A stretch of 64,000 nt of DNA from Spirochaetia bacterium (GCA_963675665.1 OY776510.1:3776001-3840000); one strand, 5' to 3'. Positions 1 through 64,000 are shown, counted from the first letter of the stretch. The notes: generated by a model from the letters alone, not told the origin. Program-made: numbers and translations.

Positions 1-1584
1 CGCGCATGATTCAAAAAGGATATCGGGAAACTCATTTTTAAGCTTGTCCAGAAGCCGGTAGAGCCCAAGAACATACCTGTGCGCCTGCTCTTTCTGACGT
101 TCCGCCGGCAGGATGTTTGAATAGAGGTCCGAAAGGTTCCGGTTGCAGTCCCATTTCACATACTGCAGACCTGCCCTCCTGAAAAGATTTGACAGAACTT
201 CATACATATAATCAATTACATCCGGGTTTGCGTAATCAAGCATCAGCTGGAAACGCCCTTCCGAAGCGGGTCGTTCCGGTGTTTTTATAGCCCAGTCGGG
301 ATGCGCCCGGTACAGTTCGCTGTCGGCATTGACCATCTCTGGTTCAACCCAGAGGCCGAATTTCAAACCTTTAGCATGAAGTTTTCTGCCAAGTCTTTCC
401 AGACCACCTGGAAGCTTCTTCCTGTTTTCATACCAGTCGCCGAGGCTTGAATGATCATCATCACGCTTTCCGAACCAGCCGTCATCAAGAACAAACAGCT
501 CGATACCGAGTTTTACTGCTTCATCGGCAAGCTTGAGCAGTTTACTTTCGTTAAAATCGAAATATGTCGCTTCCCAGTTATTTATAAGGACAGGCCTGTC
601 CTTATACTGCCAGGCCGGGTTTACAATATTATTATTAATCAGCTCGTGAAAATTCCTGCTCATCCCGTTTAATCCTGAATCTGAATAAGTCAGAATCGCT
701 TCGGGTGTTTGAAATGATTCACCGGGGACGAGTTGCCAGCTGAAATCGAAAGGATTAATCCCCATCTGGATCCTTGTAAACGAATGAGGATTTACTTCAG
801 CAAGACCGATATGATTACCTGAATAAACAAGCGAAAAACCGTAGCATTCACCTGCATTCTCGGTGGTATCGGCTCTCTTTAAACAAAAAAACGGGTTATG
901 ATTAGCGCTGCTCACGCCTTTTTTTGAATCTATATAGAAAATACCCTCTGAAAGTTTCCGGGTATTTATATGGCGTTCGCTTATCCATTTCCCGTCAAGG
1001 GTAAGCAGCTCAAAACCGGATTCACTGAAATCAAGATTAAAACTCATCAGCTTCTCTATGGACACCGGGAGATTCCCGCTGTTTACAAGCTTCGAACTTC
1101 GTGTAATAACATTACGCTCATAATACACGGTATAGCTGAGCACCAGAATCAGGTTGGCGTATGTGTCTTCAAGAGTTATTTCCAGCGTCTCAACATTATC
1201 GTTGTTTCTGAACGCATGCGGCATATCCTGAAGCTTGTTTTCGCCTTCATAGATTCTGTGGCTTTTATAAATGAAATCACAAACCCTGGTTCCGTTGCTG
1301 AAATTGATTTCCGTAAACGGTTCGCGGTAATCACCCTTGCCGTACGCCGGGGCTTCCAGGCAGGCGGCATCAAGACTGAAGTGTCCTGTTTCCGTACTGT
1401 AGCATGTTGAACTGCCCGTCCACAGGCTGAACGACTGGTGCATATTATTGTATGAACTTTTTTCCCGTATTCTTTTTCCGAAATACAGATTAACAGGATG
1501 GCCCGAGTCAAGGATTCTTATGATATAACTTGTATTCTCTGTAGAAAGATGGAAATCTGATTTGTTATTCCTGATTTTTATCAT
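1..1584 (-). CDS. Alpha-galactosidase, GH36 family (3' end runs off the window)
   Basis: Absent from the ORF track; manual translation from ATG 1584 (GGAG upstream) gives MIKIRNNKSDFHL...NNWEATYFDF...LFVLDDGWFG...GLWVEPEMV...YVKWDCNR...FESCA, GH36 signature motifs, in frame to base 1. Confidence 0.93.
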   Translation of the reverse strand, partial: MIKIRNNKSDFHLSTENTSYIIRILDSGHPVNLYFGKRIREKSSYNNMHQSFSLWTGSSTCYSTETGHFSLDAACLEAPAYGKGDYREPFTEINFSNGTRVCDFIYKSHRIYEGENKLQDMPHAFRNNDNVETLEITLEDTYANLILVLSYTVYYERNVITRSSKLVNSGNLPVSIEKLMSFNLDFSESGFELLTLDGKWISERHINTRKLSEGIFYIDSKKGVSSANHNPFFCLKRADTTENAGECYGFSLVYSGNHIGLAEVNPHSFTRIQMGINPFDFSWQLVPGESFQTPEAILTYSDSGLNGMSRNFHELINNNIVNPAWQYKDRPVLINNWEATYFDFNESKLLKLADEAVKLGIELFVLDDGWFGKRDDDHSSLGDWYENRKKLPGGLERLGRKLHAKGLKFGLWVEPEMVNADSELYRAHPDWAIKTPERPASEGRFQLMLDYANPDVIDYMYEVLSNLFRRAGLQYVKWDCNRNLSDLYSNILPAERQKEQAHRYVLGLYRLLDKLKNEFPDILFESCA

Positions 1585-1664
1585 GTCTGCAGCTCCGCAT
1601 TATTTCATTCATCGAGTTCATTCTAATATCAGAGGAGCATTTAATCAAAGCTTTATTTAAAATG

Positions 1665-1696
1665 AAAAAGCGACCCGGATTTCCGGATCGCTTTTC
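1665..1696. terminator. Intrinsic terminator hairpin after the symporter gene
   Basis: AAAAGCGAcCCGGA-tt-TCCGGaTCGCTTTT inverted repeat with A/T tracts on both sides. Confidence 0.75.
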
Positions 1697-1713
1697 TGAT
1701 TTTTTCAGACTTT

Positions 1714-3189
1714 CTAATAAGCCTTATTATATACGGCTTTTTGTTCTTCCTGAACATCAACAATCGAACTCTCGCGGGGTTTTGAAGCGAGGCTTACAAC
1801 GATAAATATAATCGCGTTAATAATCAGGCTGAATAGTCCCGAATGCAATCCGAACGGAACGCTCAGCGGAGTAAAGGTAAAAAGACACAGCAGAATTACT
1901 CCGGCAAGAAGACCTGATATTGCTCCGGCCGAGGTTGATTTTTTCCAGAACAGAACGCCGGCCGTAGGAACGAATACCTGCGCGGTGCCGCTGAGTGCTA
2001 CCAGACCTACATTAACAAGCAACCCCGGAATAAAAACCGACATGAAATAAGCTATCAGTGCAAAAACAAGTATTGCTATTCGGCCTACCCAGACAAGCGC
2101 TTTCTGATCCATGGTTTTATTTATATATCTCTGATGAAAATCAACAGTATATACTGCCGACATGGAGTGTATCTGCGAATTTGCCGAAGACATTGCTGCC
2201 GCAGCTCCGCCGGCACAAACCAGGCTTGCGAGAGCAAATGGCGCGTACTTGAACAGCATTATAGGCAATATCCTGTCGGGCCGGTCAAGTCCGGCCGATT
2301 CCAGAACCATACCCGTATTCCCGAGAAGCATTGATCCTACGTAGGCTATAGCGGCAAACCCCAGCAGAAACGGCATAAGGTTAAACAGCTTCGATGATTT
2401 TACGGAGTACATTCTTGTCCAGAGCTGCGGTCCCATAAATGCGCCGATCGGCGTAACAATGAACATTGAAATCCACAAGCCGTAACCGTGAACGCCCTGC
2501 GGTCCGGGAAGAGTCAATGATTCGGGAGCAGTCTGTTTCAGGGTCTGGAAAAGCTCCGCAGTACCGCCCACTTTTGCAGCTACAAAGAACCCGCCGAAAA
2601 TCATTCCGAAGAAAAGTAGTATGCCGTAAAATATGTCTGTCCATGCGACAGCCCTCAGGCCACCGGCCCAGACATAAACAATAATTATCGCGTAAAAGAG
2701 CAATCCGCCTATCTTCCACGGTATCAGTCCGCCCGATGCAACTTCGATAAGATATGCACCGCCGGTCAGCTGAATCTGCAGATACGGAAGGGTGAAAAGG
2801 ATCATGATAACAGCTACGATTACAGCCAACGGCCCCGAACCGTAAAGCTTTCTGAAGAAATCGCTTGGCGTTATAAGGTTATTCTTTTTGCCGTAAAACC
2901 ATATTCTTTTACCGACAACATAATACAGAACTCCGAACAGGATATTCCATGCTATGGCAGTCCAGTAAACCGGCCCGCGCGTGTAAAAGTACGACGGCGC
3001 ACCCAGGAACGCAAAAGAAGACCACCATGTAGCGGCAACCGTAAAAAATACCGCCAGAGACCCCATTGCCCGTCCCTGAACAAAGAAATCTTCCGTTGTT
3101 GGGAGAGATCTTTTATTTGCGACAGCGCCCATTACCAGAGGAATCAGCATAAAAAGTCCCAGAATTGTTAAAGCTATTGCACCTTCCAT
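1714..3189 (-). CDS. Sodium:solute symporter (SSS family)
   Basis: About 13 hydrophobic segments; EDFFVQGR, GGLRAVAWTD and AAAMSSANSQ motifs typical of SSS/PutP/PanF. Confidence 0.9.
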   Translation of the reverse strand: MEGAIALTILGLFMLIPLVMGAVANKRSLPTTEDFFVQGRAMGSLAVFFTVAATWWSSFAFLGAPSYFYTRGPVYWTAIAWNILFGVLYYVVGKRIWFYGKKNNLITPSDFFRKLYGSGPLAVIVAVIMILFTLPYLQIQLTGGAYLIEVASGGLIPWKIGGLLFYAIIIVYVWAGGLRAVAWTDIFYGILLFFGMIFGGFFVAAKVGGTAELFQTLKQTAPESLTLPGPQGVHGYGLWISMFIVTPIGAFMGPQLWTRMYSVKSSKLFNLMPFLLGFAAIAYVGSMLLGNTGMVLESAGLDRPDRILPIMLFKYAPFALASLVCAGGAAAAMSSANSQIHSMSAVYTVDFHQRYINKTMDQKALVWVGRIAILVFALIAYFMSVFIPGLLVNVGLVALSGTAQVFVPTAGVLFWKKSTSAGAISGLLAGVILLCLFTFTPLSVPFGLHSGLFSLIINAIIFIVVSLASKPRESSIVDVQEEQKAVYNKAY

Positions 3190-3434
3190 TATTCGTCTCC
3201 CTCACCTTCGATAAAATCTTTGCCTTTTCCCCAGTTTGCCTTATAGGCAACAAACAGAATGATGCACATGATTGCCCACATTATCAGGGTAAACCCGTAA
3301 ATAAAGGGCATCCCGAAAATCATGGGATCGATTCGATTGATGAAAAAGATTCCCGGCAATTCCATGATCATAAAGCAGATAATGATCAAGACCCAGAACA
3401 CTTTCTTCATCGGATAACTTTTCTTTTCCGACAT
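3189..3434 (-). CDS. Small two-TM SSS-associated membrane protein (DUF3311-like)
   Basis: NRIDPMIFGMPFIY motif, two TM segments, stop overlaps the symporter start. Confidence 0.75.
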   Translation of the reverse strand: MSEKKSYPMKKVFWVLIIICFMIMELPGIFFINRIDPMIFGMPFIYGFTLIMWAIMCIILFVAYKANWGKGKDFIEGEGDE

Positions 3435-3478
3435 AACATCTCCTTCTTTTCTTTATTCGGGAAGTTCTGATGCTTCCC

Positions 3479-5089
3479 TCAGGCATCGAAGACCTTGCGG
3501 CCTCCGAGCCATGTTTGACAAACTTTGATTTCCCTGATTGCAAACGGGTCCGTTTTTACAGGGTCTTTATCAAGCACCACAAAATCAGCCAGTTTCCCGT
3601 CTTCAATTGTGCCTTTGATTTTTTCTTCAAAGGAAGAATAGGCGCTGCCGGCCGTATAAATCCGGAGGGCCTGTTCTGCGGTTATTCTCTGGCTGAAGCC
3701 TACGCGCAGCCCCTGGGAACTTGTTCTTGTTACCATTGCCTGAACCGCCGTCATAACATCCTGCATCCCGCAGGGATTATCCGAGCTGGCGGCCACCGGG
3801 ATTCCCGCATCAAGAAACGACTTATGCGCAAACATGTTTTCAATGCGTTCCCCGTACACATGCATCTTTTCGCCGTGTTCCCATACATAGGTTGTAAAAG
3901 GCAGGGGTATAACTTCCGCCGCCCTGATTCTTTTCAGCAGCTGTTCATTTATAACTGTGCAATGCGCAATTCTATGCCTCAGTCTTTTTTCAGGATGTTC
4001 CGCCTGCGCTTTTTCAATGGCAGTCAATACCATATCGATTGCGTTGTCGCCGTTAGCATGAATTTCCATCTGGTAACCGCCGGAATGAGCTTCAAGAACA
4101 AGCGCTTCGGTGTCCTCGGGTGTTTTTGTCGGAATGCCGTAATAACCGGGCCGCCCGCCGTACGGTTCGCTTAACCAGGCCGTGTGGGCGGCAATTGCGC
4201 CGTCGACAAAACTTTTTATTGCTCCGAACTGCAGCATTTCATTCCCGAACCCGGTTCTTACCCCGACGTCCTTCAGCATATGCAGATAATTCTCAAGCAC
4301 ATTCATATATACCCTGCAGCTTAACCTTCCGCTTTCAAATGCCGACTGAAAAGCCGATATTTCAGGAGGCCCGACAAGTCCGTCGCCGACACTGGTTATG
4401 CCGTAAGATGAAGCTTCCTTACAGGCTATTTCCACAGCGGTTGCGAGCTGTTCCGTAGTATATGAAGGGACAAATGAGCCTTCCTTTCCCATTCCGGTAA
4501 CAAATTTAAAATGGGCTTCTTCAAGGCAGAGGCCCGTCAGCCTGCCGTTTTCATCCCGCACAAAATCTCCCCCGGGTGGGTTGGCTGTATTTTCGTCTAT
4601 GCCAGCAATTTTAAAGGCCGTTGAATTAACAACTCCGCAATGGCATGTCTGGGAACGCAGATGAACAGGATGCGATTTCGAAACACGATCCAGCTCGGCC
4701 GCAGTGGGATGTCTTTTTTCTTCAAGCTTGGAAAAATCGTAGCTTCCGCCCAAAACCCATTGTCCCGGCGTGGTTTCGTCAGCTTTCTTCCGAAGAAGTT
4801 TTATTATATCTTCAATGTTTTTAACTTTTGCCGGGCTGCAGTCAACCTGAAGCAACTGCTTGCCCCTGAGTGATAAAAGATGGCAATGCGCATCATTAAA
4901 ACCCGGAAGAATAATTTTCCCGGCGGCGTCTATTACTTTTACTCCCGGGGCATCGAGGTTAATTACATCGGAGGTTTTTCCGACAGCCGCAAACAATCCG
5001 TCTTTTACGGCAAACGCTTCAAAAACATCATTATTTCCGTTCATACTCCGGATAACTGCATTCTTTATAATTAAATCGGGGGTAATCAT
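3479..5089 (-). CDS. Amidohydrolase 3 family (YtcJ-like) metal-dependent hydrolase
   Basis: PGFNDAHCH, KSFVDG, HANGD, RHRIAHC, SSDNP and GKLADFVVL motifs. Confidence 0.9.
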   Translation of the reverse strand: MITPDLIIKNAVIRSMNGNNDVFEAFAVKDGLFAAVGKTSDVINLDAPGVKVIDAAGKIILPGFNDAHCHLLSLRGKQLLQVDCSPAKVKNIEDIIKLLRKKADETTPGQWVLGGSYDFSKLEEKRHPTAAELDRVSKSHPVHLRSQTCHCGVVNSTAFKIAGIDENTANPPGGDFVRDENGRLTGLCLEEAHFKFVTGMGKEGSFVPSYTTEQLATAVEIACKEASSYGITSVGDGLVGPPEISAFQSAFESGRLSCRVYMNVLENYLHMLKDVGVRTGFGNEMLQFGAIKSFVDGAIAAHTAWLSEPYGGRPGYYGIPTKTPEDTEALVLEAHSGGYQMEIHANGDNAIDMVLTAIEKAQAEHPEKRLRHRIAHCTVINEQLLKRIRAAEVIPLPFTTYVWEHGEKMHVYGERIENMFAHKSFLDAGIPVAASSDNPCGMQDVMTAVQAMVTRTSSQGLRVGFSQRITAEQALRIYTAGSAYSSFEEKIKGTIEDGKLADFVVLDKDPVKTDPFAIREIKVCQTWLGGRKVFDA

Positions 5090-5101
5090 GCCACTGGTAA
5101 A

Positions 5102-5117
5102 TGCAATTTATATACCA
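5102..5117 (-). promoter_or_regulatory. Sigma54 (-24/-12) promoter of the amidohydrolase-symporter operon
   Basis: TGGTATATAAATTGCA fits TGGCAC-N5-TTGCW with exact GG-N10-GC spacing; NtrC-type gene adjacent. Confidence 0.7.
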
Positions 5118-5234
5118 ATTCCCTGTTTTCATTATAAATCGTTCGTTATTACTTACTATAAAAAGAATTATAAAAAAACAGACTGTTTTGGTCGAAATAA
5201 AATGCAGATATTCTTAATTTTTAAAATCAGAATT

Positions 5235-5290
5235 ATAACTTTTTTTATAACAAAAGTTATAACAGTCTATAAACCATAACTTTTGTTATA
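5235..5290. promoter_or_regulatory. Candidate upstream activator sites ATAAC-N4-GTTAT (two perfect, one degenerate)
   Basis: Perfect palindromes at 5247-5260 and 5276-5289, degenerate copy at 5235-5248, about 120-170 bp upstream of the sigma54 site. Confidence 0.55.
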
Positions 5291-6691
5291 TCATGACCTT
5301 TTCGCCAGCCGTTTGCTTAGCGCAGGCTGGCTGATTCCGAGCAGAGCCGCCGCCGAAGAAATATTACCTCCGCTTCTGCGAAGCGCTTCATCAACAAGGA
5401 TATTCGACCACTCCTTTAATTGAGGCAGGTTTTCAGGAAAAACAACCTCCTGAAAATATTCGCTTCCGGAACTTTCGTCAGAGGCAATTTCCGATTCGGG
5501 CACTATCTTCGCAAGTAAACTCTCAGACAGTATTCCGTCCGCAGCACTGTTTATACACCTGTTCAGAATGGTTGTCAGCTCCCTTACATTACCAGGCAAA
5601 TCAAGACTGCTTACCCGCTTTATAAAACTGCTTTTGATTTCAGGTTCCGCAGTTTTAAGTTCAGTCGAAATTTTTAAAGTAAAATATTCTATAAGCAGCG
5701 GAATATCCTCACGTCTTTGGCGTAAAGGCGGAAGCGTAACCTCATGAGCAGACAGTCTGTAATATAAATCCCTTCTGAATACGCCTTCTTCCATGAGGCT
5801 CTCAAGATCACAATTGGTTGCCGCGATTATCCGGCAGGAGGCTTTCTTCAGTAAATCGGATCCGAGGGCATAATATTCCCCTTTTTCCAGCAGTCTTAAA
5901 AGTTTAATCTGGCTGCCTGAAGACAGATCTCCTATTTCGTCAAGGAAGAGAGTTCCCCCGGCGGCTTTATCGATCAATCCCGGGCGATTGCTGTCGGCCC
6001 CCGAATAGGCGCCCTTTTTATGCCCGAACAGGGCGTCTGAAAACATTGCATCATCCAATCCGGCCGCGTTTATGCTGATAAATTCGCCTTCCCTGCCTGA
6101 AGCCTTATGTACGGCCTCAGCGGTGAGTTCTTTGCCCGTGCCGGTTTCGCCCCTTATTAGAACAGTCTGATTTGTTCCGCTGATTATCGTCAGGTACCTG
6201 AAAACCGACTGCATCGATCTGCTTTCGGTAATGATGCTTTTGAAAGCATCGTCCACATCATCAGAACTGGAAAGCAAACTTTTCTTGAGCAGGCTATTTT
6301 CTTTCTTCAGATCATTTATACTGAGCGATTTTTTCACAACAGCCAGCAGTTTCGTATTTTCAATTGCTTTTACAAGATAATCTGACGCTCCGTTTTTCAT
6401 GCATTCGACAGCGGTAGACAGTTCATTTACCCCGGTTATAATCACTACAGGCAAATCGGGATATAACTTCTTGAGTTCAGGAAGAAGCACCTCCCCGGAC
6501 ACATGAGGCATTGTTAAATCAAGGAGAACAAGAGAAGGCGGTTTTTGCAAAATCATTTCAAGAACATTCCTGCTGTCGTTGCAGGTTACTACATTATTAA
6601 TTCCGGATGTACGCAATACCGCTTCCAGAGATTGAAGAATATACTGCTCATCATCAATAATATAAACCGGTCTGTCAGGATATTCCGACAT
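5291..6691 (-). CDS. Sigma54-dependent response regulator (NtrC family)
   Basis: REC domain (IIDDE, LLDLTMP), AAA+ GETGTGKE, GAYSGA (GAFTGA variant), LFLDEIG, Fis-type HTH; start moved to ATG 6691 behind GAAGGAG. Confidence 0.92.
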   Translation of the reverse strand: MSEYPDRPVYIIDDEQYILQSLEAVLRTSGINNVVTCNDSRNVLEMILQKPPSLVLLDLTMPHVSGEVLLPELKKLYPDLPVVIITGVNELSTAVECMKNGASDYLVKAIENTKLLAVVKKSLSINDLKKENSLLKKSLLSSSDDVDDAFKSIITESRSMQSVFRYLTIISGTNQTVLIRGETGTGKELTAEAVHKASGREGEFISINAAGLDDAMFSDALFGHKKGAYSGADSNRPGLIDKAAGGTLFLDEIGDLSSGSQIKLLRLLEKGEYYALGSDLLKKASCRIIAATNCDLESLMEEGVFRRDLYYRLSAHEVTLPPLRQRREDIPLLIEYFTLKISTELKTAEPEIKSSFIKRVSSLDLPGNVRELTTILNRCINSAADGILSESLLAKIVPESEIASDESSGSEYFQEVVFPENLPQLKEWSNILVDEALRRSGGNISSAAALLGISQPALSKRLAKRS

Positions 6692-8711
6692 CATCATCTC
6701 CTTCAGTATCAGAGCCCGGCTGCCGAAGCAAAACCTCTGCAACGGTACCTTTGCCGTATTCTGATTTATAGCTTAAAATCCCGTTATGCTTATCTATAAT
6801 GCTTTTTGAAATACTTAATCCGATACCTGTTCCTCCGGAGTTTCTTTTTGTTGTATAGAACGGATCAAAAATCTTTTTCAGGTCATCCGGTTTTATTCCG
6901 CATCCGTTGTCTTCGATTACAATACTGATACCGCCGTTACTGCCAATCGAGGTTTTAATTCTAATCTGCTGGTTGCGCCCCGTAAGCGATTGTACAGCAT
7001 TTTGGATAAGGTTTATGAAAACCTGTTCAAGCTGCTGCGCATTACCGAAAACTTCAGGCAGGGACTCTTCAAGCCTTAAAACAAAATCATCAGTGGCTTT
7101 TTTTATCATATTGGAACAAAGATTGACAGCTGATTCGATTGTTCGGTTAATATCAACTCTTGACCAGGGTTGTTCCGAATCATTCCTGGAGAGGGTTTTA
7201 AGATCGCTTACAATTTTGTCTATTCTTCTGGCTCCCTCAGTCATGCTTTTCAGGTAGTCCGGAATATGGTCCTTTATTTCAGAATAATTCCACCCGTGAA
7301 TTAAAAAGTCGCCGTTTTCATCGTAATATTCACCAAGCACTGAAACGCAATCCTTCCAGATATCCTCCAGAAGGCCGGCATTTGAAAGAATAAACTGGTT
7401 AGGATTGTTAATCTCATGAGCTACACCCGAAACAAGAACCCCAAGCGAGGCGAATTTATCCGCCTGTATCAACTGCTCTTTCTGTATCTCGGCACGTCGT
7501 TCAGCGATTTTTCTGTTGGTAATATCTACACCGGTCATTAAGACCTTATTCTGATCTTCAGGAATCTCCAGAATATCCGAAATCAGTATTGTTCTGTTGT
7601 TTCCGCCTGCGTCTTTTAAATCAAAATCAAGCGCTTCCGAACATCCGCCTGAAAATGCATTTGTAATCATCCTGTTTATTTTTTCATCCTGACCAGGCTC
7701 AAAAATATCAGAAAGATTCTTTCCGTTAAACTCGGACTGCGTGAATGCCATGGTTCGAAGAAATGAAGAATTGGCCCCTGAAACAACCCCGTTCTTGTCT
7801 ATAATGATCCTTACGCCGAGACTTTCTTCATATAAATAACGATACTTTTCTTCCGAGTTTTTAAGCTCTTCACGGCTCTTTCCGACAGTTGAAATCATCT
7901 CGCTGAATCCGCATAAAATCTCATATTCATCAGAATCTTCCGGGAAATAATGTACAGGAACTTCAGGTACTCTGTCAGGGTTCTGCGAAATATGGTGAAC
8001 CGTATCCAGTAAATAATAAAAACACCTGAATAGCGGGCGCATATATATAATTATAAGAAGGCAAATAGATGCGAATCCGATTATTATGATAATCATCGGT
8101 CCTAATAAATATTGCCGGAAAAGATTGTCGATATCATCAAAAAACATTCCGGTTCCGATATAACAATCCAGCTCCTGTATTCCCCTTACATACGACAGCT
8201 TTTCCCCGGGAGTCCGGGCACCCGGCGGAGGATAAAAATAAGAAACAAACCCTTCTCCTTTTTCACTGCGGGCAGTTGCAATAAGCTCTTTAATATAATA
8301 ATTACCGTAAGAATCCCGGGCATTAAGCTGGTATGTGTCCTGCTTCCAGGGTTCAAGCGGCTGAACCAGCATCATCCCTTCGTACGAACTCATGAAAATA
8401 TAATTTTTCATAGTTTCGCTTGTGTAGGTCATTCTTCTGACAAGGGTTACAGCCTGAATAAGGGCATCATCTTTCGTTAAAATCCCTTTTTTGAGCTCCT
8501 CAATAATCGGCTGAATTGTATTTAGACTTATTTCAACCTGCCTCTTAAGCTCAGCTTTCCTGAAATCTATCAGGTTGTTCCTGTAATTCTGTGCAAGATA
8601 AAAAAGAAGAATAAACATAATTATAAATAAAAGTATAAGTGACAGAGCAGTTCTTGTTGTTGTCCGCTTAAAAGGACCGGGAATAATATTTCGTTTCATC
8701 AGCATAGCCAA
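6675..8711 (-). CDS. Sensor histidine kinase with periplasmic Cache domain and PAS domain
   Basis: Two TM segments flank GEGFVSYFYP...KLSYVR (Cache_2-like); H-box AHEINNP; DNGCG and GTGIGL boxes; exact start uncertain (8711/8705/8699). Confidence 0.9.
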   Translation of the reverse strand: MAMLMKRNIIPGPFKRTTTRTALSLILLFIIMFILLFYLAQNYRNNLIDFRKAELKRQVEISLNTIQPIIEELKKGILTKDDALIQAVTLVRRMTYTSETMKNYIFMSSYEGMMLVQPLEPWKQDTYQLNARDSYGNYYIKELIATARSEKGEGFVSYFYPPPGARTPGEKLSYVRGIQELDCYIGTGMFFDDIDNLFRQYLLGPMIIIIIGFASICLLIIIYMRPLFRCFYYLLDTVHHISQNPDRVPEVPVHYFPEDSDEYEILCGFSEMISTVGKSREELKNSEEKYRYLYEESLGVRIIIDKNGVVSGANSSFLRTMAFTQSEFNGKNLSDIFEPGQDEKINRMITNAFSGGCSEALDFDLKDAGGNNRTILISDILEIPEDQNKVLMTGVDITNRKIAERRAEIQKEQLIQADKFASLGVLVSGVAHEINNPNQFILSNAGLLEDIWKDCVSVLGEYYDENGDFLIHGWNYSEIKDHIPDYLKSMTEGARRIDKIVSDLKTLSRNDSEQPWSRVDINRTIESAVNLCSNMIKKATDDFVLRLEESLPEVFGNAQQLEQVFINLIQNAVQSLTGRNQQIRIKTSIGSNGGISIVIEDNGCGIKPDDLKKIFDPFYTTKRNSGGTGIGLSISKSIIDKHNGILSYKSEYGKGTVAEVLLRQPGSDTEGDDDVGIS

Positions 8712-8781
8712 GCATGATGATAGTTAAACAATCATCCGCTGTCAATGAAAATAAAACCTGAAGTGTTGGTTTCATTTATAG

Positions 8782-8943
8782 TTATTTTATTTTTTCCGGT
8801 CTGCATAAGTATTTTTCATCTGCTGCAGTTCTCAGGCATTTTCTGCAGATATATTTGGCATTTTTAACCTGTTCAAGAATTTCTTCATCATCTGCACTGA
8901 AACCTTTTTTAACAGCTTTACACATTTTCTTCAATTTCAACAT
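8782..8943 (-). CDS. Small Cys-rich protein (53 aa)
   Basis: MLKLKKMCK...YICRKCLRTA...YLCRPEKIK; ATG 8943 lies just after the ABC-F stop. Confidence 0.6.
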   Translation of the reverse strand: MLKLKKMCKAVKKGFSADDEEILEQVKNAKYICRKCLRTAADEKYLCRPEKIK

Positions 8944-8950
8944 AATTTCT

Positions 8951-10834
8951 CTAACCTTTTTCAGCCTCAAGATACTCCCAGCGTTTATATTTTTCTTCAA
9001 TCTCACTGCATATATTATCATATTTTATCTTTTTATCTCCAAGATCAGATCCGCCGGCGCTTGAAGAAATAAAATATTGATCAAGCTGCTCTTTCTCTTC
9101 TTCCAACCGAATTATTTCTTCTTCAACAGTTTCAAGCTCTTTCTTTTCGCTGAAACTTAATCCCTTTTTCTGCCTGTTAACTGTCTTTTTTCCGGAAGAT
9201 GGCCTTGAAGATTTCTGATTGGATTTTTCAGATTCTTCATTTAATTCAGCCTTTGTTTTACCGTAATAAGACATGACGTCGCCGGAATAACCGCTGATAC
9301 CGCCTGCGCTGTCAAGTACAAAAAGGAAATCTGTTGTTCTGTCCAGAAAAAACCGGTCGTGTGAAACAACTACTATACAACCGTAAAATTTTTCGAGAAA
9401 GTCTTCAAGAATGGAAAGTGTCTGAATATCAAAATCATTGGTAGGTTCGTCAAAAAGCAGGAAATTAGGATTCTCCAGAAGAATTTTCAATAAATACAGC
9501 TTCTTTTTTTCTCCGCCCGACAGATTTGCGATTTCCGTATAAATCATATCCTTGGGAAATAAAAACCGTTCCAGGAACTGATTGGGAGAAAGCCTGCTGC
9601 CGTCCTTTAATGTTATAACTTCAGCCGTTTCCTTTATATAATCGATAACCTTTACAGCACCTGGTAAATCATGGGAAAGTTGATCATAATAACCGATTTT
9701 GGTATTTACACCTGTATCAACCGTTCCTTCATCAGGTTCGATTTTTCCGACAAGGATATTTAACAGTGTTGTCTTACCGCTGCCGTTTGCTCCGAGAATA
9801 CCGATACGGTCGCCTTTTTTGAAACTGAATGAAAAGCCTGAAAAAAGCCTGTTATCTCCATAACTTTTCCCTACATTCTCCAGTTCAAGAATCTTCCCTC
9901 CAAGTCGCCTGCCTTCAACTGAGAAATCATCTGATTCCGTTTGTTTTTCAGGCCGGCTGTTCTTCAAATCAAAGAACCTGGCAGTCCGCTTTTTATCTTT
10001 GCCGGCCCTTGCCCTCGGCCCCCGAAGAATCCATTCTACTTCATTTCTGAGAAAGTTTTCCGTACGCGCAGCTGCTTTCTGCCGGGCATTTTCACGATCG
10101 GCTTTCTGTTGCAGGTATAAAGAATAATTACCTTTATAAGTATAAAGATTGCCGTTTTCGATCTCCATGACCGAACTGCAAACCGAATCCATAAAATATC
10201 TGTCGTGAGTAACAAGAACAACAGCCTTCCCGGAATTTTTAAGATACTTCTCAAGCCAGTATATTGTTTCAATATCAAGATGGTTTGTCGGTTCGTCCAG
10301 GATCACAAGGTTTGACTCTGTTACAAGAGTACGGGCTATTGAAACCTTTTTTACCATACCCCCGGACAATTCCTCCATCCTCTGAGACAAATCATTAATT
10401 CCAAGCTCGCTCAGTATTGAGTGGATTCTGTGTTCCAGTGACCAGCAGTCAAGCCTGTCTATTTCTGTCATGACATTTTCAAGCCTCTCGGCATAGCTGC
10501 TGTCTTCCCCGATTACGCCTGTTATCGTTTCGTATTCGCGAATAAGATTTATTTCCCGTGAATTACCGGAAAGAACAAAATCCGCTATTTTATCTGATGG
10601 AGAAAAAACAGGCTGCTGATCAAGAAATGCACATTTAAGCTCACTATTATGGACAACTGAGCCCGTATCAGCCTGTTTCAGTTTTGAAATCAACCTCAGC
10701 AGCGTTGATTTTCCGCTGCCGTTCCTTCCCGTAAGCGCAATTTTATCACCTTCATCTATACCGAAAGTAATATCGCTGAAAAGTGTTTTACCACCTTCAC
10801 CATGGCCTAGATCTTTTACGGAAATCAGATTCAT
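8951..10834 (-). CDS. ABC-F family ATPase (Uup/YfmR-like)
   Basis: Two ABC domains (GRNGSGKS, GANGSGKT, LSGG, DEPTN), no TM segment, C-terminal coiled-coil tail ending YKRWEYLE. Confidence 0.92.
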   Translation of the reverse strand: MNLISVKDLGHGEGGKTLFSDITFGIDEGDKIALTGRNGSGKSTLLRLISKLKQADTGSVVHNSELKCAFLDQQPVFSPSDKIADFVLSGNSREINLIREYETITGVIGEDSSYAERLENVMTEIDRLDCWSLEHRIHSILSELGINDLSQRMEELSGGMVKKVSIARTLVTESNLVILDEPTNHLDIETIYWLEKYLKNSGKAVVLVTHDRYFMDSVCSSVMEIENGNLYTYKGNYSLYLQQKADRENARQKAAARTENFLRNEVEWILRGPRARAGKDKKRTARFFDLKNSRPEKQTESDDFSVEGRRLGGKILELENVGKSYGDNRLFSGFSFSFKKGDRIGILGANGSGKTTLLNILVGKIEPDEGTVDTGVNTKIGYYDQLSHDLPGAVKVIDYIKETAEVITLKDGSRLSPNQFLERFLFPKDMIYTEIANLSGGEKKKLYLLKILLENPNFLLFDEPTNDFDIQTLSILEDFLEKFYGCIVVVSHDRFFLDRTTDFLFVLDSAGGISGYSGDVMSYYGKTKAELNEESEKSNQKSSRPSSGKKTVNRQKKGLSFSEKKELETVEEEIIRLEEEKEQLDQYFISSSAGGSDLGDKKIKYDNICSEIEEKYKRWEYLEAEKG

Positions 10835-10887
10835 CGGTCTAATTTAACAGGTTTTTTAAGTTTAAGCGATAGTATACGATTATAAAA

Positions 10888-12735
10888 TCAGGATTGTGAA
10901 AGTGTAGTTCCAATAATATCAAATAAAGTTCGCTGATTAACCGGTTTTGAAATAAAATAGGTAATTCCGGCTTTCTTGCATTTTCTTCGTATCTCTTCTT
11001 CTGTATTTGCAGTTACAGCTATAATGGGAACCGGAACAACCTGATACTTGGGGTTTTTCCTGATTTCCATGGATATATCTATTCCGTTCTTTCCCGGAAG
11101 ACCTATGTCCATGAGAATCAGGCAATAATCGTTGCGGTTGAACAATTCGATCGCCTTCATTCCGTCTGAAGCGTCATCAACCGTAAACCCGGCTTTTTCA
11201 AGTGCCATTTTAAGATACATTCTGTTTATAGCTTCGTCTTCTACAAGCAGTATCTTCTTTCCGAGGCCGGAAACCCCTTCGTGCCCGGAAGGATTATCAG
11301 GAGGATCCGGAACCGATCTGTCTAACGGCAGCCTAATCGTAACGGCAGTACCGGTGCCCTCCGAACTCTTTAATTGTATCTCGCCGCCCATAAGTTCTAC
11401 CAGAAGCTTTACAATCGACAAACCTATGCCAACCCCCCTGTAGACTTTTTCAAGCGGGTTTTCAACCTGATACAGAAGACTGAAAACTTCCTGCTGTTTA
11501 TCCCTGGGGATCCCTATTCCGGTATCGTCAATTTGTATTATAACCGTTTCGTCCCAATAGATTTTAACTCTTATCCACCCTTTATGGGTGAATTTTACGG
11601 AATTGTTAAGAAGCATAACCAATATCTGTTCAACACGCTCTTCATCACCAGTAACTCTTTTGCAGTCGTCCCTGATTTCGTATTCAAATTTAACCTGTTT
11701 CCCGCCAAGCATTACATCAATGCTATGCTTCAATCTATTCATTAGATGTTCAAAATTGAAATCTTCTTTTTGAAGTCTGCAAAGCCCTGATTCAAGCTCA
11801 ATCAGATCGAGGAGATTTCTTATTATCGACGTCAGGGTTTCAGATGAAATTAAAATCTTGTCTAAAAGCATCTTTTGCGAATCATCAAGTTCAGTATCGT
11901 TTAACAGAGAGGCGAATCCCGTTATCCCGTTAAGCGGAGTTCTGAGTTCATGACTGATATTCGCCAGGAAAACGGATTTTGCTGAATTCGCGCGCTCAGC
12001 TTCAGTTTTTGCGTCTTTCAGCTGCTTCTCCCGTCTGTCCAACTTTCCTGCAAGAACATTATAAGAGTCCTGCAGCTGGGAAAGCTCCGATATCCATTGC
12101 CCGGTTTCAAGTTGTCTATAATCACTTTCGGAAAATATCCTGACGGCAGAATTTAATCGCTGAACAGGCTTGCTTATAATTTTTGAGAGCAATAAACTGA
12201 TGATTATGCAGAAAGTCAGAAAAACTGCTCCTATAAACACAAAATGCAATATTATTCGATGAAGTTCCATATTCATTGCATCAAGAGTTAAAACTATTAT
12301 TACCTGCCCCAGCAGTTCTTCTTCAATTACAACTTTGCGGATAAACCTTATCTCTTCATTCTTATATCCTGATATACAAATTTCCTTATATTCATCACAT
12401 TCAGAAATGTATTTGCTTTCCTTTCCCAATTCGTCTTTTAAACTTCCTGCTACAACAATGTTATCCGTATTCAGGATGGACAATTCCGTAACAAAATTTC
12501 TTGTTTCATACTCGCTGATAATGTGTTCCAAAGCCGGGTAATTTTCATTAAACAGGAAATCTGATGCACTGAAAGCCAAATCTCCGGCCAGCATGATCCC
12601 ATAGGCTTCAATAATTCCGGTCGCAGAAGCTTTGAATCTGTTATAAGTGAGAGAAGAATATATTATTATTGCTGTTGCTGCCAGAATAATGAAAACCAGA
12701 ATAATTAGCTGTGATAATTTAATCTGTTTTTTCAT
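10888..12735 (-). CDS. Hybrid sensor histidine kinase/response regulator with HAMP domain
   Basis: Two TM segments, FLANISHELRTPLN H-box, DTGIG box, C-terminal REC (LLVEDE, LMDIGLP). Confidence 0.92.
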   Translation of the reverse strand: MKKQIKLSQLIILVFIILAATAIIIYSSLTYNRFKASATGIIEAYGIMLAGDLAFSASDFLFNENYPALEHIISEYETRNFVTELSILNTDNIVVAGSLKDELGKESKYISECDEYKEICISGYKNEEIRFIRKVVIEEELLGQVIIVLTLDAMNMELHRIILHFVFIGAVFLTFCIIISLLLSKIISKPVQRLNSAVRIFSESDYRQLETGQWISELSQLQDSYNVLAGKLDRREKQLKDAKTEAERANSAKSVFLANISHELRTPLNGITGFASLLNDTELDDSQKMLLDKILISSETLTSIIRNLLDLIELESGLCRLQKEDFNFEHLMNRLKHSIDVMLGGKQVKFEYEIRDDCKRVTGDEERVEQILVMLLNNSVKFTHKGWIRVKIYWDETVIIQIDDTGIGIPRDKQQEVFSLLYQVENPLEKVYRGVGIGLSIVKLLVELMGGEIQLKSSEGTGTAVTIRLPLDRSVPDPPDNPSGHEGVSGLGKKILLVEDEAINRMYLKMALEKAGFTVDDASDGMKAIELFNRNDYCLILMDIGLPGKNGIDISMEIRKNPKYQVVPVPIIAVTANTEEEIRRKCKKAGITYFISKPVNQRTLFDIIGTTLSQS

Positions 12736-13579
12736 AATTTTCCGGCTTTTTGTAATCAGTTATTTTCTGATAAATGGATCTGAATTCAGCATAATCTGAG
12801 TCCTGTCTTAAAATAAAAGATTCTAGATTCAACTGTTCAAGGACAACCCGCCCTTTTTCCGTCCCGGATGTTATTGTCATTATTCCAGTTTGAATCTTTT
12901 TCACAAGTTCAGGATCTGTTCCCGGTTTTACCGCAAAGGGAAACCTCGGTATATCAATTGAATATGCAATAATTCTGAGTTTTTCATTCGTGTTCTGATA
13001 GATGGTGGAATCGAAATATATTTGTTCGCTGAAAACACAGGCATCATAAAATCCGTTTAAAACAAGAAAAGGAAGCGATTCAATATCTTCATTAAATTCT
13101 ACGGAAAAATCGTCCGGCGAATACAATCCGAGATCAGCCATGCCGGTTCTGAAAAACAGATATCCGGCAAATGATTCTTCTGCTATGGCTACAATCTTTT
13201 TTCCTTCAAGATCTTTCAGGCTGTATATGGAACTGTCGTCTCTGACCATCACTACACCGTTTAGATCCGGAACCCCGGAAGCAATAGCATAATAACCGGT
13301 TAAATCCGATGCTTTAAAATACAATGCATTATTCGTCCAGATTAAATCATATCTTCCGTCCAGCGTCCTCTGATTGAACGTTTCCCAGTCAGGAGCTGAT
13401 ACAAGCCTGACGCTGATTCCGGCAGAACGCTCAATGCTTTCTGCAACCGGTTGAAACAATTTTATCAACGTCTTTGAATTGAATACCGGGTAAACTCCAA
13501 ATATTAATTCGCCATCAGATGATAACGACTGTAAAATGAATGATAAAAGGATTACTGTAAGAATAAAAACTTTCTTCAT
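12719..13579 (-). CDS. PhnD-like periplasmic phosphate/phosphonate-binding family protein
   Basis: Signal peptide, LIFGVYP, LKDLEGKKI and SFAGYL motifs; overlaps the kinase start. Confidence 0.75.
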   Translation of the reverse strand: MKKVFILTVILLSFILQSLSSDGELIFGVYPVFNSKTLIKLFQPVAESIERSAGISVRLVSAPDWETFNQRTLDGRYDLIWTNNALYFKASDLTGYYAIASGVPDLNGVVMVRDDSSIYSLKDLEGKKIVAIAEESFAGYLFFRTGMADLGLYSPDDFSVEFNEDIESLPFLVLNGFYDACVFSEQIYFDSTIYQNTNEKLRIIAYSIDIPRFPFAVKPGTDPELVKKIQTGIMTITSGTEKGRVVLEQLNLESFILRQDSDYAEFRSIYQKITDYKKPENYEKTD

Positions 13580-13723
13580 ATTATATTACTTTATTTAAAG
13601 TATAGTGAATCCGTATACCTGTTTTCAAGCTTGCAACCAATATTATTCAGCAATATATTTTTATGTTTTCTTCATATAGTTTTTTTATTATATTATAATA
13701 AATTGTTTTTACGGAGAGTTAAT

Positions 13724-14578
13724 ATGAAGAAGATAACCATAATTCTGTTTTTTATAATATATTTGACAGCATCAGCTTATGCCGAAGGTTCACTTATTAA
13801 TAATGAAAATTCAAACGTCAAATTCTTTCTTGAATCCGAGCTTGGGACGGTCGGTATTCAGTATCATACAATCAGTATCGGCGATCCTGGAACAGCAAGT
13901 ACTTTTGACTTTGTCAACGAGGGCGGCCAGGAAATTCTATACAGGTTTGAACGCTATAATGCCGGTATGCTCATAAACAATCAGCATAAAATATCCTTTC
14001 TGTACCAGCCTCTTGAGATTGTAACGGAAACCGTTTTCGATGAAGAGAGAATCATTGACGGGGTTACGTTTGCAGAAGATACCCCTATGGAAATATCATA
14101 CGGTTTCCCCTTTTACAGGATAACTTACGGCTTTGATTTTTTTCGCAGTGAGAAAATCGATCTGGGAATCGGCGCTGCTCTTCAGTTAAGAAATGCTTCA
14201 ATCGTATTCAAGCAGCTTGACGGTGAGCAAATGACGGTCAGTCAAAACCTAGGACCTGTTCCGGCTCTTCACATATTCGGAAGATATAATTTTCCGGGTA
14301 ATTTTTTCCTGTTGACAGATATTACAGGCCTGTATGCCTCCTCGGCAATAATAAACGGTGCCGATTTCGAATTTGAGGGATCTATTCTGGACGCCTCCGT
14401 CAGGGCCGGTTATACTCTGAAAAACAATATTGATATATTTTCCAATCTCAGATTTCTTGGAGGTTCCGCATCCGGGGTAAGCGAATACGCGCGGGACCAC
14501 TGGACAGACAGCGAAAGTGCGGCAACATCAAACTACCTTGCCACTACTTCACTTACCCTGGGAATAACGGTCAGGTGA
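13724..14578 (+). CDS. Secreted protein, probable outer-membrane beta-barrel
   Basis: GGAGA SD then MKKITIILFF signal peptide; alternating beta-strand pattern and C-terminal LTLGITVR. Confidence 0.55.
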   Translation: MKKITIILFFIIYLTASAYAEGSLINNENSNVKFFLESELGTVGIQYHTISIGDPGTASTFDFVNEGGQEILYRFERYNAGMLINNQHKISFLYQPLEIVTETVFDEERIIDGVTFAEDTPMEISYGFPFYRITYGFDFFRSEKIDLGIGAALQLRNASIVFKQLDGEQMTVSQNLGPVPALHIFGRYNFPGNFFLLTDITGLYASSAIINGADFEFEGSILDASVRAGYTLKNNIDIFSNLRFLGGSASGVSEYARDHWTDSESAATSNYLATTSLTLGITVR

Positions 14579-14612
14579 TATTTTAAATTACATCATAAAC
14601 CATTTTTATAAT

Positions 14613-14662
14613 GCGGCGCAGGCGATACCGGGCAAACAGGTATAAGCTTTCGCCGCTTTTTT
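14613..14662 (+). terminator. Intrinsic terminator
   Basis: GCGGCG...CGCCGC stem followed by a T tract. Confidence 0.6.
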
Positions 14663-14752
14663 ATTATCTGTCTTAAAACATCCTGAAATTATATTTACAT
14701 TAAAACGGCTGATTATTATAATTGCGGCAAATTCTATTTAGATGGAGATAGT

Positions 14753-15562
14753 ATGAAAAAAATAGCTTCAATTTGTTCGATGTTATTGCTTGCAACCATA
14801 ATTTTTGCCGGAGGAACACAGGAAGGAACTTCAGGCAATGATGATTCGCTTAAATACATCATGGAAAAGGGAAATATTGTCCTCGGGCTTGACGACAGCT
14901 TTCCTCCGATGGGATTCAGAGATGAAAACGGAGAAATTGCCGGGTTCGATATTGATCTTGCCAAAGAAGTCTGCAAACGCCTGGGCGTAGAGCTGAAGCT
15001 TCAGCCGATAGACTGGGACGCAAAAATCCTTGACTTAAACAGCAGGGATATTGATATCATATGGAACGGCCTTACCATAACTGATGAAAGAAAGGAAAAG
15101 ATTGATTTTTCCAAACCCTACATAGCCAACCGTCAGATTGTGATTGTTCAGGCCGGTTCCGGTTTGAATTACAAAGCTGATCTGTCCGGGAAAAAAATAG
15201 GCATCCAGCTTGGAAGCAGCGCTGAAGATGCCGTCAGTAAAGACCCTGCCGTACTTGAAAGCTTTGCAGAACTTGTAAAATACCAGGATAATGTTCAGGC
15301 ATTAATGGATCTCGGCACCGGGCGCATTGACGCTGTAGTAGTTGACGAAATCCTGGGCCGTTATTATGTTTCAGGCAAACCGGGCATTTATGAAGTAGCC
15401 GAAGATTATTTTGCCGAAGAAGAATACGGAATAGGCTTCAGAAAAGGCGAAAGTGCTTTTATCAACGCAGTAGATCAGGTAATTGATCAGATGGCAACCG
15501 ACGGCGCTGCAGCTGAAATTTCGAAGAAATGGTTTGCTGAGAATATACTTCTCGACCGTTAA
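14753..15562 (+). CDS. Polar amino-acid ABC transporter substrate-binding protein
   Basis: GLDDSFPPMGF, GFDIDLA, IWNGLTITDER motifs (SBP family 3). Confidence 0.92.
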   Translation: MKKIASICSMLLLATIIFAGGTQEGTSGNDDSLKYIMEKGNIVLGLDDSFPPMGFRDENGEIAGFDIDLAKEVCKRLGVELKLQPIDWDAKILDLNSRDIDIIWNGLTITDERKEKIDFSKPYIANRQIVIVQAGSGLNYKADLSGKKIGIQLGSSAEDAVSKDPAVLESFAELVKYQDNVQALMDLGTGRIDAVVVDEILGRYYVSGKPGIYEVAEDYFAEEEYGIGFRKGESAFINAVDQVIDQMATDGAAAEISKKWFAENILLDR

Positions 15563-16209
15563 TGGAATACATTCTAAAATCAACCTGGTACATCCTTTCA
15601 GGATGTACCGTTACTCTTAAACTTTTTGCATTGACGCTGGTGTTTTCAGTGCCTCTCGGGTTTGTCTGTGCAATGGCAAAAACTTCAAAATTCAGACTAT
15701 TAAAACTCGTAATGGGTTTGTATACATCCGTTGTACGCGGAACACCGCTTCTTCTTCAGATCTTCTTTGTTTATTACGGACTACCCATCTTCTTTCCGGC
15801 CCTGAGACTTGAACGTTTCACAGCCGCGGCAATCACCTTCATAATAAATTACGGGGCCTATTTTACAGAGATCTTCCGGGGAGGCATTCAATCCATTGAC
15901 CGGGGCCAGTATGAGGCTGCCAGGGTCCTTGGCATGAATTACCGCCAGACAATGGGCAGAATCATCCTTCCTCAGACAATCAAACGCGTACTCCCTCCGG
16001 TGGCCAATGAAGCTATCACTCTTGTAAAAGATACTGCCCTTGTTGTCGTACTCGGAATTGGTGAAATTCTCAGAAACTCAAAAGAAATCGTTGCCCGCGA
16101 TTTTACTGTCAGCCCTTTTATTATTGCTGCTGTTGTATATCTTGTCCTGAACTATTCTGTTGTTTTATTTTTCCGAAAACTGGAAAAGAGGTATTCTGTA
16201 TATGAATGA
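15562..16209 (+). CDS. Polar amino-acid ABC transporter permease
   Basis: RGTPLLLQ and [18 protein letters not shown] (EAA loop). Confidence 0.92.
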
Positions 16210-16960
16210 AGTTATCACTGTTGTGAATCTGAATAAACATTTCGGAGAGCTTGAAGTTCTCAAAGAGATAAATCTTGGTGTTGCGCAGGGTGACACAATT
16301 TCAATAATCGGTCCGTCGGGATCAGGAAAAAGTACCCTTTTGCGCTGCCTTATACACCTCGAAAAGCCAACTTCCGGAAGTATTCTTATCGAGAATGAAC
16401 CTGTTTCGCTTGAAAAAGACGGAAAAAAAGTTCATATCCCCGAACACCTTATAAAAGAACGTTGCCGAAAACTTGGAATGGTTTTTCAGAATTTTAATCT
16501 TTTTCCCCATAAAACCGTACTGGAAAATATCATTGAAGCTCCTGTAACCGTCAGCGGAAAAAGCAGAAAAGAGGCTGCAGGACAGGCGGAAAAACTGCTT
16601 TCACAGGTTGGCCTGAGCGACAAAAAAGATACGTACCCGTGTTATTTATCAGGAGGTCAAAAACAGAGGGTTGCAATAGCGCGTGCGCTTGCGATGGAAC
16701 CCGATGTAATGCTGTTCGATGAACCTACCAGCGCCCTGGATCCTGAACTTATAGGCGAGGTTCTTTCCGTAATAAAAAAACTTGCAATTGAAAAGATGAC
16801 AATGTTAATAGTAACACACGAGATGAGTTTTGCCCGCGAAGTTTCAGACACGGTTGTTTTTATGGATGAAGGAAGGATAATAGAAACCGCCCGGCCTGCA
16901 AAGCTTTTCACCAATCCTGATCATCCCAGAATTAAATCCTTTCTTGATAAAATGCTGTAA
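16202..16960 (+). CDS. Polar amino-acid ABC transporter ATPase (GlnQ-like)
   Basis: [34 protein letters not shown]; start at ATG 16202 overlapping the permease end. Confidence 0.92.
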
Positions 16961-16973
16961 TTTTCCTTGACCT

Positions 16974-17023
16974 GGTTGCAATAACCTACTATATTTACCG
17001 TGATTAGTTGCAATAGCATACTA
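16974..17023 (+). promoter_or_regulatory. Probable MarR operator pair overlapping the promoter
   Basis: GTTGCAATA repeated at 16975 and 17007, each within an imperfect GTTGC...CTA palindrome upstream of marR. Confidence 0.5.
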
Positions 17024-17041
17024 TTTTTATCGGAGAGTTAA

Positions 17042-17488
17042 ATGCATCATTCACCGGGACATTATATTTCTTCGGCGTACCGCCATCTTCAGATTTATCT
17101 GAATAACCGGTTTTCCGTTCTCGGCTTCGGCAGCGGACAGTACCTGTTCTTTAGCCATATTGCGCATAATGAAGGAATAACACAAAAAGAACTCAGCAGA
17201 CAATTGGCTGTAGATAAAGCTACCGCGGCAAAAGCTGTCCACAAATTGTGCCGGCTGGGATACCTCGAGCAGCGTCAGAATATCCTGGACAAACGTTACA
17301 ACAACCTATTTATTTCGGACAAAGGCAGGGGTATTTTACCCGAAGTCGAAAAAATTCTTTTCAATACCCGGGACATTCTTCAGTCGGGAATGAATAAAGA
17401 AGAACAACAGCAGATGTTGCGTCTGCTTGATTTAATGCTGAAAAACCTGACCGCCGAAGTGGATAAAATCAGGAGAACAGATGACTGA
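17042..17488 (+). CDS. MarR family transcriptional regulator
   Basis: GITQKEL...VDKATA...DKR winged-helix pattern. Confidence 0.88.
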   Translation: MHHSPGHYISSAYRHLQIYLNNRFSVLGFGSGQYLFFSHIAHNEGITQKELSRQLAVDKATAAKAVHKLCRLGYLEQRQNILDKRYNNLFISDKGRGILPEVEKILFNTRDILQSGMNKEEQQQMLRLLDLMLKNLTAEVDKIRRTDD

Positions 17489-18833
17489 CAGGATAAAAAT
17501 AATTACAAACAACAGCGAAACAGGTGTTCTTGCCGGTTTGGCTTTTCCGATGATGGCGGGAATTCTCGGGATGAGCATTTTCAATCTTATGGATACCTTT
17601 TTCGTTGGCAAACTTGGAACGGTTGAACTTGCCGCACTCTCTTTCACTTTTCCCGTAGTACTGATAGTAAGCAGCGCCGCCCACGGTCTCGGTGTTGGAA
17701 TGACGGCGGCGGTATCCAAGGCTGCGGGCATGAACGACCGAAACAGATTAAAGAACATTATCAGCTGGGGCCTGCTGCTCGCGCTGATAATAGTTACAGC
17801 TATTGTAATTGTCGGCCAGCTTACAATTGAACCGGTTTTCAGGGCCCTCGGTGCTGATGATCAAACGCTTCCGGTAATCATTGAATATATGAGGATATGG
17901 TATTTCGGAGCAATATTTGTAGTAATTCCAATGGTCGGAAATTCGGCAATCAGGGGATTGGGCGACACACGGCTGCCTTCGATGGTCATGCTTGTCGCCG
18001 CAGCAATAAATACTGTTCTTGACCCTCTCCTTATCTTTGGGCTAGGGCCTTTTCCCGAACTGGGCGTTGCGGGCGCAGCAACAGCAACCGTGGCAGCACG
18101 TTTTTCTACATTTTGTGTTGCATTATGGGTGCTGATAAAAAGAGAAAAAGTCATATCCGTTCCCGATCTTTCCGCCGCGGCAGAGACCTGGAAGGAAATT
18201 CTTTTTGTCGGCGTTCCCAATATTCTAACAAAACTTATATTACCCTTCGGCGCCGCCATAATCACCAGGCTTATTTCTATTCACGGACGTGAAGCAGTTG
18301 CCGGATTCGGAGTTGCAGGCAAACTCGAGATGTTTGCCCTTATTCCTCTTATGGCTCTTACATCGATCATGCCGGTATTTATAGGCCAGAACATGGGCGC
18401 CGGAAAAAAAGACAGAGTAATTAAAAGCCTGTCTATAAGCGGAAAATTTTCTGTTTTTTACGGTTTATCCATCTATATAATACTGCTTCTTTCCGGACGG
18501 GCTATCGGAAGACTATTCAATGATAATCCTGATGTCATTAATACTGTCGCACTCTATCTTTCAATCGTGCCTGCAGCATACTGTTTTCGAAACATGATGG
18601 ATCTGTCCATCTCTGCACTTTCAGTTACCGGAAAGCCGATTCACGGAGCTCTAATCAGTATTTTTCAAATGTTTGTACTCTATGTTCCGCTTGCAATTGC
18701 AGGTTCCCGGTTATTCGGGGTTACCGGGATTTTCAGCGCGCTGTCCTTATCCCTGTTGGTAGCCGGACCGGCATCCTTCCTGCTGACAAGGAAACATATC
18801 ATAAAGATGTCTATATCAGGGAAAGCCGGTTAA
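17481..18833 (+). CDS. MATE family efflux transporter
   Basis: 12-TM pattern; DTFFVGKLG, RGLGDT, NTVLDPLLIFG, GQNMGA motifs. Confidence 0.92.
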   Translation: MTDRIKIITNNSETGVLAGLAFPMMAGILGMSIFNLMDTFFVGKLGTVELAALSFTFPVVLIVSSAAHGLGVGMTAAVSKAAGMNDRNRLKNIISWGLLLALIIVTAIVIVGQLTIEPVFRALGADDQTLPVIIEYMRIWYFGAIFVVIPMVGNSAIRGLGDTRLPSMVMLVAAAINTVLDPLLIFGLGPFPELGVAGAATATVAARFSTFCVALWVLIKREKVISVPDLSAAAETWKEILFVGVPNILTKLILPFGAAIITRLISIHGREAVAGFGVAGKLEMFALIPLMALTSIMPVFIGQNMGAGKKDRVIKSLSISGKFSVFYGLSIYIILLLSGRAIGRLFNDNPDVINTVALYLSIVPAAYCFRNMMDLSISALSVTGKPIHGALISIFQMFVLYVPLAIAGSRLFGVTGIFSALSLSLLVAGPASFLLTRKHIIKMSISGKAG

Positions 18834-19203
18834 GTTCCTTCTCAAGCTGATCCCTTGAAAAAGGTTTAACAAGATATCCGTCGCATAATTCATAAAAAGC
18901 GCCCATTACAGTTTTTACATCATCGAGCGCAGTAGTCATTACAATCCTGGATCTTGCCGAATATTTAATATTTGCATCGTCTTCGAGTTTACGGATTGTC
19001 TTCAATGCTGTGTGGCCGTCCATCTCCGGCATCATAATATCCAGACAGATAAAATCATATATTTCGTTCTTCTTTAATGCTTCGGCGCATACCTTAACTG
19101 CCTCATTTCCGTTTACAGCGATATGAGAAGTCCCGTACGGTTTTAACAGCTCCTGAAGCAAAAGCCTGCATGTAAAGTCATCTTCAACAATAAGTGTTTT
19201 CAT
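18811..19203 (-). CDS. Single-domain response regulator (CheY-like)
   Basis: LIVEDD, LDIMMPEMDG, MTTA, YLVKP. Confidence 0.9.
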   Translation of the reverse strand: MKTLIVEDDFTCRLLLQELLKPYGTSHIAVNGNEAVKVCAEALKKNEIYDFICLDIMMPEMDGHTALKTIRKLEDDANIKYSARSRIVMTTALDDVKTVMGAFYELCDGYLVKPFSRDQLEKELNRLSLI

Positions 19204-19264
19204 TCCGGCATACTAAATTTTTTTTATAATAATTTCAAACTGTTTTAGTAATATATAAAGCATT

Positions 19265-19368
19265 TTTTGATTAATTTTTCATTAAAAAATTAATCAAAAC
19301 TTGACAATTTTTTTAACCCATGTGAAACTGTTGATATGATCAGTAATATTACTTATAGTATATTACTA
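19265..19368 (+). promoter_or_regulatory. gntR promoter with two palindromic operator candidates
   Basis: 15-bp perfect inverted repeat TTTTGATTAATTTTT/AAAAATTAATCAAAA (19265-19299) abutting TTGACA (19301); AGTAATATTACT (19342-19353) and TAGTATATTACTA (19356-19368) downstream. Confidence 0.55.
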
Positions 19369-19405
19369 GTCTTACGATTACTTCAGAGATATACAGGGGT
19401 ATCAT

Positions 19406-20065
19406 ATGAGCGATTCCAAAAATACTTTAAAATCCCAGGTTTACGAAAGCATACTTACCAAAATCATAAACAATGAATTTCCAATGGAATCGCTGCTTGT
19501 CGAAAATCAACTGACAAAAATGTTCAATGTCAGCAGGGCGCCTGTTCGAGAGGCTCTTATCGAATTGTGCCGTGAAGACATTCTCACCAACATTCCACGG
19601 GCCGGATACCAGATTGTCCGTATTTCGGAAAAGCAGATGCGTGATGCGTTTCAGCTTCGTTTGATTCTTGAACTGGAAGGCTGTCGCCTTGCTTTTGAAA
19701 GAATGTCCGACGCAAATGTTGAAGAACTGACAAATATTGCAGCAGACTCGGACCGTATCAGGGCTGAGGGAAAAAGCTCTGATTCTCTTGATTTAAAAAT
19801 GCAGCTTAATGATCAGTTTCATTTGCGTCTGAACGAGCTTTCCGGTAATGCGCTAATTCATAAAACACTCACTGAAACATTCAATCTTATCAGAAGAGGT
19901 CTGGCTCAGGTAATGATACAGGAATACGGACTGCCCTCTCCCGACATCACATATCATACCGGGCTGGTTCAGGGATTACAGGAAAGAAACCTGGAAAAGG
20001 CGTTAGAAAACCTGGAAAATGACATTCTTGTTTACAAGCAGAATGTATGGAGCAGAGTTTTTTAA
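19406..20065 (+). CDS. GntR family (FCD type) transcriptional regulator
   Basis: N-terminal LTKMFNVSRAPVREAL HTH; FCD motifs NDQFH and SGN. Confidence 0.9.
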   Translation: MSDSKNTLKSQVYESILTKIINNEFPMESLLVENQLTKMFNVSRAPVREALIELCREDILTNIPRAGYQIVRISEKQMRDAFQLRLILELEGCRLAFERMSDANVEELTNIAADSDRIRAEGKSSDSLDLKMQLNDQFHLRLNELSGNALIHKTLTETFNLIRRGLAQVMIQEYGLPSPDITYHTGLVQGLQERNLEKALENLENDILVYKQNVWSRVF

Positions 20066-20127
20066 TCATATGTAACGGAGGTAACCCCTTAACGGGCTTC
20101 CGAACAAATTTTTATAATGGAGGAATT

Positions 20128-21267
20128 ATGAAAAGCAAAGCAAAGGTTATCGTTATCCTGCTTGTTCTGGCACTGCTGGCAATACCTGTTTTCGCAGGCG
20201 GTCAGCAGGAAGCAAGCAACGATGACAGCGACACAATCCACATCGCGCTGACGGCGCCGATTACCGGAGATTACTCCGAATACGGCAAAAACTTTCAACG
20301 CTCTGTAGAGATGGGAATTGAGTTTATCAATGCAGACGGCGGTGTACTTGGAAAAGAACTTGTTCTTTCGGTAGGCGATTCCAAAGGCGACCCCAAAGAA
20401 TCAGCAACGCTGGCACAGAAATGGACTTCTGATCCTACTATTGTTGCGCAGATTGGAGACTTTACTTCTACCTGTTGTATGGCTTCACAGCCTATCTACG
20501 ATCAGGCACAGATGGTACAGCTCTCACCTACTGCCAGTCATACAGATTATGCAAAGGGTTCAACCTGGAGCTTCGGCATAGTCGGTACACAGGCAGCAGA
20601 AGGTCCTTTCATGGCTGATTTTGCATACAATGAGCTGGGACTCAGAACAATTGCAGTCATCAACATTAATAATGACTGGGGCGTTGATACCCAGAAATAC
20701 TTCTCTGAAGCCTTCAAAAAACTCGGCGGTAAAATAATAGCAAAAGAATCTTACTTCGATGGAGAAAAAGACTTTACTGCAATATTGACAAAACTGAAAA
20801 CTTCAAATCCGGATGCTCTTTTCATGGCAGCCATGTATAACGACGGTGCGCTTATCAGCAAACAGCGCGCTAAACTTGGATGGGATGTTACAGTAGTCGG
20901 ACCTTCTTCACTTTATTCAGAACAGCTTCTTAATCTGGGCGGAGACGCAGTTGAAGGACTTTATACCAATGTAAGTTTCTTTACTGAAGATCCGGATCCT
21001 GCAGTACAGTCATATGTATCTGAATTCGAATCACGTTACGGCATCAAACCTAATTTCCACGCTGCACTTGCTTTCGATGCTATCAACCTTCTTGCAGATG
21101 CAATTGAAAAAGCCGGAACAACAGATCGGGCCGCAATACGTGAAGCTCTTTCCGGCACAAAGGACTTTGACGCTCTTACGGGATCAATTACCTTCACTCC
21201 GGTAGGTGACGCTGTTAAACAGTACACAAGAGTATGGATCAAGGACGGAAAATTCAAGGTTTATTAA
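20128..21267 (+). CDS. Liv-type (branched-chain amino acid family) ABC substrate-binding protein
   Basis: GGAGG SD then MKSKAK; APITGD, INADGGVLGK, DSKGDPKES, LTGSITF motifs. Confidence 0.9.
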   Translation: MKSKAKVIVILLVLALLAIPVFAGGQQEASNDDSDTIHIALTAPITGDYSEYGKNFQRSVEMGIEFINADGGVLGKELVLSVGDSKGDPKESATLAQKWTSDPTIVAQIGDFTSTCCMASQPIYDQAQMVQLSPTASHTDYAKGSTWSFGIVGTQAAEGPFMADFAYNELGLRTIAVININNDWGVDTQKYFSEAFKKLGGKIIAKESYFDGEKDFTAILTKLKTSNPDALFMAAMYNDGALISKQRAKLGWDVTVVGPSSLYSEQLLNLGGDAVEGLYTNVSFFTEDPDPAVQSYVSEFESRYGIKPNFHAALAFDAINLLADAIEKAGTTDRAAIREALSGTKDFDALTGSITFTPVGDAVKQYTRVWIKDGKFKVY

Positions 21268-21288
21268 AACCTGTTCAATTCTATCTAT

Positions 21289-21311
21289 GGAGCCTGGTAA
21301 TGCCAGGCTCC
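21289..21311 (+). terminator. Intra-operon stem-loop after the binding-protein gene
   Basis: GGAGCCTGG-taatg-CCAGGCTCC with a weak U tract; typical mRNA-stabilising/attenuating hairpin. Confidence 0.6.
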
Positions 21312-21342
21312 ACTTTCAAGAATCAAGTTTAAGGGGTTACTG

Positions 21343-22209
21343 ATGTTACTGCAACAGTTAATTAATGGTATTACCCAGGGCAGTATTTTCGCACTTTTAG
21401 CAATTTGTTTTTCGCTGGTCTGGGGATTATTGAAAATGGTAAACTTCGCGCTGGGCGAAATATATATGTTCGGCGGTTTCATGGGCTGGCTTATAGTCAC
21501 ATATTTTACCAAAAATATTTTTGTAGCCATGGCGGCCGGAATCATCATCGGCTGGTTTCTTGGCTGGATAATAGAGAAATCAGCATTCAAGGCACTTCGC
21601 GGTGCACCTCATATAGCATCGCTTATTTGTACCCTTGGGTTCTCGGTACTTCTCAAAGAGCTTGCTAACGTTCTGTTCGGTGCCGAGACAAAATCAATGC
21701 CCGATTTTTTCAGCTCTTCAGCTTTCACTATCGGACCGGCAAATATTACCTGGCTTCAGGTGATAATGATTGTCACTGCGGTAATCATTCTGGTCGGTCT
21801 GCAGTTGTTCATTTATAAAACGAAACTCGGTCTTGGGATCAGGGCAGTTTCGCTTGATTACCAGGCAGCAGGCTTAATGGGAATCAATGTAGACAGGGTA
21901 ATTTCTGTTGCATTTTCACTATCCGGAGCTCTTGCTGGTTTAATTGGTGTTCTCGGGGCAACTTACTATAATGCTGTAAATCCGCATATCGGGTTTGCAC
22001 CAGGAATGAAGGGATTCACAGCCGCGGTTTTCGGCGGAATAACATCTATCCCGGGAGCAATTCTCGGCGGCTATCTGTTAGGCATTATTGAGAACCTCAG
22101 TGTTCAGTTTGTTGCATCGGGGTACAGGGACTTTATCGCATATTCGATTCTGATCCTGTTTCTGCTCTTCAGACCGAACGGAATTCTCGGTAAAAAATCC
22201 AAGCTGTAG
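21343..22209 (+). CDS. Liv-type ABC permease (LivH-like)
   Basis: QQLINGI, VNFALGE, GLGIRAVS, GGITSIPGA motifs. Confidence 0.9.
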   Translation: MLLQQLINGITQGSIFALLAICFSLVWGLLKMVNFALGEIYMFGGFMGWLIVTYFTKNIFVAMAAGIIIGWFLGWIIEKSAFKALRGAPHIASLICTLGFSVLLKELANVLFGAETKSMPDFFSSSAFTIGPANITWLQVIMIVTAVIILVGLQLFIYKTKLGLGIRAVSLDYQAAGLMGINVDRVISVAFSLSGALAGLIGVLGATYYNAVNPHIGFAPGMKGFTAAVFGGITSIPGAILGGYLLGIIENLSVQFVASGYRDFIAYSILILFLLFRPNGILGKKSKL

Positions 22210-22221
22210 GGGGTAATTAAA

Positions 22222-23229
22222 ATGGATAAATTCAAGAAATTCGCCGCCGAACACAAGCTTGTTTTCGGTATAGTCATTGCTGTCCTGCTTGTTCTGGCGC
22301 CTTTTATTCTCGGCAGCCCCTATCTTGTCAGGGTTGCTATAATGATTTGCATATTCGTTATTCTTTCATCCAGTCTCAATCTGATTATTGGATTCACCGG
22401 AATGTTTTCACTGGCGCATGCCGCATTCTACGGCCTCGGCGCTTACTGTTCCGCCCTTCTTGCAACCAACTTCGGTCTTCCCTTCCTTGTGACTCTGCCG
22501 ATTGCCGGAATCTTTGCGGGACTGCTCGGAGCATTTGTAGGCCTGGCCACATTAAGACTCAGAGAGACATTCCTGGTATTCGGGACCCTTGCCTTCGGCG
22601 AGATAGTACGAATCGTTATAATGAACTGGAATTCCGTCACCAGGGGGCCAATGGGCGTGCCCGGAATACCTTTTCCGAAAATATTCGGACTGGAATTCAG
22701 CAATTATACCCTTTATTACTACCTTGTGCTTGTATTTGCTGCCGTTATCGTATTTTTGATATACAGAATGTACAATTCCAGAATCGGCCGTGCGTTTATC
22801 GCTCTTCGTGAGGATGAAACAGGTGCCTCTTCAATGGGAGTTTTCGTCTTCGGCTACAAGGTATGGGCTTTTACTCTCGGCTGTTTTTTTGCCGGAATTG
22901 CCGGAGCGCTTTATGCACACTTTGTGAGATACATTTCTGCCGACCAGTTCGGAGTTAACGAATCCTTCGCTATTCTCACCATGGTTGCGCTCGGCGGAAC
23001 GGGTTCAATTATAGGGCCTATTGTCGGCGCTGTGATTCTCATGGTTTTCCCGGAGCTGTTCAGGTTCCTCGAAGAATACCGAATGGTTCTCTACGGGTTG
23101 ATTCTTATTTCAATAATGATGTTCAAACCCGAGGGCATAGCAGGATTCAAGGGAATGTTTCCACGAGATTTTGATATGTCGTCCATATTCAAACGCCGCA
23201 AAAAAGTTGCTGAATCGGAGGAGGCATAA
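22222..23229 (+). CDS. Liv-type ABC permease (LivM-like)
   Basis: SLAHAAFYGLGAY, TLAFGEI, ALREDE, KPEGI motifs. Confidence 0.9.
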   Translation: MDKFKKFAAEHKLVFGIVIAVLLVLAPFILGSPYLVRVAIMICIFVILSSSLNLIIGFTGMFSLAHAAFYGLGAYCSALLATNFGLPFLVTLPIAGIFAGLLGAFVGLATLRLRETFLVFGTLAFGEIVRIVIMNWNSVTRGPMGVPGIPFPKIFGLEFSNYTLYYYLVLVFAAVIVFLIYRMYNSRIGRAFIALREDETGASSMGVFVFGYKVWAFTLGCFFAGIAGALYAHFVRYISADQFGVNESFAILTMVALGGTGSIIGPIVGAVILMVFPELFRFLEEYRMVLYGLILISIMMFKPEGIAGFKGMFPRDFDMSSIFKRRKKVAESEEA

Positions 23230-23231
23230 TT

Positions 23232-23996
23232 ATGATACTTGATATTAAGAATTTAAATAAATCCTTCGGCGGACTCAAGGCTGTAAACAATGTTAATATG
23301 ACGGTTGAAAAAAACAGTATTCATGCTGTTATCGGTCCCAACGGCGCCGGAAAAACAACATTCTTCAATTGTATAACCTCTATAAAACCGTCAGATTCAG
23401 GTGAGATAATCTGGAAAGGAGAAGATATTGCAGGGCTGTCCACACATGTAATTTCAACAAAAGGCATATCACGAACCTTTCAGAATATAAGGCTTTTCTC
23501 CTACATGTCCGTGCTTGATAATGTACTTGTCGGTACGCATAACCTGACAAAATCATTCATTCTTGACGCATGTTTCCACAGCAGCCGATATCGTCGTGAA
23601 GAGAAGGAAATGCGTGAATTCGGAATGGACCTTTTAAATAAAGTCGGCCTTGCCGATAAAGCCGGCGAATACGCTAAAAACCTTCCTTACGGAGAACAGC
23701 GGAAACTTGAGATAGCTAGAGCAATGGGCAGTAAACCCGAAATCCTTCTTCTAGATGAACCTGCAGCAGGCATGAACAGCCACGAAACGGCTGAACTCGT
23801 AGATTTTATCAGCGTACTGAAAGATGAAGGTTTTACCATTCTTCTAATTGAGCACGATATGAAGCTTGTAATGAGCCTGGCCGATATAATTTCAGTTATT
23901 GATTACGGCAGCAAGATAGCTGAAGGAGCCGCTGCTGATATTCAGTCGAATGAACGGGTAATTGAAGCCTATCTCGGCAAGAGGAGGTACGAATAA
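23232..23996 (+). CDS. Liv-type ABC ATPase (LivG-like)
   Basis: FGGLKAV, GPNGAGKTT, LPYGEQRKLEIARA, IEHDM, EAYLG. Confidence 0.92.
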   Translation: MILDIKNLNKSFGGLKAVNNVNMTVEKNSIHAVIGPNGAGKTTFFNCITSIKPSDSGEIIWKGEDIAGLSTHVISTKGISRTFQNIRLFSYMSVLDNVLVGTHNLTKSFILDACFHSSRYRREEKEMREFGMDLLNKVGLADKAGEYAKNLPYGEQRKLEIARAMGSKPEILLLDEPAAGMNSHETAELVDFISVLKDEGFTILLIEHDMKLVMSLADIISVIDYGSKIAEGAAADIQSNERVIEAYLGKRRYE

Positions 23997-24712
23997 TGGG
24001 AATACTTGATATTAATAAACTTGTAGTACATTACGGAAAAATAAATGCGCTTAAGGGCGTTTCCCTTTCGGTTGAAGCCGGAGATATTGTTACAATAATC
24101 GGAGCAAACGGAGCCGGCAAAACTACTCTTCTTCAGACTGTAAGCGGCGTTATCCGGCCCACATCCGGCACTGTAAAATTCAACGGTAAGAATATTACCG
24201 GAGAACGATCGGACAACATCCTCAAACTCGGGGTAGCTCATGTTCCTGAAGGAAGACGTGTTTTCTCCGAACTTTCGGTTGAGGACAACCTCCTTTGCGG
24301 GGCCTACCTTAACAATAACAAAGAGGACAAAAAGCGGCTGCTTGATGAACAGTATGAGCTTTTTCCCAGGCTTGCCGAACGCAAAACCCAGGAGGCAGGA
24401 AGTCTCTCAGGCGGCGAGCAGCAAATGCTGGCTATTGCAAGGGGCATGATGTCCAAACCCGGAATTCTTCTTCTTGATGAACCGAGCCTTGGTCTGGCTC
24501 CGATTCTGGTAGAGCGTATTTTCGACATGATCGCCGAGATCAACAAAAAAGGAACTACAATACTCCTGGTTGAACAGAATGCAAATATAGCTCTCCACGT
24601 AGCTTCCTACGGCTACATACTCGAAACGGGAAAGATAACGGTTGAAGATACAACCGAAGTACTGAGAAGCGATGACACCGTTCAGAAAGCATATCTCGGT
24701 ATAGCAGATTAG
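23996..24712 (+). CDS. Liv-type ABC ATPase (LivF-like)
   Basis: GANGAGKTT, VPEGRRVF, LSGGEQQML, DEPSLGLAP, VEQN. Confidence 0.92.
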   Translation: MGILDINKLVVHYGKINALKGVSLSVEAGDIVTIIGANGAGKTTLLQTVSGVIRPTSGTVKFNGKNITGERSDNILKLGVAHVPEGRRVFSELSVEDNLLCGAYLNNNKEDKKRLLDEQYELFPRLAERKTQEAGSLSGGEQQMLAIARGMMSKPGILLLDEPSLGLAPILVERIFDMIAEINKKGTTILLVEQNANIALHVASYGYILETGKITVEDTTEVLRSDDTVQKAYLGIAD

Positions 24713-24723
24713 ATGGGGGAACA

Positions 24724-25656
24724 ATGAATAAAATTGAACGGATAGACGCAGTGCTTGCCGGTGAAAAACCGGATCGCGCGCCTGTTTCATGCTGGTATCA
24801 TTTCGGGCTGCAGTATCTGCCGGGAGAACAGTTTGCCGATATAGTGCTTTCTTTTTTTGAACATTATGATTTTGACTGGCTCAAGGTGATGAATGACTAT
24901 TTTTATCCCATGCCCGACGGTATGACGGCACTCAAAACTGCCGGTGATCTTGAAAAAATAAAAATATTCGATATCGACAACTCTCCTTTTATCGAACAGT
25001 TACGCGCTATTGCCAAAATATCAAAAGCGCTTGAAGGAAAAGCCTATTTCTGCGATACGATATTTGATCCGTATCAGGCGTTCCAGAAAAGTCCGGTAGG
25101 CGAACATTTGCCGCGGCTGATGAAAGAAGAACCGGATGCTGTTCTGAGTGCGCTGGATATTGTCAGCGACAATATAATTACCTATGCAAAAAGAACACTT
25201 GAAGCAGGCACTCACGGCATTTTCATGTCCGTTCTTGCCGGTACCGATCAGATGAGCAGAGAAGATTTTCTGAAATTCGAAAAACCCTTTGCGATGAAGG
25301 TTTTTGATGCAGTCAAGGACATGGGAGCAATGAACACCGCACATCTTCACGGTAAAAACGTGGACATAACAAATTGCCTGGACTTTCCTGTATCAGTTTT
25401 CAGCTGGGAAGACAGGCTTCCGGGCAATTTAAGCCTTGCCGAAATGAAAGCTCAATGGAACGGCTGTGTAATGGGCGGTCTTGATAATACAATCATGACC
25501 CGCAGAACACCGGAAGCGCTTATGAAACATACACGCGAGGGAATGGAGCTCGGCGGCGACAGCAGGTTCTTTCTTGCCAACGGCTGCAGCACTCCCGGTC
25601 ATATGGATCCTTATGCGCTTAAAGCAATGGTGGATGTAGCCCAGGGAAAACTTTAA
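24724..25656 (+). CDS. Uroporphyrinogen decarboxylase/MtaA-like (URO-D superfamily) protein
   Basis: GEKPDRAPVS start, EDFLKFEKPF, HLHG, MGGLD, FFLANGCS layout; not a canonical HemE. Confidence 0.8.
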   Translation: MNKIERIDAVLAGEKPDRAPVSCWYHFGLQYLPGEQFADIVLSFFEHYDFDWLKVMNDYFYPMPDGMTALKTAGDLEKIKIFDIDNSPFIEQLRAIAKISKALEGKAYFCDTIFDPYQAFQKSPVGEHLPRLMKEEPDAVLSALDIVSDNIITYAKRTLEAGTHGIFMSVLAGTDQMSREDFLKFEKPFAMKVFDAVKDMGAMNTAHLHGKNVDITNCLDFPVSVFSWEDRLPGNLSLAEMKAQWNGCVMGGLDNTIMTRRTPEALMKHTREGMELGGDSRFFLANGCSTPGHMDPYALKAMVDVAQGKL

Positions 25657-25663
25657 GAAACTT

Positions 25664-27154
25664 ATGAATTACCTTATTGTGGACTACGGAACTTCAAGCT
25701 GCCGTGCATCTCTTGTCAGCAGTGATTCAGGCAAAATAATTGCCTCATGCAGGAAAGATACCTCTGTATTGACTGTAAACAAATCAGCAGAAATTGATAC
25801 AGATACAGCCTGGGATTCAGTTCTGTCCGTAATCAGGCACATTTCAGACAATAATGCCGCCGCAGAGATTTCCGCGGTCGGGATAAGTTCGCTTCTGGGG
25901 TGGGTTTTTCTGAACAAAAACAACACTCCTGTTCAAAACAGTATTATATGGATGGATGCCCGAAACAGTACTTCGCTTGAAACCAGCATCAAAGAAAACA
26001 GCTCTGCTGTCTACAAAAAAACCGGCCGTAAACTCAGCAACGAACTTCTTGTTTCCAAATGGGCCTGGCTTCTTGAAAACAGCCCGGAAACAGCAGAGTC
26101 CGCTGTGAAAATAATCAGTTTAAAAGACGAGTTTATACGAAGACTAACCGGTGAAATAATCACGGATATTGCACATCTTGATTATACAATGCTCTGGAAT
26201 ATCAGGCAGAACAATATCGATTCCGATATGCTTGAAATTGCAAATATTAAACCCGGAATGACGGCGCCTGCGCTCTACCCCTATCAACAGGCCGGTTTTG
26301 TATCGGGCGAAGCCGCAGCTGCAACCGGGTTAAAACAGGGGACTCCCGTTATTGCAGGTTCAATTGACGGAACCACTGCAATGTACGGAGGCGGCATGGC
26401 TGAAACCGGCAAAGCAGTTCTTGTATCCGGGACTACCGATGTACTCATGACGCTAACATCCGAATATTTCCCGGATAATCCCGGATGCAGTGATGTCCTT
26501 ACTGTTAATAACGGAATGGTTCCCGGTACCTTCGCAGCAGGAGGTTCAACCGGGACTTCGGGCGGGGCGTTACTCAGAATAGTCAATCTGTTCGGCGGAG
26601 AGCTGGAGAATCTTATTGACCAGGCCTCCGGAATCACGCCCGGGGCCGAAGGTCTTCTCTTCTCAGCCGGACTGTCCGGCGAACGGGCCCCATACTGGGA
26701 CCCGGATATTACTGGAGGCCTTTTCGGTCTGCGAATGAATCATAAACCCGGTCATATAATAAGAGCCCTGCTGGAAGGCACAGCTTTTCGCCTGAGAAGA
26801 CTCGCAGATGAATTATTCATCCTTACAGGCAAACCGGAAAATTTATTTGTACTTGGAGGAGGTTCTGAAATTGAATGCTGGAACAGTATAAAAGCTGATA
26901 TTTCAGGTATCCCCTTATGCCGTCCTGCTGAAACCGAGGCTACAACAATCGGCACCGCAATGTTTTGCGACTGCTTTATGAGGAATTCATCTGATATAGA
27001 AAAAGTAAGCAAAAAATGGATAAAATCCGGCACGGACTATCCTGTTGATTCTGAAAATCACGAGATCTACAGCAGGCTTTTCCGTATCTTTGAAGGTTTT
27101 ATTGAACAAAATAAAGAAAACTATGCTGCGTTAGGCAGATTTGCAAGGATATAA
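25664..27154 (+). CDS. FGGY family carbohydrate kinase (xylulokinase-like)
   Basis: VDYGTSS, IIWMDAR, LSGERAPYWD, RALLEG, LGGGS motifs. Confidence 0.88.
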   Translation: MNYLIVDYGTSSCRASLVSSDSGKIIASCRKDTSVLTVNKSAEIDTDTAWDSVLSVIRHISDNNAAAEISAVGISSLLGWVFLNKNNTPVQNSIIWMDARNSTSLETSIKENSSAVYKKTGRKLSNELLVSKWAWLLENSPETAESAVKIISLKDEFIRRLTGEIITDIAHLDYTMLWNIRQNNIDSDMLEIANIKPGMTAPALYPYQQAGFVSGEAAAATGLKQGTPVIAGSIDGTTAMYGGGMAETGKAVLVSGTTDVLMTLTSEYFPDNPGCSDVLTVNNGMVPGTFAAGGSTGTSGGALLRIVNLFGGELENLIDQASGITPGAEGLLFSAGLSGERAPYWDPDITGGLFGLRMNHKPGHIIRALLEGTAFRLRRLADELFILTGKPENLFVLGGGSEIECWNSIKADISGIPLCRPAETEATTIGTAMFCDCFMRNSSDIEKVSKKWIKSGTDYPVDSENHEIYSRLFRIFEGFIEQNKENYAALGRFARI

Positions 27155-27155
27155 T

Positions 27156-27647
27156 ATGAACAACGCCGAGATGGTTACTGAAAAAGAACTGATAACCAAA
27201 TTCAGGGCTGCAATTAAAGACAGAGCTACATGGTTTGCACTGCTCTATCGGGAGTTTCTGTCCGAACTTCCTGCGGCGACAGTCGAAAAGGCAAGCCGGA
27301 ACGCTATATATGCATACGGAAAGCTGAAAGCCTCACGGGATACAGCGGATTTTTCAGCAGGGGAGCTTCTTGACAATTTCGTAGAAACGGGGGGCGCAAA
27401 AATCTTCGATGCAAAAATTGAGAATACAGCTGAAGGAGTACTTAATAAAGTTCACAACTGCGCGCTTGTCGATGCATGGAAAGAAATGAACTGTTCACAG
27501 GAAGAAGTTGAACTATTCTGTGATATTGCGATGGACGGCGATCGGGGTCGCGCTGAAGGCCACGGTTTAACCCTCAAACTCAGGGAAACTCTGGCCAAAA
27601 ATGATGATTATTGCTGGATTTGCCTGTCTGATCCTGATAATAAATAA
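27156..27647 (+). CDS. L-2-aminothiazoline-4-carboxylate (ATC) hydrolase-like protein, paralog 1
   Basis: RATW, CALVDAW, CDIAMDGDRG and ETLA...C motifs shared with paralogs; start at ATG 27156. Confidence 0.75.
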   Translation: MNNAEMVTEKELITKFRAAIKDRATWFALLYREFLSELPAATVEKASRNAIYAYGKLKASRDTADFSAGELLDNFVETGGAKIFDAKIENTAEGVLNKVHNCALVDAWKEMNCSQEEVELFCDIAMDGDRGRAEGHGLTLKLRETLAKNDDYCWICLSDPDNK

Positions 27648-27671
27648 AACACACAAATTATGGAGACAAAT

Positions 27672-28160
27672 ATGAGCGAAAACAAGGAAATGGTTACCAA
27701 GGAAGAGATGATTACAAAAATCAGAGCAGCAATTAAGGACAGAGCTACATGGTTTGCCCTCCTTTATGAAGAATTCTGCAAAGAACTTCCTGAAGAAAAG
27801 GTTATTGAACTCAGCCGAAAAGCAATAACCAGGTACGGTTATATGAAAGCGGCAAAAGATCCTGAACCCTTCAAAGCAAAAGACTGGGTAATAAGACATA
27901 AGGATAAAGGATCTGCCGATGTCTTTGATTCGGATATTGAATACAATGATACTGAAGCAACGCAAAGAATGAAAAATTGTGCCCTTGTAGATGCCTGGAA
28001 AGAGATGAATTACAGTCCGGAAAAAATTGATCTTTTCTGCGATATTGCAATGGACGGTGACCGGGGCCGGGCTCAGGGTCACGACAATATTATAATGGAG
28101 TTACATGAGACCATTGGCAAGGGGTGTGATTTCTGCAGACTGGTTATAAAAGAAAAATAG
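27672..28160 (+). CDS. ATC hydrolase-like protein, paralog 2
   Basis: Same motifs; several blocks identical to paralog 1; GGAG SD before ATG 27672. Confidence 0.75.
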   Translation: MSENKEMVTKEEMITKIRAAIKDRATWFALLYEEFCKELPEEKVIELSRKAITRYGYMKAAKDPEPFKAKDWVIRHKDKGSADVFDSDIEYNDTEATQRMKNCALVDAWKEMNYSPEKIDLFCDIAMDGDRGRAQGHDNIIMELHETIGKGCDFCRLVIKEK

Positions 28161-28175
28161 TCGGAGGATGGATAG

Positions 28176-28724
28176 TTGAACATTTATTTCTGCGGAATGA
28201 TTGGCACCGGCAAAACTACCATCGGGCTGAAACTTTCTGAAGAGCTTGGGCTTGATTTCTATGATCTTGATCGTGTTATGGACAACAGACTCGGTTATTC
28301 ATTTCACAAACTGGTAGCAGAAAAAGGCTGGCTGGCATTCAGGGAACTTGAATATTCAATCTGCCGCGATTTTTCAAAAAAGAAAAACTCAATAATATGC
28401 CTCGGCGGCGGTACGGTTCGATACGACTGGAACGTCGATATTCTGAAACCAACAGGAAAATTGATTCTTTTCGAAGCATCAATTGCAGTACTGGTTAACC
28501 GTGTATCGAAGGCGGACAGGCCCCGGGTCAATGAAGGTGTAAGCCTTGAAGAGGACCTTCGAATTATGTATGAACAATCGCATGACAAGTATCTTGCCGC
28601 CGCAGATATTATTTATCGGACAGACAAAAAATCTGAAGATGAAGAAGTTCAGGACATCAAAGATATGATTTTTACAGATCCGGATCTGTCTGAAATTAAA
28701 TTACATTGCAAATCATCAGCATAA
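28176..28724 (+). CDS. Shikimate kinase-like P-loop kinase
   Basis: GMIGTGKTT, DLD, FRELE, LGGGTV and RP motifs; TTG start with GGAGG SD. Confidence 0.8.
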   Translation: MNIYFCGMIGTGKTTIGLKLSEELGLDFYDLDRVMDNRLGYSFHKLVAEKGWLAFRELEYSICRDFSKKKNSIICLGGGTVRYDWNVDILKPTGKLILFEASIAVLVNRVSKADRPRVNEGVSLEEDLRIMYEQSHDKYLAAADIIYRTDKKSEDEEVQDIKDMIFTDPDLSEIKLHCKSSA

Positions 28725-28735
28725 AGGAGAATTAT

Positions 28736-29116
28736 ATGAAAGAAATAATTAATACTGAAAAGGCCCCGTCCGCTATCGGGCCATATTCACAGGCCGTTAA
28801 AATAAACGGCTTTGTATATACTTCCGGACAGCTCGGTATTAACCCGGCAACAGGAGAACTTCCGGAAGGAGTTGAAGCCCAAACTGAAGCTTCCATTAAA
28901 AACGCCGAAGCGATTCTGAATGCCGAAGGATTAACGCTTTCCGATGTCTTTAAAACTCTGGTGTTTATTAAAGACATGAATGATTTCGGAAAGGTCAATA
29001 ATGTATACAGCAGATTTTTCACCGAAAATTTCCCTGCGCGAAGCTGTGTTGAAGTTGCCAGACTTCCAAAGGATGCGCTTGTTGAAATTGAATTCATTGC
29101 CGGCTGTCAGGAATAA
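28736..29116 (+). CDS. ridA: RidA enamine/imine deaminase
   Basis: APSAIGPYSQA, SGQLG, FPARSCVEVARLPK, VEIE. Confidence 0.92.
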   Translation: MKEIINTEKAPSAIGPYSQAVKINGFVYTSGQLGINPATGELPEGVEAQTEASIKNAEAILNAEGLTLSDVFKTLVFIKDMNDFGKVNNVYSRFFTENFPARSCVEVARLPKDALVEIEFIAGCQE

Positions 29117-29119
29117 TAA

Positions 29120-30445
29120 ATGAAAAATGAACTATGGAATGATTTTATTATTCTAATCAAACAGGAAGTTGTGCCGGCCCTGGGCTGCACGGAACCAATT
29201 GCCGTAGCTCTTGCTGCAGCCAAAGCTGCGGAAGTTCTCGGAAAAGAACCTGAGGCTATTGATGTATATCTCAGCCAGAATGTACTTAAAAACGGCATGA
29301 GCGTCGGAATTCCGGGAACCGGGCTTTACGGCCTTGAGATAGCAACCGCCGTAGGAGCATTGGGCGGGAATTCCACTTACGGACTTGAAGTACTTAAAAA
29401 CCTTACTCCTGAAAATCTTGAAAAAGGCAAAGCTATGCTTAAAGCCGGAAAAGTAAAGGTTAACCTTAAAGAAGTTCCGGATGTACTTTATATTGAAGTT
29501 ACAGTAAGAACATCCGATGAAAACGCAAAGGTTATCATCAAAAAACGCCACGACAATATCTGTTATATTGAGCAAAACGGTAAAATCATTCTTGATTCCG
29601 ATATGGATAAAGCATCAGCAGATTCGGCATCAGATAATCCTTCCGCCAAATTACTTGAAGAACTCAGTGAAAAGGATATCTGGGATTTTGCAACAAATGT
29701 ACCGCTTGAAAAAATTGAATTTATAATGGAAGCCGTAGAATTAAACAAAAAGATATCAGAAGAAGGATTAAGGGGTGATTACGGCCTTAAGGTAGGAAAA
29801 TCTATTGATGAAAATATCATCAAGGGATTTCTTCAGTCCGACCTGAGCAATGATGCCGTAAAAAGAACAGCAAGCGGCGCCGATGCCCGAATGGCCGGTT
29901 CGGACCTGCCGGTTATGAGTAATTCAGGAAGCGGAAACCAGGGAATAACTGCGACAATGCCTGTAGTGGCCGTAGCGGAAAAAATCGGCTCAGGCCGTGA
30001 ACAGCTTATACGCGCGCTGATTTTAAGCCACCTTACTTCCATTCACATGAAATCCAAAATGGACAGGCTGTCCGCCCTTTGCGGAGCGTCTGTTGCAGCT
30101 ACCGGCGCCAGCTGCGGAGTTGTGTACCTTCTCGGCGGTGTTTATGAACATGTAGAGTATGCAATTAAAAATATGGTTGGAAACATTGCCGGAATGGTAT
30201 GCGACGGAGCCAAAACAAGCTGCGCGCTTAAAGTAGCTTCATCAGTAAGCGCCGGGGTTCAGGGAGCATTACTGGCCATAAACAGCATAGGCGTTACGGA
30301 AATAGAAGGTATTGTTGAAGAAGATATCGAAAGAACAATAAACAATCTCGGAAAACTCGGTTCAAGCGGCATGGCTGAAACCGATAAGGTTATTCTTTCA
30401 ATAATGACATCGAAAGTTAAAGCATATAAAGACAAGGCGGTTTAG
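29120..30445 (+). CDS. cyuA: L-cysteine desulfidase, CyuA/YhaM type (serine dehydratase alpha family)
   Basis: VVPALGCTEP, KNGMSVGIPGTG, DARMAG, MSNSGSGNQG, LSALCG, CDGAKTSCALK. Confidence 0.85.
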   Translation: MKNELWNDFIILIKQEVVPALGCTEPIAVALAAAKAAEVLGKEPEAIDVYLSQNVLKNGMSVGIPGTGLYGLEIATAVGALGGNSTYGLEVLKNLTPENLEKGKAMLKAGKVKVNLKEVPDVLYIEVTVRTSDENAKVIIKKRHDNICYIEQNGKIILDSDMDKASADSASDNPSAKLLEELSEKDIWDFATNVPLEKIEFIMEAVELNKKISEEGLRGDYGLKVGKSIDENIIKGFLQSDLSNDAVKRTASGADARMAGSDLPVMSNSGSGNQGITATMPVVAVAEKIGSGREQLIRALILSHLTSIHMKSKMDRLSALCGASVAATGASCGVVYLLGGVYEHVEYAIKNMVGNIAGMVCDGAKTSCALKVASSVSAGVQGALLAINSIGVTEIEGIVEEDIERTINNLGKLGSSGMAETDKVILSIMTSKVKAYKDKAV

Positions 30446-30447
30446 AA

Positions 30448-30936
30448 ATGAAAATTAAGAATAATCCTGTACAGCATGATTCACATATAGATTCAATCAG
30501 AAACGCAATCGAGCACAGGGCCACCTGGATGTATCTGCTTATGGATGAAGCAAGAAAGCGGGGTCTTGAATGGGAAGACTTCGGCAGGGATGCAATTCTT
30601 CGCTGCGGGCATTTCCACGGTCAGACAAAATTTCCTGAAACTGAAAACCTGAAAACTTTCGGTGAAAGTTTTGCTACTGAAGACCTGAAAAAAGTCTTTG
30701 ACATGAATGTTGTTCAGTGCGACGAAGATGCTTTTATTGTCGAATTCAATTACTGCCCGCTCCTCTCCGCCTGGATTAAACAGACGGATAATGAGAAAGA
30801 TATTGAGCTTCTTTGTGATATCGCCATGGACGGCGATCGCGGAATTATTGAAGAATACCCGAAATTCAATTTTGATCTCCAAAGTACTCTCGCCTGCGGC
30901 GACAAGGTCTGCCGGCTGGTGATTTCAAAGAAATAG
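30448..30936 (+). CDS. ATC hydrolase-like protein, paralog 3 (divergent)
   Basis: HRATW, YCPLLSAW, CDIAMDGDRG, TLACGDKVC. Confidence 0.78.
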   Translation: MKIKNNPVQHDSHIDSIRNAIEHRATWMYLLMDEARKRGLEWEDFGRDAILRCGHFHGQTKFPETENLKTFGESFATEDLKKVFDMNVVQCDEDAFIVEFNYCPLLSAWIKQTDNEKDIELLCDIAMDGDRGIIEEYPKFNFDLQSTLACGDKVCRLVISKK

Positions 30937-30947
30937 GGTTTTATTCG

Positions 30948-30976
30948 ACGGGTATCCTTAAAGACGGATACCCGTT
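30948..30976 (+). terminator. Terminator hairpin closing the GntR locus
   Basis: ACGGGTATCC...GGATACCCGT inverted repeat just after paralog 3. Confidence 0.65.
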
Positions 30977-30987
30977 ATAATCCCGTC

Positions 30988-31872
30988 ATGACGGTTAAAA
31001 TCCCCCGGTTAACCGGATTCTGTCCGGGTGTTAAAGCGGCTGAAAAAAGAATTTTTTCGGAAACAGAAAACTCTCCCCAAAAAAAACATTCTGTTATCGG
31101 AATGATGATAAATAATCGTAAATATATTGAGTATCTGAATGAAAACAATATCCTTACAATAGAATCGGAAGACAATATTCCTGATGGTTCTACCCTTTTT
31201 ATCAGAACGCATGGAATAGACAGGGAAACTCAGTCACGGTTGTCTCAAAATTATAACCTTATCGATCTTACCTGCCGGAATGTAAAACGGGTTCAGGAAA
31301 TAATCAAAATACATTCGGATAAAGGACAAACTATAATTATAACCGGAAAAAAAAGTCATCCCGAGGTCACGGGTCTAAAAAGTTACGGGTCAGAGGTATT
31401 TGTCATAGAAACACCTGAAGAACTTGAAAACTTTCTGTCCAATCTGAAAATCGACGGAACTGCATTCAATCCTGCATCAGTTTCAGGGATATTCATAACG
31501 TCCCAGACAACCGGCAGCCGTACACTTTTTGAATCTGCAATTGAAAAAATCAGAAGCCGATGGCCTGAATTAACAGTTGAAAGTTTCAATTCCATCTGCC
31601 CCGTTACAGAAAAAAAAGAAAATGAAGCGCTTGAAATTCAGCAGGAAGTAGACATCAGTTTCGTCATCGGCGACCCGTTGTCTTCCAACGCCAAAAAGCT
31701 TTACAGGCGCTTATCCGAATCCGGCAGAAAAACCTTCTTTATACAGGATGTCGAAGAACTCAAAAAACTTGATATCGACTTCAGCGGCCTTGAAAGCGCC
31801 CTTGTTGTATCATCTGCTTCAACTCCGGACTTTGTTGAAAAAAAAGTTGTAGATTACCTGCTTCTTAAATAA
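30988..31872 (+). CDS. ispH: 4-hydroxy-3-methylbut-2-enyl diphosphate reductase
   Basis: GFCPGV, IRTHG, DLTC, HPEV, SQTT, NSIC, SSN, ASTP; three cluster Cys present. Confidence 0.88.
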   Translation: MTVKIPRLTGFCPGVKAAEKRIFSETENSPQKKHSVIGMMINNRKYIEYLNENNILTIESEDNIPDGSTLFIRTHGIDRETQSRLSQNYNLIDLTCRNVKRVQEIIKIHSDKGQTIIITGKKSHPEVTGLKSYGSEVFVIETPEELENFLSNLKIDGTAFNPASVSGIFITSQTTGSRTLFESAIEKIRSRWPELTVESFNSICPVTEKKENEALEIQQEVDISFVIGDPLSSNAKKLYRRLSESGRKTFFIQDVEELKKLDIDFSGLESALVVSSASTPDFVEKKVVDYLLLK

Positions 31873-31906
31873 AAACGGCCGAAGGATTTTACTCATCCGG
31901 CCGTTA
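31872..31906. terminator. Bidirectional terminator between convergent genes
   Basis: AACGGCCG...CGGCCGTT inverted repeat. Confidence 0.65.
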
Positions 31907-31927
31907 AATATTTAATTAAGTTAAAAA

Positions 31928-33085
31928 CTATTTGAATGCTTTTTCCATAATGGCAATTGTATCATCTTTGGAAAGCTCATAGCGGTCCATATCAAAGAGT
32001 CCGCCCATTGCATATTTTGCATTTTCCGCAAGCTTTTTGATCTCATCAACGGTGATGCCGTAATCTGACATCTTAAGATTGTCGACCCCGCAGTCTTTCT
32101 GCAGTTGAACAAGGGCTTTTACAAAGTTTTCGGGTTTTGTATCCATTCCCATTGCAGCCGCCATATCAGCGAAACGATCCGGAACGATCTTCTCAAAGAA
32201 TGTGAAATATTCTTTCGACAGCATAATCAAACCGGCTCCATGAGGAAGTTTCGGGTGATATGCGCTCATTGCATGTTCCATTGAGTGCTCGGACGTACAG
32301 GATGACGTTGATTCAACAAAACCTGCAAGGGTATTCGCAAGAGCAACGTCTGTGCGGGCTTCAATATTATTTCCGTCTTTCACTGCCGCTGCAAGAGATT
32401 TTGCAATCAGCCTGATACTGGCAAGTGCATAAGAATCACTTACAGGCGTAGCTATTTTAGCAATATAGCCTTCAACAGCATGAAACAGGGCGTCAAATCC
32501 CTGGTAGGCGGTCAGATGCGGCGGAATGGAAACCATCAACTCAGGATCAACAATCGACAGAGTCGGAAAAGTTTCTTCGGTTCCGAAACCTATTTTTTCA
32601 TCATTTTCCTGATGCGTAATTACCGTCCAGGGATCAGCCTCAGTCCCTGTTCCGGCAGTTGTAGTGATTGCTACAATCGGTAATACACCGTTTTGCACCG
32701 GCTTGCCTTTTCCCGAACCGCCGTTGATATAGTCCCAGTAATTACCTGGATTTTTTGCCATAATGGCAATACTCTTTGCCGAATCAATACTGCTGCCGCC
32801 GCCAAGGCCGACAATAAAATCACAATTCTCTTTTTTTGCAAGCTCGGCACCTTCCGTAACATGCTCAAGAATCGGGTTCGGCAGGATTTTATCAAAAACT
32901 GCAGATTCAACTCCCTGTTCAGCAAGAAGTTTCTGAACACGATCAAGATACCCATATTTTTTCATTGAAGAGCCGCTGCTTATTACAATAAGGGCTTTTT
33001 TACCTGGCAGTTTTTCTTTAGCAAGATCATTAAGCTTTCCCGGACCGAATAAAACTTTTGTCGGTATAAAATAGTTAAATGTCAT
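31928..33085 (-). CDS. Iron-containing alcohol dehydrogenase
   Basis: GLGGGSSIDSAK, TTAGTGTE, DALFHAVE, HSMEH, HGAG. Confidence 0.92.
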   Translation of the reverse strand: MTFNYFIPTKVLFGPGKLNDLAKEKLPGKKALIVISSGSSMKKYGYLDRVQKLLAEQGVESAVFDKILPNPILEHVTEGAELAKKENCDFIVGLGGGSSIDSAKSIAIMAKNPGNYWDYINGGSGKGKPVQNGVLPIVAITTTAGTGTEADPWTVITHQENDEKIGFGTEETFPTLSIVDPELMVSIPPHLTAYQGFDALFHAVEGYIAKIATPVSDSYALASIRLIAKSLAAAVKDGNNIEARTDVALANTLAGFVESTSSCTSEHSMEHAMSAYHPKLPHGAGLIMLSKEYFTFFEKIVPDRFADMAAAMGMDTKPENFVKALVQLQKDCGVDNLKMSDYGITVDEIKKLAENAKYAMGGLFDMDRYELSKDDTIAIMEKAFK

Positions 33086-33263
33086 TTAGTTACTCCAATT
33101 ATTGTATCTTTATTTAAAAAATCTATTAACAATTTCCATAAAAGTCAAGATAACAAATATTTTTCCATATATAAAATTTGTTCATTAAATCATTATTGAA
33201 CACACTGTTATAATAAAGTACTAAATCGTTGATAAAAAGGAAAGAATAAAATAGAATCCCGGT

Positions 33264-33941
33264 ATGAATAATAAATTAAGCAAAGACGGAAGTATCCATG
33301 TAACGGATGAGATAATAAACACAATTACCCATACAGCAGGAGCAATTTTTTCCCTGCTTGGAATGGTTCTTCTTATTGTTCTTTCAGCAGTACAGGGCAA
33401 GACATGGCATATCGTCGGCTTTTCAATATACGGACTGAGCCTTTTTATGCTTTTTCTGGCCAGTACATTTCACCACGGTATAGACCATACTGAAAAAGTA
33501 AATAATTTTTTCCGTCTTTTTGATTATCTTTCAATCTTCGCCCTTATTGCCGGAACCTATACCCCGATTTGTCTTATCATAAGCCGCGACGCATGGGGGT
33601 GGAGCATCTTCGGGGTTATATGGGCCCTTGCCGCTGCAGGCATAACCATAAAAGCAGTTTTCCCGTCTATTCCAAAATGGTTTACAAATACATTGTATGT
33701 CTGCATGGGATGGGTCGGCGTAGCTTTGATATTTCACGTCCTGCCGGCAATTCAATTGACCGGACTGCTGCTAATCCTTATCGGCGGTATTTTTTATTCA
33801 GCCGGAGCAGTAATCTTTTATATTGAAAAACCCAACCCGGTTCCCGGTAAGTTCGGATTTCACGAAATATGGCATCTGTTCGTGCTTGCCGGAGCCATCG
33901 TACATTTTCTTTTTATGTTTTTTATTGCCCTGCCGTTCTGA
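33264..33941 (+). CDS. Hemolysin III / PAQR family membrane protein
   Basis: EIINTITH, STFHH, DYLSIFALIAGTYTP, HEIWHLFV. Confidence 0.92.
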   Translation: MNNKLSKDGSIHVTDEIINTITHTAGAIFSLLGMVLLIVLSAVQGKTWHIVGFSIYGLSLFMLFLASTFHHGIDHTEKVNNFFRLFDYLSIFALIAGTYTPICLIISRDAWGWSIFGVIWALAAAGITIKAVFPSIPKWFTNTLYVCMGWVGVALIFHVLPAIQLTGLLLILIGGIFYSAGAVIFYIEKPNPVPGKFGFHEIWHLFVLAGAIVHFLFMFFIALPF

Positions 33942-33967
33942 TACCGTCCGGCATCTGCAAGTTTCAA

Positions 33968-34510
33968 TTATCTCATTGAAAACTCGCATCCGCAGTAATT
34001 CTGCCGGTACAAACCGATTTTTTCCGATAACAGAATACTCCGCCTGTATCCGTCCTTTTTTTTGAAGTCGTAATCAACGAACCGGCTGCTCTTACCACGA
34101 CCGGCGGCTGTCCCTTTTTCAAATAATACACGGGAAACCTTATGAGGACTTACCGTAAGCGTGGTACAAAAACCGTCGTATTCACCGGCATCGGCAGCTT
34201 CAGATGTTCTGTCAAGGCTGTATCCGAAACAGAAGCTGCATCGTGCTCCCTTTTCAGGCTCGCTCTCATATCCTGCCACCGTCTTCAGCCAGTCTTGATG
34301 ATCATAGCTATCTTCAATCAGTTTCAAACCGAACCATTCGGCGGTTCTTACAGCGCCATCAAGACGTTTATCATATTCTTCTTTTGGTGAAATATTCGAA
34401 TTACTGAAGAACATATCCACTTCCCAGCCATCGCCAAGAAGCTGTTCTATCGACGAGGTTGCGCATGGCCCACAGCACACATGCAAGAGCATTCTTTTCA
34501 CATGTTCCAT
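33968..34510 (-). CDS. queH: Epoxyqueuosine reductase QueH
   Basis: LLHVCCGPC, RCSFC, TTLTVSPHK, LYRQNYCGCEFS. Confidence 0.9.
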   Translation of the reverse strand: MEHVKRMLLHVCCGPCATSSIEQLLGDGWEVDMFFSNSNISPKEEYDKRLDGAVRTAEWFGLKLIEDSYDHQDWLKTVAGYESEPEKGARCSFCFGYSLDRTSEAADAGEYDGFCTTLTVSPHKVSRVLFEKGTAAGRGKSSRFVDYDFKKKDGYRRSILLSEKIGLYRQNYCGCEFSMR

Positions 34511-34572
34511 ACACAGATATTACTATATCGAAGGGAAACTGGTAAACAGGTGATTTTTGTATGATGTAATGT

Positions 34573-35220
34573 TTACTGCTTGGTATTTCTTCGCCTTGAA
34601 TTCACAAACCGGATAAAATCACTGATATTCCGGACTAAAATGCGATCATCGTAAATATCCACCCGCCTCTGCACCATAAAATGGTTTAGAATAGTTCTGC
34701 ACCGTTCGGGCGACATTCCGGCCCAGTGGGCTACGTCATCAACACTTGTTTTAAATTCACGCATCTCTTCAGACGGGGCATCAACGGTTCCGGTCTCGTT
34801 CAACATCAGAAAAACATCGGCAACCCTGGCCTGTTCATCTTCAAGAGTCAGAATCATAAAACGGCGTTTCTGGTCATATATTCTTTTTGTGAAAAGTTTG
34901 AGCAGCTTAAGGGCAATCTGAGGGTTTCCCATCATAAGAATTTCAAAATTCTCACGGTTAAACTCAAGAACTTTTACCTGATCAAGCGCTATGGCCGAAG
35001 CTGATCTCGGAGCACCTTCAAGGATAGCCATTTCACCGAATATTTCACCGGGATTCAGAATATCAATGGTTTTTTCGATATTATCAATTATCTTTGTAAT
35101 TTCGACCCGGCCTGATTGTATCAGGTAAAATGTATCACCCGGTTCAAACTCGCAGAACAGAATATCATTCTTTTGAAATGTTTTAGCAAATCGTTCAAAT
35201 ACGGACAAATCCAGTGCCAT
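34573..35220 (-). CDS. Crp/Fnr family regulator
   Basis: cNMP domain GEIFGEMAILEGAPRSASA plus C-terminal HTH-like region. Confidence 0.85.
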   Translation of the reverse strand: MALDLSVFERFAKTFQKNDILFCEFEPGDTFYLIQSGRVEITKIIDNIEKTIDILNPGEIFGEMAILEGAPRSASAIALDQVKVLEFNRENFEILMMGNPQIALKLLKLFTKRIYDQKRRFMILTLEDEQARVADVFLMLNETGTVDAPSEEMREFKTSVDDVAHWAGMSPERCRTILNHFMVQRRVDIYDDRILVRNISDFIRFVNSRRRNTKQ

Positions 35221-35224
35221 CTGA

Positions 35225-36229
35225 TTACCCTTTTAACCCGTCAAGAGCCCTGCCGGCCTTTTTATGAATGGGAGTACCTTCCGATGCCATTGAGAGTACT
35301 TTATTGTAAAAACCGGAAGCCTTGGCAGTATCATTCTTCTTTTCATACGAATTTCCGACACAGAACAGCGCTTCCAGCATATCAGGATGCTTGGGATATT
35401 TCTGAATCATGGCAGAAAAGTGTTTAATACAGGTATCATAATTTTTCATACTGTACAGGCAGCGACCGACTTCAAACTGGGCTTTTGCCTGGAACTCGGA
35501 ATCCCCGCCCGATACTATCACATTTTTGAAAACATTAAGCGCTTCGTTATATTTTTCCTGGCTAAAGAGGTTAACTCCCCGGTAATACTCTTTCGCAGTT
35601 TCAGACATCGAACCGCCTGAAGATGAAGACGAAGAACCACCTCCGGATGCTGCCGGAGCAACAGAAGGAGAAGCCACGGTGTTTCTGGGTGCATTCTGCA
35701 CCATGATTTCAACTCTCTGCAGGTTCTCATTGGCTTCAGAAACATATTTTCCCGAAGGATAATAAGTCAGGTAACTGCGCAAGGCATACAAGGCCTGAAC
35801 ATTTTTCCCGCATTTCTGGTAATAGCTGCCGATCTTGAATAAACCGGTCTCGGGGTCTTCATCCTCGCCGGTTGAAATCAGGTTGCTTAGCTGCTTGTGA
35901 ATACGTCTCAGCTGATTTGAAAACACCTTCAGCATTTTCATTATTATTCTTGTGTTCTGCATTACAACAGCTTCGAATTCAGGAACAGTAAAAGACAACA
36001 TCTCGGCATCTTTTACTACAAAGGCTGTTTCTTCACGGGGATATTTTCCTAATGCTGATTTTACACCGAAGAATTCCCCGGTGCTGATAATATCCTGCAA
36101 TTCCTGCCCGGTTTCTATATCCTGGTATTTCAGGATCACCGATCCGCTTTTCAGAATATATACAGACTCGTTAAGATCGCCTTTAAAATAAACGATGGAA
36201 TTGGCTTTATATCTTACCGGTTTAGGCAT
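35225..36229 (-). CDS. Cyclic-nucleotide-binding domain protein with C-terminal TPR repeats
   Basis: GEFFGV...PREETA cNMP domain, Ser/Gly linker, TPR-like helices (KYPKHP...EALF). Confidence 0.8.
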   Translation of the reverse strand: MPKPVRYKANSIVYFKGDLNESVYILKSGSVILKYQDIETGQELQDIISTGEFFGVKSALGKYPREETAFVVKDAEMLSFTVPEFEAVVMQNTRIIMKMLKVFSNQLRRIHKQLSNLISTGEDEDPETGLFKIGSYYQKCGKNVQALYALRSYLTYYPSGKYVSEANENLQRVEIMVQNAPRNTVASPSVAPAASGGGSSSSSSGGSMSETAKEYYRGVNLFSQEKYNEALNVFKNVIVSGGDSEFQAKAQFEVGRCLYSMKNYDTCIKHFSAMIQKYPKHPDMLEALFCVGNSYEKKNDTAKASGFYNKVLSMASEGTPIHKKAGRALDGLKG

Positions 36230-36378
36230 TATCTCTCCCGATTTTTTTCATTCATCATGATTGTAATTCCCTGACAATTTGCTGTCAACGACCTGTACAG
36301 AATAATTACCTTTTTTTGATTATCGGCATATATAGTCTATGGACGACCGTTTTTTTTACTGTTAAATTGGATCTGACA

Positions 36379-37293
36379 ATGAACAGATTACTGCATATTG
36401 TGCTTTTTATTTTTATCATCGCTATACCTCTTCCTCAATACTCTGCAGCACAATCAGCCGGAAACCTTTACCCCGTTATTGAAAGACTTGATTTTACCGA
36501 TCTGAACTACAGACAGCTTCAGGAAGATATTGAATTTTACTATAAAGCTGCCGGTGCAGGAAAAGAGCTTCCTCCCCTGCTTTTTTATTCTTACTCCGTC
36601 GACTCGGATATCAACATCTTTTCTATCTCGTCACAATCCGGACTCACCTATGAAACAATAGCAACATTCAACAGAATAAGCTCAACCGCCGACAATCTTG
36701 AAAACAGAACGCTGCTGCTGCCGAGCCAGCCCGGAATATTTCTTCCTGAAACACCCGCTACGGATCTTGAGTTTATTGCCATGTCATGGAGGGCCCCCTT
36801 ATTACAGGATTCGTATAATGTCTCTGTTGAAGGAAACAATTACTTCTTTTTCCCGGGCGAATCGTTTCATAATGTTGAACGGGCTTTTTTTCTGCGTATT
36901 CTTTTTGCAAATCCTCTTCCGGAAGGAATCGTAACCTCAAAATACGGTTACAGAAAAAGTCCGTTTACAGGACACAATACTTTCCATAACGGTATTGATA
37001 TAGCAGCTCCGGAAGGTACAGAAGTCCGCTCGGCAAGAGACGGTATAATAAGTTTAACCGGATTCAATGAAACATACGGGAATTTCATTCAAATCAGCCA
37101 TAGCGGAGGGTACGAAACATTCTATGGCCACCTAAATAAAATTTTTGTTGAGTTGCATGATAAGGTAAATTCTACTATGATAATAGCAGAAGTCGGCAGT
37201 ACCGGATTATCAACCGGGCCGCATCTGCATTTTGAGGTTAGAAGAGACGGAAGAGCTACAGATCCGTCATCACTAACCCCCGGATTGGATTAA
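36379..37293 (+). CDS. M23 family metallopeptidase
   Basis: HNGIDIAA, YGHL, STGPHLHFEVR; signal peptide from ATG 36379. Confidence 0.88.
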   Translation: MNRLLHIVLFIFIIAIPLPQYSAAQSAGNLYPVIERLDFTDLNYRQLQEDIEFYYKAAGAGKELPPLLFYSYSVDSDINIFSISSQSGLTYETIATFNRISSTADNLENRTLLLPSQPGIFLPETPATDLEFIAMSWRAPLLQDSYNVSVEGNNYFFFPGESFHNVERAFFLRILFANPLPEGIVTSKYGYRKSPFTGHNTFHNGIDIAAPEGTEVRSARDGIISLTGFNETYGNFIQISHSGGYETFYGHLNKIFVELHDKVNSTMIIAEVGSTGLSTGPHLHFEVRRDGRATDPSSLTPGLD

Positions 37294-38282
37294 TGAGAAA
37301 ACTGTTACCTTTATTTATTATTTTTTTGGCACTTTTCCCCATGTTTTCAGTATTCGGGGATAATATCAGGGGAGATGTAGTTAAGCATATTATCTTAACC
37401 GATGCTTCTTCAAAAGAAACATTCACAATGAGCATTGAAGATGTTTTTGCAGTATCTTTTGAGCGTAATTCTGAATTCATCCGTGGCGTAGAAATTGAAA
37501 TTTTGATTCCGACCAGCCTCAGAGATTATAGCGGAAGCTTCGCATTCAATATTTTTAAAAAAATAAGCCCTGAAATAACCTCAGGAATCGGCACTTATTA
37601 TGGTAAAAAATACAATACCTTTATTCTCCCGGACGCAGCAAAGTTTTATATCCAAATTCCGTATAAGGAAAGTATTGCAGGCGAAGCATCACCGTATACA
37701 AAAGTTATTGAAGAAATTCTGCAATATAACGATTCTCCGTTGATGGTTACCGTATTGCCGATCATGAAAGGTTTTCCATCAAGTATTTACGGCAGCAATT
37801 TCACAATAAAAATTTCTTCGATATTGAAAGAAAGCGGCAATCTTATCCTTAATGTTTCCATTCCTGAGGATCTGGACAGCCGACAGCTGTCGCTTAATGT
37901 AGACGGCGGGAGCGTTTTGGTCAAAGACGGGAAAGCAGTTATTGCGCTTTCAGCCGGGAATCATAATATTTCCGCTGATATTCCCGGAGGAATCGCCGTG
38001 AACAGAACCGTAACGATTCAGGCCGGTAAAAGCACCGAAATTGAACTTGATATAGAAAAACTTGAAAGCCATGCAATAATAGATGTGCCTGTAAATACTG
38101 TTGTTTACATGGACGGAGCCAGGGTTGAACCCGGTTCCGACGGGAGACTTGCCCTGGAACCCGGACAGCATATAGTGCTGTTCAAGATTGGAGACTATAA
38201 AATAAGTAAAAAATTCGACATTTCACCCGGTAAGGACTGTAAAATTTCACTTTTTCTTGATATTTTTATAGAGGAGAACTAA
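37293..38282 (+). CDS. Secreted hypothetical protein with PEGA-like C-terminal repeats
   Basis: Signal peptide; VDG...LSAGNH and VYMDG...LEPGQH beta-sandwich repeats. Confidence 0.6.
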   Translation: MRKLLPLFIIFLALFPMFSVFGDNIRGDVVKHIILTDASSKETFTMSIEDVFAVSFERNSEFIRGVEIEILIPTSLRDYSGSFAFNIFKKISPEITSGIGTYYGKKYNTFILPDAAKFYIQIPYKESIAGEASPYTKVIEEILQYNDSPLMVTVLPIMKGFPSSIYGSNFTIKISSILKESGNLILNVSIPEDLDSRQLSLNVDGGSVLVKDGKAVIALSAGNHNISADIPGGIAVNRTVTIQAGKSTEIELDIEKLESHAIIDVPVNTVVYMDGARVEPGSDGRLALEPGQHIVLFKIGDYKISKKFDISPGKDCKISLFLDIFIEEN

Positions 38283-38369
38283 ATCTTTGTTTAGTTCCAG
38301 TCGATAATAATTGTGTCGGGACAAAAAATATAGTTCCCCTCCCAGTTTACTATATTAACCGACACAATA

Positions 38370-38398
38370 GGCCGGTCTTTTAGACCGGCCACTTTTTT
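38370..38398 (+). terminator. Intrinsic terminator
   Basis: GGCCGGTCT-tt-AGACCGGCC followed by a T tract. Confidence 0.7.
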
Positions 38399-38495
38399 TA
38401 TTATCCTATGCTTTTAACCTTACGCCAGATTCTGATTGGCTGATTTTTGCCCCTATCGCTTGACAAAATCAAAGCATGAACATACTGTAATCGAT

Positions 38496-41003
38496 ATGGT
38501 TTCCGACAAAAAGAAGCGCCGAAGAATTGAAACAATACTTGCTGTCTGTATCATCCTTTCCGTTATTATAGGAGTAATAATCGGTAAAGTACTAAGCGAG
38601 ATAAAGAATGTTGATATCCGAGCAGATCTGCAGAGCTATGAACCCGCACTTCCGACTCAAATCCTGGATCGAAACGGCAATCTGATAACCGAGTTATTCT
38701 CTGATGAAAAAAGAGAAATAGTCCCGGTTGATGAACTTCCAAAACATCTTATTTATGCCCTGATCAGCCGTGAAGATGCCAATTTCTATGAACATAACGG
38801 TTTAAGTTATAAGCATTTTTTCAGGGCACTCTATAACATTGTCACTGGCAGATACTTTTCAGGCTTCAGTACTTTAACAATGCAGGTTGCCGGCGCGCAC
38901 TATGCCGACAGAACGGAAATAACGCTTACGCGAAAAATCAAGGAAGTCTGGTACGCATTCCAGATAGAAAAAGCCCTGACAAAAAACGAAATTCTTGGAA
39001 TATATATCAACGAGGTATATTTCGGCCACGGAACCTATGGGGTTGAATCCGCATCACAGTTCTATTTCGGACATTCGTCACGGGATATATCGCTTGCCGA
39101 ATCAGCTATACTTGTAATTCAGCTTGCAAGCCCTGCGCTGTACTCGCCCATTAATCACCCCGACACTGCAAGAAACCGGCAGATAGATGTTCTGAACGAG
39201 ATGGTGGAGCTCGGGTATTGCAGCCGGGAAGCTGCCGATGATTCATTTGCCGAATACTGGGATAATTACGACTACAGCCGGTCGAATATCGCCAGCGCTT
39301 ATATAGGTAACGACAGCCTTGCACCGTACTTCAGCGAATACGTACGTATTGAATTAAACGATATGCTTTACGGCGCAGTAGATGTAAACAAAGACGGTTA
39401 TGTTGTTCATACAACACTTGATCTTGATATTCAGAATACAGCCCAACGGATAATGGACCAGGCCTACCATGAAATCAATGTTAAATACAGGCAGTATTCT
39501 GATGACCGCTATGATATAGTAAACGAAAATTTCATCAATATAGTTGATCTTCTGTCTTTAACATTCAATATCAGCGATATCCGCGTAACAGGCGCCAAAC
39601 AGAAAGCTGCGGCATCCGACACCTTCTATGATTCTCTGAATCCTACGCTTTATATGCTCTCGTCCCTATTCGGCCTTACAGATCTTAACAAGGCAACAAT
39701 AACCGGGTTTAACAAAAACAAAACCCGGACTGAAAAAAATACCGTGGAAGGCGCTCTGATAACGCTTGAAAACAATACAGGCCGGATTATTGCAATGATC
39801 GGCGGAAGCGATTTCGAAACGAAGCAGTATAACCGGGCAGTTGATGCTACAGTTCAACCCGGCTCCTGCATTAAACCGCTGTACTACTCGGCGGCCGTGT
39901 CTTCCCGGGTTATAACTCCCGCCACCCGTCTTTATGACGGTCCCGTTGTTTTTTATGATGAAAGCGGCAATGCATATGAACCTTTGAATTACCTTGGAGA
40001 CTGGGAAGGTTCTGTTCTTGCCCGCTATGCTCTTGCTACATCAATGAACGTTCCGTCATTACAGGTTCTGGACAAGGTAGGGTTTAATACCGCAATCGAA
40101 CGAATATCAAAAATGACGGGGCTTTACGACAAACGAAATGATGAAGTTCTTTTCCCGCGCGGGTTTCCTCTCGGTCTCGGTGTTACCGCTCTTGCTCCAA
40201 TTAATATGGCCAGGGCTTTCGCCACCTTTCCAAACCAGGGCAAGGAAGTAGTGCCTATTGCCATTATCAGTGTAGAAGACCGTGAGGGCAATATTGTACT
40301 TGAACCGGAAAAAGAGAGACTGCGCGAAAAGCAGAAGAACAAGGGTGAAGACCAGATTATGACGCCCCAGGAAGCATATATTATGACGGATATGCTTCAA
40401 AGTACTGTAGAATACGGAACGCTTGCCAATCGGCGCCGTTACGTCGGAGGATTCGACGGAATGCCAATTGCAGGGAAAACCGGAACAACACAGAACTGGG
40501 AAGCGGCATGGACATGCGGATTTTCACCCTATTACACTACTGCAGTCTGGTTCGGTTTCGACATGCCCGGCAACTCTCTTGGGCGTTATCTTACCGGTGC
40601 TACTGCTGCAGGTCCGTACTGGGCAATGTATATGAAAGAAATTCACAGCGACCTGGAAATCAAGGAATTTCCCGAACCTGAATCAGGCCTTATCAAAGTC
40701 AGGGTTTGCCGCGTATCAGGACTGCTTCCTACAAACGACTGCGACGACGGAACAATCGAGGAATTGTTTCTTGTAGGAACCGAACCCAGACAGACCTGCG
40801 ATATACATAAATTCGAGAAGCAGCGTGATGAGGAGCTGCTAAGAAGACTTCAGGATAACCTGCTGATTGAAGATGTCCCCTTTAATGCATTTGATGTTCC
40901 GCAGCTTGAGCTTCCCGATTTTATGCTTGATCTGAACGGCAAACCGGATTCGGATATTAACGACTCATCTGATAACGGAGATTACAACCCCCTGCTTGAT
41001 TAA
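38496..41003 (+). CDS. Class A penicillin-binding protein (PBP1A family)
   Basis: Transglycosylase EDANFYEHNG, GFSTLTMQ, RKIKE; transpeptidase SCIK, SMN, KTG; start at ATG 38496. Confidence 0.92.
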   Translation: MVSDKKKRRRIETILAVCIILSVIIGVIIGKVLSEIKNVDIRADLQSYEPALPTQILDRNGNLITELFSDEKREIVPVDELPKHLIYALISREDANFYEHNGLSYKHFFRALYNIVTGRYFSGFSTLTMQVAGAHYADRTEITLTRKIKEVWYAFQIEKALTKNEILGIYINEVYFGHGTYGVESASQFYFGHSSRDISLAESAILVIQLASPALYSPINHPDTARNRQIDVLNEMVELGYCSREAADDSFAEYWDNYDYSRSNIASAYIGNDSLAPYFSEYVRIELNDMLYGAVDVNKDGYVVHTTLDLDIQNTAQRIMDQAYHEINVKYRQYSDDRYDIVNENFINIVDLLSLTFNISDIRVTGAKQKAAASDTFYDSLNPTLYMLSSLFGLTDLNKATITGFNKNKTRTEKNTVEGALITLENNTGRIIAMIGGSDFETKQYNRAVDATVQPGSCIKPLYYSAAVSSRVITPATRLYDGPVVFYDESGNAYEPLNYLGDWEGSVLARYALATSMNVPSLQVLDKVGFNTAIERISKMTGLYDKRNDEVLFPRGFPLGLGVTALAPINMARAFATFPNQGKEVVPIAIISVEDREGNIVLEPEKERLREKQKNKGEDQIMTPQEAYIMTDMLQSTVEYGTLANRRRYVGGFDGMPIAGKTGTTQNWEAAWTCGFSPYYTTAVWFGFDMPGNSLGRYLTGATAAGPYWAMYMKEIHSDLEIKEFPEPESGLIKVRVCRVSGLLPTNDCDDGTIEELFLVGTEPRQTCDIHKFEKQRDEELLRRLQDNLLIEDVPFNAFDVPQLELPDFMLDLNGKPDSDINDSSDNGDYNPLLD

Positions 41004-41047
41004 TTTTTTTACTTTGTTTTTTCTACAGCTGTAGTTATACTAAATGT

Positions 41048-41452
41048 ATGCAGATGCGGGTAGATGAAATAATCGTTCGAAAACGAATCAGGCGTGATCT
41101 GGGTGATTTGAACGAACTTTCGGAAAGTATAGAAAAGCATGGTCTTCTCAATCCGGTAATCGTTAATAACAGGAAAGTACTGCTTGCAGGAGAACGAAGA
41201 CTGGAAGCGGTAAAACTGCTGAACTGGAAAACAATACCCGTCAGGATCCTTGAAAACCCGTCAAAACTTGAAGAACTTGAGATCGAAATAGATGAAAACC
41301 TGCACAGAAAACCCTTCAACCCGGATGAAGCCGGGGATGCATTCAGGTTGCTTGAAAAACTGAAAAATCCGGGCTGGTTTCGAAAGCTCCTTTCAGCTGT
41401 CGGTGCTTTTTTCCGCAGGATTGCAGCCTTTTTTAAAAAGCCGGAGCCCTGA
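41048..41452 (+). CDS. Stand-alone ParB N-terminal (ParB/Srx) domain protein
   Basis: GLLNPVIV, AGERRLEA, EIDENLHRK; only 134 aa. Confidence 0.85.
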   Translation: MQMRVDEIIVRKRIRRDLGDLNELSESIEKHGLLNPVIVNNRKVLLAGERRLEAVKLLNWKTIPVRILENPSKLEELEIEIDENLHRKPFNPDEAGDAFRLLEKLKNPGWFRKLLSAVGAFFRRIAAFFKKPEP

Positions 41453-42986
41453 ATTCTTCGTTGCCTATCCTGATTATGCTGCCTGCCGGGTTCTGGGCAA
41501 TTACACTGTCTTTTCTAACGACAATATCAGTTGCAGCAAAAACCTCTGCATCGGACAATCCCGTCAATTTAAGTGCTTTATCAAAAATCCCTATTTTCCA
41601 TTCTGAACCGTCTTTGACTACGGCATAATAATTACCGCCCGATTCTATTACCGCAGAATCAATATAGACTTCAGCGGTTCCGGATTCAGTAATTTCGAGA
41701 CTCTCAGGATCAATTTTCACCAGACTTACTATCCTTGTTCCGCCAGAACTGCCTGCTACGGATATGATTCCGTTATTACTGAATTTATATCCCCGCAATC
41801 TGATAGTATCTATTGAAGACTGCCTGATAATCTTTCCGCTTACGGAATCCACCATTACCAGCTGCCCTGTATATGAACCGGCATCTCCGCTCACCTTAAT
41901 AAAAGGAACAGCATCAACAGAGGGTTTGGCTTTTGCCGGTTGGGCGGAAGTAACAACCGCCGCATCTGAAAGATCTTCTTTCTCTATTTCCGCAGCCTGG
42001 TCTTCTGTAATGCGTTCTCTTTCCTCAATGACCTTTTCTTCCCGTTCTGCAAGCTTTTCTTCCCGTTCATCAAGGGCCTTTTCTTCGGTTGCAACAACTT
42101 CCTTCTCTTTTTCAACATCAGCAAGCTCATCCTTTATCTCTTCAGCGCGCCCGGAATCTTCAGTCTGCCTGAGTTCCTCTTCAAGCCCGGCTTTCTTCTC
42201 ATCCAGTTCTTTTTCCTTAACTGCGATATCTTCACGTTTCTGTTCGATTACAGTGCGTTCTTCATCGATCTCGTCATCTTTCAATTCTACAAGTTCACGT
42301 CGCTGCTCAATACCCCGATCATCTTCGCTTCTTAGCTGGTCTATTACCATTTCATCTGAAAGCAAATCGGTATCGAGATCGCTGATTACATTAGTACCGG
42401 CCTGCGGAGTCAAAGGAATAAGCATCATGGTGTTTCCGGGCCATTCAACATAACTTAGAGCTATTCCGCATTTTTTCGGATCAAGGTTGCGGTTAACAAT
42501 ATCCTTGTAATGTATTGTGAAATATTCGATGTCGCCGCGATGTACAGCATTGTATATTGTAATAAATTCCGCCAGAAGGTCGGCCTGATCTGTTTCATAA
42601 CCATAGGCGGCTTCCAGATACCCGGCAATTATTCTTCTGAGGTTTTTTATATGGTCTACTGCGGCAGTTTTCTCCAGGATAAAAATATCAGCATCAAGAC
42701 CGTTTTTATCAGAATAATCTACAGCATGTATGACCCTGTATTTATCGAAAAAATTGAAGCTTTCCATTTCCCTTTCAACATTCCGGCCCAGATACCCGCC
42801 GATGCCGCGTATCTCGTCTGCTGTATCGATTTTATTGTGCGGTCCGGAATAATTCTGAAAAACAATTCCGGCGCTGTCGGCGGCCGTTTGAAGCTCTTCA
42901 AGAAAAACTGTTTCGGCGGCAAGATTGACGGCAGCCAAACAGATCAGAATCAGAAAAACTCCACTGAAAAATGTTTTTGTTTTCAT
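41433..42986 (-). CDS. P83/100 family protein (spirochaete)
   Basis: Signal peptide, FQNYSGP...IRGIG, VDHIKNLRRII, FITIYNAVHRG, long charged coiled coil. Confidence 0.75.
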   Translation of the reverse strand: MKTKTFFSGVFLILICLAAVNLAAETVFLEELQTAADSAGIVFQNYSGPHNKIDTADEIRGIGGYLGRNVEREMESFNFFDKYRVIHAVDYSDKNGLDADIFILEKTAAVDHIKNLRRIIAGYLEAAYGYETDQADLLAEFITIYNAVHRGDIEYFTIHYKDIVNRNLDPKKCGIALSYVEWPGNTMMLIPLTPQAGTNVISDLDTDLLSDEMVIDQLRSEDDRGIEQRRELVELKDDEIDEERTVIEQKREDIAVKEKELDEKKAGLEEELRQTEDSGRAEEIKDELADVEKEKEVVATEEKALDEREEKLAEREEKVIEERERITEDQAAEIEKEDLSDAAVVTSAQPAKAKPSVDAVPFIKVSGDAGSYTGQLVMVDSVSGKIIRQSSIDTIRLRGYKFSNNGIISVAGSSGGTRIVSLVKIDPESLEITESGTAEVYIDSAVIESGGNYYAVVKDGSEWKIGIFDKALKLTGLSDAEVFAATDIVVRKDSVIAQNPAGSIIRIGNEEFRAPAF

Positions 42987-44716
42987 TTCATACTCCTTAA
43001 AACCTCACCGGCTTTTCTTCTTGTCCCGGCAGAATAGTTACCGCGGAAAATTTCAAGCAGGGTCCTGTAGCCGTACCCGGATACAGCAGCTCCGCTGTAA
43101 TCCGTAATTTTACCCACCGCACTGACTGCGGCAAGAGCCAGACGTTCACTGCCTTTTCCATTATCGTCGATTACAACCTTATTGTAAATTGCTTCAAGCG
43201 GCAGCCCGTTAAAATCGGACCCGAGAGAGCCGAGCGCCAGAATCATGGAGGCACTTGCATCTTCATATTTCTCCTCTCCGAGGACTACAGTTAAAAGCTC
43301 AATAGATTCAAAATTTCCGTACTTTCCCAGAATATCCGCCGCTTTTTTTCTGACTGAAGGATAATCATCCGCTGCCGGGAAAATACCCGATTCCATTGTG
43401 AGAAGACTTTCAGAAAGCGCAAGATGAACAAGATGAAGAAGATAGTTTTCTCCCCTGTCTGCACCTTCAGCAGCTATTCTGTCCGAGATCTCTTCAAGGG
43501 CCCTGATTTTATCATTTATATCGCCGGATTGAATTGTTTCCCGAAGATAAAGGTAATCCATATCTGAAAGAAACAGCGTTTCATTAAAATGCCATTTACG
43601 GACGCCTGAGGTGCCGTCATGGGCTGCACCGCCGCCTTTCTGTGTCCAACCATCACCAAGGCTGCTTTCAGCCGTAAAAGCGCAGGCTACCCATTCCTCA
43701 GAGCCGCAGACAAGCAGATTGTTTCCAAGTACCGGCTGTGTCAGTGTTATACCCGAAGGTTCCGTATCATAAAGAATTTTCCCGGTAAAATCCATAATGG
43801 TAATCTTTGAGCCGCGCATTATATAGATGCTGTTGTCTCCGGCTGCCGGATAAGAGCTGTAACCGGCCCCCTGCCCTGACCATAGCAATTCTCCGGTAAA
43901 ATCCAATGCTTCCGTAAGTCCGTCTGAATACAGGACAAACAACCCCTTTTCTTCGGGCAGGACTATCAGGGCCGAGATATCATCACGCATTTCATCCGAC
44001 CACAGGACCTCCCCCTCCGGGGTCAACGCCTGCAGGTTCCTTCCCAGAGAAGTATAAAGAACATGCCTGTTTACCGCAGCATGCCGAACAGCCTTGAGTT
44101 TATTAACATTATCATCCGACTGCCCGGCGGCCGGCATAGTCCAGCGCAGTTCACCCCACTGAGTTCGGCAGCTTATCGCTCCCGTATCATCGAATGTGTA
44201 AACAGCTTCACCGGCATCGACCACCGGCGGCTGCAGAATTGCGTTCCCCGTATCAATGCTCCAGCGTTCAAAACCCAGATGGCTTACAGCACAAAGCCTG
44301 CCTGATTTATGGGCCAGATAAACAGTGCCGTCTATTGCAGCGGCAGGTTCGCCGGCGGGTGCCCCGTCCGTATCGACCTGCCAGATTAGTCTTCCGGCTG
44401 AATTTACAGCATATAATTTACCGTCATCAGTACATGCGTACACTGTGCCGTCGGCTCCTATTGACAACGAATCTGCCGGGCGGCCGGAAAGCCTGAATTT
44501 CCACCGGACTGCTCCCTGCGGCGTAAGAGCATGTATTTGTCTGTCTTCGGAATAAAGATAGATGCCGGCAGCAGAAACAGCAGGTCTGCTGATCAGCTCG
44601 CCTCCGGCTGCATATTTCCATAAAAACACCATTTCCTCTCCATTGGAAAACAATGGAAAAGTCGGTTCCAAAATTAGAAAAATGATTAAAAGTAAATTGT
44701 TTCTTATGCCGGGCAC
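42983..44716 (-). CDS. PQQ-type beta-propeller (BamB-like) protein with C-terminal HEAT-like repeats
   Basis: Repeated G-x-x-x-W blades (GAVRWK, GRLIWQ, GFERWS, GELRWT, GEVLWS); VRKKAADILGKYG. Confidence 0.75.
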   Translation of the reverse strand: MPGIRNNLLLIIFLILEPTFPLFSNGEEMVFLWKYAAGGELISRPAVSAAGIYLYSEDRQIHALTPQGAVRWKFRLSGRPADSLSIGADGTVYACTDDGKLYAVNSAGRLIWQVDTDGAPAGEPAAAIDGTVYLAHKSGRLCAVSHLGFERWSIDTGNAILQPPVVDAGEAVYTFDDTGAISCRTQWGELRWTMPAAGQSDDNVNKLKAVRHAAVNRHVLYTSLGRNLQALTPEGEVLWSDEMRDDISALIVLPEEKGLFVLYSDGLTEALDFTGELLWSGQGAGYSSYPAAGDNSIYIMRGSKITIMDFTGKILYDTEPSGITLTQPVLGNNLLVCGSEEWVACAFTAESSLGDGWTQKGGGAAHDGTSGVRKWHFNETLFLSDMDYLYLRETIQSGDINDKIRALEEISDRIAAEGADRGENYLLHLVHLALSESLLTMESGIFPAADDYPSVRKKAADILGKYGNFESIELLTVVLGEEKYEDASASMILALGSLGSDFNGLPLEAIYNKVVIDDNGKGSERLALAAVSAVGKITDYSGAAVSGYGYRTLLEIFRGNYSAGTRRKAGEVLRSMK

Positions 44717-44718
44717 TC

Positions 44719-45243
44719 CTATTTATCCGATAATTCGGCCAATAGATTATCCAGTTCACCAATCTGGACTTCGCACATTTTTTCAAATGCCAGTTCCTGA
44801 TTTGTTCCTCTGAGTTTTTTAAGAAGACTGTGAATTATTACCAGCAGCAGCTTATTTCCTGTAGCGGGGTTCTCTTTTATGAAATCCATAAGAACAGTTC
44901 TGGGTATGCTCAGGATAACCGATTCATCAAGACTGACAATATTGGCTGTTCTTCTTACACGCAGGAACATACCCGCCTCGCCGAAAATCTCACCTTCCTC
45001 GATTGAACATATATAGACATCCTTGCCGCTTTCCTGCCTGACGTTAACCTGGACCATCCCGTTTACAACGACAAGAATGTTCTGCGCAATATCGCCCTGG
45101 TTTACGATTTTTTCCGTATCGGAATAATGAAAAAGCTCACTTTCACCGACAATATACAGAATTTCAGCAGCCGACATGAATTTGAAAATAGACAGTTTCC
45201 TGTATTCTTCTATATAGGCCCTTTTTTCCTGAATTACTTTCAT
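44719..45243 (-). CDS. Cyclic-nucleotide-binding domain protein
   Basis: GEIFGEAGMF...RRTANI. Confidence 0.85.
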   Translation of the reverse strand: MKVIQEKRAYIEEYRKLSIFKFMSAAEILYIVGESELFHYSDTEKIVNQGDIAQNILVVVNGMVQVNVRQESGKDVYICSIEEGEIFGEAGMFLRVRRTANIVSLDESVILSIPRTVLMDFIKENPATGNKLLLVIIHSLLKKLRGTNQELAFEKMCEVQIGELDNLLAELSDK

Positions 45244-45291
45244 TACTTTCTACCTCCTGTATACATTAATCAATATTGTTCATTCTTGCAA

Positions 45292-46056
45292 TCATTTTCT
45301 TTTTTTACATTTCTGTGAAAGCGGACAACCTGTACACCTTATTGCTTTTGAACAGAATTTTTTTGCATGTTTCACTATAAGCGCATGATATTCCTGCCAG
45401 GAATTAATATCAGTTCGAAAAACTCTTTCTACTGATACTCTCAGCTCATCATAATCAGCAGAATTAATCTCATCAATTCCGGTAAATCTTGAAAGAACAC
45501 GCCGGGTGTACGTATCGATAATGAAATAGGGCTTGTTGAATGCATAAAGCATTATTGAATCTGCCGTCTCCGGTCCGATTCCCCATACTGAAAGCAGGTC
45601 TTCCCTTGTCGGCTCGCGTGATCCCAGGTTAATCATCAGGGCTGCAAGGCCTTTCAGCTTTACGGCTTTCTGATTGTAATAACCGCTTGATTTGATAATT
45701 TCCGCCAGTCCGGTCGCTTCCGTTTCAAGTATTTTCTCAGGGCTCAGCAGCCCCGTCTTTATCAGGGAATCAAGCGCCGAGGAAGCATTTCTCCAGTTGG
45801 TATTCTGAGTGAGTACAGCGCCTGCGGCTATCTCGAATATATCGTTTGCTAAGGGCACATAATTTGTACCGGGATGATATCCGCTGCTGTTAAAACCAAG
45901 GGTGCTGCAGGCTTCGGCCCCGGCGCCTATACGACGGGAACGCAGCGGCCACCATCCCTGAGGGCCGTAATAATTGTACAATATTCTGTATAAGCCCGTT
46001 ATACTTTTTCCCGGTAATTCAATTCTGTAATCGCAAATCTGCTTTCCTTCCACCAT
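45292..46056 (-). CDS. Endonuclease III-related HhH-GPD protein
   Basis: GPQGWWP, GAVLTQNTNW, GIGPETADSI, DTYTRR, C-terminal C-x6-C-x2-C-x5-C. Confidence 0.88.
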   Translation of the reverse strand: MVEGKQICDYRIELPGKSITGLYRILYNYYGPQGWWPLRSRRIGAGAEACSTLGFNSSGYHPGTNYVPLANDIFEIAAGAVLTQNTNWRNASSALDSLIKTGLLSPEKILETEATGLAEIIKSSGYYNQKAVKLKGLAALMINLGSREPTREDLLSVWGIGPETADSIMLYAFNKPYFIIDTYTRRVLSRFTGIDEINSADYDELRVSVERVFRTDINSWQEYHALIVKHAKKFCSKAIRCTGCPLSQKCKKRK

Positions 46057-46098
46057 ATTTTTAATTATAACACAAAGTCCTTTTCCATCCTTTGTTAC

Positions 46099-46130
46099 AA
46101 AAAAAAAGAGCTGCCGGTTAAGGCAGCTCC
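46099..46130 (-). terminator. ppdK terminator
   Basis: GAGCTGCC-ggttaa-GGCAGCTC stem with an A tract that reads as a U tract on the minus strand. Confidence 0.75.
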
Positions 46131-46137
46131 GTAAAAT

Positions 46138-46182
46138 ATTGAGGCTCTTTCAAAACTCCCCGAGTTTTGAAAGAGCCTCAAT
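46138..46182. repeat. Perfect 21-bp inverted repeat with 3-nt loop
   Basis: ATTGAGGCTCTTTCAAAACTC-ccc-GAGTTTTGAAAGAGCCTCAAT. Confidence 0.85.
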
Positions 46183-46190
46183 TACATTGT

Positions 46191-48860
46191 TTATTTCTTG
46201 TTTCTCAGTACTGCCTGCGCTGCCGCATGCCGTGCAATAGGAACCCTGAACGGAGAACATGAAACATAATTCAGTTTGTTTCTGTAACAGAAATCAATTG
46301 ATGCAGGGTCGCCTCCGTGCTCGCCGCATATTCCAAGCTTGAGATCACTCTTAATACCGCGACCAAGACTTGCAGCCATCGTAACAAGCTTGCCTACACC
46401 GTTCTGATCAAGCGATGCCGTCGGGTCAACCTCAAGAATGCCCTGTGAAATATACGAAGGCAGAAATGCACCGGCGTCATCACGTGAAAAACCGAAGGTC
46501 ATCTGGGTAAGGTCGTTAGTACCGAAAGAAAAGAAGTCTGCGTGCTCGGCAACTTCATCGGCCGTAAGTGCCGCTCTCGGTATTTCAATCATTGTTCCAA
46601 TCTTGTACTCAACCTTTTTGTTTGTTTTCTCAAAAACCCCGGCAATAACAATTTCAGCATTGTCTCTGAGAATTTTTAATTCCTGCCAGGTTCCGACCAA
46701 CGGAATCATGATCTCGGGAAGGACTTTATCGCCTTCCGCTTCAACCTCAACGGCTGCGCTTATTATTGCTTCAACCTGCATATCGTATATTTCAGGATAT
46801 GTAACTCCAAGCCGGCATCCGCGGTGACCGAGCATGGGATTATGTTCATGAAGCGCTTCAATCTTCTGCTTAAGCGCAGTTGGAGTAATTCCCGCCATTA
46901 CAGCAATATTTTTGATATCCTCATCAGTCTGGGGAACAAATTCGTGTAACGGAGGATCAAGAAGCCTTACAGTAACAGGAAGACCGCTCATTGCCTTGAA
47001 AATACCTTTAAAATCCGCTTTCTGCAGACTGAGGATTTTACCAAGAGCTTTCTTTCTGTCGTCAGTTGTGTCTGCCACAATCATCTGCTGAAAATATTCA
47101 AGTTTTCCGGCATCAAAAAACATATGCTCGGTACGGCACAAACCTATGCCTTCAGCGCCAAGGCTTCTTGCAAGCTTTGCGTCTTCGGGCTGATCTGCAT
47201 TTGTTCTTACAAGAAAACCTTTCTGCTCAAGACCATCCCGTTCATCAGCCAGCCTGATATTATCGGCCCAGGAAAGGAAGTCAACCAGTTCTCCGGACAT
47301 CTCCGGGGCTATTGTTTCAACCTGCCCGGCAAAGACCTCGCCGGTTGTTCCGTCGATAGTAATCCAGTCGCCTTCCCTGTACTCTTTTCCACCGACCTTC
47401 ATTATTTTTCCGGATATTGCAACATCCTTGCATCCTGCTACACACGGACGGCCCATACCTCTTGCAACAACAGCGGCATGGCTTGTCATACCCCCGGTAG
47501 AAGTCAGGATTCCCTGTGCTACATTCATTCCGCCTATATCATCAGGAGAGGTTTCTTTTCTTACCAGAAGGACCTTCAAATCTCCGCGTTCAACCCACAT
47601 TTCTGCATCATCGGCCGAGAAGACAATCTTGCCGGTTGCAGCTCCAGGAGAAGCGTTAAGACCTTTGGCCAGCGGTTTTAAAGTTTTTTTAACTTTCGGA
47701 TCTATCATAGGGTGAAAAAGCTGATCAAGCTGGTCCGAATCAACACGGAACATGGCTTCTTCTTTGGTTATAAGCCCTTCTTTGGCCATATCCACGGCGA
47801 CCTTAACTGCTGAAGCGCCGGTCCTTTTACCGTTTCTTGTCTGAAGAATGAAAAGATTACCCTGCTGTATTGTAAACTCCATATCCTGCATATCACGATA
47901 ATGTGTTTCAAGTTTGTCCTTGATATTAACAAGCTGGGAATAGATATTCTCGTCCTGATCGGCAAGCTGCGACAGTTTTTCGGGGGTCCTTATGCCGGCT
48001 ACAACATCTTCGCCCTGTGCATTCATCAAATACTCACCGTAAAAAACATTTTCTCCCGTCGACGGGTCTCTGGAGAAGCAAACGCCTGTTCCCGAATCGT
48101 CTCCGAAGTTACCGAAGACCATGCATTGAACATTTACCGCTGTGCCCTTGAGATTTTTGATTCCGTTAATATCTCTGTATTTAATTGCTTTCGGATTGTT
48201 CCAGGAGCCGAATACTGCATCAATAGCAGCCTGAAGCTGCTCAAGCGGTTGCTGGGGAAAATCCTTGTTCTGATTTCCTTTAAAAGCAATTTTATAAAGC
48301 TCAACAAGTTTTTTCAAATCATCAGCATCGAGCTCCGTATCCTGCTCAACGCCTTTTTTCTTTTTCATATCCTCAAGGATGTCCTCGAAAACATTAATAT
48401 CCATACCCAGTGCAACATTACTGAACATCTGAATGAATCTTCTGTACGCGTCCCATGCAAATCTCGGGTTTCCCGTTATCGCGGAAAGACCTTCGACGGC
48501 ATTGTCGTTCATTCCAAGGTTAAGTATAGTATCCATCATACCTGGCATTGAAACAGCAGCTCCGGAACGAACTGAAACAAGCAGCGGATCTTTCGGATCT
48601 CCGAGTTTTTTGCCCATCAGGCTCTCAAGTTTTCCAAGAGTTGATTTCAACTCTGCATCAAGGCCTTCAGGATACTGCCTGTTGTTCCTGTAAAACATAT
48701 CGCAGACTTCGGTAGCAATAGTAAATCCGGGCGGTACAGGAATACCAAGATTTGTCATTTCAGCGAGGTTTGCACCTTTTCCTCCAAGCAATTCTTTCAT
48801 GCTTGCGTCCCCTTCGGCCTTACCGTCGCCGAAGAAATAAATAAATTTCGTGTCACTCAT
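46191..48860 (-). CDS. ppdK: Pyruvate, phosphate dikinase
   Basis: LGGKGANLAEM, GGMTSHAAVVARG, GLCRTEHMF, SFGTNDLTQ, GICGEHGGDP. Confidence 0.97.
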   Translation of the reverse strand: MSDTKFIYFFGDGKAEGDASMKELLGGKGANLAEMTNLGIPVPPGFTIATEVCDMFYRNNRQYPEGLDAELKSTLGKLESLMGKKLGDPKDPLLVSVRSGAAVSMPGMMDTILNLGMNDNAVEGLSAITGNPRFAWDAYRRFIQMFSNVALGMDINVFEDILEDMKKKKGVEQDTELDADDLKKLVELYKIAFKGNQNKDFPQQPLEQLQAAIDAVFGSWNNPKAIKYRDINGIKNLKGTAVNVQCMVFGNFGDDSGTGVCFSRDPSTGENVFYGEYLMNAQGEDVVAGIRTPEKLSQLADQDENIYSQLVNIKDKLETHYRDMQDMEFTIQQGNLFILQTRNGKRTGASAVKVAVDMAKEGLITKEEAMFRVDSDQLDQLFHPMIDPKVKKTLKPLAKGLNASPGAATGKIVFSADDAEMWVERGDLKVLLVRKETSPDDIGGMNVAQGILTSTGGMTSHAAVVARGMGRPCVAGCKDVAISGKIMKVGGKEYREGDWITIDGTTGEVFAGQVETIAPEMSGELVDFLSWADNIRLADERDGLEQKGFLVRTNADQPEDAKLARSLGAEGIGLCRTEHMFFDAGKLEYFQQMIVADTTDDRKKALGKILSLQKADFKGIFKAMSGLPVTVRLLDPPLHEFVPQTDEDIKNIAVMAGITPTALKQKIEALHEHNPMLGHRGCRLGVTYPEIYDMQVEAIISAAVEVEAEGDKVLPEIMIPLVGTWQELKILRDNAEIVIAGVFEKTNKKVEYKIGTMIEIPRAALTADEVAEHADFFSFGTNDLTQMTFGFSRDDAGAFLPSYISQGILEVDPTASLDQNGVGKLVTMAASLGRGIKSDLKLGICGEHGGDPASIDFCYRNKLNYVSCSPFRVPIARHAAAQAVLRNKK

Positions 48861-49040
48861 AGAAATACGTAACCCTCCGTGTATGTATGAGTAGTATATA
48901 TAGTTATTTTGTAGACAATTGATACCTTGCCCGAAAAGAAAGAACTGTCGGGCGTTCTGAAGTGCTTATATAAAAACTGAAGTCAATTTTCACAAAAGTA
49001 CTTCACCGGAACTTTTGTTTACGTCTAAAGGTAGAATAAT

Positions 49041-49073
49041 AATGCCCCAATGTCAATATAACATTGGGGCATT
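49041..49073 (-). terminator. Hairpin downstream of the sigma factor gene
   Basis: AATGCCCCAATGT...ACATTGGGGCATT inverted repeat. Confidence 0.7.
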
Positions 49074-49109
49074 CGTCTAATCTGCTGAACATATGTTCAT
49101 TTTTCAGCT

Positions 49110-49973
49110 TCAGGCAGTTTGCATTTCAACATATGCCTCGAGGTATTTGCTTCTGGATGGGTGCCTTAACCTGGCGAGGGCTTTTTTCTCTATCTGGCGT
49201 ATTCTTTCCTTTGTCAGATTATATTTATCGCCTATCTCTTTGAGCGACATCGGAGCTTTTCCGTTAAGTCCGAACCGCATATTGATTATATCCGCTTCTT
49301 TGTCACTGAGGGTAGCAAGAATCGAGTTAATATCTTTCCTCAGAGAGTTTGCAACTGCGGCCTCTTCGGGGCTGGTATAATCTTCATCCTCAATAAAGTC
49401 TCCAAGCTGTGAAGAATCACGTTCTTCATAAACCGGAGTTTCAAGCGAGATGTGTTCCCGTGAAACATTAAGAAGGTTTGAAACATGGTCTTTATCCATG
49501 TTTACCGCCCAGGCTATATCCTCCAGATCCGGATTCTCACCTTTGTCAGAAAGAAGTTCCTTTTTTGCCTTCTCAATCTGAACAAGCTCATTAGCCCTGT
49601 TCAAAGGAAGCCGTATCATTCTTGACTTCTCGCATATAGCTTTAAGAATTGCCTGCCGTATCCACCAGACCGCATACGAAATGAAATGATAACCTTTATC
49701 AACATCATATCTTTCGATCGCATTCATAAGGCCTATATTACCTTCATTAATAAGGTCAGACAGAGGCAGTCCCTGATTCTGATATTTTTTCGCCACATTT
49801 ACAACAAACCGCAGGTTTGCTTTGACAATCGCGTCTATTGCATATTTTTCACCCTTTGCAGCCCGTCTTGCATAATCATCTTCTTCTTCCCGGGTCAGCA
49901 ACGGAATCCTGTTTATTTCTTTGAGGTAAATGGAAAGAACATTCTCATCTTCATATCTTTTAGTATTAGCCAT
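49110..49973 (-). CDS. RpoD/RpoS-type alternative sigma-70 factor lacking region 1.1
   Basis: YLKEINRIPLL, ANLRFVVNVAKKY, FISYAVWWIRQAI, LTKERIRQIEKKAL; 287 aa. Confidence 0.9.
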   Translation of the reverse strand: MANTKRYEDENVLSIYLKEINRIPLLTREEEDDYARRAAKGEKYAIDAIVKANLRFVVNVAKKYQNQGLPLSDLINEGNIGLMNAIERYDVDKGYHFISYAVWWIRQAILKAICEKSRMIRLPLNRANELVQIEKAKKELLSDKGENPDLEDIAWAVNMDKDHVSNLLNVSREHISLETPVYEERDSSQLGDFIEDEDYTSPEEAAVANSLRKDINSILATLSDKEADIINMRFGLNGKAPMSLKEIGDKYNLTKERIRQIEKKALARLRHPSRSKYLEAYVEMQTA

Positions 49974-49996
49974 ATTCTTCCTCCTGTATATACATA

Positions 49997-50012
49997 CGCA
50001 GGAAACATGCCA
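49997..50012 (-). promoter_or_regulatory. Sigma54 promoter of the alternative sigma factor gene
   Basis: TGGCATGTTTCCTGCG, exact GG-N10-GC spacing, just upstream of the AGGAGG SD. Confidence 0.7.
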
Positions 50013-50147
50013 AAAACCGTAAAATACAGAATGTTTATAATTTCTTATAGTGTAATGAATTACTTAAGCCATTATTTTTATATGATTTTTAAATATTTAC
50101 AAGTGGGTCAGAATGCCCCTATGATTTTTTTCATCTTCCTATATGGG

Positions 50148-50810
50148 TCAAAACAGCCCATTTTTAAGCTCATCAATAGATTTTATGCGTCCGCAGCACC
50201 ACATATACGGCAGTCCGCTTCCGCACGCACATAGATCATTGCCGAAATCAACATATCTGATATTCTCCGGTTTATTTTCGGTTAGGTCAGGAACAGTCAA
50301 AGAAGGGAAAAAAATAACAAATTCCCTGAATTTTGCAATTTTCTCCCTGGTATTCAGTTCTGAAAAATCATTTCTGTCACAGCAGTCTTTCCAGGCATCA
50401 GACACAAGTTCGAAAATCATATCTCTCTCTGCAAGAGTGCCGAAACGACCGGATTTCTTGGTGTACAGATATCTCATTACATGTATTGCCGTAAAAGCCG
50501 CCTCATCATCAAGTTTTTTATCAGATTTGGCCGGCATTCCATATTCATTAAGAAGACAGTTGAGCATATTTTTTGTGTGAGGTTCTTCGATTCCCATCTT
50601 GACAGCGGCAATCATATTCTTAACTGCAATACCCCGCATTCCAAGACCGAAAAAAGATCTTCCTATTTCAAAAATAATATTCCCGGCAATAGACGAATCA
50701 CTGTCAGGACACCCTTCGAGAGCAGCCTCAAGCAGTTTAACAGCCTGTTCGTAGTTTTCACAGCTGTTCTGATCTTTTCCCTGTTGAAAATAAATCTTCC
50801 AATCTTCCAT
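50148..50810 (-). CDS. TPR-like protein with C-terminal SEC-C motif
   Basis: NDLCACGSGLPYMWCCG; start at ATG 50810 behind AAGGA. Confidence 0.75.
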   Translation of the reverse strand: MEDWKIYFQQGKDQNSCENYEQAVKLLEAALEGCPDSDSSIAGNIIFEIGRSFFGLGMRGIAVKNMIAAVKMGIEEPHTKNMLNCLLNEYGMPAKSDKKLDDEAAFTAIHVMRYLYTKKSGRFGTLAERDMIFELVSDAWKDCCDRNDFSELNTREKIAKFREFVIFFPSLTVPDLTENKPENIRYVDFGNDLCACGSGLPYMWCCGRIKSIDELKNGLF

Positions 50811-50999
50811 GCTTCGTTTTCCTTTATATAATCTACAAAAAAACTGCCGGAGGGGCAAATAAAAACTTAATGTAAATTGAACACATTTATTTATGATTTT
50901 AATCTTTTTTACTTGACGATAATTTCAATCCTCCGTATATTTTTTTTAAACATTATGAAATAATTCTTAATCTCATTAAGATTCAGGAGGACAGGAAAT

Positions 51000-51266
51000 A
51001 TGAAGATTAAACCTCTCGCAGACAGAGTGCTTATCAAGGTTGAGTCGGAAGAAACACAGAAAGTTGGCAGTCTCTTTATTCCGCAGACAGCCCAGGAAAA
51101 AACTAACACCGGTGTGGTTGCTGAAATCGGAGATGACAAAGACGTCATTACCGTAAAAGTCGGCGACAAGGTTATGTTTGACAAATATGCCGGAACAAAA
51201 CTTGAAGCAGACGGCAGCGAATATCTGCTTGTAAGAATAGCAGACGTACTAGCCATTGTAGAATAA
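51000..51266 (+). CDS. groES: Co-chaperonin GroES (monocistronic)
   Basis: KPLADRV, VKVGDKV, KYAGT; TTGACG-N17-TATATT promoter at 50913-50941. Confidence 0.95.
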   Translation: MKIKPLADRVLIKVESEETQKVGSLFIPQTAQEKTNTGVVAEIGDDKDVITVKVGDKVMFDKYAGTKLEADGSEYLLVRIADVLAIVE

Positions 51267-51289
51267 ATTATCAAAAATCATTATGGCAG

Positions 51290-51325
51290 GGCCGTTTCGG
51301 ATTTATCCGATAACGGTCTTTTTTT
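51290..51325 (+). terminator. groES terminator
   Basis: GGCCGTT-TCGGA...TCCGA-tAACGGTC followed by a T tract. Confidence 0.7.
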
Positions 51326-51373
51326 ATTCTCATTTTTTTAATTTAAAGAAAGTAATCGTTCCGGCCTTTTATC

Positions 51374-53836
51374 TCAACCGATAAAAAGATAATTTTCAGC
51401 ATCTCGCAAAATTCCCTCTGCAGGTTTAATGCTTCTGGCTGTATCCGGAAGTGAATTTATAAAGATTCTGCCGTATGCTTTTCTCACTATTCGTGAGTCC
51501 AGTACGGCAACAACACCCGAATCAGTACCGCGACGCATCAGGCGGCCGAACCCCTGCTTCAGCCTTATAACAGCTTCCGGAAGCATGTATTCCATAAACT
51601 GGTTGCCTCCGCGCTGTTCAACTGCTTCCATACGTGCTGCAATAACAGGATCCGTCGGTACCATAAACGGTAATTTACAGATTATTACCACCTTAAGCGT
51701 GTCTCCGGGACTGTCGATTCCCTCCCAGAACGAAGAGGTTGCAAAAAGGACGCTGGCGGTATCGGTTTTGAAACGCTCGAGCAGTCTTGTCCGGTCGTCA
51801 TCACCCTGCTTGAGCGCCGTTATCCCCAGCTCATCGAGCCTTGGTTTCAGCACGTCGAAGGTTTCCGTCAGCATTTTATATGAAGTAAAAAGCACAAGGG
51901 CCCGTCCTTCTGAAAGCTCAATCAGCCGGATTGAAAAATCCTGTACAAATTCCTGGTAGGCTTCGGTATTCGGCTCCGGGGCATCTTCGGGCAGGCCGAG
52001 CAAAACCCTCTCCTTGTAAGGGAAAGGAGATTTAAAGATTGATGCGCCTACTTCCCTATCCTCAAAGCCGTTCAGACCTACCCTGGCCGACCAGAAACGA
52101 AAATCCCGGTTAACCGACAGCGTCGCCGAAGTGCATACTACGGTTTCATATGGAGTAAAAACTGATTCCCGCATCATCCCTGATATATCAAGGGGTGTAA
52201 TCACAAAGCGCGCGAAAGACTCTCCGGAACTGCTTCTGCTTTTTTCTACCCAGAAAATATCCCCCTTTTTTTCTTCCCAGAGTGTAAACGACTGACAGAT
52301 CGAAGCAAAGACTTCCAGCCTGCGCTCCAGCATTCTCACCTCGTATACAACAGGAAGTTCCAGGTCTTTTTCATCAAGACGCCTCACAATATTCTCTACT
52401 GAATGCAGACAGTCCAGTATGCGCTTTTGAAGCTCGATCATTGCGGGAAAAATCCTGTCTTTAAAAAACTCCGATGTTTCTTCCTTTAACCGGAGATTTA
52501 TTCCGTTATCCGGAAGTTCCACAGCAATCTTATCAAGCAGCTGTGCCTGCTCCTTTATACCGTCGACAAGTCCCGGAATACATTCGTCCTCTTCCACCGC
52601 CCCGGCTTCAATTTGCAGATTGATAACCGCTCCGAATTTCCTGGCGCCCCTGCGGGTATAAAGCCTGTTAACCTGTTTCAGCACGGCGAATATATTCAAT
52701 TCCCTGGAAAAAAAGCTTGTGGCGCTCGATTCCATGTTGTGGGCTTCATCAAATACAATCCGGGTAAAAGGCGGAAGCACAACCGAGTTGTCAAAACCGG
52801 CGCCTTCAAGCCTCATGGCAAGATCGGAAAAAAGCAGATGATGATTAACTACAAGAAGCTGGGCCGAGGCTGCTTCCTTTTTGGATTTCAAAACAAAGCA
52901 TTTTTCACGATATTTACAGCGAAGGCCAAGACATGAATCGCCTTCGGAATTAACCTTGCTCCAGAGCCCTCCGGTCGGCATGAAAGAAATATCGTCCCTG
53001 GTTCCGGTTGAAGTTGTTTCGGCCCATTTGCTGATTGAATCAAGTTCCCCGCTATCCTCATCAAACAGTGTCTGCTCATCAATTGCGGTCGCAAGCCGCC
53101 GGAGGCAAATATAGTTGCCGCGGCCTTTCACAAGCACGGTTTTACAGTTTTTTGCAGATTCGTTAACCGTCTCCAGTATTTTTTTTGCAAGCGGAATATC
53201 CTTGTCTATAAGCTGATGCTGCAGATTGATGGTGGCAGTTGAAACAATCACTCTTTCATCATTGTTCGCAGCCCAGTTGAGGGCCGGAAGAAGATAAGCC
53301 ATGGACTTGCCTACTCCGGTGCCGGCCTCGGCAACACAGATTCTGCTTTTATTAAAGCTCTCTGCAATCCGCTCGAGCATCGCCACCTGGGACGGCCGAT
53401 ATTCATAATAGCCGCCGGTTTCCATTGCCTGCGCAAGCGCGCCCCCGGGTTCAAGAAGGGCCGTCAGCTCTTCAACTTCCAGAAGCCTCTTCTCTTTTAC
53501 GGTTACCGGCTCAACAACCGCGTATACGCGTTTTACCTCGTTATCAACGATAAAAAAACCGATTCCGTGTTCTCCGAGCCTGCCGGCAACCTGCATGTCG
53601 GCCGCCGAGGGTTTGAGCACCCCGCCCGGATGATTATGAATAACTACATCGCCTTTTTCCATATGCCCGGCAACCGCAGGTACAGCTGCTTCGTCCCCCC
53701 GGGCGGCAACTTCAGCCTCTGCCACTATACCGTCCGTAACCTTTCCCCACGCCATAACCTCATTCCCGTCGGAATCGATTATTGCCCCGCGAAGCTTTTC
53801 AATTACGGCCTGTGACAGTTTTTCAGCTGCATCCAT
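51374..53836 (-). CDS. dinG: DinG/YoaA family helicase with N-terminal JAB/MPN-like domain
   Basis: IHNHPGG...PSAAD (JAB); EAGTGVGKS, KGRGNYIC, DEAH, SAT, QGFGRLMR; start taken at ATG 53836. Confidence 0.88.
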   Translation of the reverse strand: MDAAEKLSQAVIEKLRGAIIDSDGNEVMAWGKVTDGIVAEAEVAARGDEAAVPAVAGHMEKGDVVIHNHPGGVLKPSAADMQVAGRLGEHGIGFFIVDNEVKRVYAVVEPVTVKEKRLLEVEELTALLEPGGALAQAMETGGYYEYRPSQVAMLERIAESFNKSRICVAEAGTGVGKSMAYLLPALNWAANNDERVIVSTATINLQHQLIDKDIPLAKKILETVNESAKNCKTVLVKGRGNYICLRRLATAIDEQTLFDEDSGELDSISKWAETTSTGTRDDISFMPTGGLWSKVNSEGDSCLGLRCKYREKCFVLKSKKEAASAQLLVVNHHLLFSDLAMRLEGAGFDNSVVLPPFTRIVFDEAHNMESSATSFFSRELNIFAVLKQVNRLYTRRGARKFGAVINLQIEAGAVEEDECIPGLVDGIKEQAQLLDKIAVELPDNGINLRLKEETSEFFKDRIFPAMIELQKRILDCLHSVENIVRRLDEKDLELPVVYEVRMLERRLEVFASICQSFTLWEEKKGDIFWVEKSRSSSGESFARFVITPLDISGMMRESVFTPYETVVCTSATLSVNRDFRFWSARVGLNGFEDREVGASIFKSPFPYKERVLLGLPEDAPEPNTEAYQEFVQDFSIRLIELSEGRALVLFTSYKMLTETFDVLKPRLDELGITALKQGDDDRTRLLERFKTDTASVLFATSSFWEGIDSPGDTLKVVIICKLPFMVPTDPVIAARMEAVEQRGGNQFMEYMLPEAVIRLKQGFGRLMRRGTDSGVVAVLDSRIVRKAYGRIFINSLPDTARSIKPAEGILRDAENYLFIG

Positions 53837-53933
53837 GCGGCTATTATTCAATTTAATCAGTCCGCTGTCAAAGGGTTTTTCCATCTTGACTATATATGCA
53901 AGTCATGATAGAAAAGAGCATAATTTTTCCGGG

Positions 53934-54101
53934 TCAATAGAGGCGCGGACGTCATCAGTAGTCTGCCGAGAAATCGGGCATTTCAGTGAAGCAGAAACGA
54001 AAGGGGTCGTCCGCCGAAGAAACAGGCAAACCCGAAAGCCGTTTTCTGGGCTCAGTGGATAATATCCCTGAGACTGTCACTTAAAAGTGGAGAGCTATTG
54101 A
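53934..54101 (+). ncRNA. Lysine riboswitch (L-box)
   Basis: P1 TCAATAG/CTATTGA; conserved AGAGGCGC, GAAAGG, GCCGAA, CTGGG, ACTGTC, GGAGAGCT; upstream of aspartate kinase. Confidence 0.92.
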
Positions 54102-54317
54102 ACTGCAGAGTCTTGAAGGCCCAGCCTTCGGCGCTGCTTTGCAGGCAGTTTTTCCATTCTTTAGACTATGGATTCGGAGTCATTGAAGCAATCGTAAATA
54201 ATTGCTTTCGAAGTGTTTTGACATCGAGCCATAGAACGTTTGTTTTACCGCTTTCAGTCAGAATACTTCATCTCACAAACCACCTTTCAAGACGTAAGGT
54301 TTTATAGGAGACTAAAA

Positions 54318-55655
54318 ATGATAGTGATGAAGTTCGGCGGAACATCCGTCCAGAACACAGAGATGATCGACTGTGCAATCAGAATAGCGGAAAAACAACT
54401 GGACAGGTCGCCGCTTCTGATTTCATCCGCAATGGGCAAAACTACAGACAAACTGGTTGCAATTTCGCAGGCCGCTGTTGCAGGCGACACCGAGCTTGCT
54501 TTTTCAATCTACAACGAGATAAAAGCCAATCATTTCATGGCAATAAACGGTTTTCTGTCGGGCGCCAATCTTCAGTTTGCCACGGAACGGGCCGAGGCTC
54601 TTTTTGAGGAACTGGCCTCGCTTACAAAAGGATTATCGATGCTCAGGGAATGCAGTCCACGCAGCACAGATGCCGTTCTATCTTTCGGCGAACTGCTTTC
54701 AACAATTATTATCGCTGCAAGGGCAAGAGAACTTGGAATTAACTGCACTCTTCTCGACTCGCGAAAACTTGTAAAAACTGATGACAACTTCACGGCTGCC
54801 GTGCCTCTTATGGATAAAACCGGCGAACTTATCCGCGGGGCGGTAACTCCGGCTCCCGGCAAGCTGTATGTTGCACAGGGTTTTATCGCAACAAATCTGG
54901 ACGGCGCTACAACGACCCTCGGCCGCGGCGGCTCGGACTATACGGCTACAATTTACGGTTCGTCGCTTGACGCTGAAGAAGTGCAGATATGGACTGACGT
55001 AAACGGAATAATGACTTCAGATCCGCGGATTATAAGCGATGCCAGAACGATCGAAACAGTCAGTTATGACGAAGCTGCCGAGCTTGCATTTTTCGGCGCA
55101 AAGGTTGTTCATCCTTCGACAATAGTTCCGGCAGTAGATCGCGAAATACCGGTTCTTGTAAAAAGTACCAGGGACCCTGACGGAGTATTCACCACAATTG
55201 CCCCGTCTTCCGGCAAAACCGGACTTAAGGCTATCTCAACCAAAAAGAATATAACCTTAATCGAAATTAAAACGGGCAGAATGGTAAATGCCTACGGTTT
55301 TCTGGCAAAGATATTCTCGGTATTCGAAAAACATCAGACTTCGGTTGATATTGTAACAACATCTGAGGTTTCTGTTTCAATGACGATTGAGAACCAGTCC
55401 AAACTGCATGCAATAATAGAAGATCTTAACCACTTCGGACGAGTTTCGGTTGAAGATGATAAAAGCATTGTCTGTCTTGTAGGACAGGACCTGTGGCAGG
55501 ATTCAACAGTAATCTCAAAGCTCTTTCAAACACTGGAAGGCATGCCGATCAGAATGATATCGCTTGGGGCTTCCCGAATCAATTTAACACTGGTGGTACC
55601 GGAATCTCATTGCGATGAAGCGCTGAAGCGTATTCACACAGAGTTTTTTAAGTAG
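54318..55655 (+). CDS. lysC: Aspartate kinase (lysine-sensitive type)
   Basis: KFGGTSV, SFGELLS, TLGRGGSDYTA, WTDVNG, FGAKVVHP, ACT domains; AGGAG SD before ATG 54318. Confidence 0.95.
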   Translation: MIVMKFGGTSVQNTEMIDCAIRIAEKQLDRSPLLISSAMGKTTDKLVAISQAAVAGDTELAFSIYNEIKANHFMAINGFLSGANLQFATERAEALFEELASLTKGLSMLRECSPRSTDAVLSFGELLSTIIIAARARELGINCTLLDSRKLVKTDDNFTAAVPLMDKTGELIRGAVTPAPGKLYVAQGFIATNLDGATTTLGRGGSDYTATIYGSSLDAEEVQIWTDVNGIMTSDPRIISDARTIETVSYDEAAELAFFGAKVVHPSTIVPAVDREIPVLVKSTRDPDGVFTTIAPSSGKTGLKAISTKKNITLIEIKTGRMVNAYGFLAKIFSVFEKHQTSVDIVTTSEVSVSMTIENQSKLHAIIEDLNHFGRVSVEDDKSIVCLVGQDLWQDSTVISKLFQTLEGMPIRMISLGASRINLTLVVPESHCDEALKRIHTEFFK

Positions 55656-55661
55656 AGCAAA

Positions 55662-55706
55662 CAAGCAAGCCTGAACTTTACGGATGCATCCGGTTCAGGC
55701 TTGTTT
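55662..55706. terminator. Bidirectional terminator between convergent genes
   Basis: CAAGCCTGAAC...GTTCAGGCTTG inverted repeat. Confidence 0.65.
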
Positions 55707-56394
55707 ACTGAATTATCTCTTCTGTTTCCGGGACAATGCTGACCTTCGGTTTTACTGAAACCGGACGCAACTTTCGGTACAGAATAAAACCGGAAATAAC
55801 CGGCAGCCCGGCGGTTATCAGAACCATAGGAAGCGTATATGAGAGCCTCCAGAACATCGATCCCGCCGCCGTTATAAAAGGAATTGCCAGACAGATTGTA
55901 AAGAACAGGATTCGCAGTATCCCCCTGTGCTTTAAACCTTCGGAAAACAACAGGCTAAATGCTGCAATAACACCTATTCTCTGTACGGGAACAACCAGCA
56001 GAAGATGCGAACTATACCAGCCGTATCCTATTATCATGTCGTTGATGCTCCAGAAACAGTAGAATCCGCACATAAACGCAAACATTCTGTTTACTGCATG
56101 ATGATGGGATTCAAAATCGGTAAAGCCGAATACAAGCAGGTATCCTGCTACAGCCAGGCCGAATTGCAGCAGGCTGTCATGAAACAGGTAGTACAGATAT
56201 ACTCCCGATACGGTATATTCAGGTTTTATAAAAATCAGTCTTATTATGTTATATATTATTAAAGCCGCAATAAAACATATAAAACCGTATGCAAAAGGTT
56301 TATAACTGTCGTCTATTCTGCCGTGCAGATCCGATACAAGACTGTCCATTGCAAGATAAAACAGAGGTACCGCGGTCAATAAAAAGATAATCAT
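55705..56394 (-). CDS. Hypothetical integral membrane protein
   Basis: 229-aa ORF with about 7 hydrophobic segments. Confidence 0.7.
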   Translation of the reverse strand: MIIFLLTAVPLFYLAMDSLVSDLHGRIDDSYKPFAYGFICFIAALIIYNIIRLIFIKPEYTVSGVYLYYLFHDSLLQFGLAVAGYLLVFGFTDFESHHHAVNRMFAFMCGFYCFWSINDMIIGYGWYSSHLLLVVPVQRIGVIAAFSLLFSEGLKHRGILRILFFTICLAIPFITAAGSMFWRLSYTLPMVLITAGLPVISGFILYRKLRPVSVKPKVSIVPETEEIIQ

Positions 56395-56443
56395 AACAGC
56401 AGATTATCATAGAGAACTTTATTCATCAAGTAAACTGTATAAG

Positions 56444-56604
56444 CATCAGCAATTCTCAATATGGCTGCGATCAAATGAAGACACAGCCCTTGCTGACCCC
56501 TGCACTGATGAAAAACTTGAGCAGAAACCTGCTATGTTTTCCGTCAGCACAGGGGCCCCCAGCTGCGGCACATAACTGCAGCCATATTGAGTAATACTGA
56601 CTGC
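56444..56604. ncRNA. Unassigned structured RNA candidate (long irregular hairpin with central bubble)
   Basis: 14-bp perfect closing stem 56455-56468/56578-56591 plus nested stems CCCCTG/CAGGGG, CTGATG/CGTCAG, AAAAC/GTTTT, AGCAG/CTGCT. Confidence 0.4.
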
Positions 56605-56775
56605 CCGGAAGCGTGATTTTGTACTAATAAATGTAAGGGAAAGAGAATTATAATAATCTTTCAGGGATTCTATAATTATTCAAACGCTTCCGGAGCTAAT
56701 AATTATAATTGCTGTATAAGCATTATCAGCACTGTAAAAAAAACAATACAAAGCGGAAATGCCGGTCAAACCCCT

Positions 56776-56804
56776 TTGACTCTTTTTACAAGTGGTGCTA
56801 TATT
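56776..56804 (+). promoter_or_regulatory. Sigma70 promoter of infC-rpmI-rplT
   Basis: TTGACT-N17-TATATT with TG at the extended -10 position. Confidence 0.65.
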
Positions 56805-56842
56805 AGCTTAATCTTTTTGGCTTCAATAAATAAGGAGGAATG

Positions 56843-57361
56843 TTGGCTTCAAAAGAAATGCGGATTAACGAAAAAATTCGCTTGAAAGAGGTAAGACTGA
56901 TCGATGACGCCGGGAACCAGCACGGAGTTATTGCGTTTGACGATGCCCTCAATATGGCGAAAGAAGCCGGTTTGGATCTGGTTGAGGTAGCCCCGCAGGC
57001 AAATCCCCCGGTTTGTAAGATTCTTGATTACGGCAAGTACAAATTTGAGCAGGAAAAAAAGCTCAAAGAGTCTAAAAAGAAACAGAAACTTGTCAAAATT
57101 AAAGAAATTCGTATGCAGCCCAAGATTGAGAAACACGATCTTGAGTTTAAAGCCAAGCATGTTAAAACATTCCTGGAAGAAGGCAATAAGGTTAAGGTAA
57201 CAGTTCGCTTCAGGGGACGGGAGCTGGCTCATACCGAACTGGGAAAAGTTGTTCTGGAGAAAGTAATGGAAGCTATCGACGGAACATTTAATCTCGACAG
57301 ACCTCCTCAGATGGAAGGCAGGTTCATGTCCATGATTCTTAGCCCGAAAAATAAGAATTAA
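56843..57361 (+). CDS. infC: Translation initiation factor IF-3
   Basis: [30 protein letters not shown]; TTG 56843 fits the AGGAGG spacing better than ATG 56840. Confidence 0.96.
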
Positions 57362-57377
57362 TTATAAGAGGATTACT

Positions 57378-57575
57378 ATGCCTAAGATGAAAACAAGAAA
57401 AGCCGCCTCAAAGCGTTACTCTTTCACCGGAACAGGTAAGGTTAAATACAAGAAACAGGGATTGAGGCACATTCTTACAAAAAAAAGCACAAAGAGAAAA
57501 AGAAACCTGAGAAAATCGGGTATTCTCAGTGAAGCAGAAACAGCAAAAGTAAAAAAACTGTTGCCTTACGGTTAA
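57378..57575 (+). CDS. rpmI: 50S ribosomal protein L35
   Basis: [22 protein letters not shown]...[16 protein letters not shown]. Confidence 0.97.
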
Positions 57576-57618
57576 CCTGACGGTTACCACAGGTTAATTT
57601 TCTATAGGAGACTGAATA

Positions 57619-57978
57619 ATGCCCAGAGCAGTTGACGGCACAAGACGAGCCGAAAGAAGAAAGAAGATATTAAAAGACGCTAAAGGTTTTTACGGAAGAA
57701 GAAGTACAAACTTCCGTGCTGCAAAAGATGCAATCGCAAAAGCCGGTGTTTATGCATACAGAGACAGAAAAAGAAAGAAAAGGGAATTCAGAAGACTCTG
57801 GATTACCAGGATTTCAGCAGGATGCAAACAGAACGGAATGAATTATTCCCAATTTATGTACGGCCTTTCAAAGACAGGAATTGAGCTTAACAGAAAGGCT
57901 CTTTCAAATATGGCTATTGAGGATCCCAAAGCTTTTTCAGCGCTTATTGAAAAATCAAAAGCAGCTATCGGAGCATAA
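57619..57978 (+). CDS. rplT: 50S ribosomal protein L20
   Basis: AKGFYGRR, AYRDRKRKKREFRRLWITRI, LNRKALS. Confidence 0.97.
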   Translation: MPRAVDGTRRAERRKKILKDAKGFYGRRSTNFRAAKDAIAKAGVYAYRDRKRKKREFRRLWITRISAGCKQNGMNYSQFMYGLSKTGIELNRKALSNMAIEDPKAFSALIEKSKAAIGA

Positions 57979-57981
57979 TAT

Positions 57982-58443
57982 ATGTTAACAGTCGAGCAGG
58001 TGCGTAATCTTGATAATAAAGTGCGTAAAGCGCTTGATTTGATCGGCAATCTGAAAAGTGAAAACAGCATGCTTAAAGGCAAGCTCGACGAATATAAACA
58101 GCGTATTGATCAGCTTGAAGCCGTTGTAGACGGTTTCAAGCTTGAACAGCTTGAAATTGAGGAAGGCATCAAGGACGTTTTAACCCAGCTTGATATGCTT
58201 GAGGACCAGATAACGGCCCCTGCGCCCTCCTTAACTGAAAGCGGCACAAAATCTGAATACACAGAGGCGTTGCCTGTCTCTGATTCATCTGAAAAATCTT
58301 CAACAGAATCGGAGTCCCATGTTTCTCCGGCTATTCCGGCACATGTTTCAGAATCTGAGCAGAACAAATTTTCCGGATTATCCGGCAACACTTCCAAACC
58401 GGAGCCGGTGGAGCAGCAACCGCCTGAACTGGAAATCTTTTAA
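57982..58443 (+). CDS. zapB: ZapB-like coiled-coil cell division protein with low-complexity tail
   Basis: LDNKVRKALDLIGNLKSENSML coiled coil; directly upstream of zapA. Confidence 0.7.
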   Translation: MLTVEQVRNLDNKVRKALDLIGNLKSENSMLKGKLDEYKQRIDQLEAVVDGFKLEQLEIEEGIKDVLTQLDMLEDQITAPAPSLTESGTKSEYTEALPVSDSSEKSSTESESHVSPAIPAHVSESEQNKFSGLSGNTSKPEPVEQQPPELEIF

Positions 58444-58445
58444 TT

Positions 58446-58742
58446 ATGAACAAGAATCTTTTTCAGATAAATATATTGGGTTCTTCATTCTCAATCCAGA
58501 CTGATGAAGCACCTGACAGAATGAAAGAGATCATTTCAATTTTAAAATCAAAAACAGAAATGGTTGAATCTGATTTATCTGTAAATGATCCTTTGAAAAA
58601 TTTGGTTATTTCAAGTATTATTATAATTGATGAACTTTTAAAAGAAAGACAGAGATCTGGTGAATATGGAAGTTCGGATTCTGAAGAGGTTGAGAGATTA
58701 ACGCTCCAGATAATGGAGAGAATTGACAAAAGTCTTGAATAA
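58446..58742 (+). CDS. zapA: Cell division protein ZapA
   Basis: INILGSSFSI...IIIIDELLK pattern, 98 aa, followed by 6S RNA. Confidence 0.75.
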   Translation: MNKNLFQINILGSSFSIQTDEAPDRMKEIISILKSKTEMVESDLSVNDPLKNLVISSIIIIDELLKERQRSGEYGSSDSEEVERLTLQIMERIDKSLE

Positions 58743-58747
58743 TTATT

Positions 58748-58918
58748 ACCCTGCGGTGTGCGGGCGGGGGCGTAAATCTCTTGGGTCAAACCTCAGAAAA
58801 GGGATTCTATATTTCCGAGTTGAATTGTTCACTGTTTACAGAGAGCAGGATGCTCAGAAACGGAAACCCACTTGAACCCTGGAGTTCAAGAGATTTTCCT
58901 CAAGCGGCATCGCGGGGT
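58748..58918 (+). ncRNA. ssrS: 6S RNA
   Basis: Closing stem CCCTGCGGTG/CATCGCGGGG, AAATCTCTTG/CAAGAGATTT pairing, CTTGAACC...GTTCAAG 3' motif; canonical position after zapA. Confidence 0.85.
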
Positions 58919-58925
58919 TTTTTAT

Positions 58926-59750
58926 ATGGCAGTAATTACAGGACAGCAGATATCAAACTATTATCAGCAGTTTGGTGACGTTGAAGTGGCTTTTAACAAA
59001 GAAGTAATTCGGGTAACCGGACTGCAAACCAGAAATAACCTTGTAAAATGCAAGGGGGCCTACTGGCCGTGTTTTGTTTACTCAAGCTCGATGCGTCAGG
59101 CTAAAATTGTAGCAAGCGTAAAAGAAGATTTCTTTAAATTTACAAAAGAAGCCAATAATATTGTATCATTGCAATTCACCTTTTTGACCGCTGAGAAATC
59201 AACGCCTTTGATTTTGCGAATTGCCGCCAAACTGTCCGGTATTGCAAAATACGGTGAAGAATCGTCGGGACTGTCGCTGCTTACCCTTACCTATACACAA
59301 AGACCTCCTGACGATCTTATTATTATTCTTGGAAGACTTCTGGAATCAAACCTCAATTCACAGAAAAGAAAAGAGGAACGTATTCAGATTAATGATCAGG
59401 TTATCAGAAAGATGGGTCTTAAAACAAAGAATATAATAATAGCAATCGACAATATTCCGCGAAAAGCACTTTTAAGGGATCTTTCTTTTTCAGGAGCCAA
59501 GCTGCTGCTAGCCGGTTTGGCCAAGTTTCTCGTTAATAAATCGATAATTATCAGGCTTGAGACTGAAGATACCGATGAGGTTTTTAATCTGGTTGGAAAA
59601 GTTCTCAGATTCGAACCAATTGAAAATCGCAAGGATATTGCGTCCATAGCCGTACAATTTGATGAAACAAGAGTACCTACTGAATATAAGCTTTTTTTTA
59701 ACGATTATCTGACAAAACTACGTCCGCCCAAATCCGGCGAACAGGTATAA
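58926..59750 (+). CDS. PilZ domain c-di-GMP-binding protein (PlzA-like)
   Basis: RKEER (RxxxR) and DLSFSG (DxSxxG) motifs; start at ATG 58926 after the 6S RNA. Confidence 0.85.
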   Translation: MAVITGQQISNYYQQFGDVEVAFNKEVIRVTGLQTRNNLVKCKGAYWPCFVYSSSMRQAKIVASVKEDFFKFTKEANNIVSLQFTFLTAEKSTPLILRIAAKLSGIAKYGEESSGLSLLTLTYTQRPPDDLIIILGRLLESNLNSQKRKEERIQINDQVIRKMGLKTKNIIIAIDNIPRKALLRDLSFSGAKLLLAGLAKFLVNKSIIIRLETEDTDEVFNLVGKVLRFEPIENRKDIASIAVQFDETRVPTEYKLFFNDYLTKLRPPKSGEQV

Positions 59751-59766
59751 ATAACGGAGACCCGAT

Positions 59767-60864
59767 ATGGAACCCGCAGATCCTCTCAAAAATATTGTAT
59801 ATATTTCTTTGCCCGAAGATATGCAGAGTTATAAGATTCTGCCGCTTGAACCGTCCATACTGCTTCCGGTGGAGATTGATCCTGATAACGGTTACGCTGA
59901 TATTTCCAATCTCAGTTGGGAGATGATCATCGCTGCAATGCTGAAAATTCTTGCTCATAACAGCGGACATGAAAATGCTGATTATTTCAGGACCCTAATA
60001 CTTGCCATACGTCCCGACATAAACAGCGAACTGACTACCGCAGCAATTGCGAAAGCCAAAGAGAAAGATTTTGATATAGCCGAAGAGATCTTTATTTCTT
60101 TAAAAAACCTTCTTCCAGGCAATTTTTCATCAACCCTGAATCTTTCTCTTCTTTACGAGGAACGGGCTGACTCCTATGCCTCTTCAGGCCGCAATGATTT
60201 ATCCGAAATTTATAATGAAAAAGCATTCAGTTCATATAAAGAACTTCTTGAAATTAACCCTGAATCGGCGGAAGCCCATTTCAATTTCGGATTATTTTTC
60301 CTCAAGCGCAATAGTATCGAAAAAGCATCAGATCATCTTGAGGTATTTCTGTCGCTCAGTACTGATACGAAAAAAAATAAAAAGGTAAAAGATATCCTTG
60401 CCAGGCTATCCGAAAAAAAGGATTCAGACGAGTTGTTTCTCGCTGCCTATGACGCCATCAGAATGGGCAGAGAGGATGATGCAATTGAAAAGATTAACCA
60501 TTATCTGAAAATTGCTCCCGAAGTATGGAATGCATGGTTTCTGCTGGGATGGGCCTATCGGCGGAAAAAAATGTATGCAGAAGGAGCCGAAGCCTTTCGA
60601 AAAGCCCTGTCTTTGGGTTCCGATCAGCTTGATCTTTATAACGAACTTGCTATCTGCCTGATGGAACTCGGACAGCTTGAAGAAAGCAGAAATTATCTAC
60701 TGACAGCCCTTAAAGCGGAACCCGATAATATAAAGATCTTGTCCAATCTCGGTATTGTCTCAATGAAGGAAAACAATCCGGCTGCCGCTGAAGAGTATTT
60801 CCGTTCCGTACTTGCGGTAGCTCCTGATGATAAAATTGCCGCCGAATACCTTTCAAGACTTTAA
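59767..60864 (+). CDS. Tetratricopeptide repeat protein
   Basis: Repeated TPR consensus (AEAHFNFG, AWFLLGWAY, LYNELAI, ILSNLG). Confidence 0.85.
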   Translation: MEPADPLKNIVYISLPEDMQSYKILPLEPSILLPVEIDPDNGYADISNLSWEMIIAAMLKILAHNSGHENADYFRTLILAIRPDINSELTTAAIAKAKEKDFDIAEEIFISLKNLLPGNFSSTLNLSLLYEERADSYASSGRNDLSEIYNEKAFSSYKELLEINPESAEAHFNFGLFFLKRNSIEKASDHLEVFLSLSTDTKKNKKVKDILARLSEKKDSDELFLAAYDAIRMGREDDAIEKINHYLKIAPEVWNAWFLLGWAYRRKKMYAEGAEAFRKALSLGSDQLDLYNELAICLMELGQLEESRNYLLTALKAEPDNIKILSNLGIVSMKENNPAAAEEYFRSVLAVAPDDKIAAEYLSRL

Positions 60865-62216
60865 ACCAGAATATCCTTTCTGCCGAGCCGGAATGAAGCC
60901 GCAACCATTGATGTTATTGATAATATGACAAACAAACCGGCACGCCACCAGATCAGACTGTAATCGTCAGCATTAATATCCATATCTATCCATGAAAAAG
61001 GGCTGATTAAACCTATTAATCTGATTGTTCCGGAAAACCCGGCGGCGATTTCGGTTATGGATTTTAGAAAATAAAACAGCAGAACAATCCCTATTGCAAA
61101 TCCCAATACCGATGCTCCCCGCCTGATTAAAAGTGAGATGAACAGGACACAACATCCCACGCTTGTCAAAAGAAGAAAAACATAAAAACAGAAAACCGCA
61201 AGCTTTTCTACATTGTATTTCCTGAAAATTCGATTCTCAAAATCACCGGGCAAGGCAAATACAGAAACAACATCAGACATAGAACCGGTTTCATCGCAGA
61301 ATTGATCAAGCGCAAGTGCAGGCTTTTCATTCAGAAACTGCAGAAATATATCCGGAGAATTATAAAAACTATCCTTCGTTTTATAATATTCAATTCGTTC
61401 ATTTTCGACGTTGTGCAGAAATTCGTCGCGCTGGTCCGAACCCATTGAAAACATGGACATATATTCTTCCGGGTTTTCAAGCACAGATTCAAAAAACAAT
61501 TCAGGGCTGTTCCCCACCCTTTCAAGAAGGATATTCATATCTTCAATATCCAGGTCCATCTGTTCCATCTCTGTAGTATTACTCTGAAGAAGTGAAGCAG
61601 CATAAGACAGTGAATATTCTTTAAAACTTTCGTTATCAAGGTTGAAAACCTCATAAATTTCATCAGGTTTCTTTTCGATCTGCGCTATCAACAGTTCTTT
61701 ATCTTTATTTGAAATATCAAGCTGACGGAATGCATCTTTCTTGACTACTTCCATTGAAATCCAGCTGGTGAAAAAGAACACCATGCTCATGGCCGCTATG
61801 TATGTTAACAGAACTGCCGATTTACTGATAAATATATTCAGTCTTGAAACCGGTTTAGTGAATAAAAATTCTGCCGTTCTGTCAGCTTCTTCCCGGGCAA
61901 GCAGGTTTCCCGCAAGAACTGCTGCAAATATGCATCCCAAGAGAATATTATAGATGGAGTTATATGTTACGTAGAATCCCATCAGATTTCCCAGATTTGA
62001 AAGATCTGCACCAAATACCGCAAGCACACTCTTCATCATCGTACTTTCAAAAATCGGTTCTATAGTGTCAAGCAAATTACCAGCATTGATTGCAGGATAG
62101 AACATCATTCCCAAAAAAAGAATTCCGCAGATTGCTGCTGCCCAGATTAAAAACACACGGAAATTCCGCAGCATTTCCATTCTGTAAATATTAAAACTGA
62201 AAATAGTATTAACCAT
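60861..62216 (-). CDS. ABC-2 type exporter permease with large soluble insertion
   Basis: REEADRTAEFLFTKPVSR and ISPFSW motifs, ends RKDILV; start at ATG 62216 overlapping the ATPase end. Confidence 0.8.
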   Translation of the reverse strand: MVNTIFSFNIYRMEMLRNFRVFLIWAAAICGILFLGMMFYPAINAGNLLDTIEPIFESTMMKSVLAVFGADLSNLGNLMGFYVTYNSIYNILLGCIFAAVLAGNLLAREEADRTAEFLFTKPVSRLNIFISKSAVLLTYIAAMSMVFFFTSWISMEVVKKDAFRQLDISNKDKELLIAQIEKKPDEIYEVFNLDNESFKEYSLSYAASLLQSNTTEMEQMDLDIEDMNILLERVGNSPELFFESVLENPEEYMSMFSMGSDQRDEFLHNVENERIEYYKTKDSFYNSPDIFLQFLNEKPALALDQFCDETGSMSDVVSVFALPGDFENRIFRKYNVEKLAVFCFYVFLLLTSVGCCVLFISLLIRRGASVLGFAIGIVLLFYFLKSITEIAAGFSGTIRLIGLISPFSWIDMDINADDYSLIWWRAGLFVILSITSMVAASFRLGRKDILV

Positions 62217-63141
62217 CTGACTGTCCCGCTTTCTGAATATGATCCGGCTCGCTGTAATAATGCATAAATATTTCCTCAAGACTTGGGTCTTCAATTACAA
62301 TATCCTCTATTTGAAAAGACGATAAAAGCTGTAGCAGTTCATCTGCCTTTCCCGAATGAAGACCTTCCACGCTTCTTTCTGTTATTTTAAGTTCGGAAAC
62401 ATTTCTAAATGCAGATTTATCCGGGGTTTGGCCTTCAGCCAGAATCAGCCGAAAACGCTTCAGATACATTTTTCTGAGCTCATCAAGACCGCTTATATTA
62501 ACAATCCGTCCGTCCCTGATAATTGCAACCCTTCTGCACAATCTTTCAACTTCCGAAAGGGTATGTGATGAGAAAAATATGGTACACCCGCGTGACTGCT
62601 CCTCACGCAGGATTTCATAAAACCTCGACTGAATCAGCGGGTCAAGCCCGCTTGTAGGCTCATCCAGAATCAATAATTCAGGTTTATGCAGCAAAGCCTG
62701 TACAAGGGCCACCTTCTTTTTATTTCCAAGCGACAGATCGTTTATTTTTCTTTTCTGCTCCAGTTTCAGACGTTCGCAATAAAGATTAATCCTCTCTTTT
62801 GCGCCGTTTTTATAGAACCCGGCAGAATACTCAAGCATCTGTTTTACGCTCAACCCATCGTAATAATTCAGGTCGGACGGGACAAAACCGATTTTACTTC
62901 GGACATCCGCAGAGTTTTTCATGACTTCCGTTCCAAACATTTTAACGGTTCCGGAATTCTGATGTAAAAGCCCCATAATCGTTCTGATTGTTGTTGATTT
63001 GCCTGCACCGTTCGGACCTATAAACCCGAAGATTTCCCCCTTCTCTACTTTTATGCATATATCTTCGATTCCCCGGGATTTACCGTAGCTTTTTGTCAAT
63101 CCATGTGTTTCAAGTACAATATCCCTGTCATTATTATTCAT
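62209..63141 (-). CDS. ABC exporter ATPase
   Basis: GPNGAGKSTT, LSLGNKKK, DEPTSGLDP, SSH, LEEIF. Confidence 0.92.
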   Translation of the reverse strand: MNNNDRDIVLETHGLTKSYGKSRGIEDICIKVEKGEIFGFIGPNGAGKSTTIRTIMGLLHQNSGTVKMFGTEVMKNSADVRSKIGFVPSDLNYYDGLSVKQMLEYSAGFYKNGAKERINLYCERLKLEQKRKINDLSLGNKKKVALVQALLHKPELLILDEPTSGLDPLIQSRFYEILREEQSRGCTIFFSSHTLSEVERLCRRVAIIRDGRIVNISGLDELRKMYLKRFRLILAEGQTPDKSAFRNVSELKITERSVEGLHSGKADELLQLLSSFQIEDIVIEDPSLEEIFMHYYSEPDHIQKAGQSDG

Positions 63142-63151
63142 GCCGTATTCC

Positions 63152-63754
63152 CTATTTTTTTATCATTTTCTCAATAACTGCATCCAGCAGAAAATCAATC
63201 ACATCCATAAATCTCTCACTTCCTACATCTTCCCTATGCATAAAAACCATAAAAACCGCTCTCAGAACCCCGGTTATAAGTTCAGTGTCATCGACTTTCA
63301 GCTTCCCGTTCCGTCTCCAGATTCCGGTCAGTTGTGATGCAAAATCTATATCAGTTTGAAAGGCAGCTTCTACCTGCTGCGGGCTTAATCTCCGTCTCAG
63401 ATAGTCATACTCATTTTTTGCAAGCAGCCTCTGAAAGAAAAAATCGTTTTCAACGGTTTTGATTATTTCTTTCAATACTTCTTTCATTTTTTGCCGGTCG
63501 TCTCCGGAATCTTTGTTCAGCAGTTCAAATATCCTGTTCTGTATTTCCTTTTCGTACTGCCCCAGTATTGAAAAATACAGATCTTCTTTGGATTGAAAAA
63601 ACATGTAGAAAGCGCCTTTTGAAATACCCGCTGATTTTGCAAGCTCATCAACACTTGTTTTCTTTATTCCGAATCGCCCAAACGCATCCTTTCCCGCAGA
63701 TATCAAAGACAACTCGATATTTTTCTTTTCCTGGTCTGTAAATCCCTTCGGCAT
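63152..63754 (-). CDS. TetR/AcrR family regulator
   Basis: GIKKTSVDELAKSAGISKGAFYMFFQSKEDL HTH. Confidence 0.92.
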   Translation of the reverse strand: MPKGFTDQEKKNIELSLISAGKDAFGRFGIKKTSVDELAKSAGISKGAFYMFFQSKEDLYFSILGQYEKEIQNRIFELLNKDSGDDRQKMKEVLKEIIKTVENDFFFQRLLAKNEYDYLRRRLSPQQVEAAFQTDIDFASQLTGIWRRNGKLKVDDTELITGVLRAVFMVFMHREDVGSERFMDVIDFLLDAVIEKMIKK

Positions 63755-63776
63755 TTTATTATCCTGTAAATAAATT

Positions 63777-63835
63777 CTATATGACTATATTTTCATATTT
63801 AGTCATATAGTATCCATTATGCCATGCTTTGTCAA
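63777..63835 (-). promoter_or_regulatory. tetR promoter with operator palindrome
   Basis: TTGACA-N17-TACTAT on the minus strand; CTATATGACTA-N12-TAGTCATATAG (63777-63810) overlaps the -10 and start site. Confidence 0.75.
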
Positions 63836-63899
63836 TAAAGACTTTTCTTTTAGTGTTATTTTCATTATTATCTATTTATATTTCGGCAATGGAGTTTTT

Positions 63900-64000
63900 T
63901 TGAAAGATCCGCTTGAAATTCTTTGCATAGCAGATCATGTTGATCCTCTGATTTATTCCAAATCTCTAAAAGACAGGTTCGGCAGAGTTGATGCGGTACT
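63900..64000 (+). CDS. Probable metallophosphoesterase, 5' fragment
   Basis: GGAG SD, TTG start; MKDPLEILCIADHVDPLIYSKSLKDRFGRVDAV resembles the first calcineurin-like motif; truncated by the window edge. Confidence 0.6.
   Translation, partial: MKDPLEILCIADHVDPLIYSKSLKDRFGRVDAV

Follow-up and report, generated by a model that had tools for sequence, protein, structure and literature searches.

What does a Spirochaetia bacterium do with the fourteen genes that lie between positions 19406 and 30936 of the 64,000-nucleotide stretch of DNA analyzed here (the window)? We give a probability of about one half to the reading that they form a GntR-repressed system that imports and breaks down an amino-acid-type conjugate, with cysteine as a product that is degraded here by CyuA and RidA. 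The evidence comes from which genes are present and how they are arranged here and in other genomes, from protein families and folds, and from the residues conserved at metal-ligand positions.

The ORF listing places all fourteen genes on the plus strand, and the coordinates agree with the co-directional, tightly spaced GntR locus of the original prediction. Every encoded protein belongs to a Pfam family above its gathering score. In gene order, the junctions measure -19, +75, +12, +2, -1, +11, +7, -14, +12, +15, -19, +3, and +2 nt, a range of -19 to +75. The promoter/operator region upstream of gntR (19301 to 19359) contains a TTGACA hexamer at 19301 to 19306 and an inverted repeat, (C/T)TGAT-ATG-ATCAG, at 19331 to 19343; both are invariant or nearly so when aligned with the upstream regions of loci L014, L015, and L016. 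Given these junctions, the retained upstream elements, and a gene order that is kept in two genomes of the same genus, the fourteen genes form one operon. The inverted repeat, which is overlapped by promoter-like hexamers and shows no enrichment elsewhere within the 64-kb window, is a candidate GntR operator. The operon was also expected to close with a terminator. A strong hairpin does follow the last gene (30936 to 30984; -24 kcal/mol, z -3.9), but UUAUAAUCCC stands directly 3' of it, so there is no U-tract, and the hairpin is missing from the output of the terminator scan. Its function could be weak termination, attenuation, or stabilization. The next gene after the operon is ispH, followed by a terminator-like hairpin common to a convergent Fe-ADH gene.

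The first gene (19406 to 20065) encodes a FadR-type GntR-family regulator with an FCD effector domain (PF00392, 52 bits; PF07729, 51 bits), which reaches no NCBIfam equivalog cutoff and is the presumed autorepressor of the operon. It is followed by a Liv-type substrate-binding protein of the Peripla_BP_6 family (20047 to 21267; PF13458, 226 bits) with an N-terminal extension of ∼60 residues, and then by a four-gene ABC importer set (21343 to 24712), made up of two BPD_transp_2 permeases (21343 to 22209 and 22222 to 23229) and two ATPases with ABC_tran and BCA_ABC_TP_C domains (23232 to 23996 and 23996 to 24712). The importer subunits match the LivH, LivM, LivG, and LivF models best, yet below their cutoffs, and the binding protein scores 142 bits against a LivK-type subfamily model (cutoff 477). 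Its best solved relatives, 3hut, 3td9, 4n0q, and 4gnr, are amino-acid binders.

Which of the genes belong together more widely? A search of 185,579 species genomes gave 330 relatives of the URO-D-like gene; we examined the best 80 of these 330 loci, to which all counts out of 80 refer. A gene of the shikimate kinase family (SKI) adjoins the URO-D-like gene in 43 of the 80, across several phyla. At least four liv genes occur in 32 of these 43 SKI-linked loci, FGGY in 25, and PF14196 in 24; FGGY and PF14196 are each missing on their own from about half, and both are missing from six. In the 37 loci without SKI, FGGY, PF14196, and liv are each found in one. The conserved core consists of the Liv-type importer, the URO-D-family enzyme, and the SKI-like paralog, with FGGY and/or PF14196 as usual companions; the URO-D-like gene is the most conserved of these, and the SKI paralog is the second core gene. 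Since the fourteen-gene order recurs in two same-genus genomes and the core in 43 of the 80 loci, the arrangement is not due to chance, and the operon is both real and conserved, as had been proposed. Of the 80 loci, only 4 carry cyuA and 6 carry ridA.

The URO-D-like gene (24724 to 25656) encodes a (beta/alpha)8 protein of 310 amino acids (Pfam URO-D, 85.6 bits), and the match spans profile positions 101 to 343 only. A HemE identity (decarboxylase type) is ruled out by its score against TIGR01464 (24.6 bits, cutoff 303); against MtaA/CmuA TIGR01463 it reaches 48 bits (cutoff 235). The top structural match of its predicted model (pLDDT 95.6) is MtaA 4ay7 (TM 0.83, rmsd 3.2), and comparison with MetE gives TM values of 0.5 to 0.6. 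Across 59 sequences, H207, H209, D230, and C288 do not vary. H207/H209, E229/D230, and C288 align with “LHICG,” “LSVEEK,” and “APGCG” of 4ay7, so that an H-x-H/E/C motif occupies the H-x-C/E/C positions of MtaA. Together these residues form a putative MtaA/MT2-like zinc site. The earlier scheme was incomplete in this respect, as it gave no role to the best-conserved pair, the MtaA-like zinc enzyme and the SKI-like kinase.

The SKI paralog (28176 to 28724; PF01202, 108.9 bits), one of three SKI genes in the genome, meets no equivalog cutoff; it scores 87 bits against shikimate kinase (cutoff 204) and 73 against SKI-type homoserine kinase (cutoff 197). In alignment it retains the GGG, Asp, and Arg positions of shikimate kinase 2pt5. 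The FGGY-family sugar/polyol kinase (25664 to 27154; FGGY_N, 131 bits; FGGY_C, 101 bits) falls short of both XylB (228 bits, cutoff 380) and gluconokinase (187 bits, cutoff 649). Its PDB neighbors are xylulose, gluconate, and glycerol kinases, and its relatives include AI-2 and pentulose kinases. The frequency of FGGY in SKI-linked loci (25 of 43), together with a bona fide ribokinase inside the L019 operon (355 bits, equivalog cutoff 300), makes a sugar-like moiety in the substrate plausible.

Three genes had been called ATC hydrolases, and their membership in PF14196 is clear (cutoff 28.1): ATC1 (27141 to 27647; 47.1 bits) and ATC2 (27660 to 28160; 54.4 bits) lie together at 27141 to 28160, and the divergent ATC3 (30448 to 30936; 49.8 bits) is the last gene. 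ATC1 and ATC2 are 51% identical, with C107, C127, and C158/159 invariant; ATC3 is 29 to 33% identical to them and adjoins cyuA in L014, L015, and L016. PF14196 proteins also recur together with M20 amidohydrolases, a pairing known from the ATC-to-cysteine route. M20 genes (TIGR01891, 394 bits) lie upstream in nine Desulfobacterales loci, with a partial copy in a tenth, and a second cluster elsewhere in the genome reads PF14196-M20-CyuA; no M20 amidase is encoded at the window locus itself. The hydrolase role, however, is putative. The ATC2 model (pLDDT 95) matches Bet3, the MopR/PoxR/DmpR sensors, V4R 2oso, and H-NOX, so the predicted fold is of the ligand-binding V4R/Bet3/phenol-sensor type, with three invariant cysteines. 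The window proteins are far from the family center (47 to 54 bits, versus 109 for the L094 copy), and hydrolase activity in PF14196 rests solely on the founding member of the Pfam family (PMC5847659).

RidA (28706 to 29116; TIGR00004, 167.4 bits, cutoff 106.25; Pfam Ribonuc_L-PSP) and a CyuA-type Fe-S L-cysteine desulfidase homolog (29120 to 30445; SDH_alpha, 228.5 bits) complete the set. The latter matches the solved L-cysteine desulfidases 9he0 and 9fsl (E 1.5e-33), with the GCTE, CGA, and CDG..SCALK cysteines in common. CyuA does not hold up as part of the conserved core. Besides its rarity, no CyuA was found with the window query in genomes G033 (98% complete), G037, and G040 (97% complete), and G033 and G040 keep the core, so cysteine catabolism could be an add-on. 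Nor did the suggested synteny between PF14196 and CyuA appear: none of 29 other spirochaete CyuA loci adjoins PF14196 or other operon neighbors, save one gntR-like gene. The ridA-cyuA-ATC3 segment is a lineage-specific addition to the core. Other spirochaetes, however, carry a different solution. In L082, L087, and L092, a PatB-family C-S lyase (TIGR04350, 488 bits in L087 and 507 in L092, cutoff 340; in L082 by tblastn only, 63% identity) adjoins RidA and a YheO-type regulator beside a Liv-URO-D-FGGY-SKI operon, in place of CyuA and RidA. Because two unrelated C-S-eliminating enzymes, each with RidA, accompany the operon in different spirochaetes, the intermediate is likely to be cysteine or one of its S-conjugates.

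We propose that the FCD-type GntR protein represses its own operon and that the Liv-type importer would take up the compound. The core would then dismantle it, using the MtaA-like zinc enzyme, acting without a neighboring corrinoid protein, the SKI-like and FGGY kinases, and the V4R-fold, three-cysteine proteins. PF14196 proteins and/or the thiophilic zinc site may open or cleave a C-S/C-N linkage, and the predicted targets of both kinases lie in the non-amino-acid part (sugar, polyol, or hydroxy acid). In this lineage, the amino-acid product would be L-cysteine, which CyuA would convert to H2S and 2-aminoacrylate, the latter hydrolyzed by RidA to pyruvate and ammonia. The order of these steps, like the substrate, is what we infer. 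Among substrate classes, we consider most likely a cysteine linked to a sugar-like or hydroxy-acid-like moiety, which could be a 2-substituted thiazolidine-/thiazoline-4-carboxylate or an S-substituted cysteine; the three PF14196 genes, the Desulfobacterales M20 genes, and the second PF14196 cluster would fit thiazoline-type chemistry. The cysteine-carbohydrate conjugate first predicted is therefore partly supported, by the spirochaete lyase swap, the L019 ribokinase, and the Desulfobacterales M20 genes: its cysteine half is likely and its sugar half plausible, whereas the substrate itself and the roles of the core enzymes are conjectural. Against the scheme stand the scarcity of cyuA (4 of 80), the ligand-binding fold of PF14196, and the lack of M20 at the window locus. 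The SKI paralog also appears nearer to shikimate kinase than to any sugar kinase, with no specific substrate assigned, and an MtaA-like site normally implies methyl transfer with a corrinoid.

Some of these points would suit a core that degrades a cysteine-free amino-acid-like compound (for example, an amino acid that is hydroxylated, cyclitol/shikimate-like, or N-acylated), with ridA-cyuA-ATC3 as a separately acquired module that shares the transcript in this genus. The distribution of cyuA, the divergence of ATC3 and its travel with cyuA, the shikimate kinase positions of the SKI paralog, and the ordinary amino acids bound by relatives of the binding protein agree with this, and the independent PF14196-M20-CyuA cluster shows that such modules stand alone. 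We consider it a doubtful but serious alternative. If sulfur amino acids played no part, the PatB-family lyase and RidA that accompany this core at three further loci in spirochaetes would be difficult to account for; in addition, SKI is followed in three loci by a DinB/mycothiol-S-transferase-like gene, and the metal site is of the thiol-activating type. It is improbable that the URO-D-like enzyme is instead a true MT2/MT1-type methyltransferase that demethylates a methyl thioether or ether amino acid (S-methylcysteine, its sulfoxide, or a methionine-type compound), passing the methyl group to a corrinoid protein encoded elsewhere and leaving cysteine for CyuA. Fold and ligand positions are MtaA-like, and corrinoid methyl transfer is active in the organism, judging from its genome, which has 12 genes of the URO-D family and 13 hits to B12-binding domains, 11 of them above the family cutoff. 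However, the genome's two classical URO-D genes both lie beside corrinoid proteins, whereas the operon gene has none beside it and is >650 kb from the nearest B12-binding hit; a tblastn search of the 80 loci with a corrinoid protein from the genome itself gave no match. The first ligand pair is H-x-H rather than H-x-C, and two or three kinases, PF14196, and M20 would have no role. MsrA/MsrB fusions follow the URO-D-like gene in nine Desulfobacterales loci, but this link is essentially one clade, with two changes on the tree.

Two further readings also center on thioethers. The core might build one, in a PLP-free, transsulfuration-like route in which the SKI-like kinase, acting like a homoserine kinase, activates a hydroxyl by making a phosphate ester, the zinc enzyme lets a thiolate displace the phosphate, and PatB serves as cystathionine beta-lyase, an activity for which the PatB family is known. 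This very improbable scheme draws on the homoserine kinase score of the SKI paralog (73 bits, against 87 for shikimate kinases), the MsrAB and aminotransferase genes that neighbor the core in some loci, and metal-site spacing as in the zinc-thiolate alkyl-transfer sites of the MetE/MtaA kind. Yet no score reaches the homoserine kinase cutoff; FGGY, ribokinase, PF14196, and M20 are left over, and the combination of substrate-inducible GntR control, an ABC importer, and cysteine-destroying CyuA/RidA points to catabolism. The slimmest chance belongs to the salvage of a ribosyl thioether, S-ribosylhomocysteine or a relative of it, from broken-down SAM metabolites, with homocysteine sulfur bound at the zinc site and the released pentose phosphorylated. 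MetE, to which the fold is also related, binds homocysteine through zinc; the FGGY relatives and the L019 ribokinase would suit a pentose, and the genome has an MTA/SAH nucleosidase, with LuxS not found in it. But SAH hydrolase is present, so no S-ribosylhomocysteine dead end is expected, and ribokinase occurs in 1 of the 80 loci. The target of CyuA and PatB is the beta carbon of cysteine rather than homocysteine, and thioether hydrolysis is energetically unfavorable.

Our preferred reading, breakdown of a cysteine-yielding conjugate, can be set beside known systems. We found no paper describing the operon and no described pathway that matches it, in line with the original view of the combination as new. 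In the Pseudomonas pathway from L-ATC to L-cysteine, as cited second-hand in PMC5847659, ATC hydrolase AtcB is followed by the N-carbamoyl-L-cysteine amidohydrolase AtcC. Three window genes fall in the Pfam family whose founding member is ATC hydrolase, the cysteine end product fits, and PF14196 is found with M20 in the Desulfobacterales operons and in the second genome locus, there followed by CyuA; the window locus, in contrast, has no M20 amidase or racemase, and its PF14196 proteins have the predicted V4R/Bet3 ligand-binding fold. An importer, kinases, or a URO-D-like enzyme are not known from the Pseudomonas pathway. Likeness to CyuA/CyuP of E. coli and Salmonella and to the archaeal L-cysteine desulfidase lies in an SDH_alpha protein of ∼440 amino acids with shared cysteines, an expected output of pyruvate, NH3, and H2S, and an anaerobic host. 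The window cyuA, however, is the 13th gene of 14, behind an ABC importer, and the locus lacks the CyuP-type transporter and CyuR regulator of those systems. PatB/MalY C-S beta-lyases with RidA, absent from the window, give the same net outcome with cysteine or its S-conjugates and hold the place of CyuA and RidA in the three spirochaete loci, but the pair is PLP-dependent and divergently transcribed, with a YheO-PAS/HTH_22 regulator instead of GntR.

With MtaA/MT2 and MetE, the URO-D-like enzyme shares the (beta/alpha)8 fold and the His, Glu/Asp, and Cys at the MtaA ligand positions. It departs from MtaA/MT2 in having H-x-H for H-x-C, in missing ∼30 to 40 N-terminal profile residues, in having no adjacent corrinoid protein, and in pairing with a P-loop SKI-type kinase (43 of 80 loci). 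Amadori/fructosamine operons (frl of B. subtilis and E. coli, fra of Salmonella) combine a GntR repressor, a conjugate importer, and a sugar kinase and release an amino acid plus a sugar phosphate. The operon here has no SIS-domain deglycase, has FGGY and SKI kinases rather than PfkB (except for the L019 ribokinase among its relatives), and adds cysteine-specific downstream enzymes, but it follows the same logic of repressor, amino-acid-conjugate importer, and sugar kinase.

The 14 open reading frames of the operon lie on the plus strand at 19406-30936, exactly where the original prediction had placed them, and Pfam agrees with the family proposed for every gene, each above its gathering score. 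At their widest, neighboring genes are 75 nt apart, and at their closest they overlap by 19 nt; the majority of junctions are under 16 nt. This spacing, together with synteny, suggests that the 14 genes are cotranscribed. Upstream of gntR, a TTGACA hexamer (19301-19306) and an inverted repeat, (C/T)TGAT-ATG-ATCAG (19331-19343), are both conserved ahead of three related operons, amid sequence that has diverged. Promoter-like hexamers overlap the repeat. This conservation fits a candidate operator, to which the FCD-type GntR regulator would bind to repress its own operon. Within the window, the motif has five matches at up to two mismatches where 1.4 are expected, and 4 of 100 shuffles reach five, so the window is not enriched in it.

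The terminator predicted after the last gene was borne out in part. A strong stem-loop (-24 kcal/mol, z -3.9) occupies 30936-30984; the U-run is absent, its place directly after the stem-loop being taken by UUAUAAUCCC, and a terminator scan gives no entry there. The next gene, ispH (30988-31872), begins 51 nt past the operon, beyond this U-less hairpin, and may be transcribed by read-through from it; a terminator-like hairpin downstream of ispH is common to a convergent Fe-ADH gene. We considered and rejected ispH as a pathway member. It is the sole ispH match in the 5.15-Mb genome (187.1 bits, just under the TIGR00216 cutoff of 187.85), and none of 80 related loci has an ispH hit next to the operon, so we treat it as a housekeeping neighbor. 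Elsewhere in the window, a lysine riboswitch (53930-54105, 97 bits) and a 6S RNA (58745-58922, 60 bits) both exceed their Rfam gathering scores. At 17042-18833, a MarR-family regulator overlaps the start of a MATE efflux gene; the best NCBIfam hit of the regulator, the bilirubin-utilization regulator BilQ, is below cutoff (73.5 versus 125 bits).

All 14 genes occur in the same order in two genomes of the same genus, with protein identities of 74-94% for most genes and 56-59% for the FGGY kinase. In three genomes belonging to other families of the same class, the Liv genes and the URO-D-like, FGGY, and SKI-like (shikimate-kinase-family) genes are retained, along with zero to two PF14196 genes. 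In these three, cyuA and ATC3 are missing from the operon; one of them (locus L013) carries a ridA-like gene in opposite orientation, and a genome-wide search with the window CyuA found no CyuA in any of them (98, 69, and 97% complete). For a broader view, we surveyed 185,579 species, one genome per species, and examined the best 80 of 330 relatives of the URO-D-like protein with 10-kb flanks. By label, Spirochaetota and Desulfobacterales/Thermodesulfobacteriota are the commonest taxa among the 80 loci, which also include Candidatus Vecturithrix/UASB270, one Holophagaceae MAG, and one Hyphomicrobiales MAG.

An SKI gene adjoins the URO-D-like gene in 43 of these best 80 loci. At least four liv genes accompany the pair in 32 of the 43, FGGY in 25, and PF14196 in 24, with FGGY and PF14196 together in 12 and neither in 6, and in the 37 SKI-less loci each of FGGY, PF14196, and liv is found once. 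The pattern is the same when counting is limited to the 43 loci whose flanks reach 5.5 kb or more upstream and 3.5 kb or more downstream: SKI is present in 25, of which 22 have liv, 19 FGGY, and 12 PF14196. These counts indicate a core of importer, URO-D-like enzyme, and SKI-like kinase, usually with FGGY and/or PF14196. Co-occurrence of the operon's genes elsewhere, which the original prediction had named as a check, was thus found for the core and not for cyuA, which is present in 4 of the 80 loci (L014, L015, L016, and, on the other strand, L021); ridA is present in 6. The ridA-cyuA-ATC3 block is an accessory of the window's lineage. In a quick tree of 59 URO-D-like proteins, SKI-linked and solitary copies interleave, requiring at least eight changes, which argues that they form one orthologous family.

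Several loci depart from this pattern. A contig labeled uncultured Desulfosarcina sp. (L016, 4707-15330) carries an operon copy that is 74-86% identical to the spirochaete one and is without ATC1 and ridA. Its URO-D-like protein nests within the spirochaete clade, next to the window's, in the quick tree, a placement that points to recent horizontal transfer or else to a binning or labeling error. Another locus (L087, 5274-13810) has three URO-D-family paralogs in a single operon and is without a PF14196 gene. In a Desulfobacterales clade (e.g., L074, 9579-12155, L056, and L054), the URO-D-like gene has a small Cupin_2 gene on one side and an MsrA/MsrB fusion on the other; an ECF sigma factor, DUF3106, and an ABC exporter come next after the fusion, and the importer and SKI are absent. 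Cupin_2 is found with the URO-D-like gene in 19 of the 80 loci. We down-weighted the MsrAB link as strong support for methionine chemistry, as the eight MsrAB-linked copies need two changes on the quick tree and are essentially one clade.

The URO-D-like protein is not HemE: it scores 24.6 bits against TIGR01464, for which the cutoff is 302.95, and its PF01208 match covers profile positions 101-343 only. The MtaA/CmuA family models are not reached either (TIGR01463, 48.2 versus 235.4 bits; NF004889, 59.7 versus 244). A structure model built from 59 sequences (pLDDT 95.6) has its best match by TM-score in the MtaA-type methyltransferase 4ay7 (TM 0.83, rmsd 3.2), followed by HemE structures (TM 0.78-0.82) and MetE (0.5-0.6). 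Residues H207, H209, D230, and C288 are invariant in the 59 sequences, and profile alignment to 4ay7 places H207-x-H209 on LHICG, E229/D230 on LSVEEK, and C288 on APGCG. We take the H-x-C, E, and C positions of 4ay7 to be the residues that bind zinc in MtaA, corresponding to the His-Cys-Glu-Cys site of MetE; the second position of the H-x-C motif is His in the URO-D-like protein versus Cys in MtaA. An ESM Atlas search with this protein returned generic URO-D clusters only, and a search of longer proteins at E ≤ 1e-20 gave no fused forms, a result that carries little weight. Elsewhere in its genome, the window's spirochaete has at least two adjacent MtaA-like/corrinoid pairs, and it probably carries out corrinoid-dependent methyl transfer, e.g., O-demethylation.

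The three PF14196 paralogs of the operon, ATC1, ATC2, and ATC3, score 47.1, 54.4, and 49.8 bits against a gathering score of 28.1. ATC1 and ATC2 share 51% identity; ATC3 shares 29-33% with each. The cultured Sediminispirochaeta smaragdinae has an ATC2-like protein at 69% identity. In 37 PF14196 sequences, C107, C127, and C159 are the sole invariant columns. The ATC2 model (pLDDT 95) matches Bet3/TRAPP subunits, the phenol-sensing domains of MopR, PoxR, and DmpR, the V4R protein 2oso, and H-NOX by Foldseek (E about 1e-4) and VIA-align (Z 5-8), which agrees with the three-Cys cluster that ties PF14196 to V4R and H-NOX in PMC5847659. A profile search of the PF14196 proteins against PDB sequences gave nothing meaningful. 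As modeled, the fold is that of a small-ligand binder, for which ring hydrolysis is a candidate role only. To our knowledge, hydrolase activity in PF14196 is established for the founding member alone.

Known ATC degradation proceeds through N-carbamoylcysteine to cysteine, and we found no M20 (AtcC-like N-carbamoyl/N-acyl-cysteine amidohydrolase) gene within 19406-30936. An M20 gene with a small cupin does lie upstream in nine Desulfobacterales loci (TIGR01891, 394 bits against a cutoff of 154), with a partial copy in a tenth, and five of the M20-bearing loci also have a PF14196 gene. One cluster of unknown proteins (cluster 20) proved to be an artifact, a shadow ORF antisense to the M20 gene. 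We also rejected CyuA-PF14196 as a general gene pair: a PF14196 gene lies within 1.5 kb on either side of CyuA in 0 of 29 other Spirochaetota loci, which counts against a general link. The window's genome does contain a second CyuA cluster (L094, G000:C1:2216000-2232000, ORFs 4613-11402), comprising a SorC-type regulator, a 434-amino-acid unknown protein, PF14196 (109 bits), M20 (TIGR01891, 238 bits), and a CyuA paralog, 39% identical to the window's, beside a BenE-family transporter. By analogy, it looks like a complete route from ATC via N-carbamoylcysteine and cysteine to pyruvate and H2S. Two further PF14196 genes in this genome are fused to a transglutaminase-core domain and adjoin a TetR gene (L095, 5547-6683) or lie between a GntP-like permease and an amidohydrolase plus PALP enzyme (L096, 5559-6170).

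The window CyuA has a full-length SDH_alpha match (PF03313, 228.5 bits, residues 87-426 of 441) and aligns over residues 12-432 with the solved L-cysteine desulfidases 9he0 and 9fsl (E = 1.5e-33 and 3.6e-33). Four cysteine positions, in GCTE, CGA, CDG, and SCALK, are aligned and identical in all three and are presumably Fe-S cluster ligands. CyuA thus matches, and is predicted to be, an L-cysteine desulfidase. The ridA assignment was upheld as well (TIGR00004, 167.4 bits against a cutoff of 106.25). Three related loci (L082, L087, and L092) have a Liv-URO-D-FGGY-SKI operon flanked by a divergent RidA, a YheO-PAS/HTH_22 regulator, and an "aminotransferase." In L087 and L092, the last of these is a PatB-family C-S lyase (TIGR04350, 488 and 507 bits against a cutoff of 340); in L082, the PatB assignment comes from tblastn only (63% identity). 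CyuA with RidA and PatB with RidA are unrelated routes to the same beta-elimination on cysteine or cysteine S-conjugates. This nonhomologous replacement is our strongest reason to think that cysteine or a cysteine S-conjugate comes out of the core. The CyuA match, the M20 loci, and the L094 cluster also bear on cysteine as a putative intermediate.

There are three SKI-family genes in the window's genome and at least two in each of five other operon-bearing genomes. The operon's SKI gene falls short of the equivalog cutoffs for shikimate kinase (87.1 versus 204 bits) and SKI-type homoserine kinase (73 versus 197 bits), and we rejected AroK/AroL identity on the former score and the presence of three family members. 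A gluconokinase of this type was likewise dropped, as no gluconokinase model is among the 13 NCBIfam hits of the paralog. Relative to shikimate kinase 2pt5, it retains the P-loop, an Asp, an Arg, and a GGG stretch and differs at what we take to be the second carboxylate-binding Arg. The FGGY kinase has both domains (FGGY_N, 131 bits; FGGY_C, 100.8 bits) and is nearest to xylulo-, glucono-, and glycerol kinases, with no specificity model at cutoff. At L019 (2770-9896), which also has an additional URO-D paralog upstream, a true ribokinase (355 bits against an equivalog cutoff of 300) lies between livF and the URO-D-like gene, the only ribokinase in the 80 loci. FGGY in 25 of the 43 SKI-linked loci and this single ribokinase are evidence for a sugar-like part of the predicted substrate. 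The architecture and Pfam domain families of the importer match the LIV-I type, and the LivJ/K, H, M, G, and F models are all below cutoff (142/477, 203/379, 224/366, 286/362, and 286/441 bits).

We read the locus as a putative inducible operon for an amino-acid-type conjugate that would yield L-cysteine, and we give the mechanism as a whole a probability of about 0.5. The reading builds on what the operon displays directly, namely, its anatomy, family memberships, folds, and synteny, from which we infer every core catalytic assignment. The substrate or a product would derepress the operon, and the Liv-type system would import the conjugate. The zinc enzyme and, where present, the PF14196 proteins would act on a C-S/C-N linkage, opening or cleaving it. 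As targets for the SKI-like and FGGY kinases, we propose either the hydroxy-acid or sugar part after its release or the conjugate while still intact, and CyuA and RidA would turn released L-cysteine into pyruvate, NH3, and H2S. Two kinds of substrate fit the most parts: an S-substituted cysteine, or a thiazolidine- or thiazoline-4-carboxylate whose substituent is polyhydroxyalkyl or acyl-derived.

How far can other chemistry account for the same genes? The core might act on a sulfur-free amino-acid-like compound, with the cysteine block a passenger; the accessory standing of that block would suit such a compound, the PatB replacement argues for cysteine, and we consider this rather unlikely. 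The MtaA-type fold is what brings in corrinoid-dependent demethylation of a methyl thioether amino acid. Of the genome's 12 URO-D-family genes, the two best adjoin corrinoid proteins, and its B12-binding-domain hits number 13, of which 11 exceed the family cutoff. None of these hits lies beside the operon's URO-D-like gene, all being elsewhere in the genome, and a corrinoid protein of this genome used as a query has no match in the 80 loci. Whereas a classical MT2 system has its corrinoid protein alongside, the window's enzyme is without one, and such demethylation seems to us quite improbable.

Zinc sites of the MtaA/MetE type activate thiols for alkyl transfer, a chemistry that a thioether-forming, transsulfuration-like route could share; we hold this route to be very improbable. 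Salvage of S-ribosylhomocysteine-type compounds is the least probable. A genome search found SAH hydrolase and MTA/SAH nucleosidase and did not find LuxS. The operon is probably of the substrate-inducible catabolic type, with at least one new enzyme activity.

A more ambitious version of the cysteine-yielding mechanism, which we regard as tentative and, taken whole, unlikely, is an undescribed salvage or catabolic route for cysteine heterocycles with two new activities. The substrates would be spontaneous or natural sugar- or hydroxy-acid-substituted thiazolidine- or thiazoline-4-carboxylates. A corrinoid-independent URO-D/MtaA member would break the C-S bond at a thiophilic His2-Asp/Glu-Cys zinc site, and V4R-fold PF14196 proteins would be ring hydrolases. 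Enzymes that form H2S would receive the cysteine, and dedicated kinases the carbon skeleton, in Spirochaetota, Desulfobacterota, Moduliflexota, and Acidobacteriota of anoxic habitats. A paper in mBio reportedly describes thiazolidine-4-carboxylate-type cysteine-aldehyde adducts in an anaerobic protist.

If our reading holds, the operon would define a hitherto undescribed pathway and substrate class. It would give a first function to a widespread, corrinoid-partner-free URO-D/MtaA subfamily (330 relatives in the species-genome set), to the accompanying shikimate-kinase paralog, and to the anaerobe branch of the "ATC hydrolase" family. For sediments, peat, and anaerobic reactors, it would mean a further H2S source and a way to recycle cysteine adducts. 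Even without the cysteine reading, the conserved core of Liv importer, putative zinc enzyme, and SKI kinase is a well-defined target. In keeping with the claim that the combination is no recognized pathway, full-text literature searches gave no description of it. The operon shares parts with the ATC pathway, the CyuA system, MT2 methyltransferases, and Amadori-type catabolic operons, and it matches none of them.
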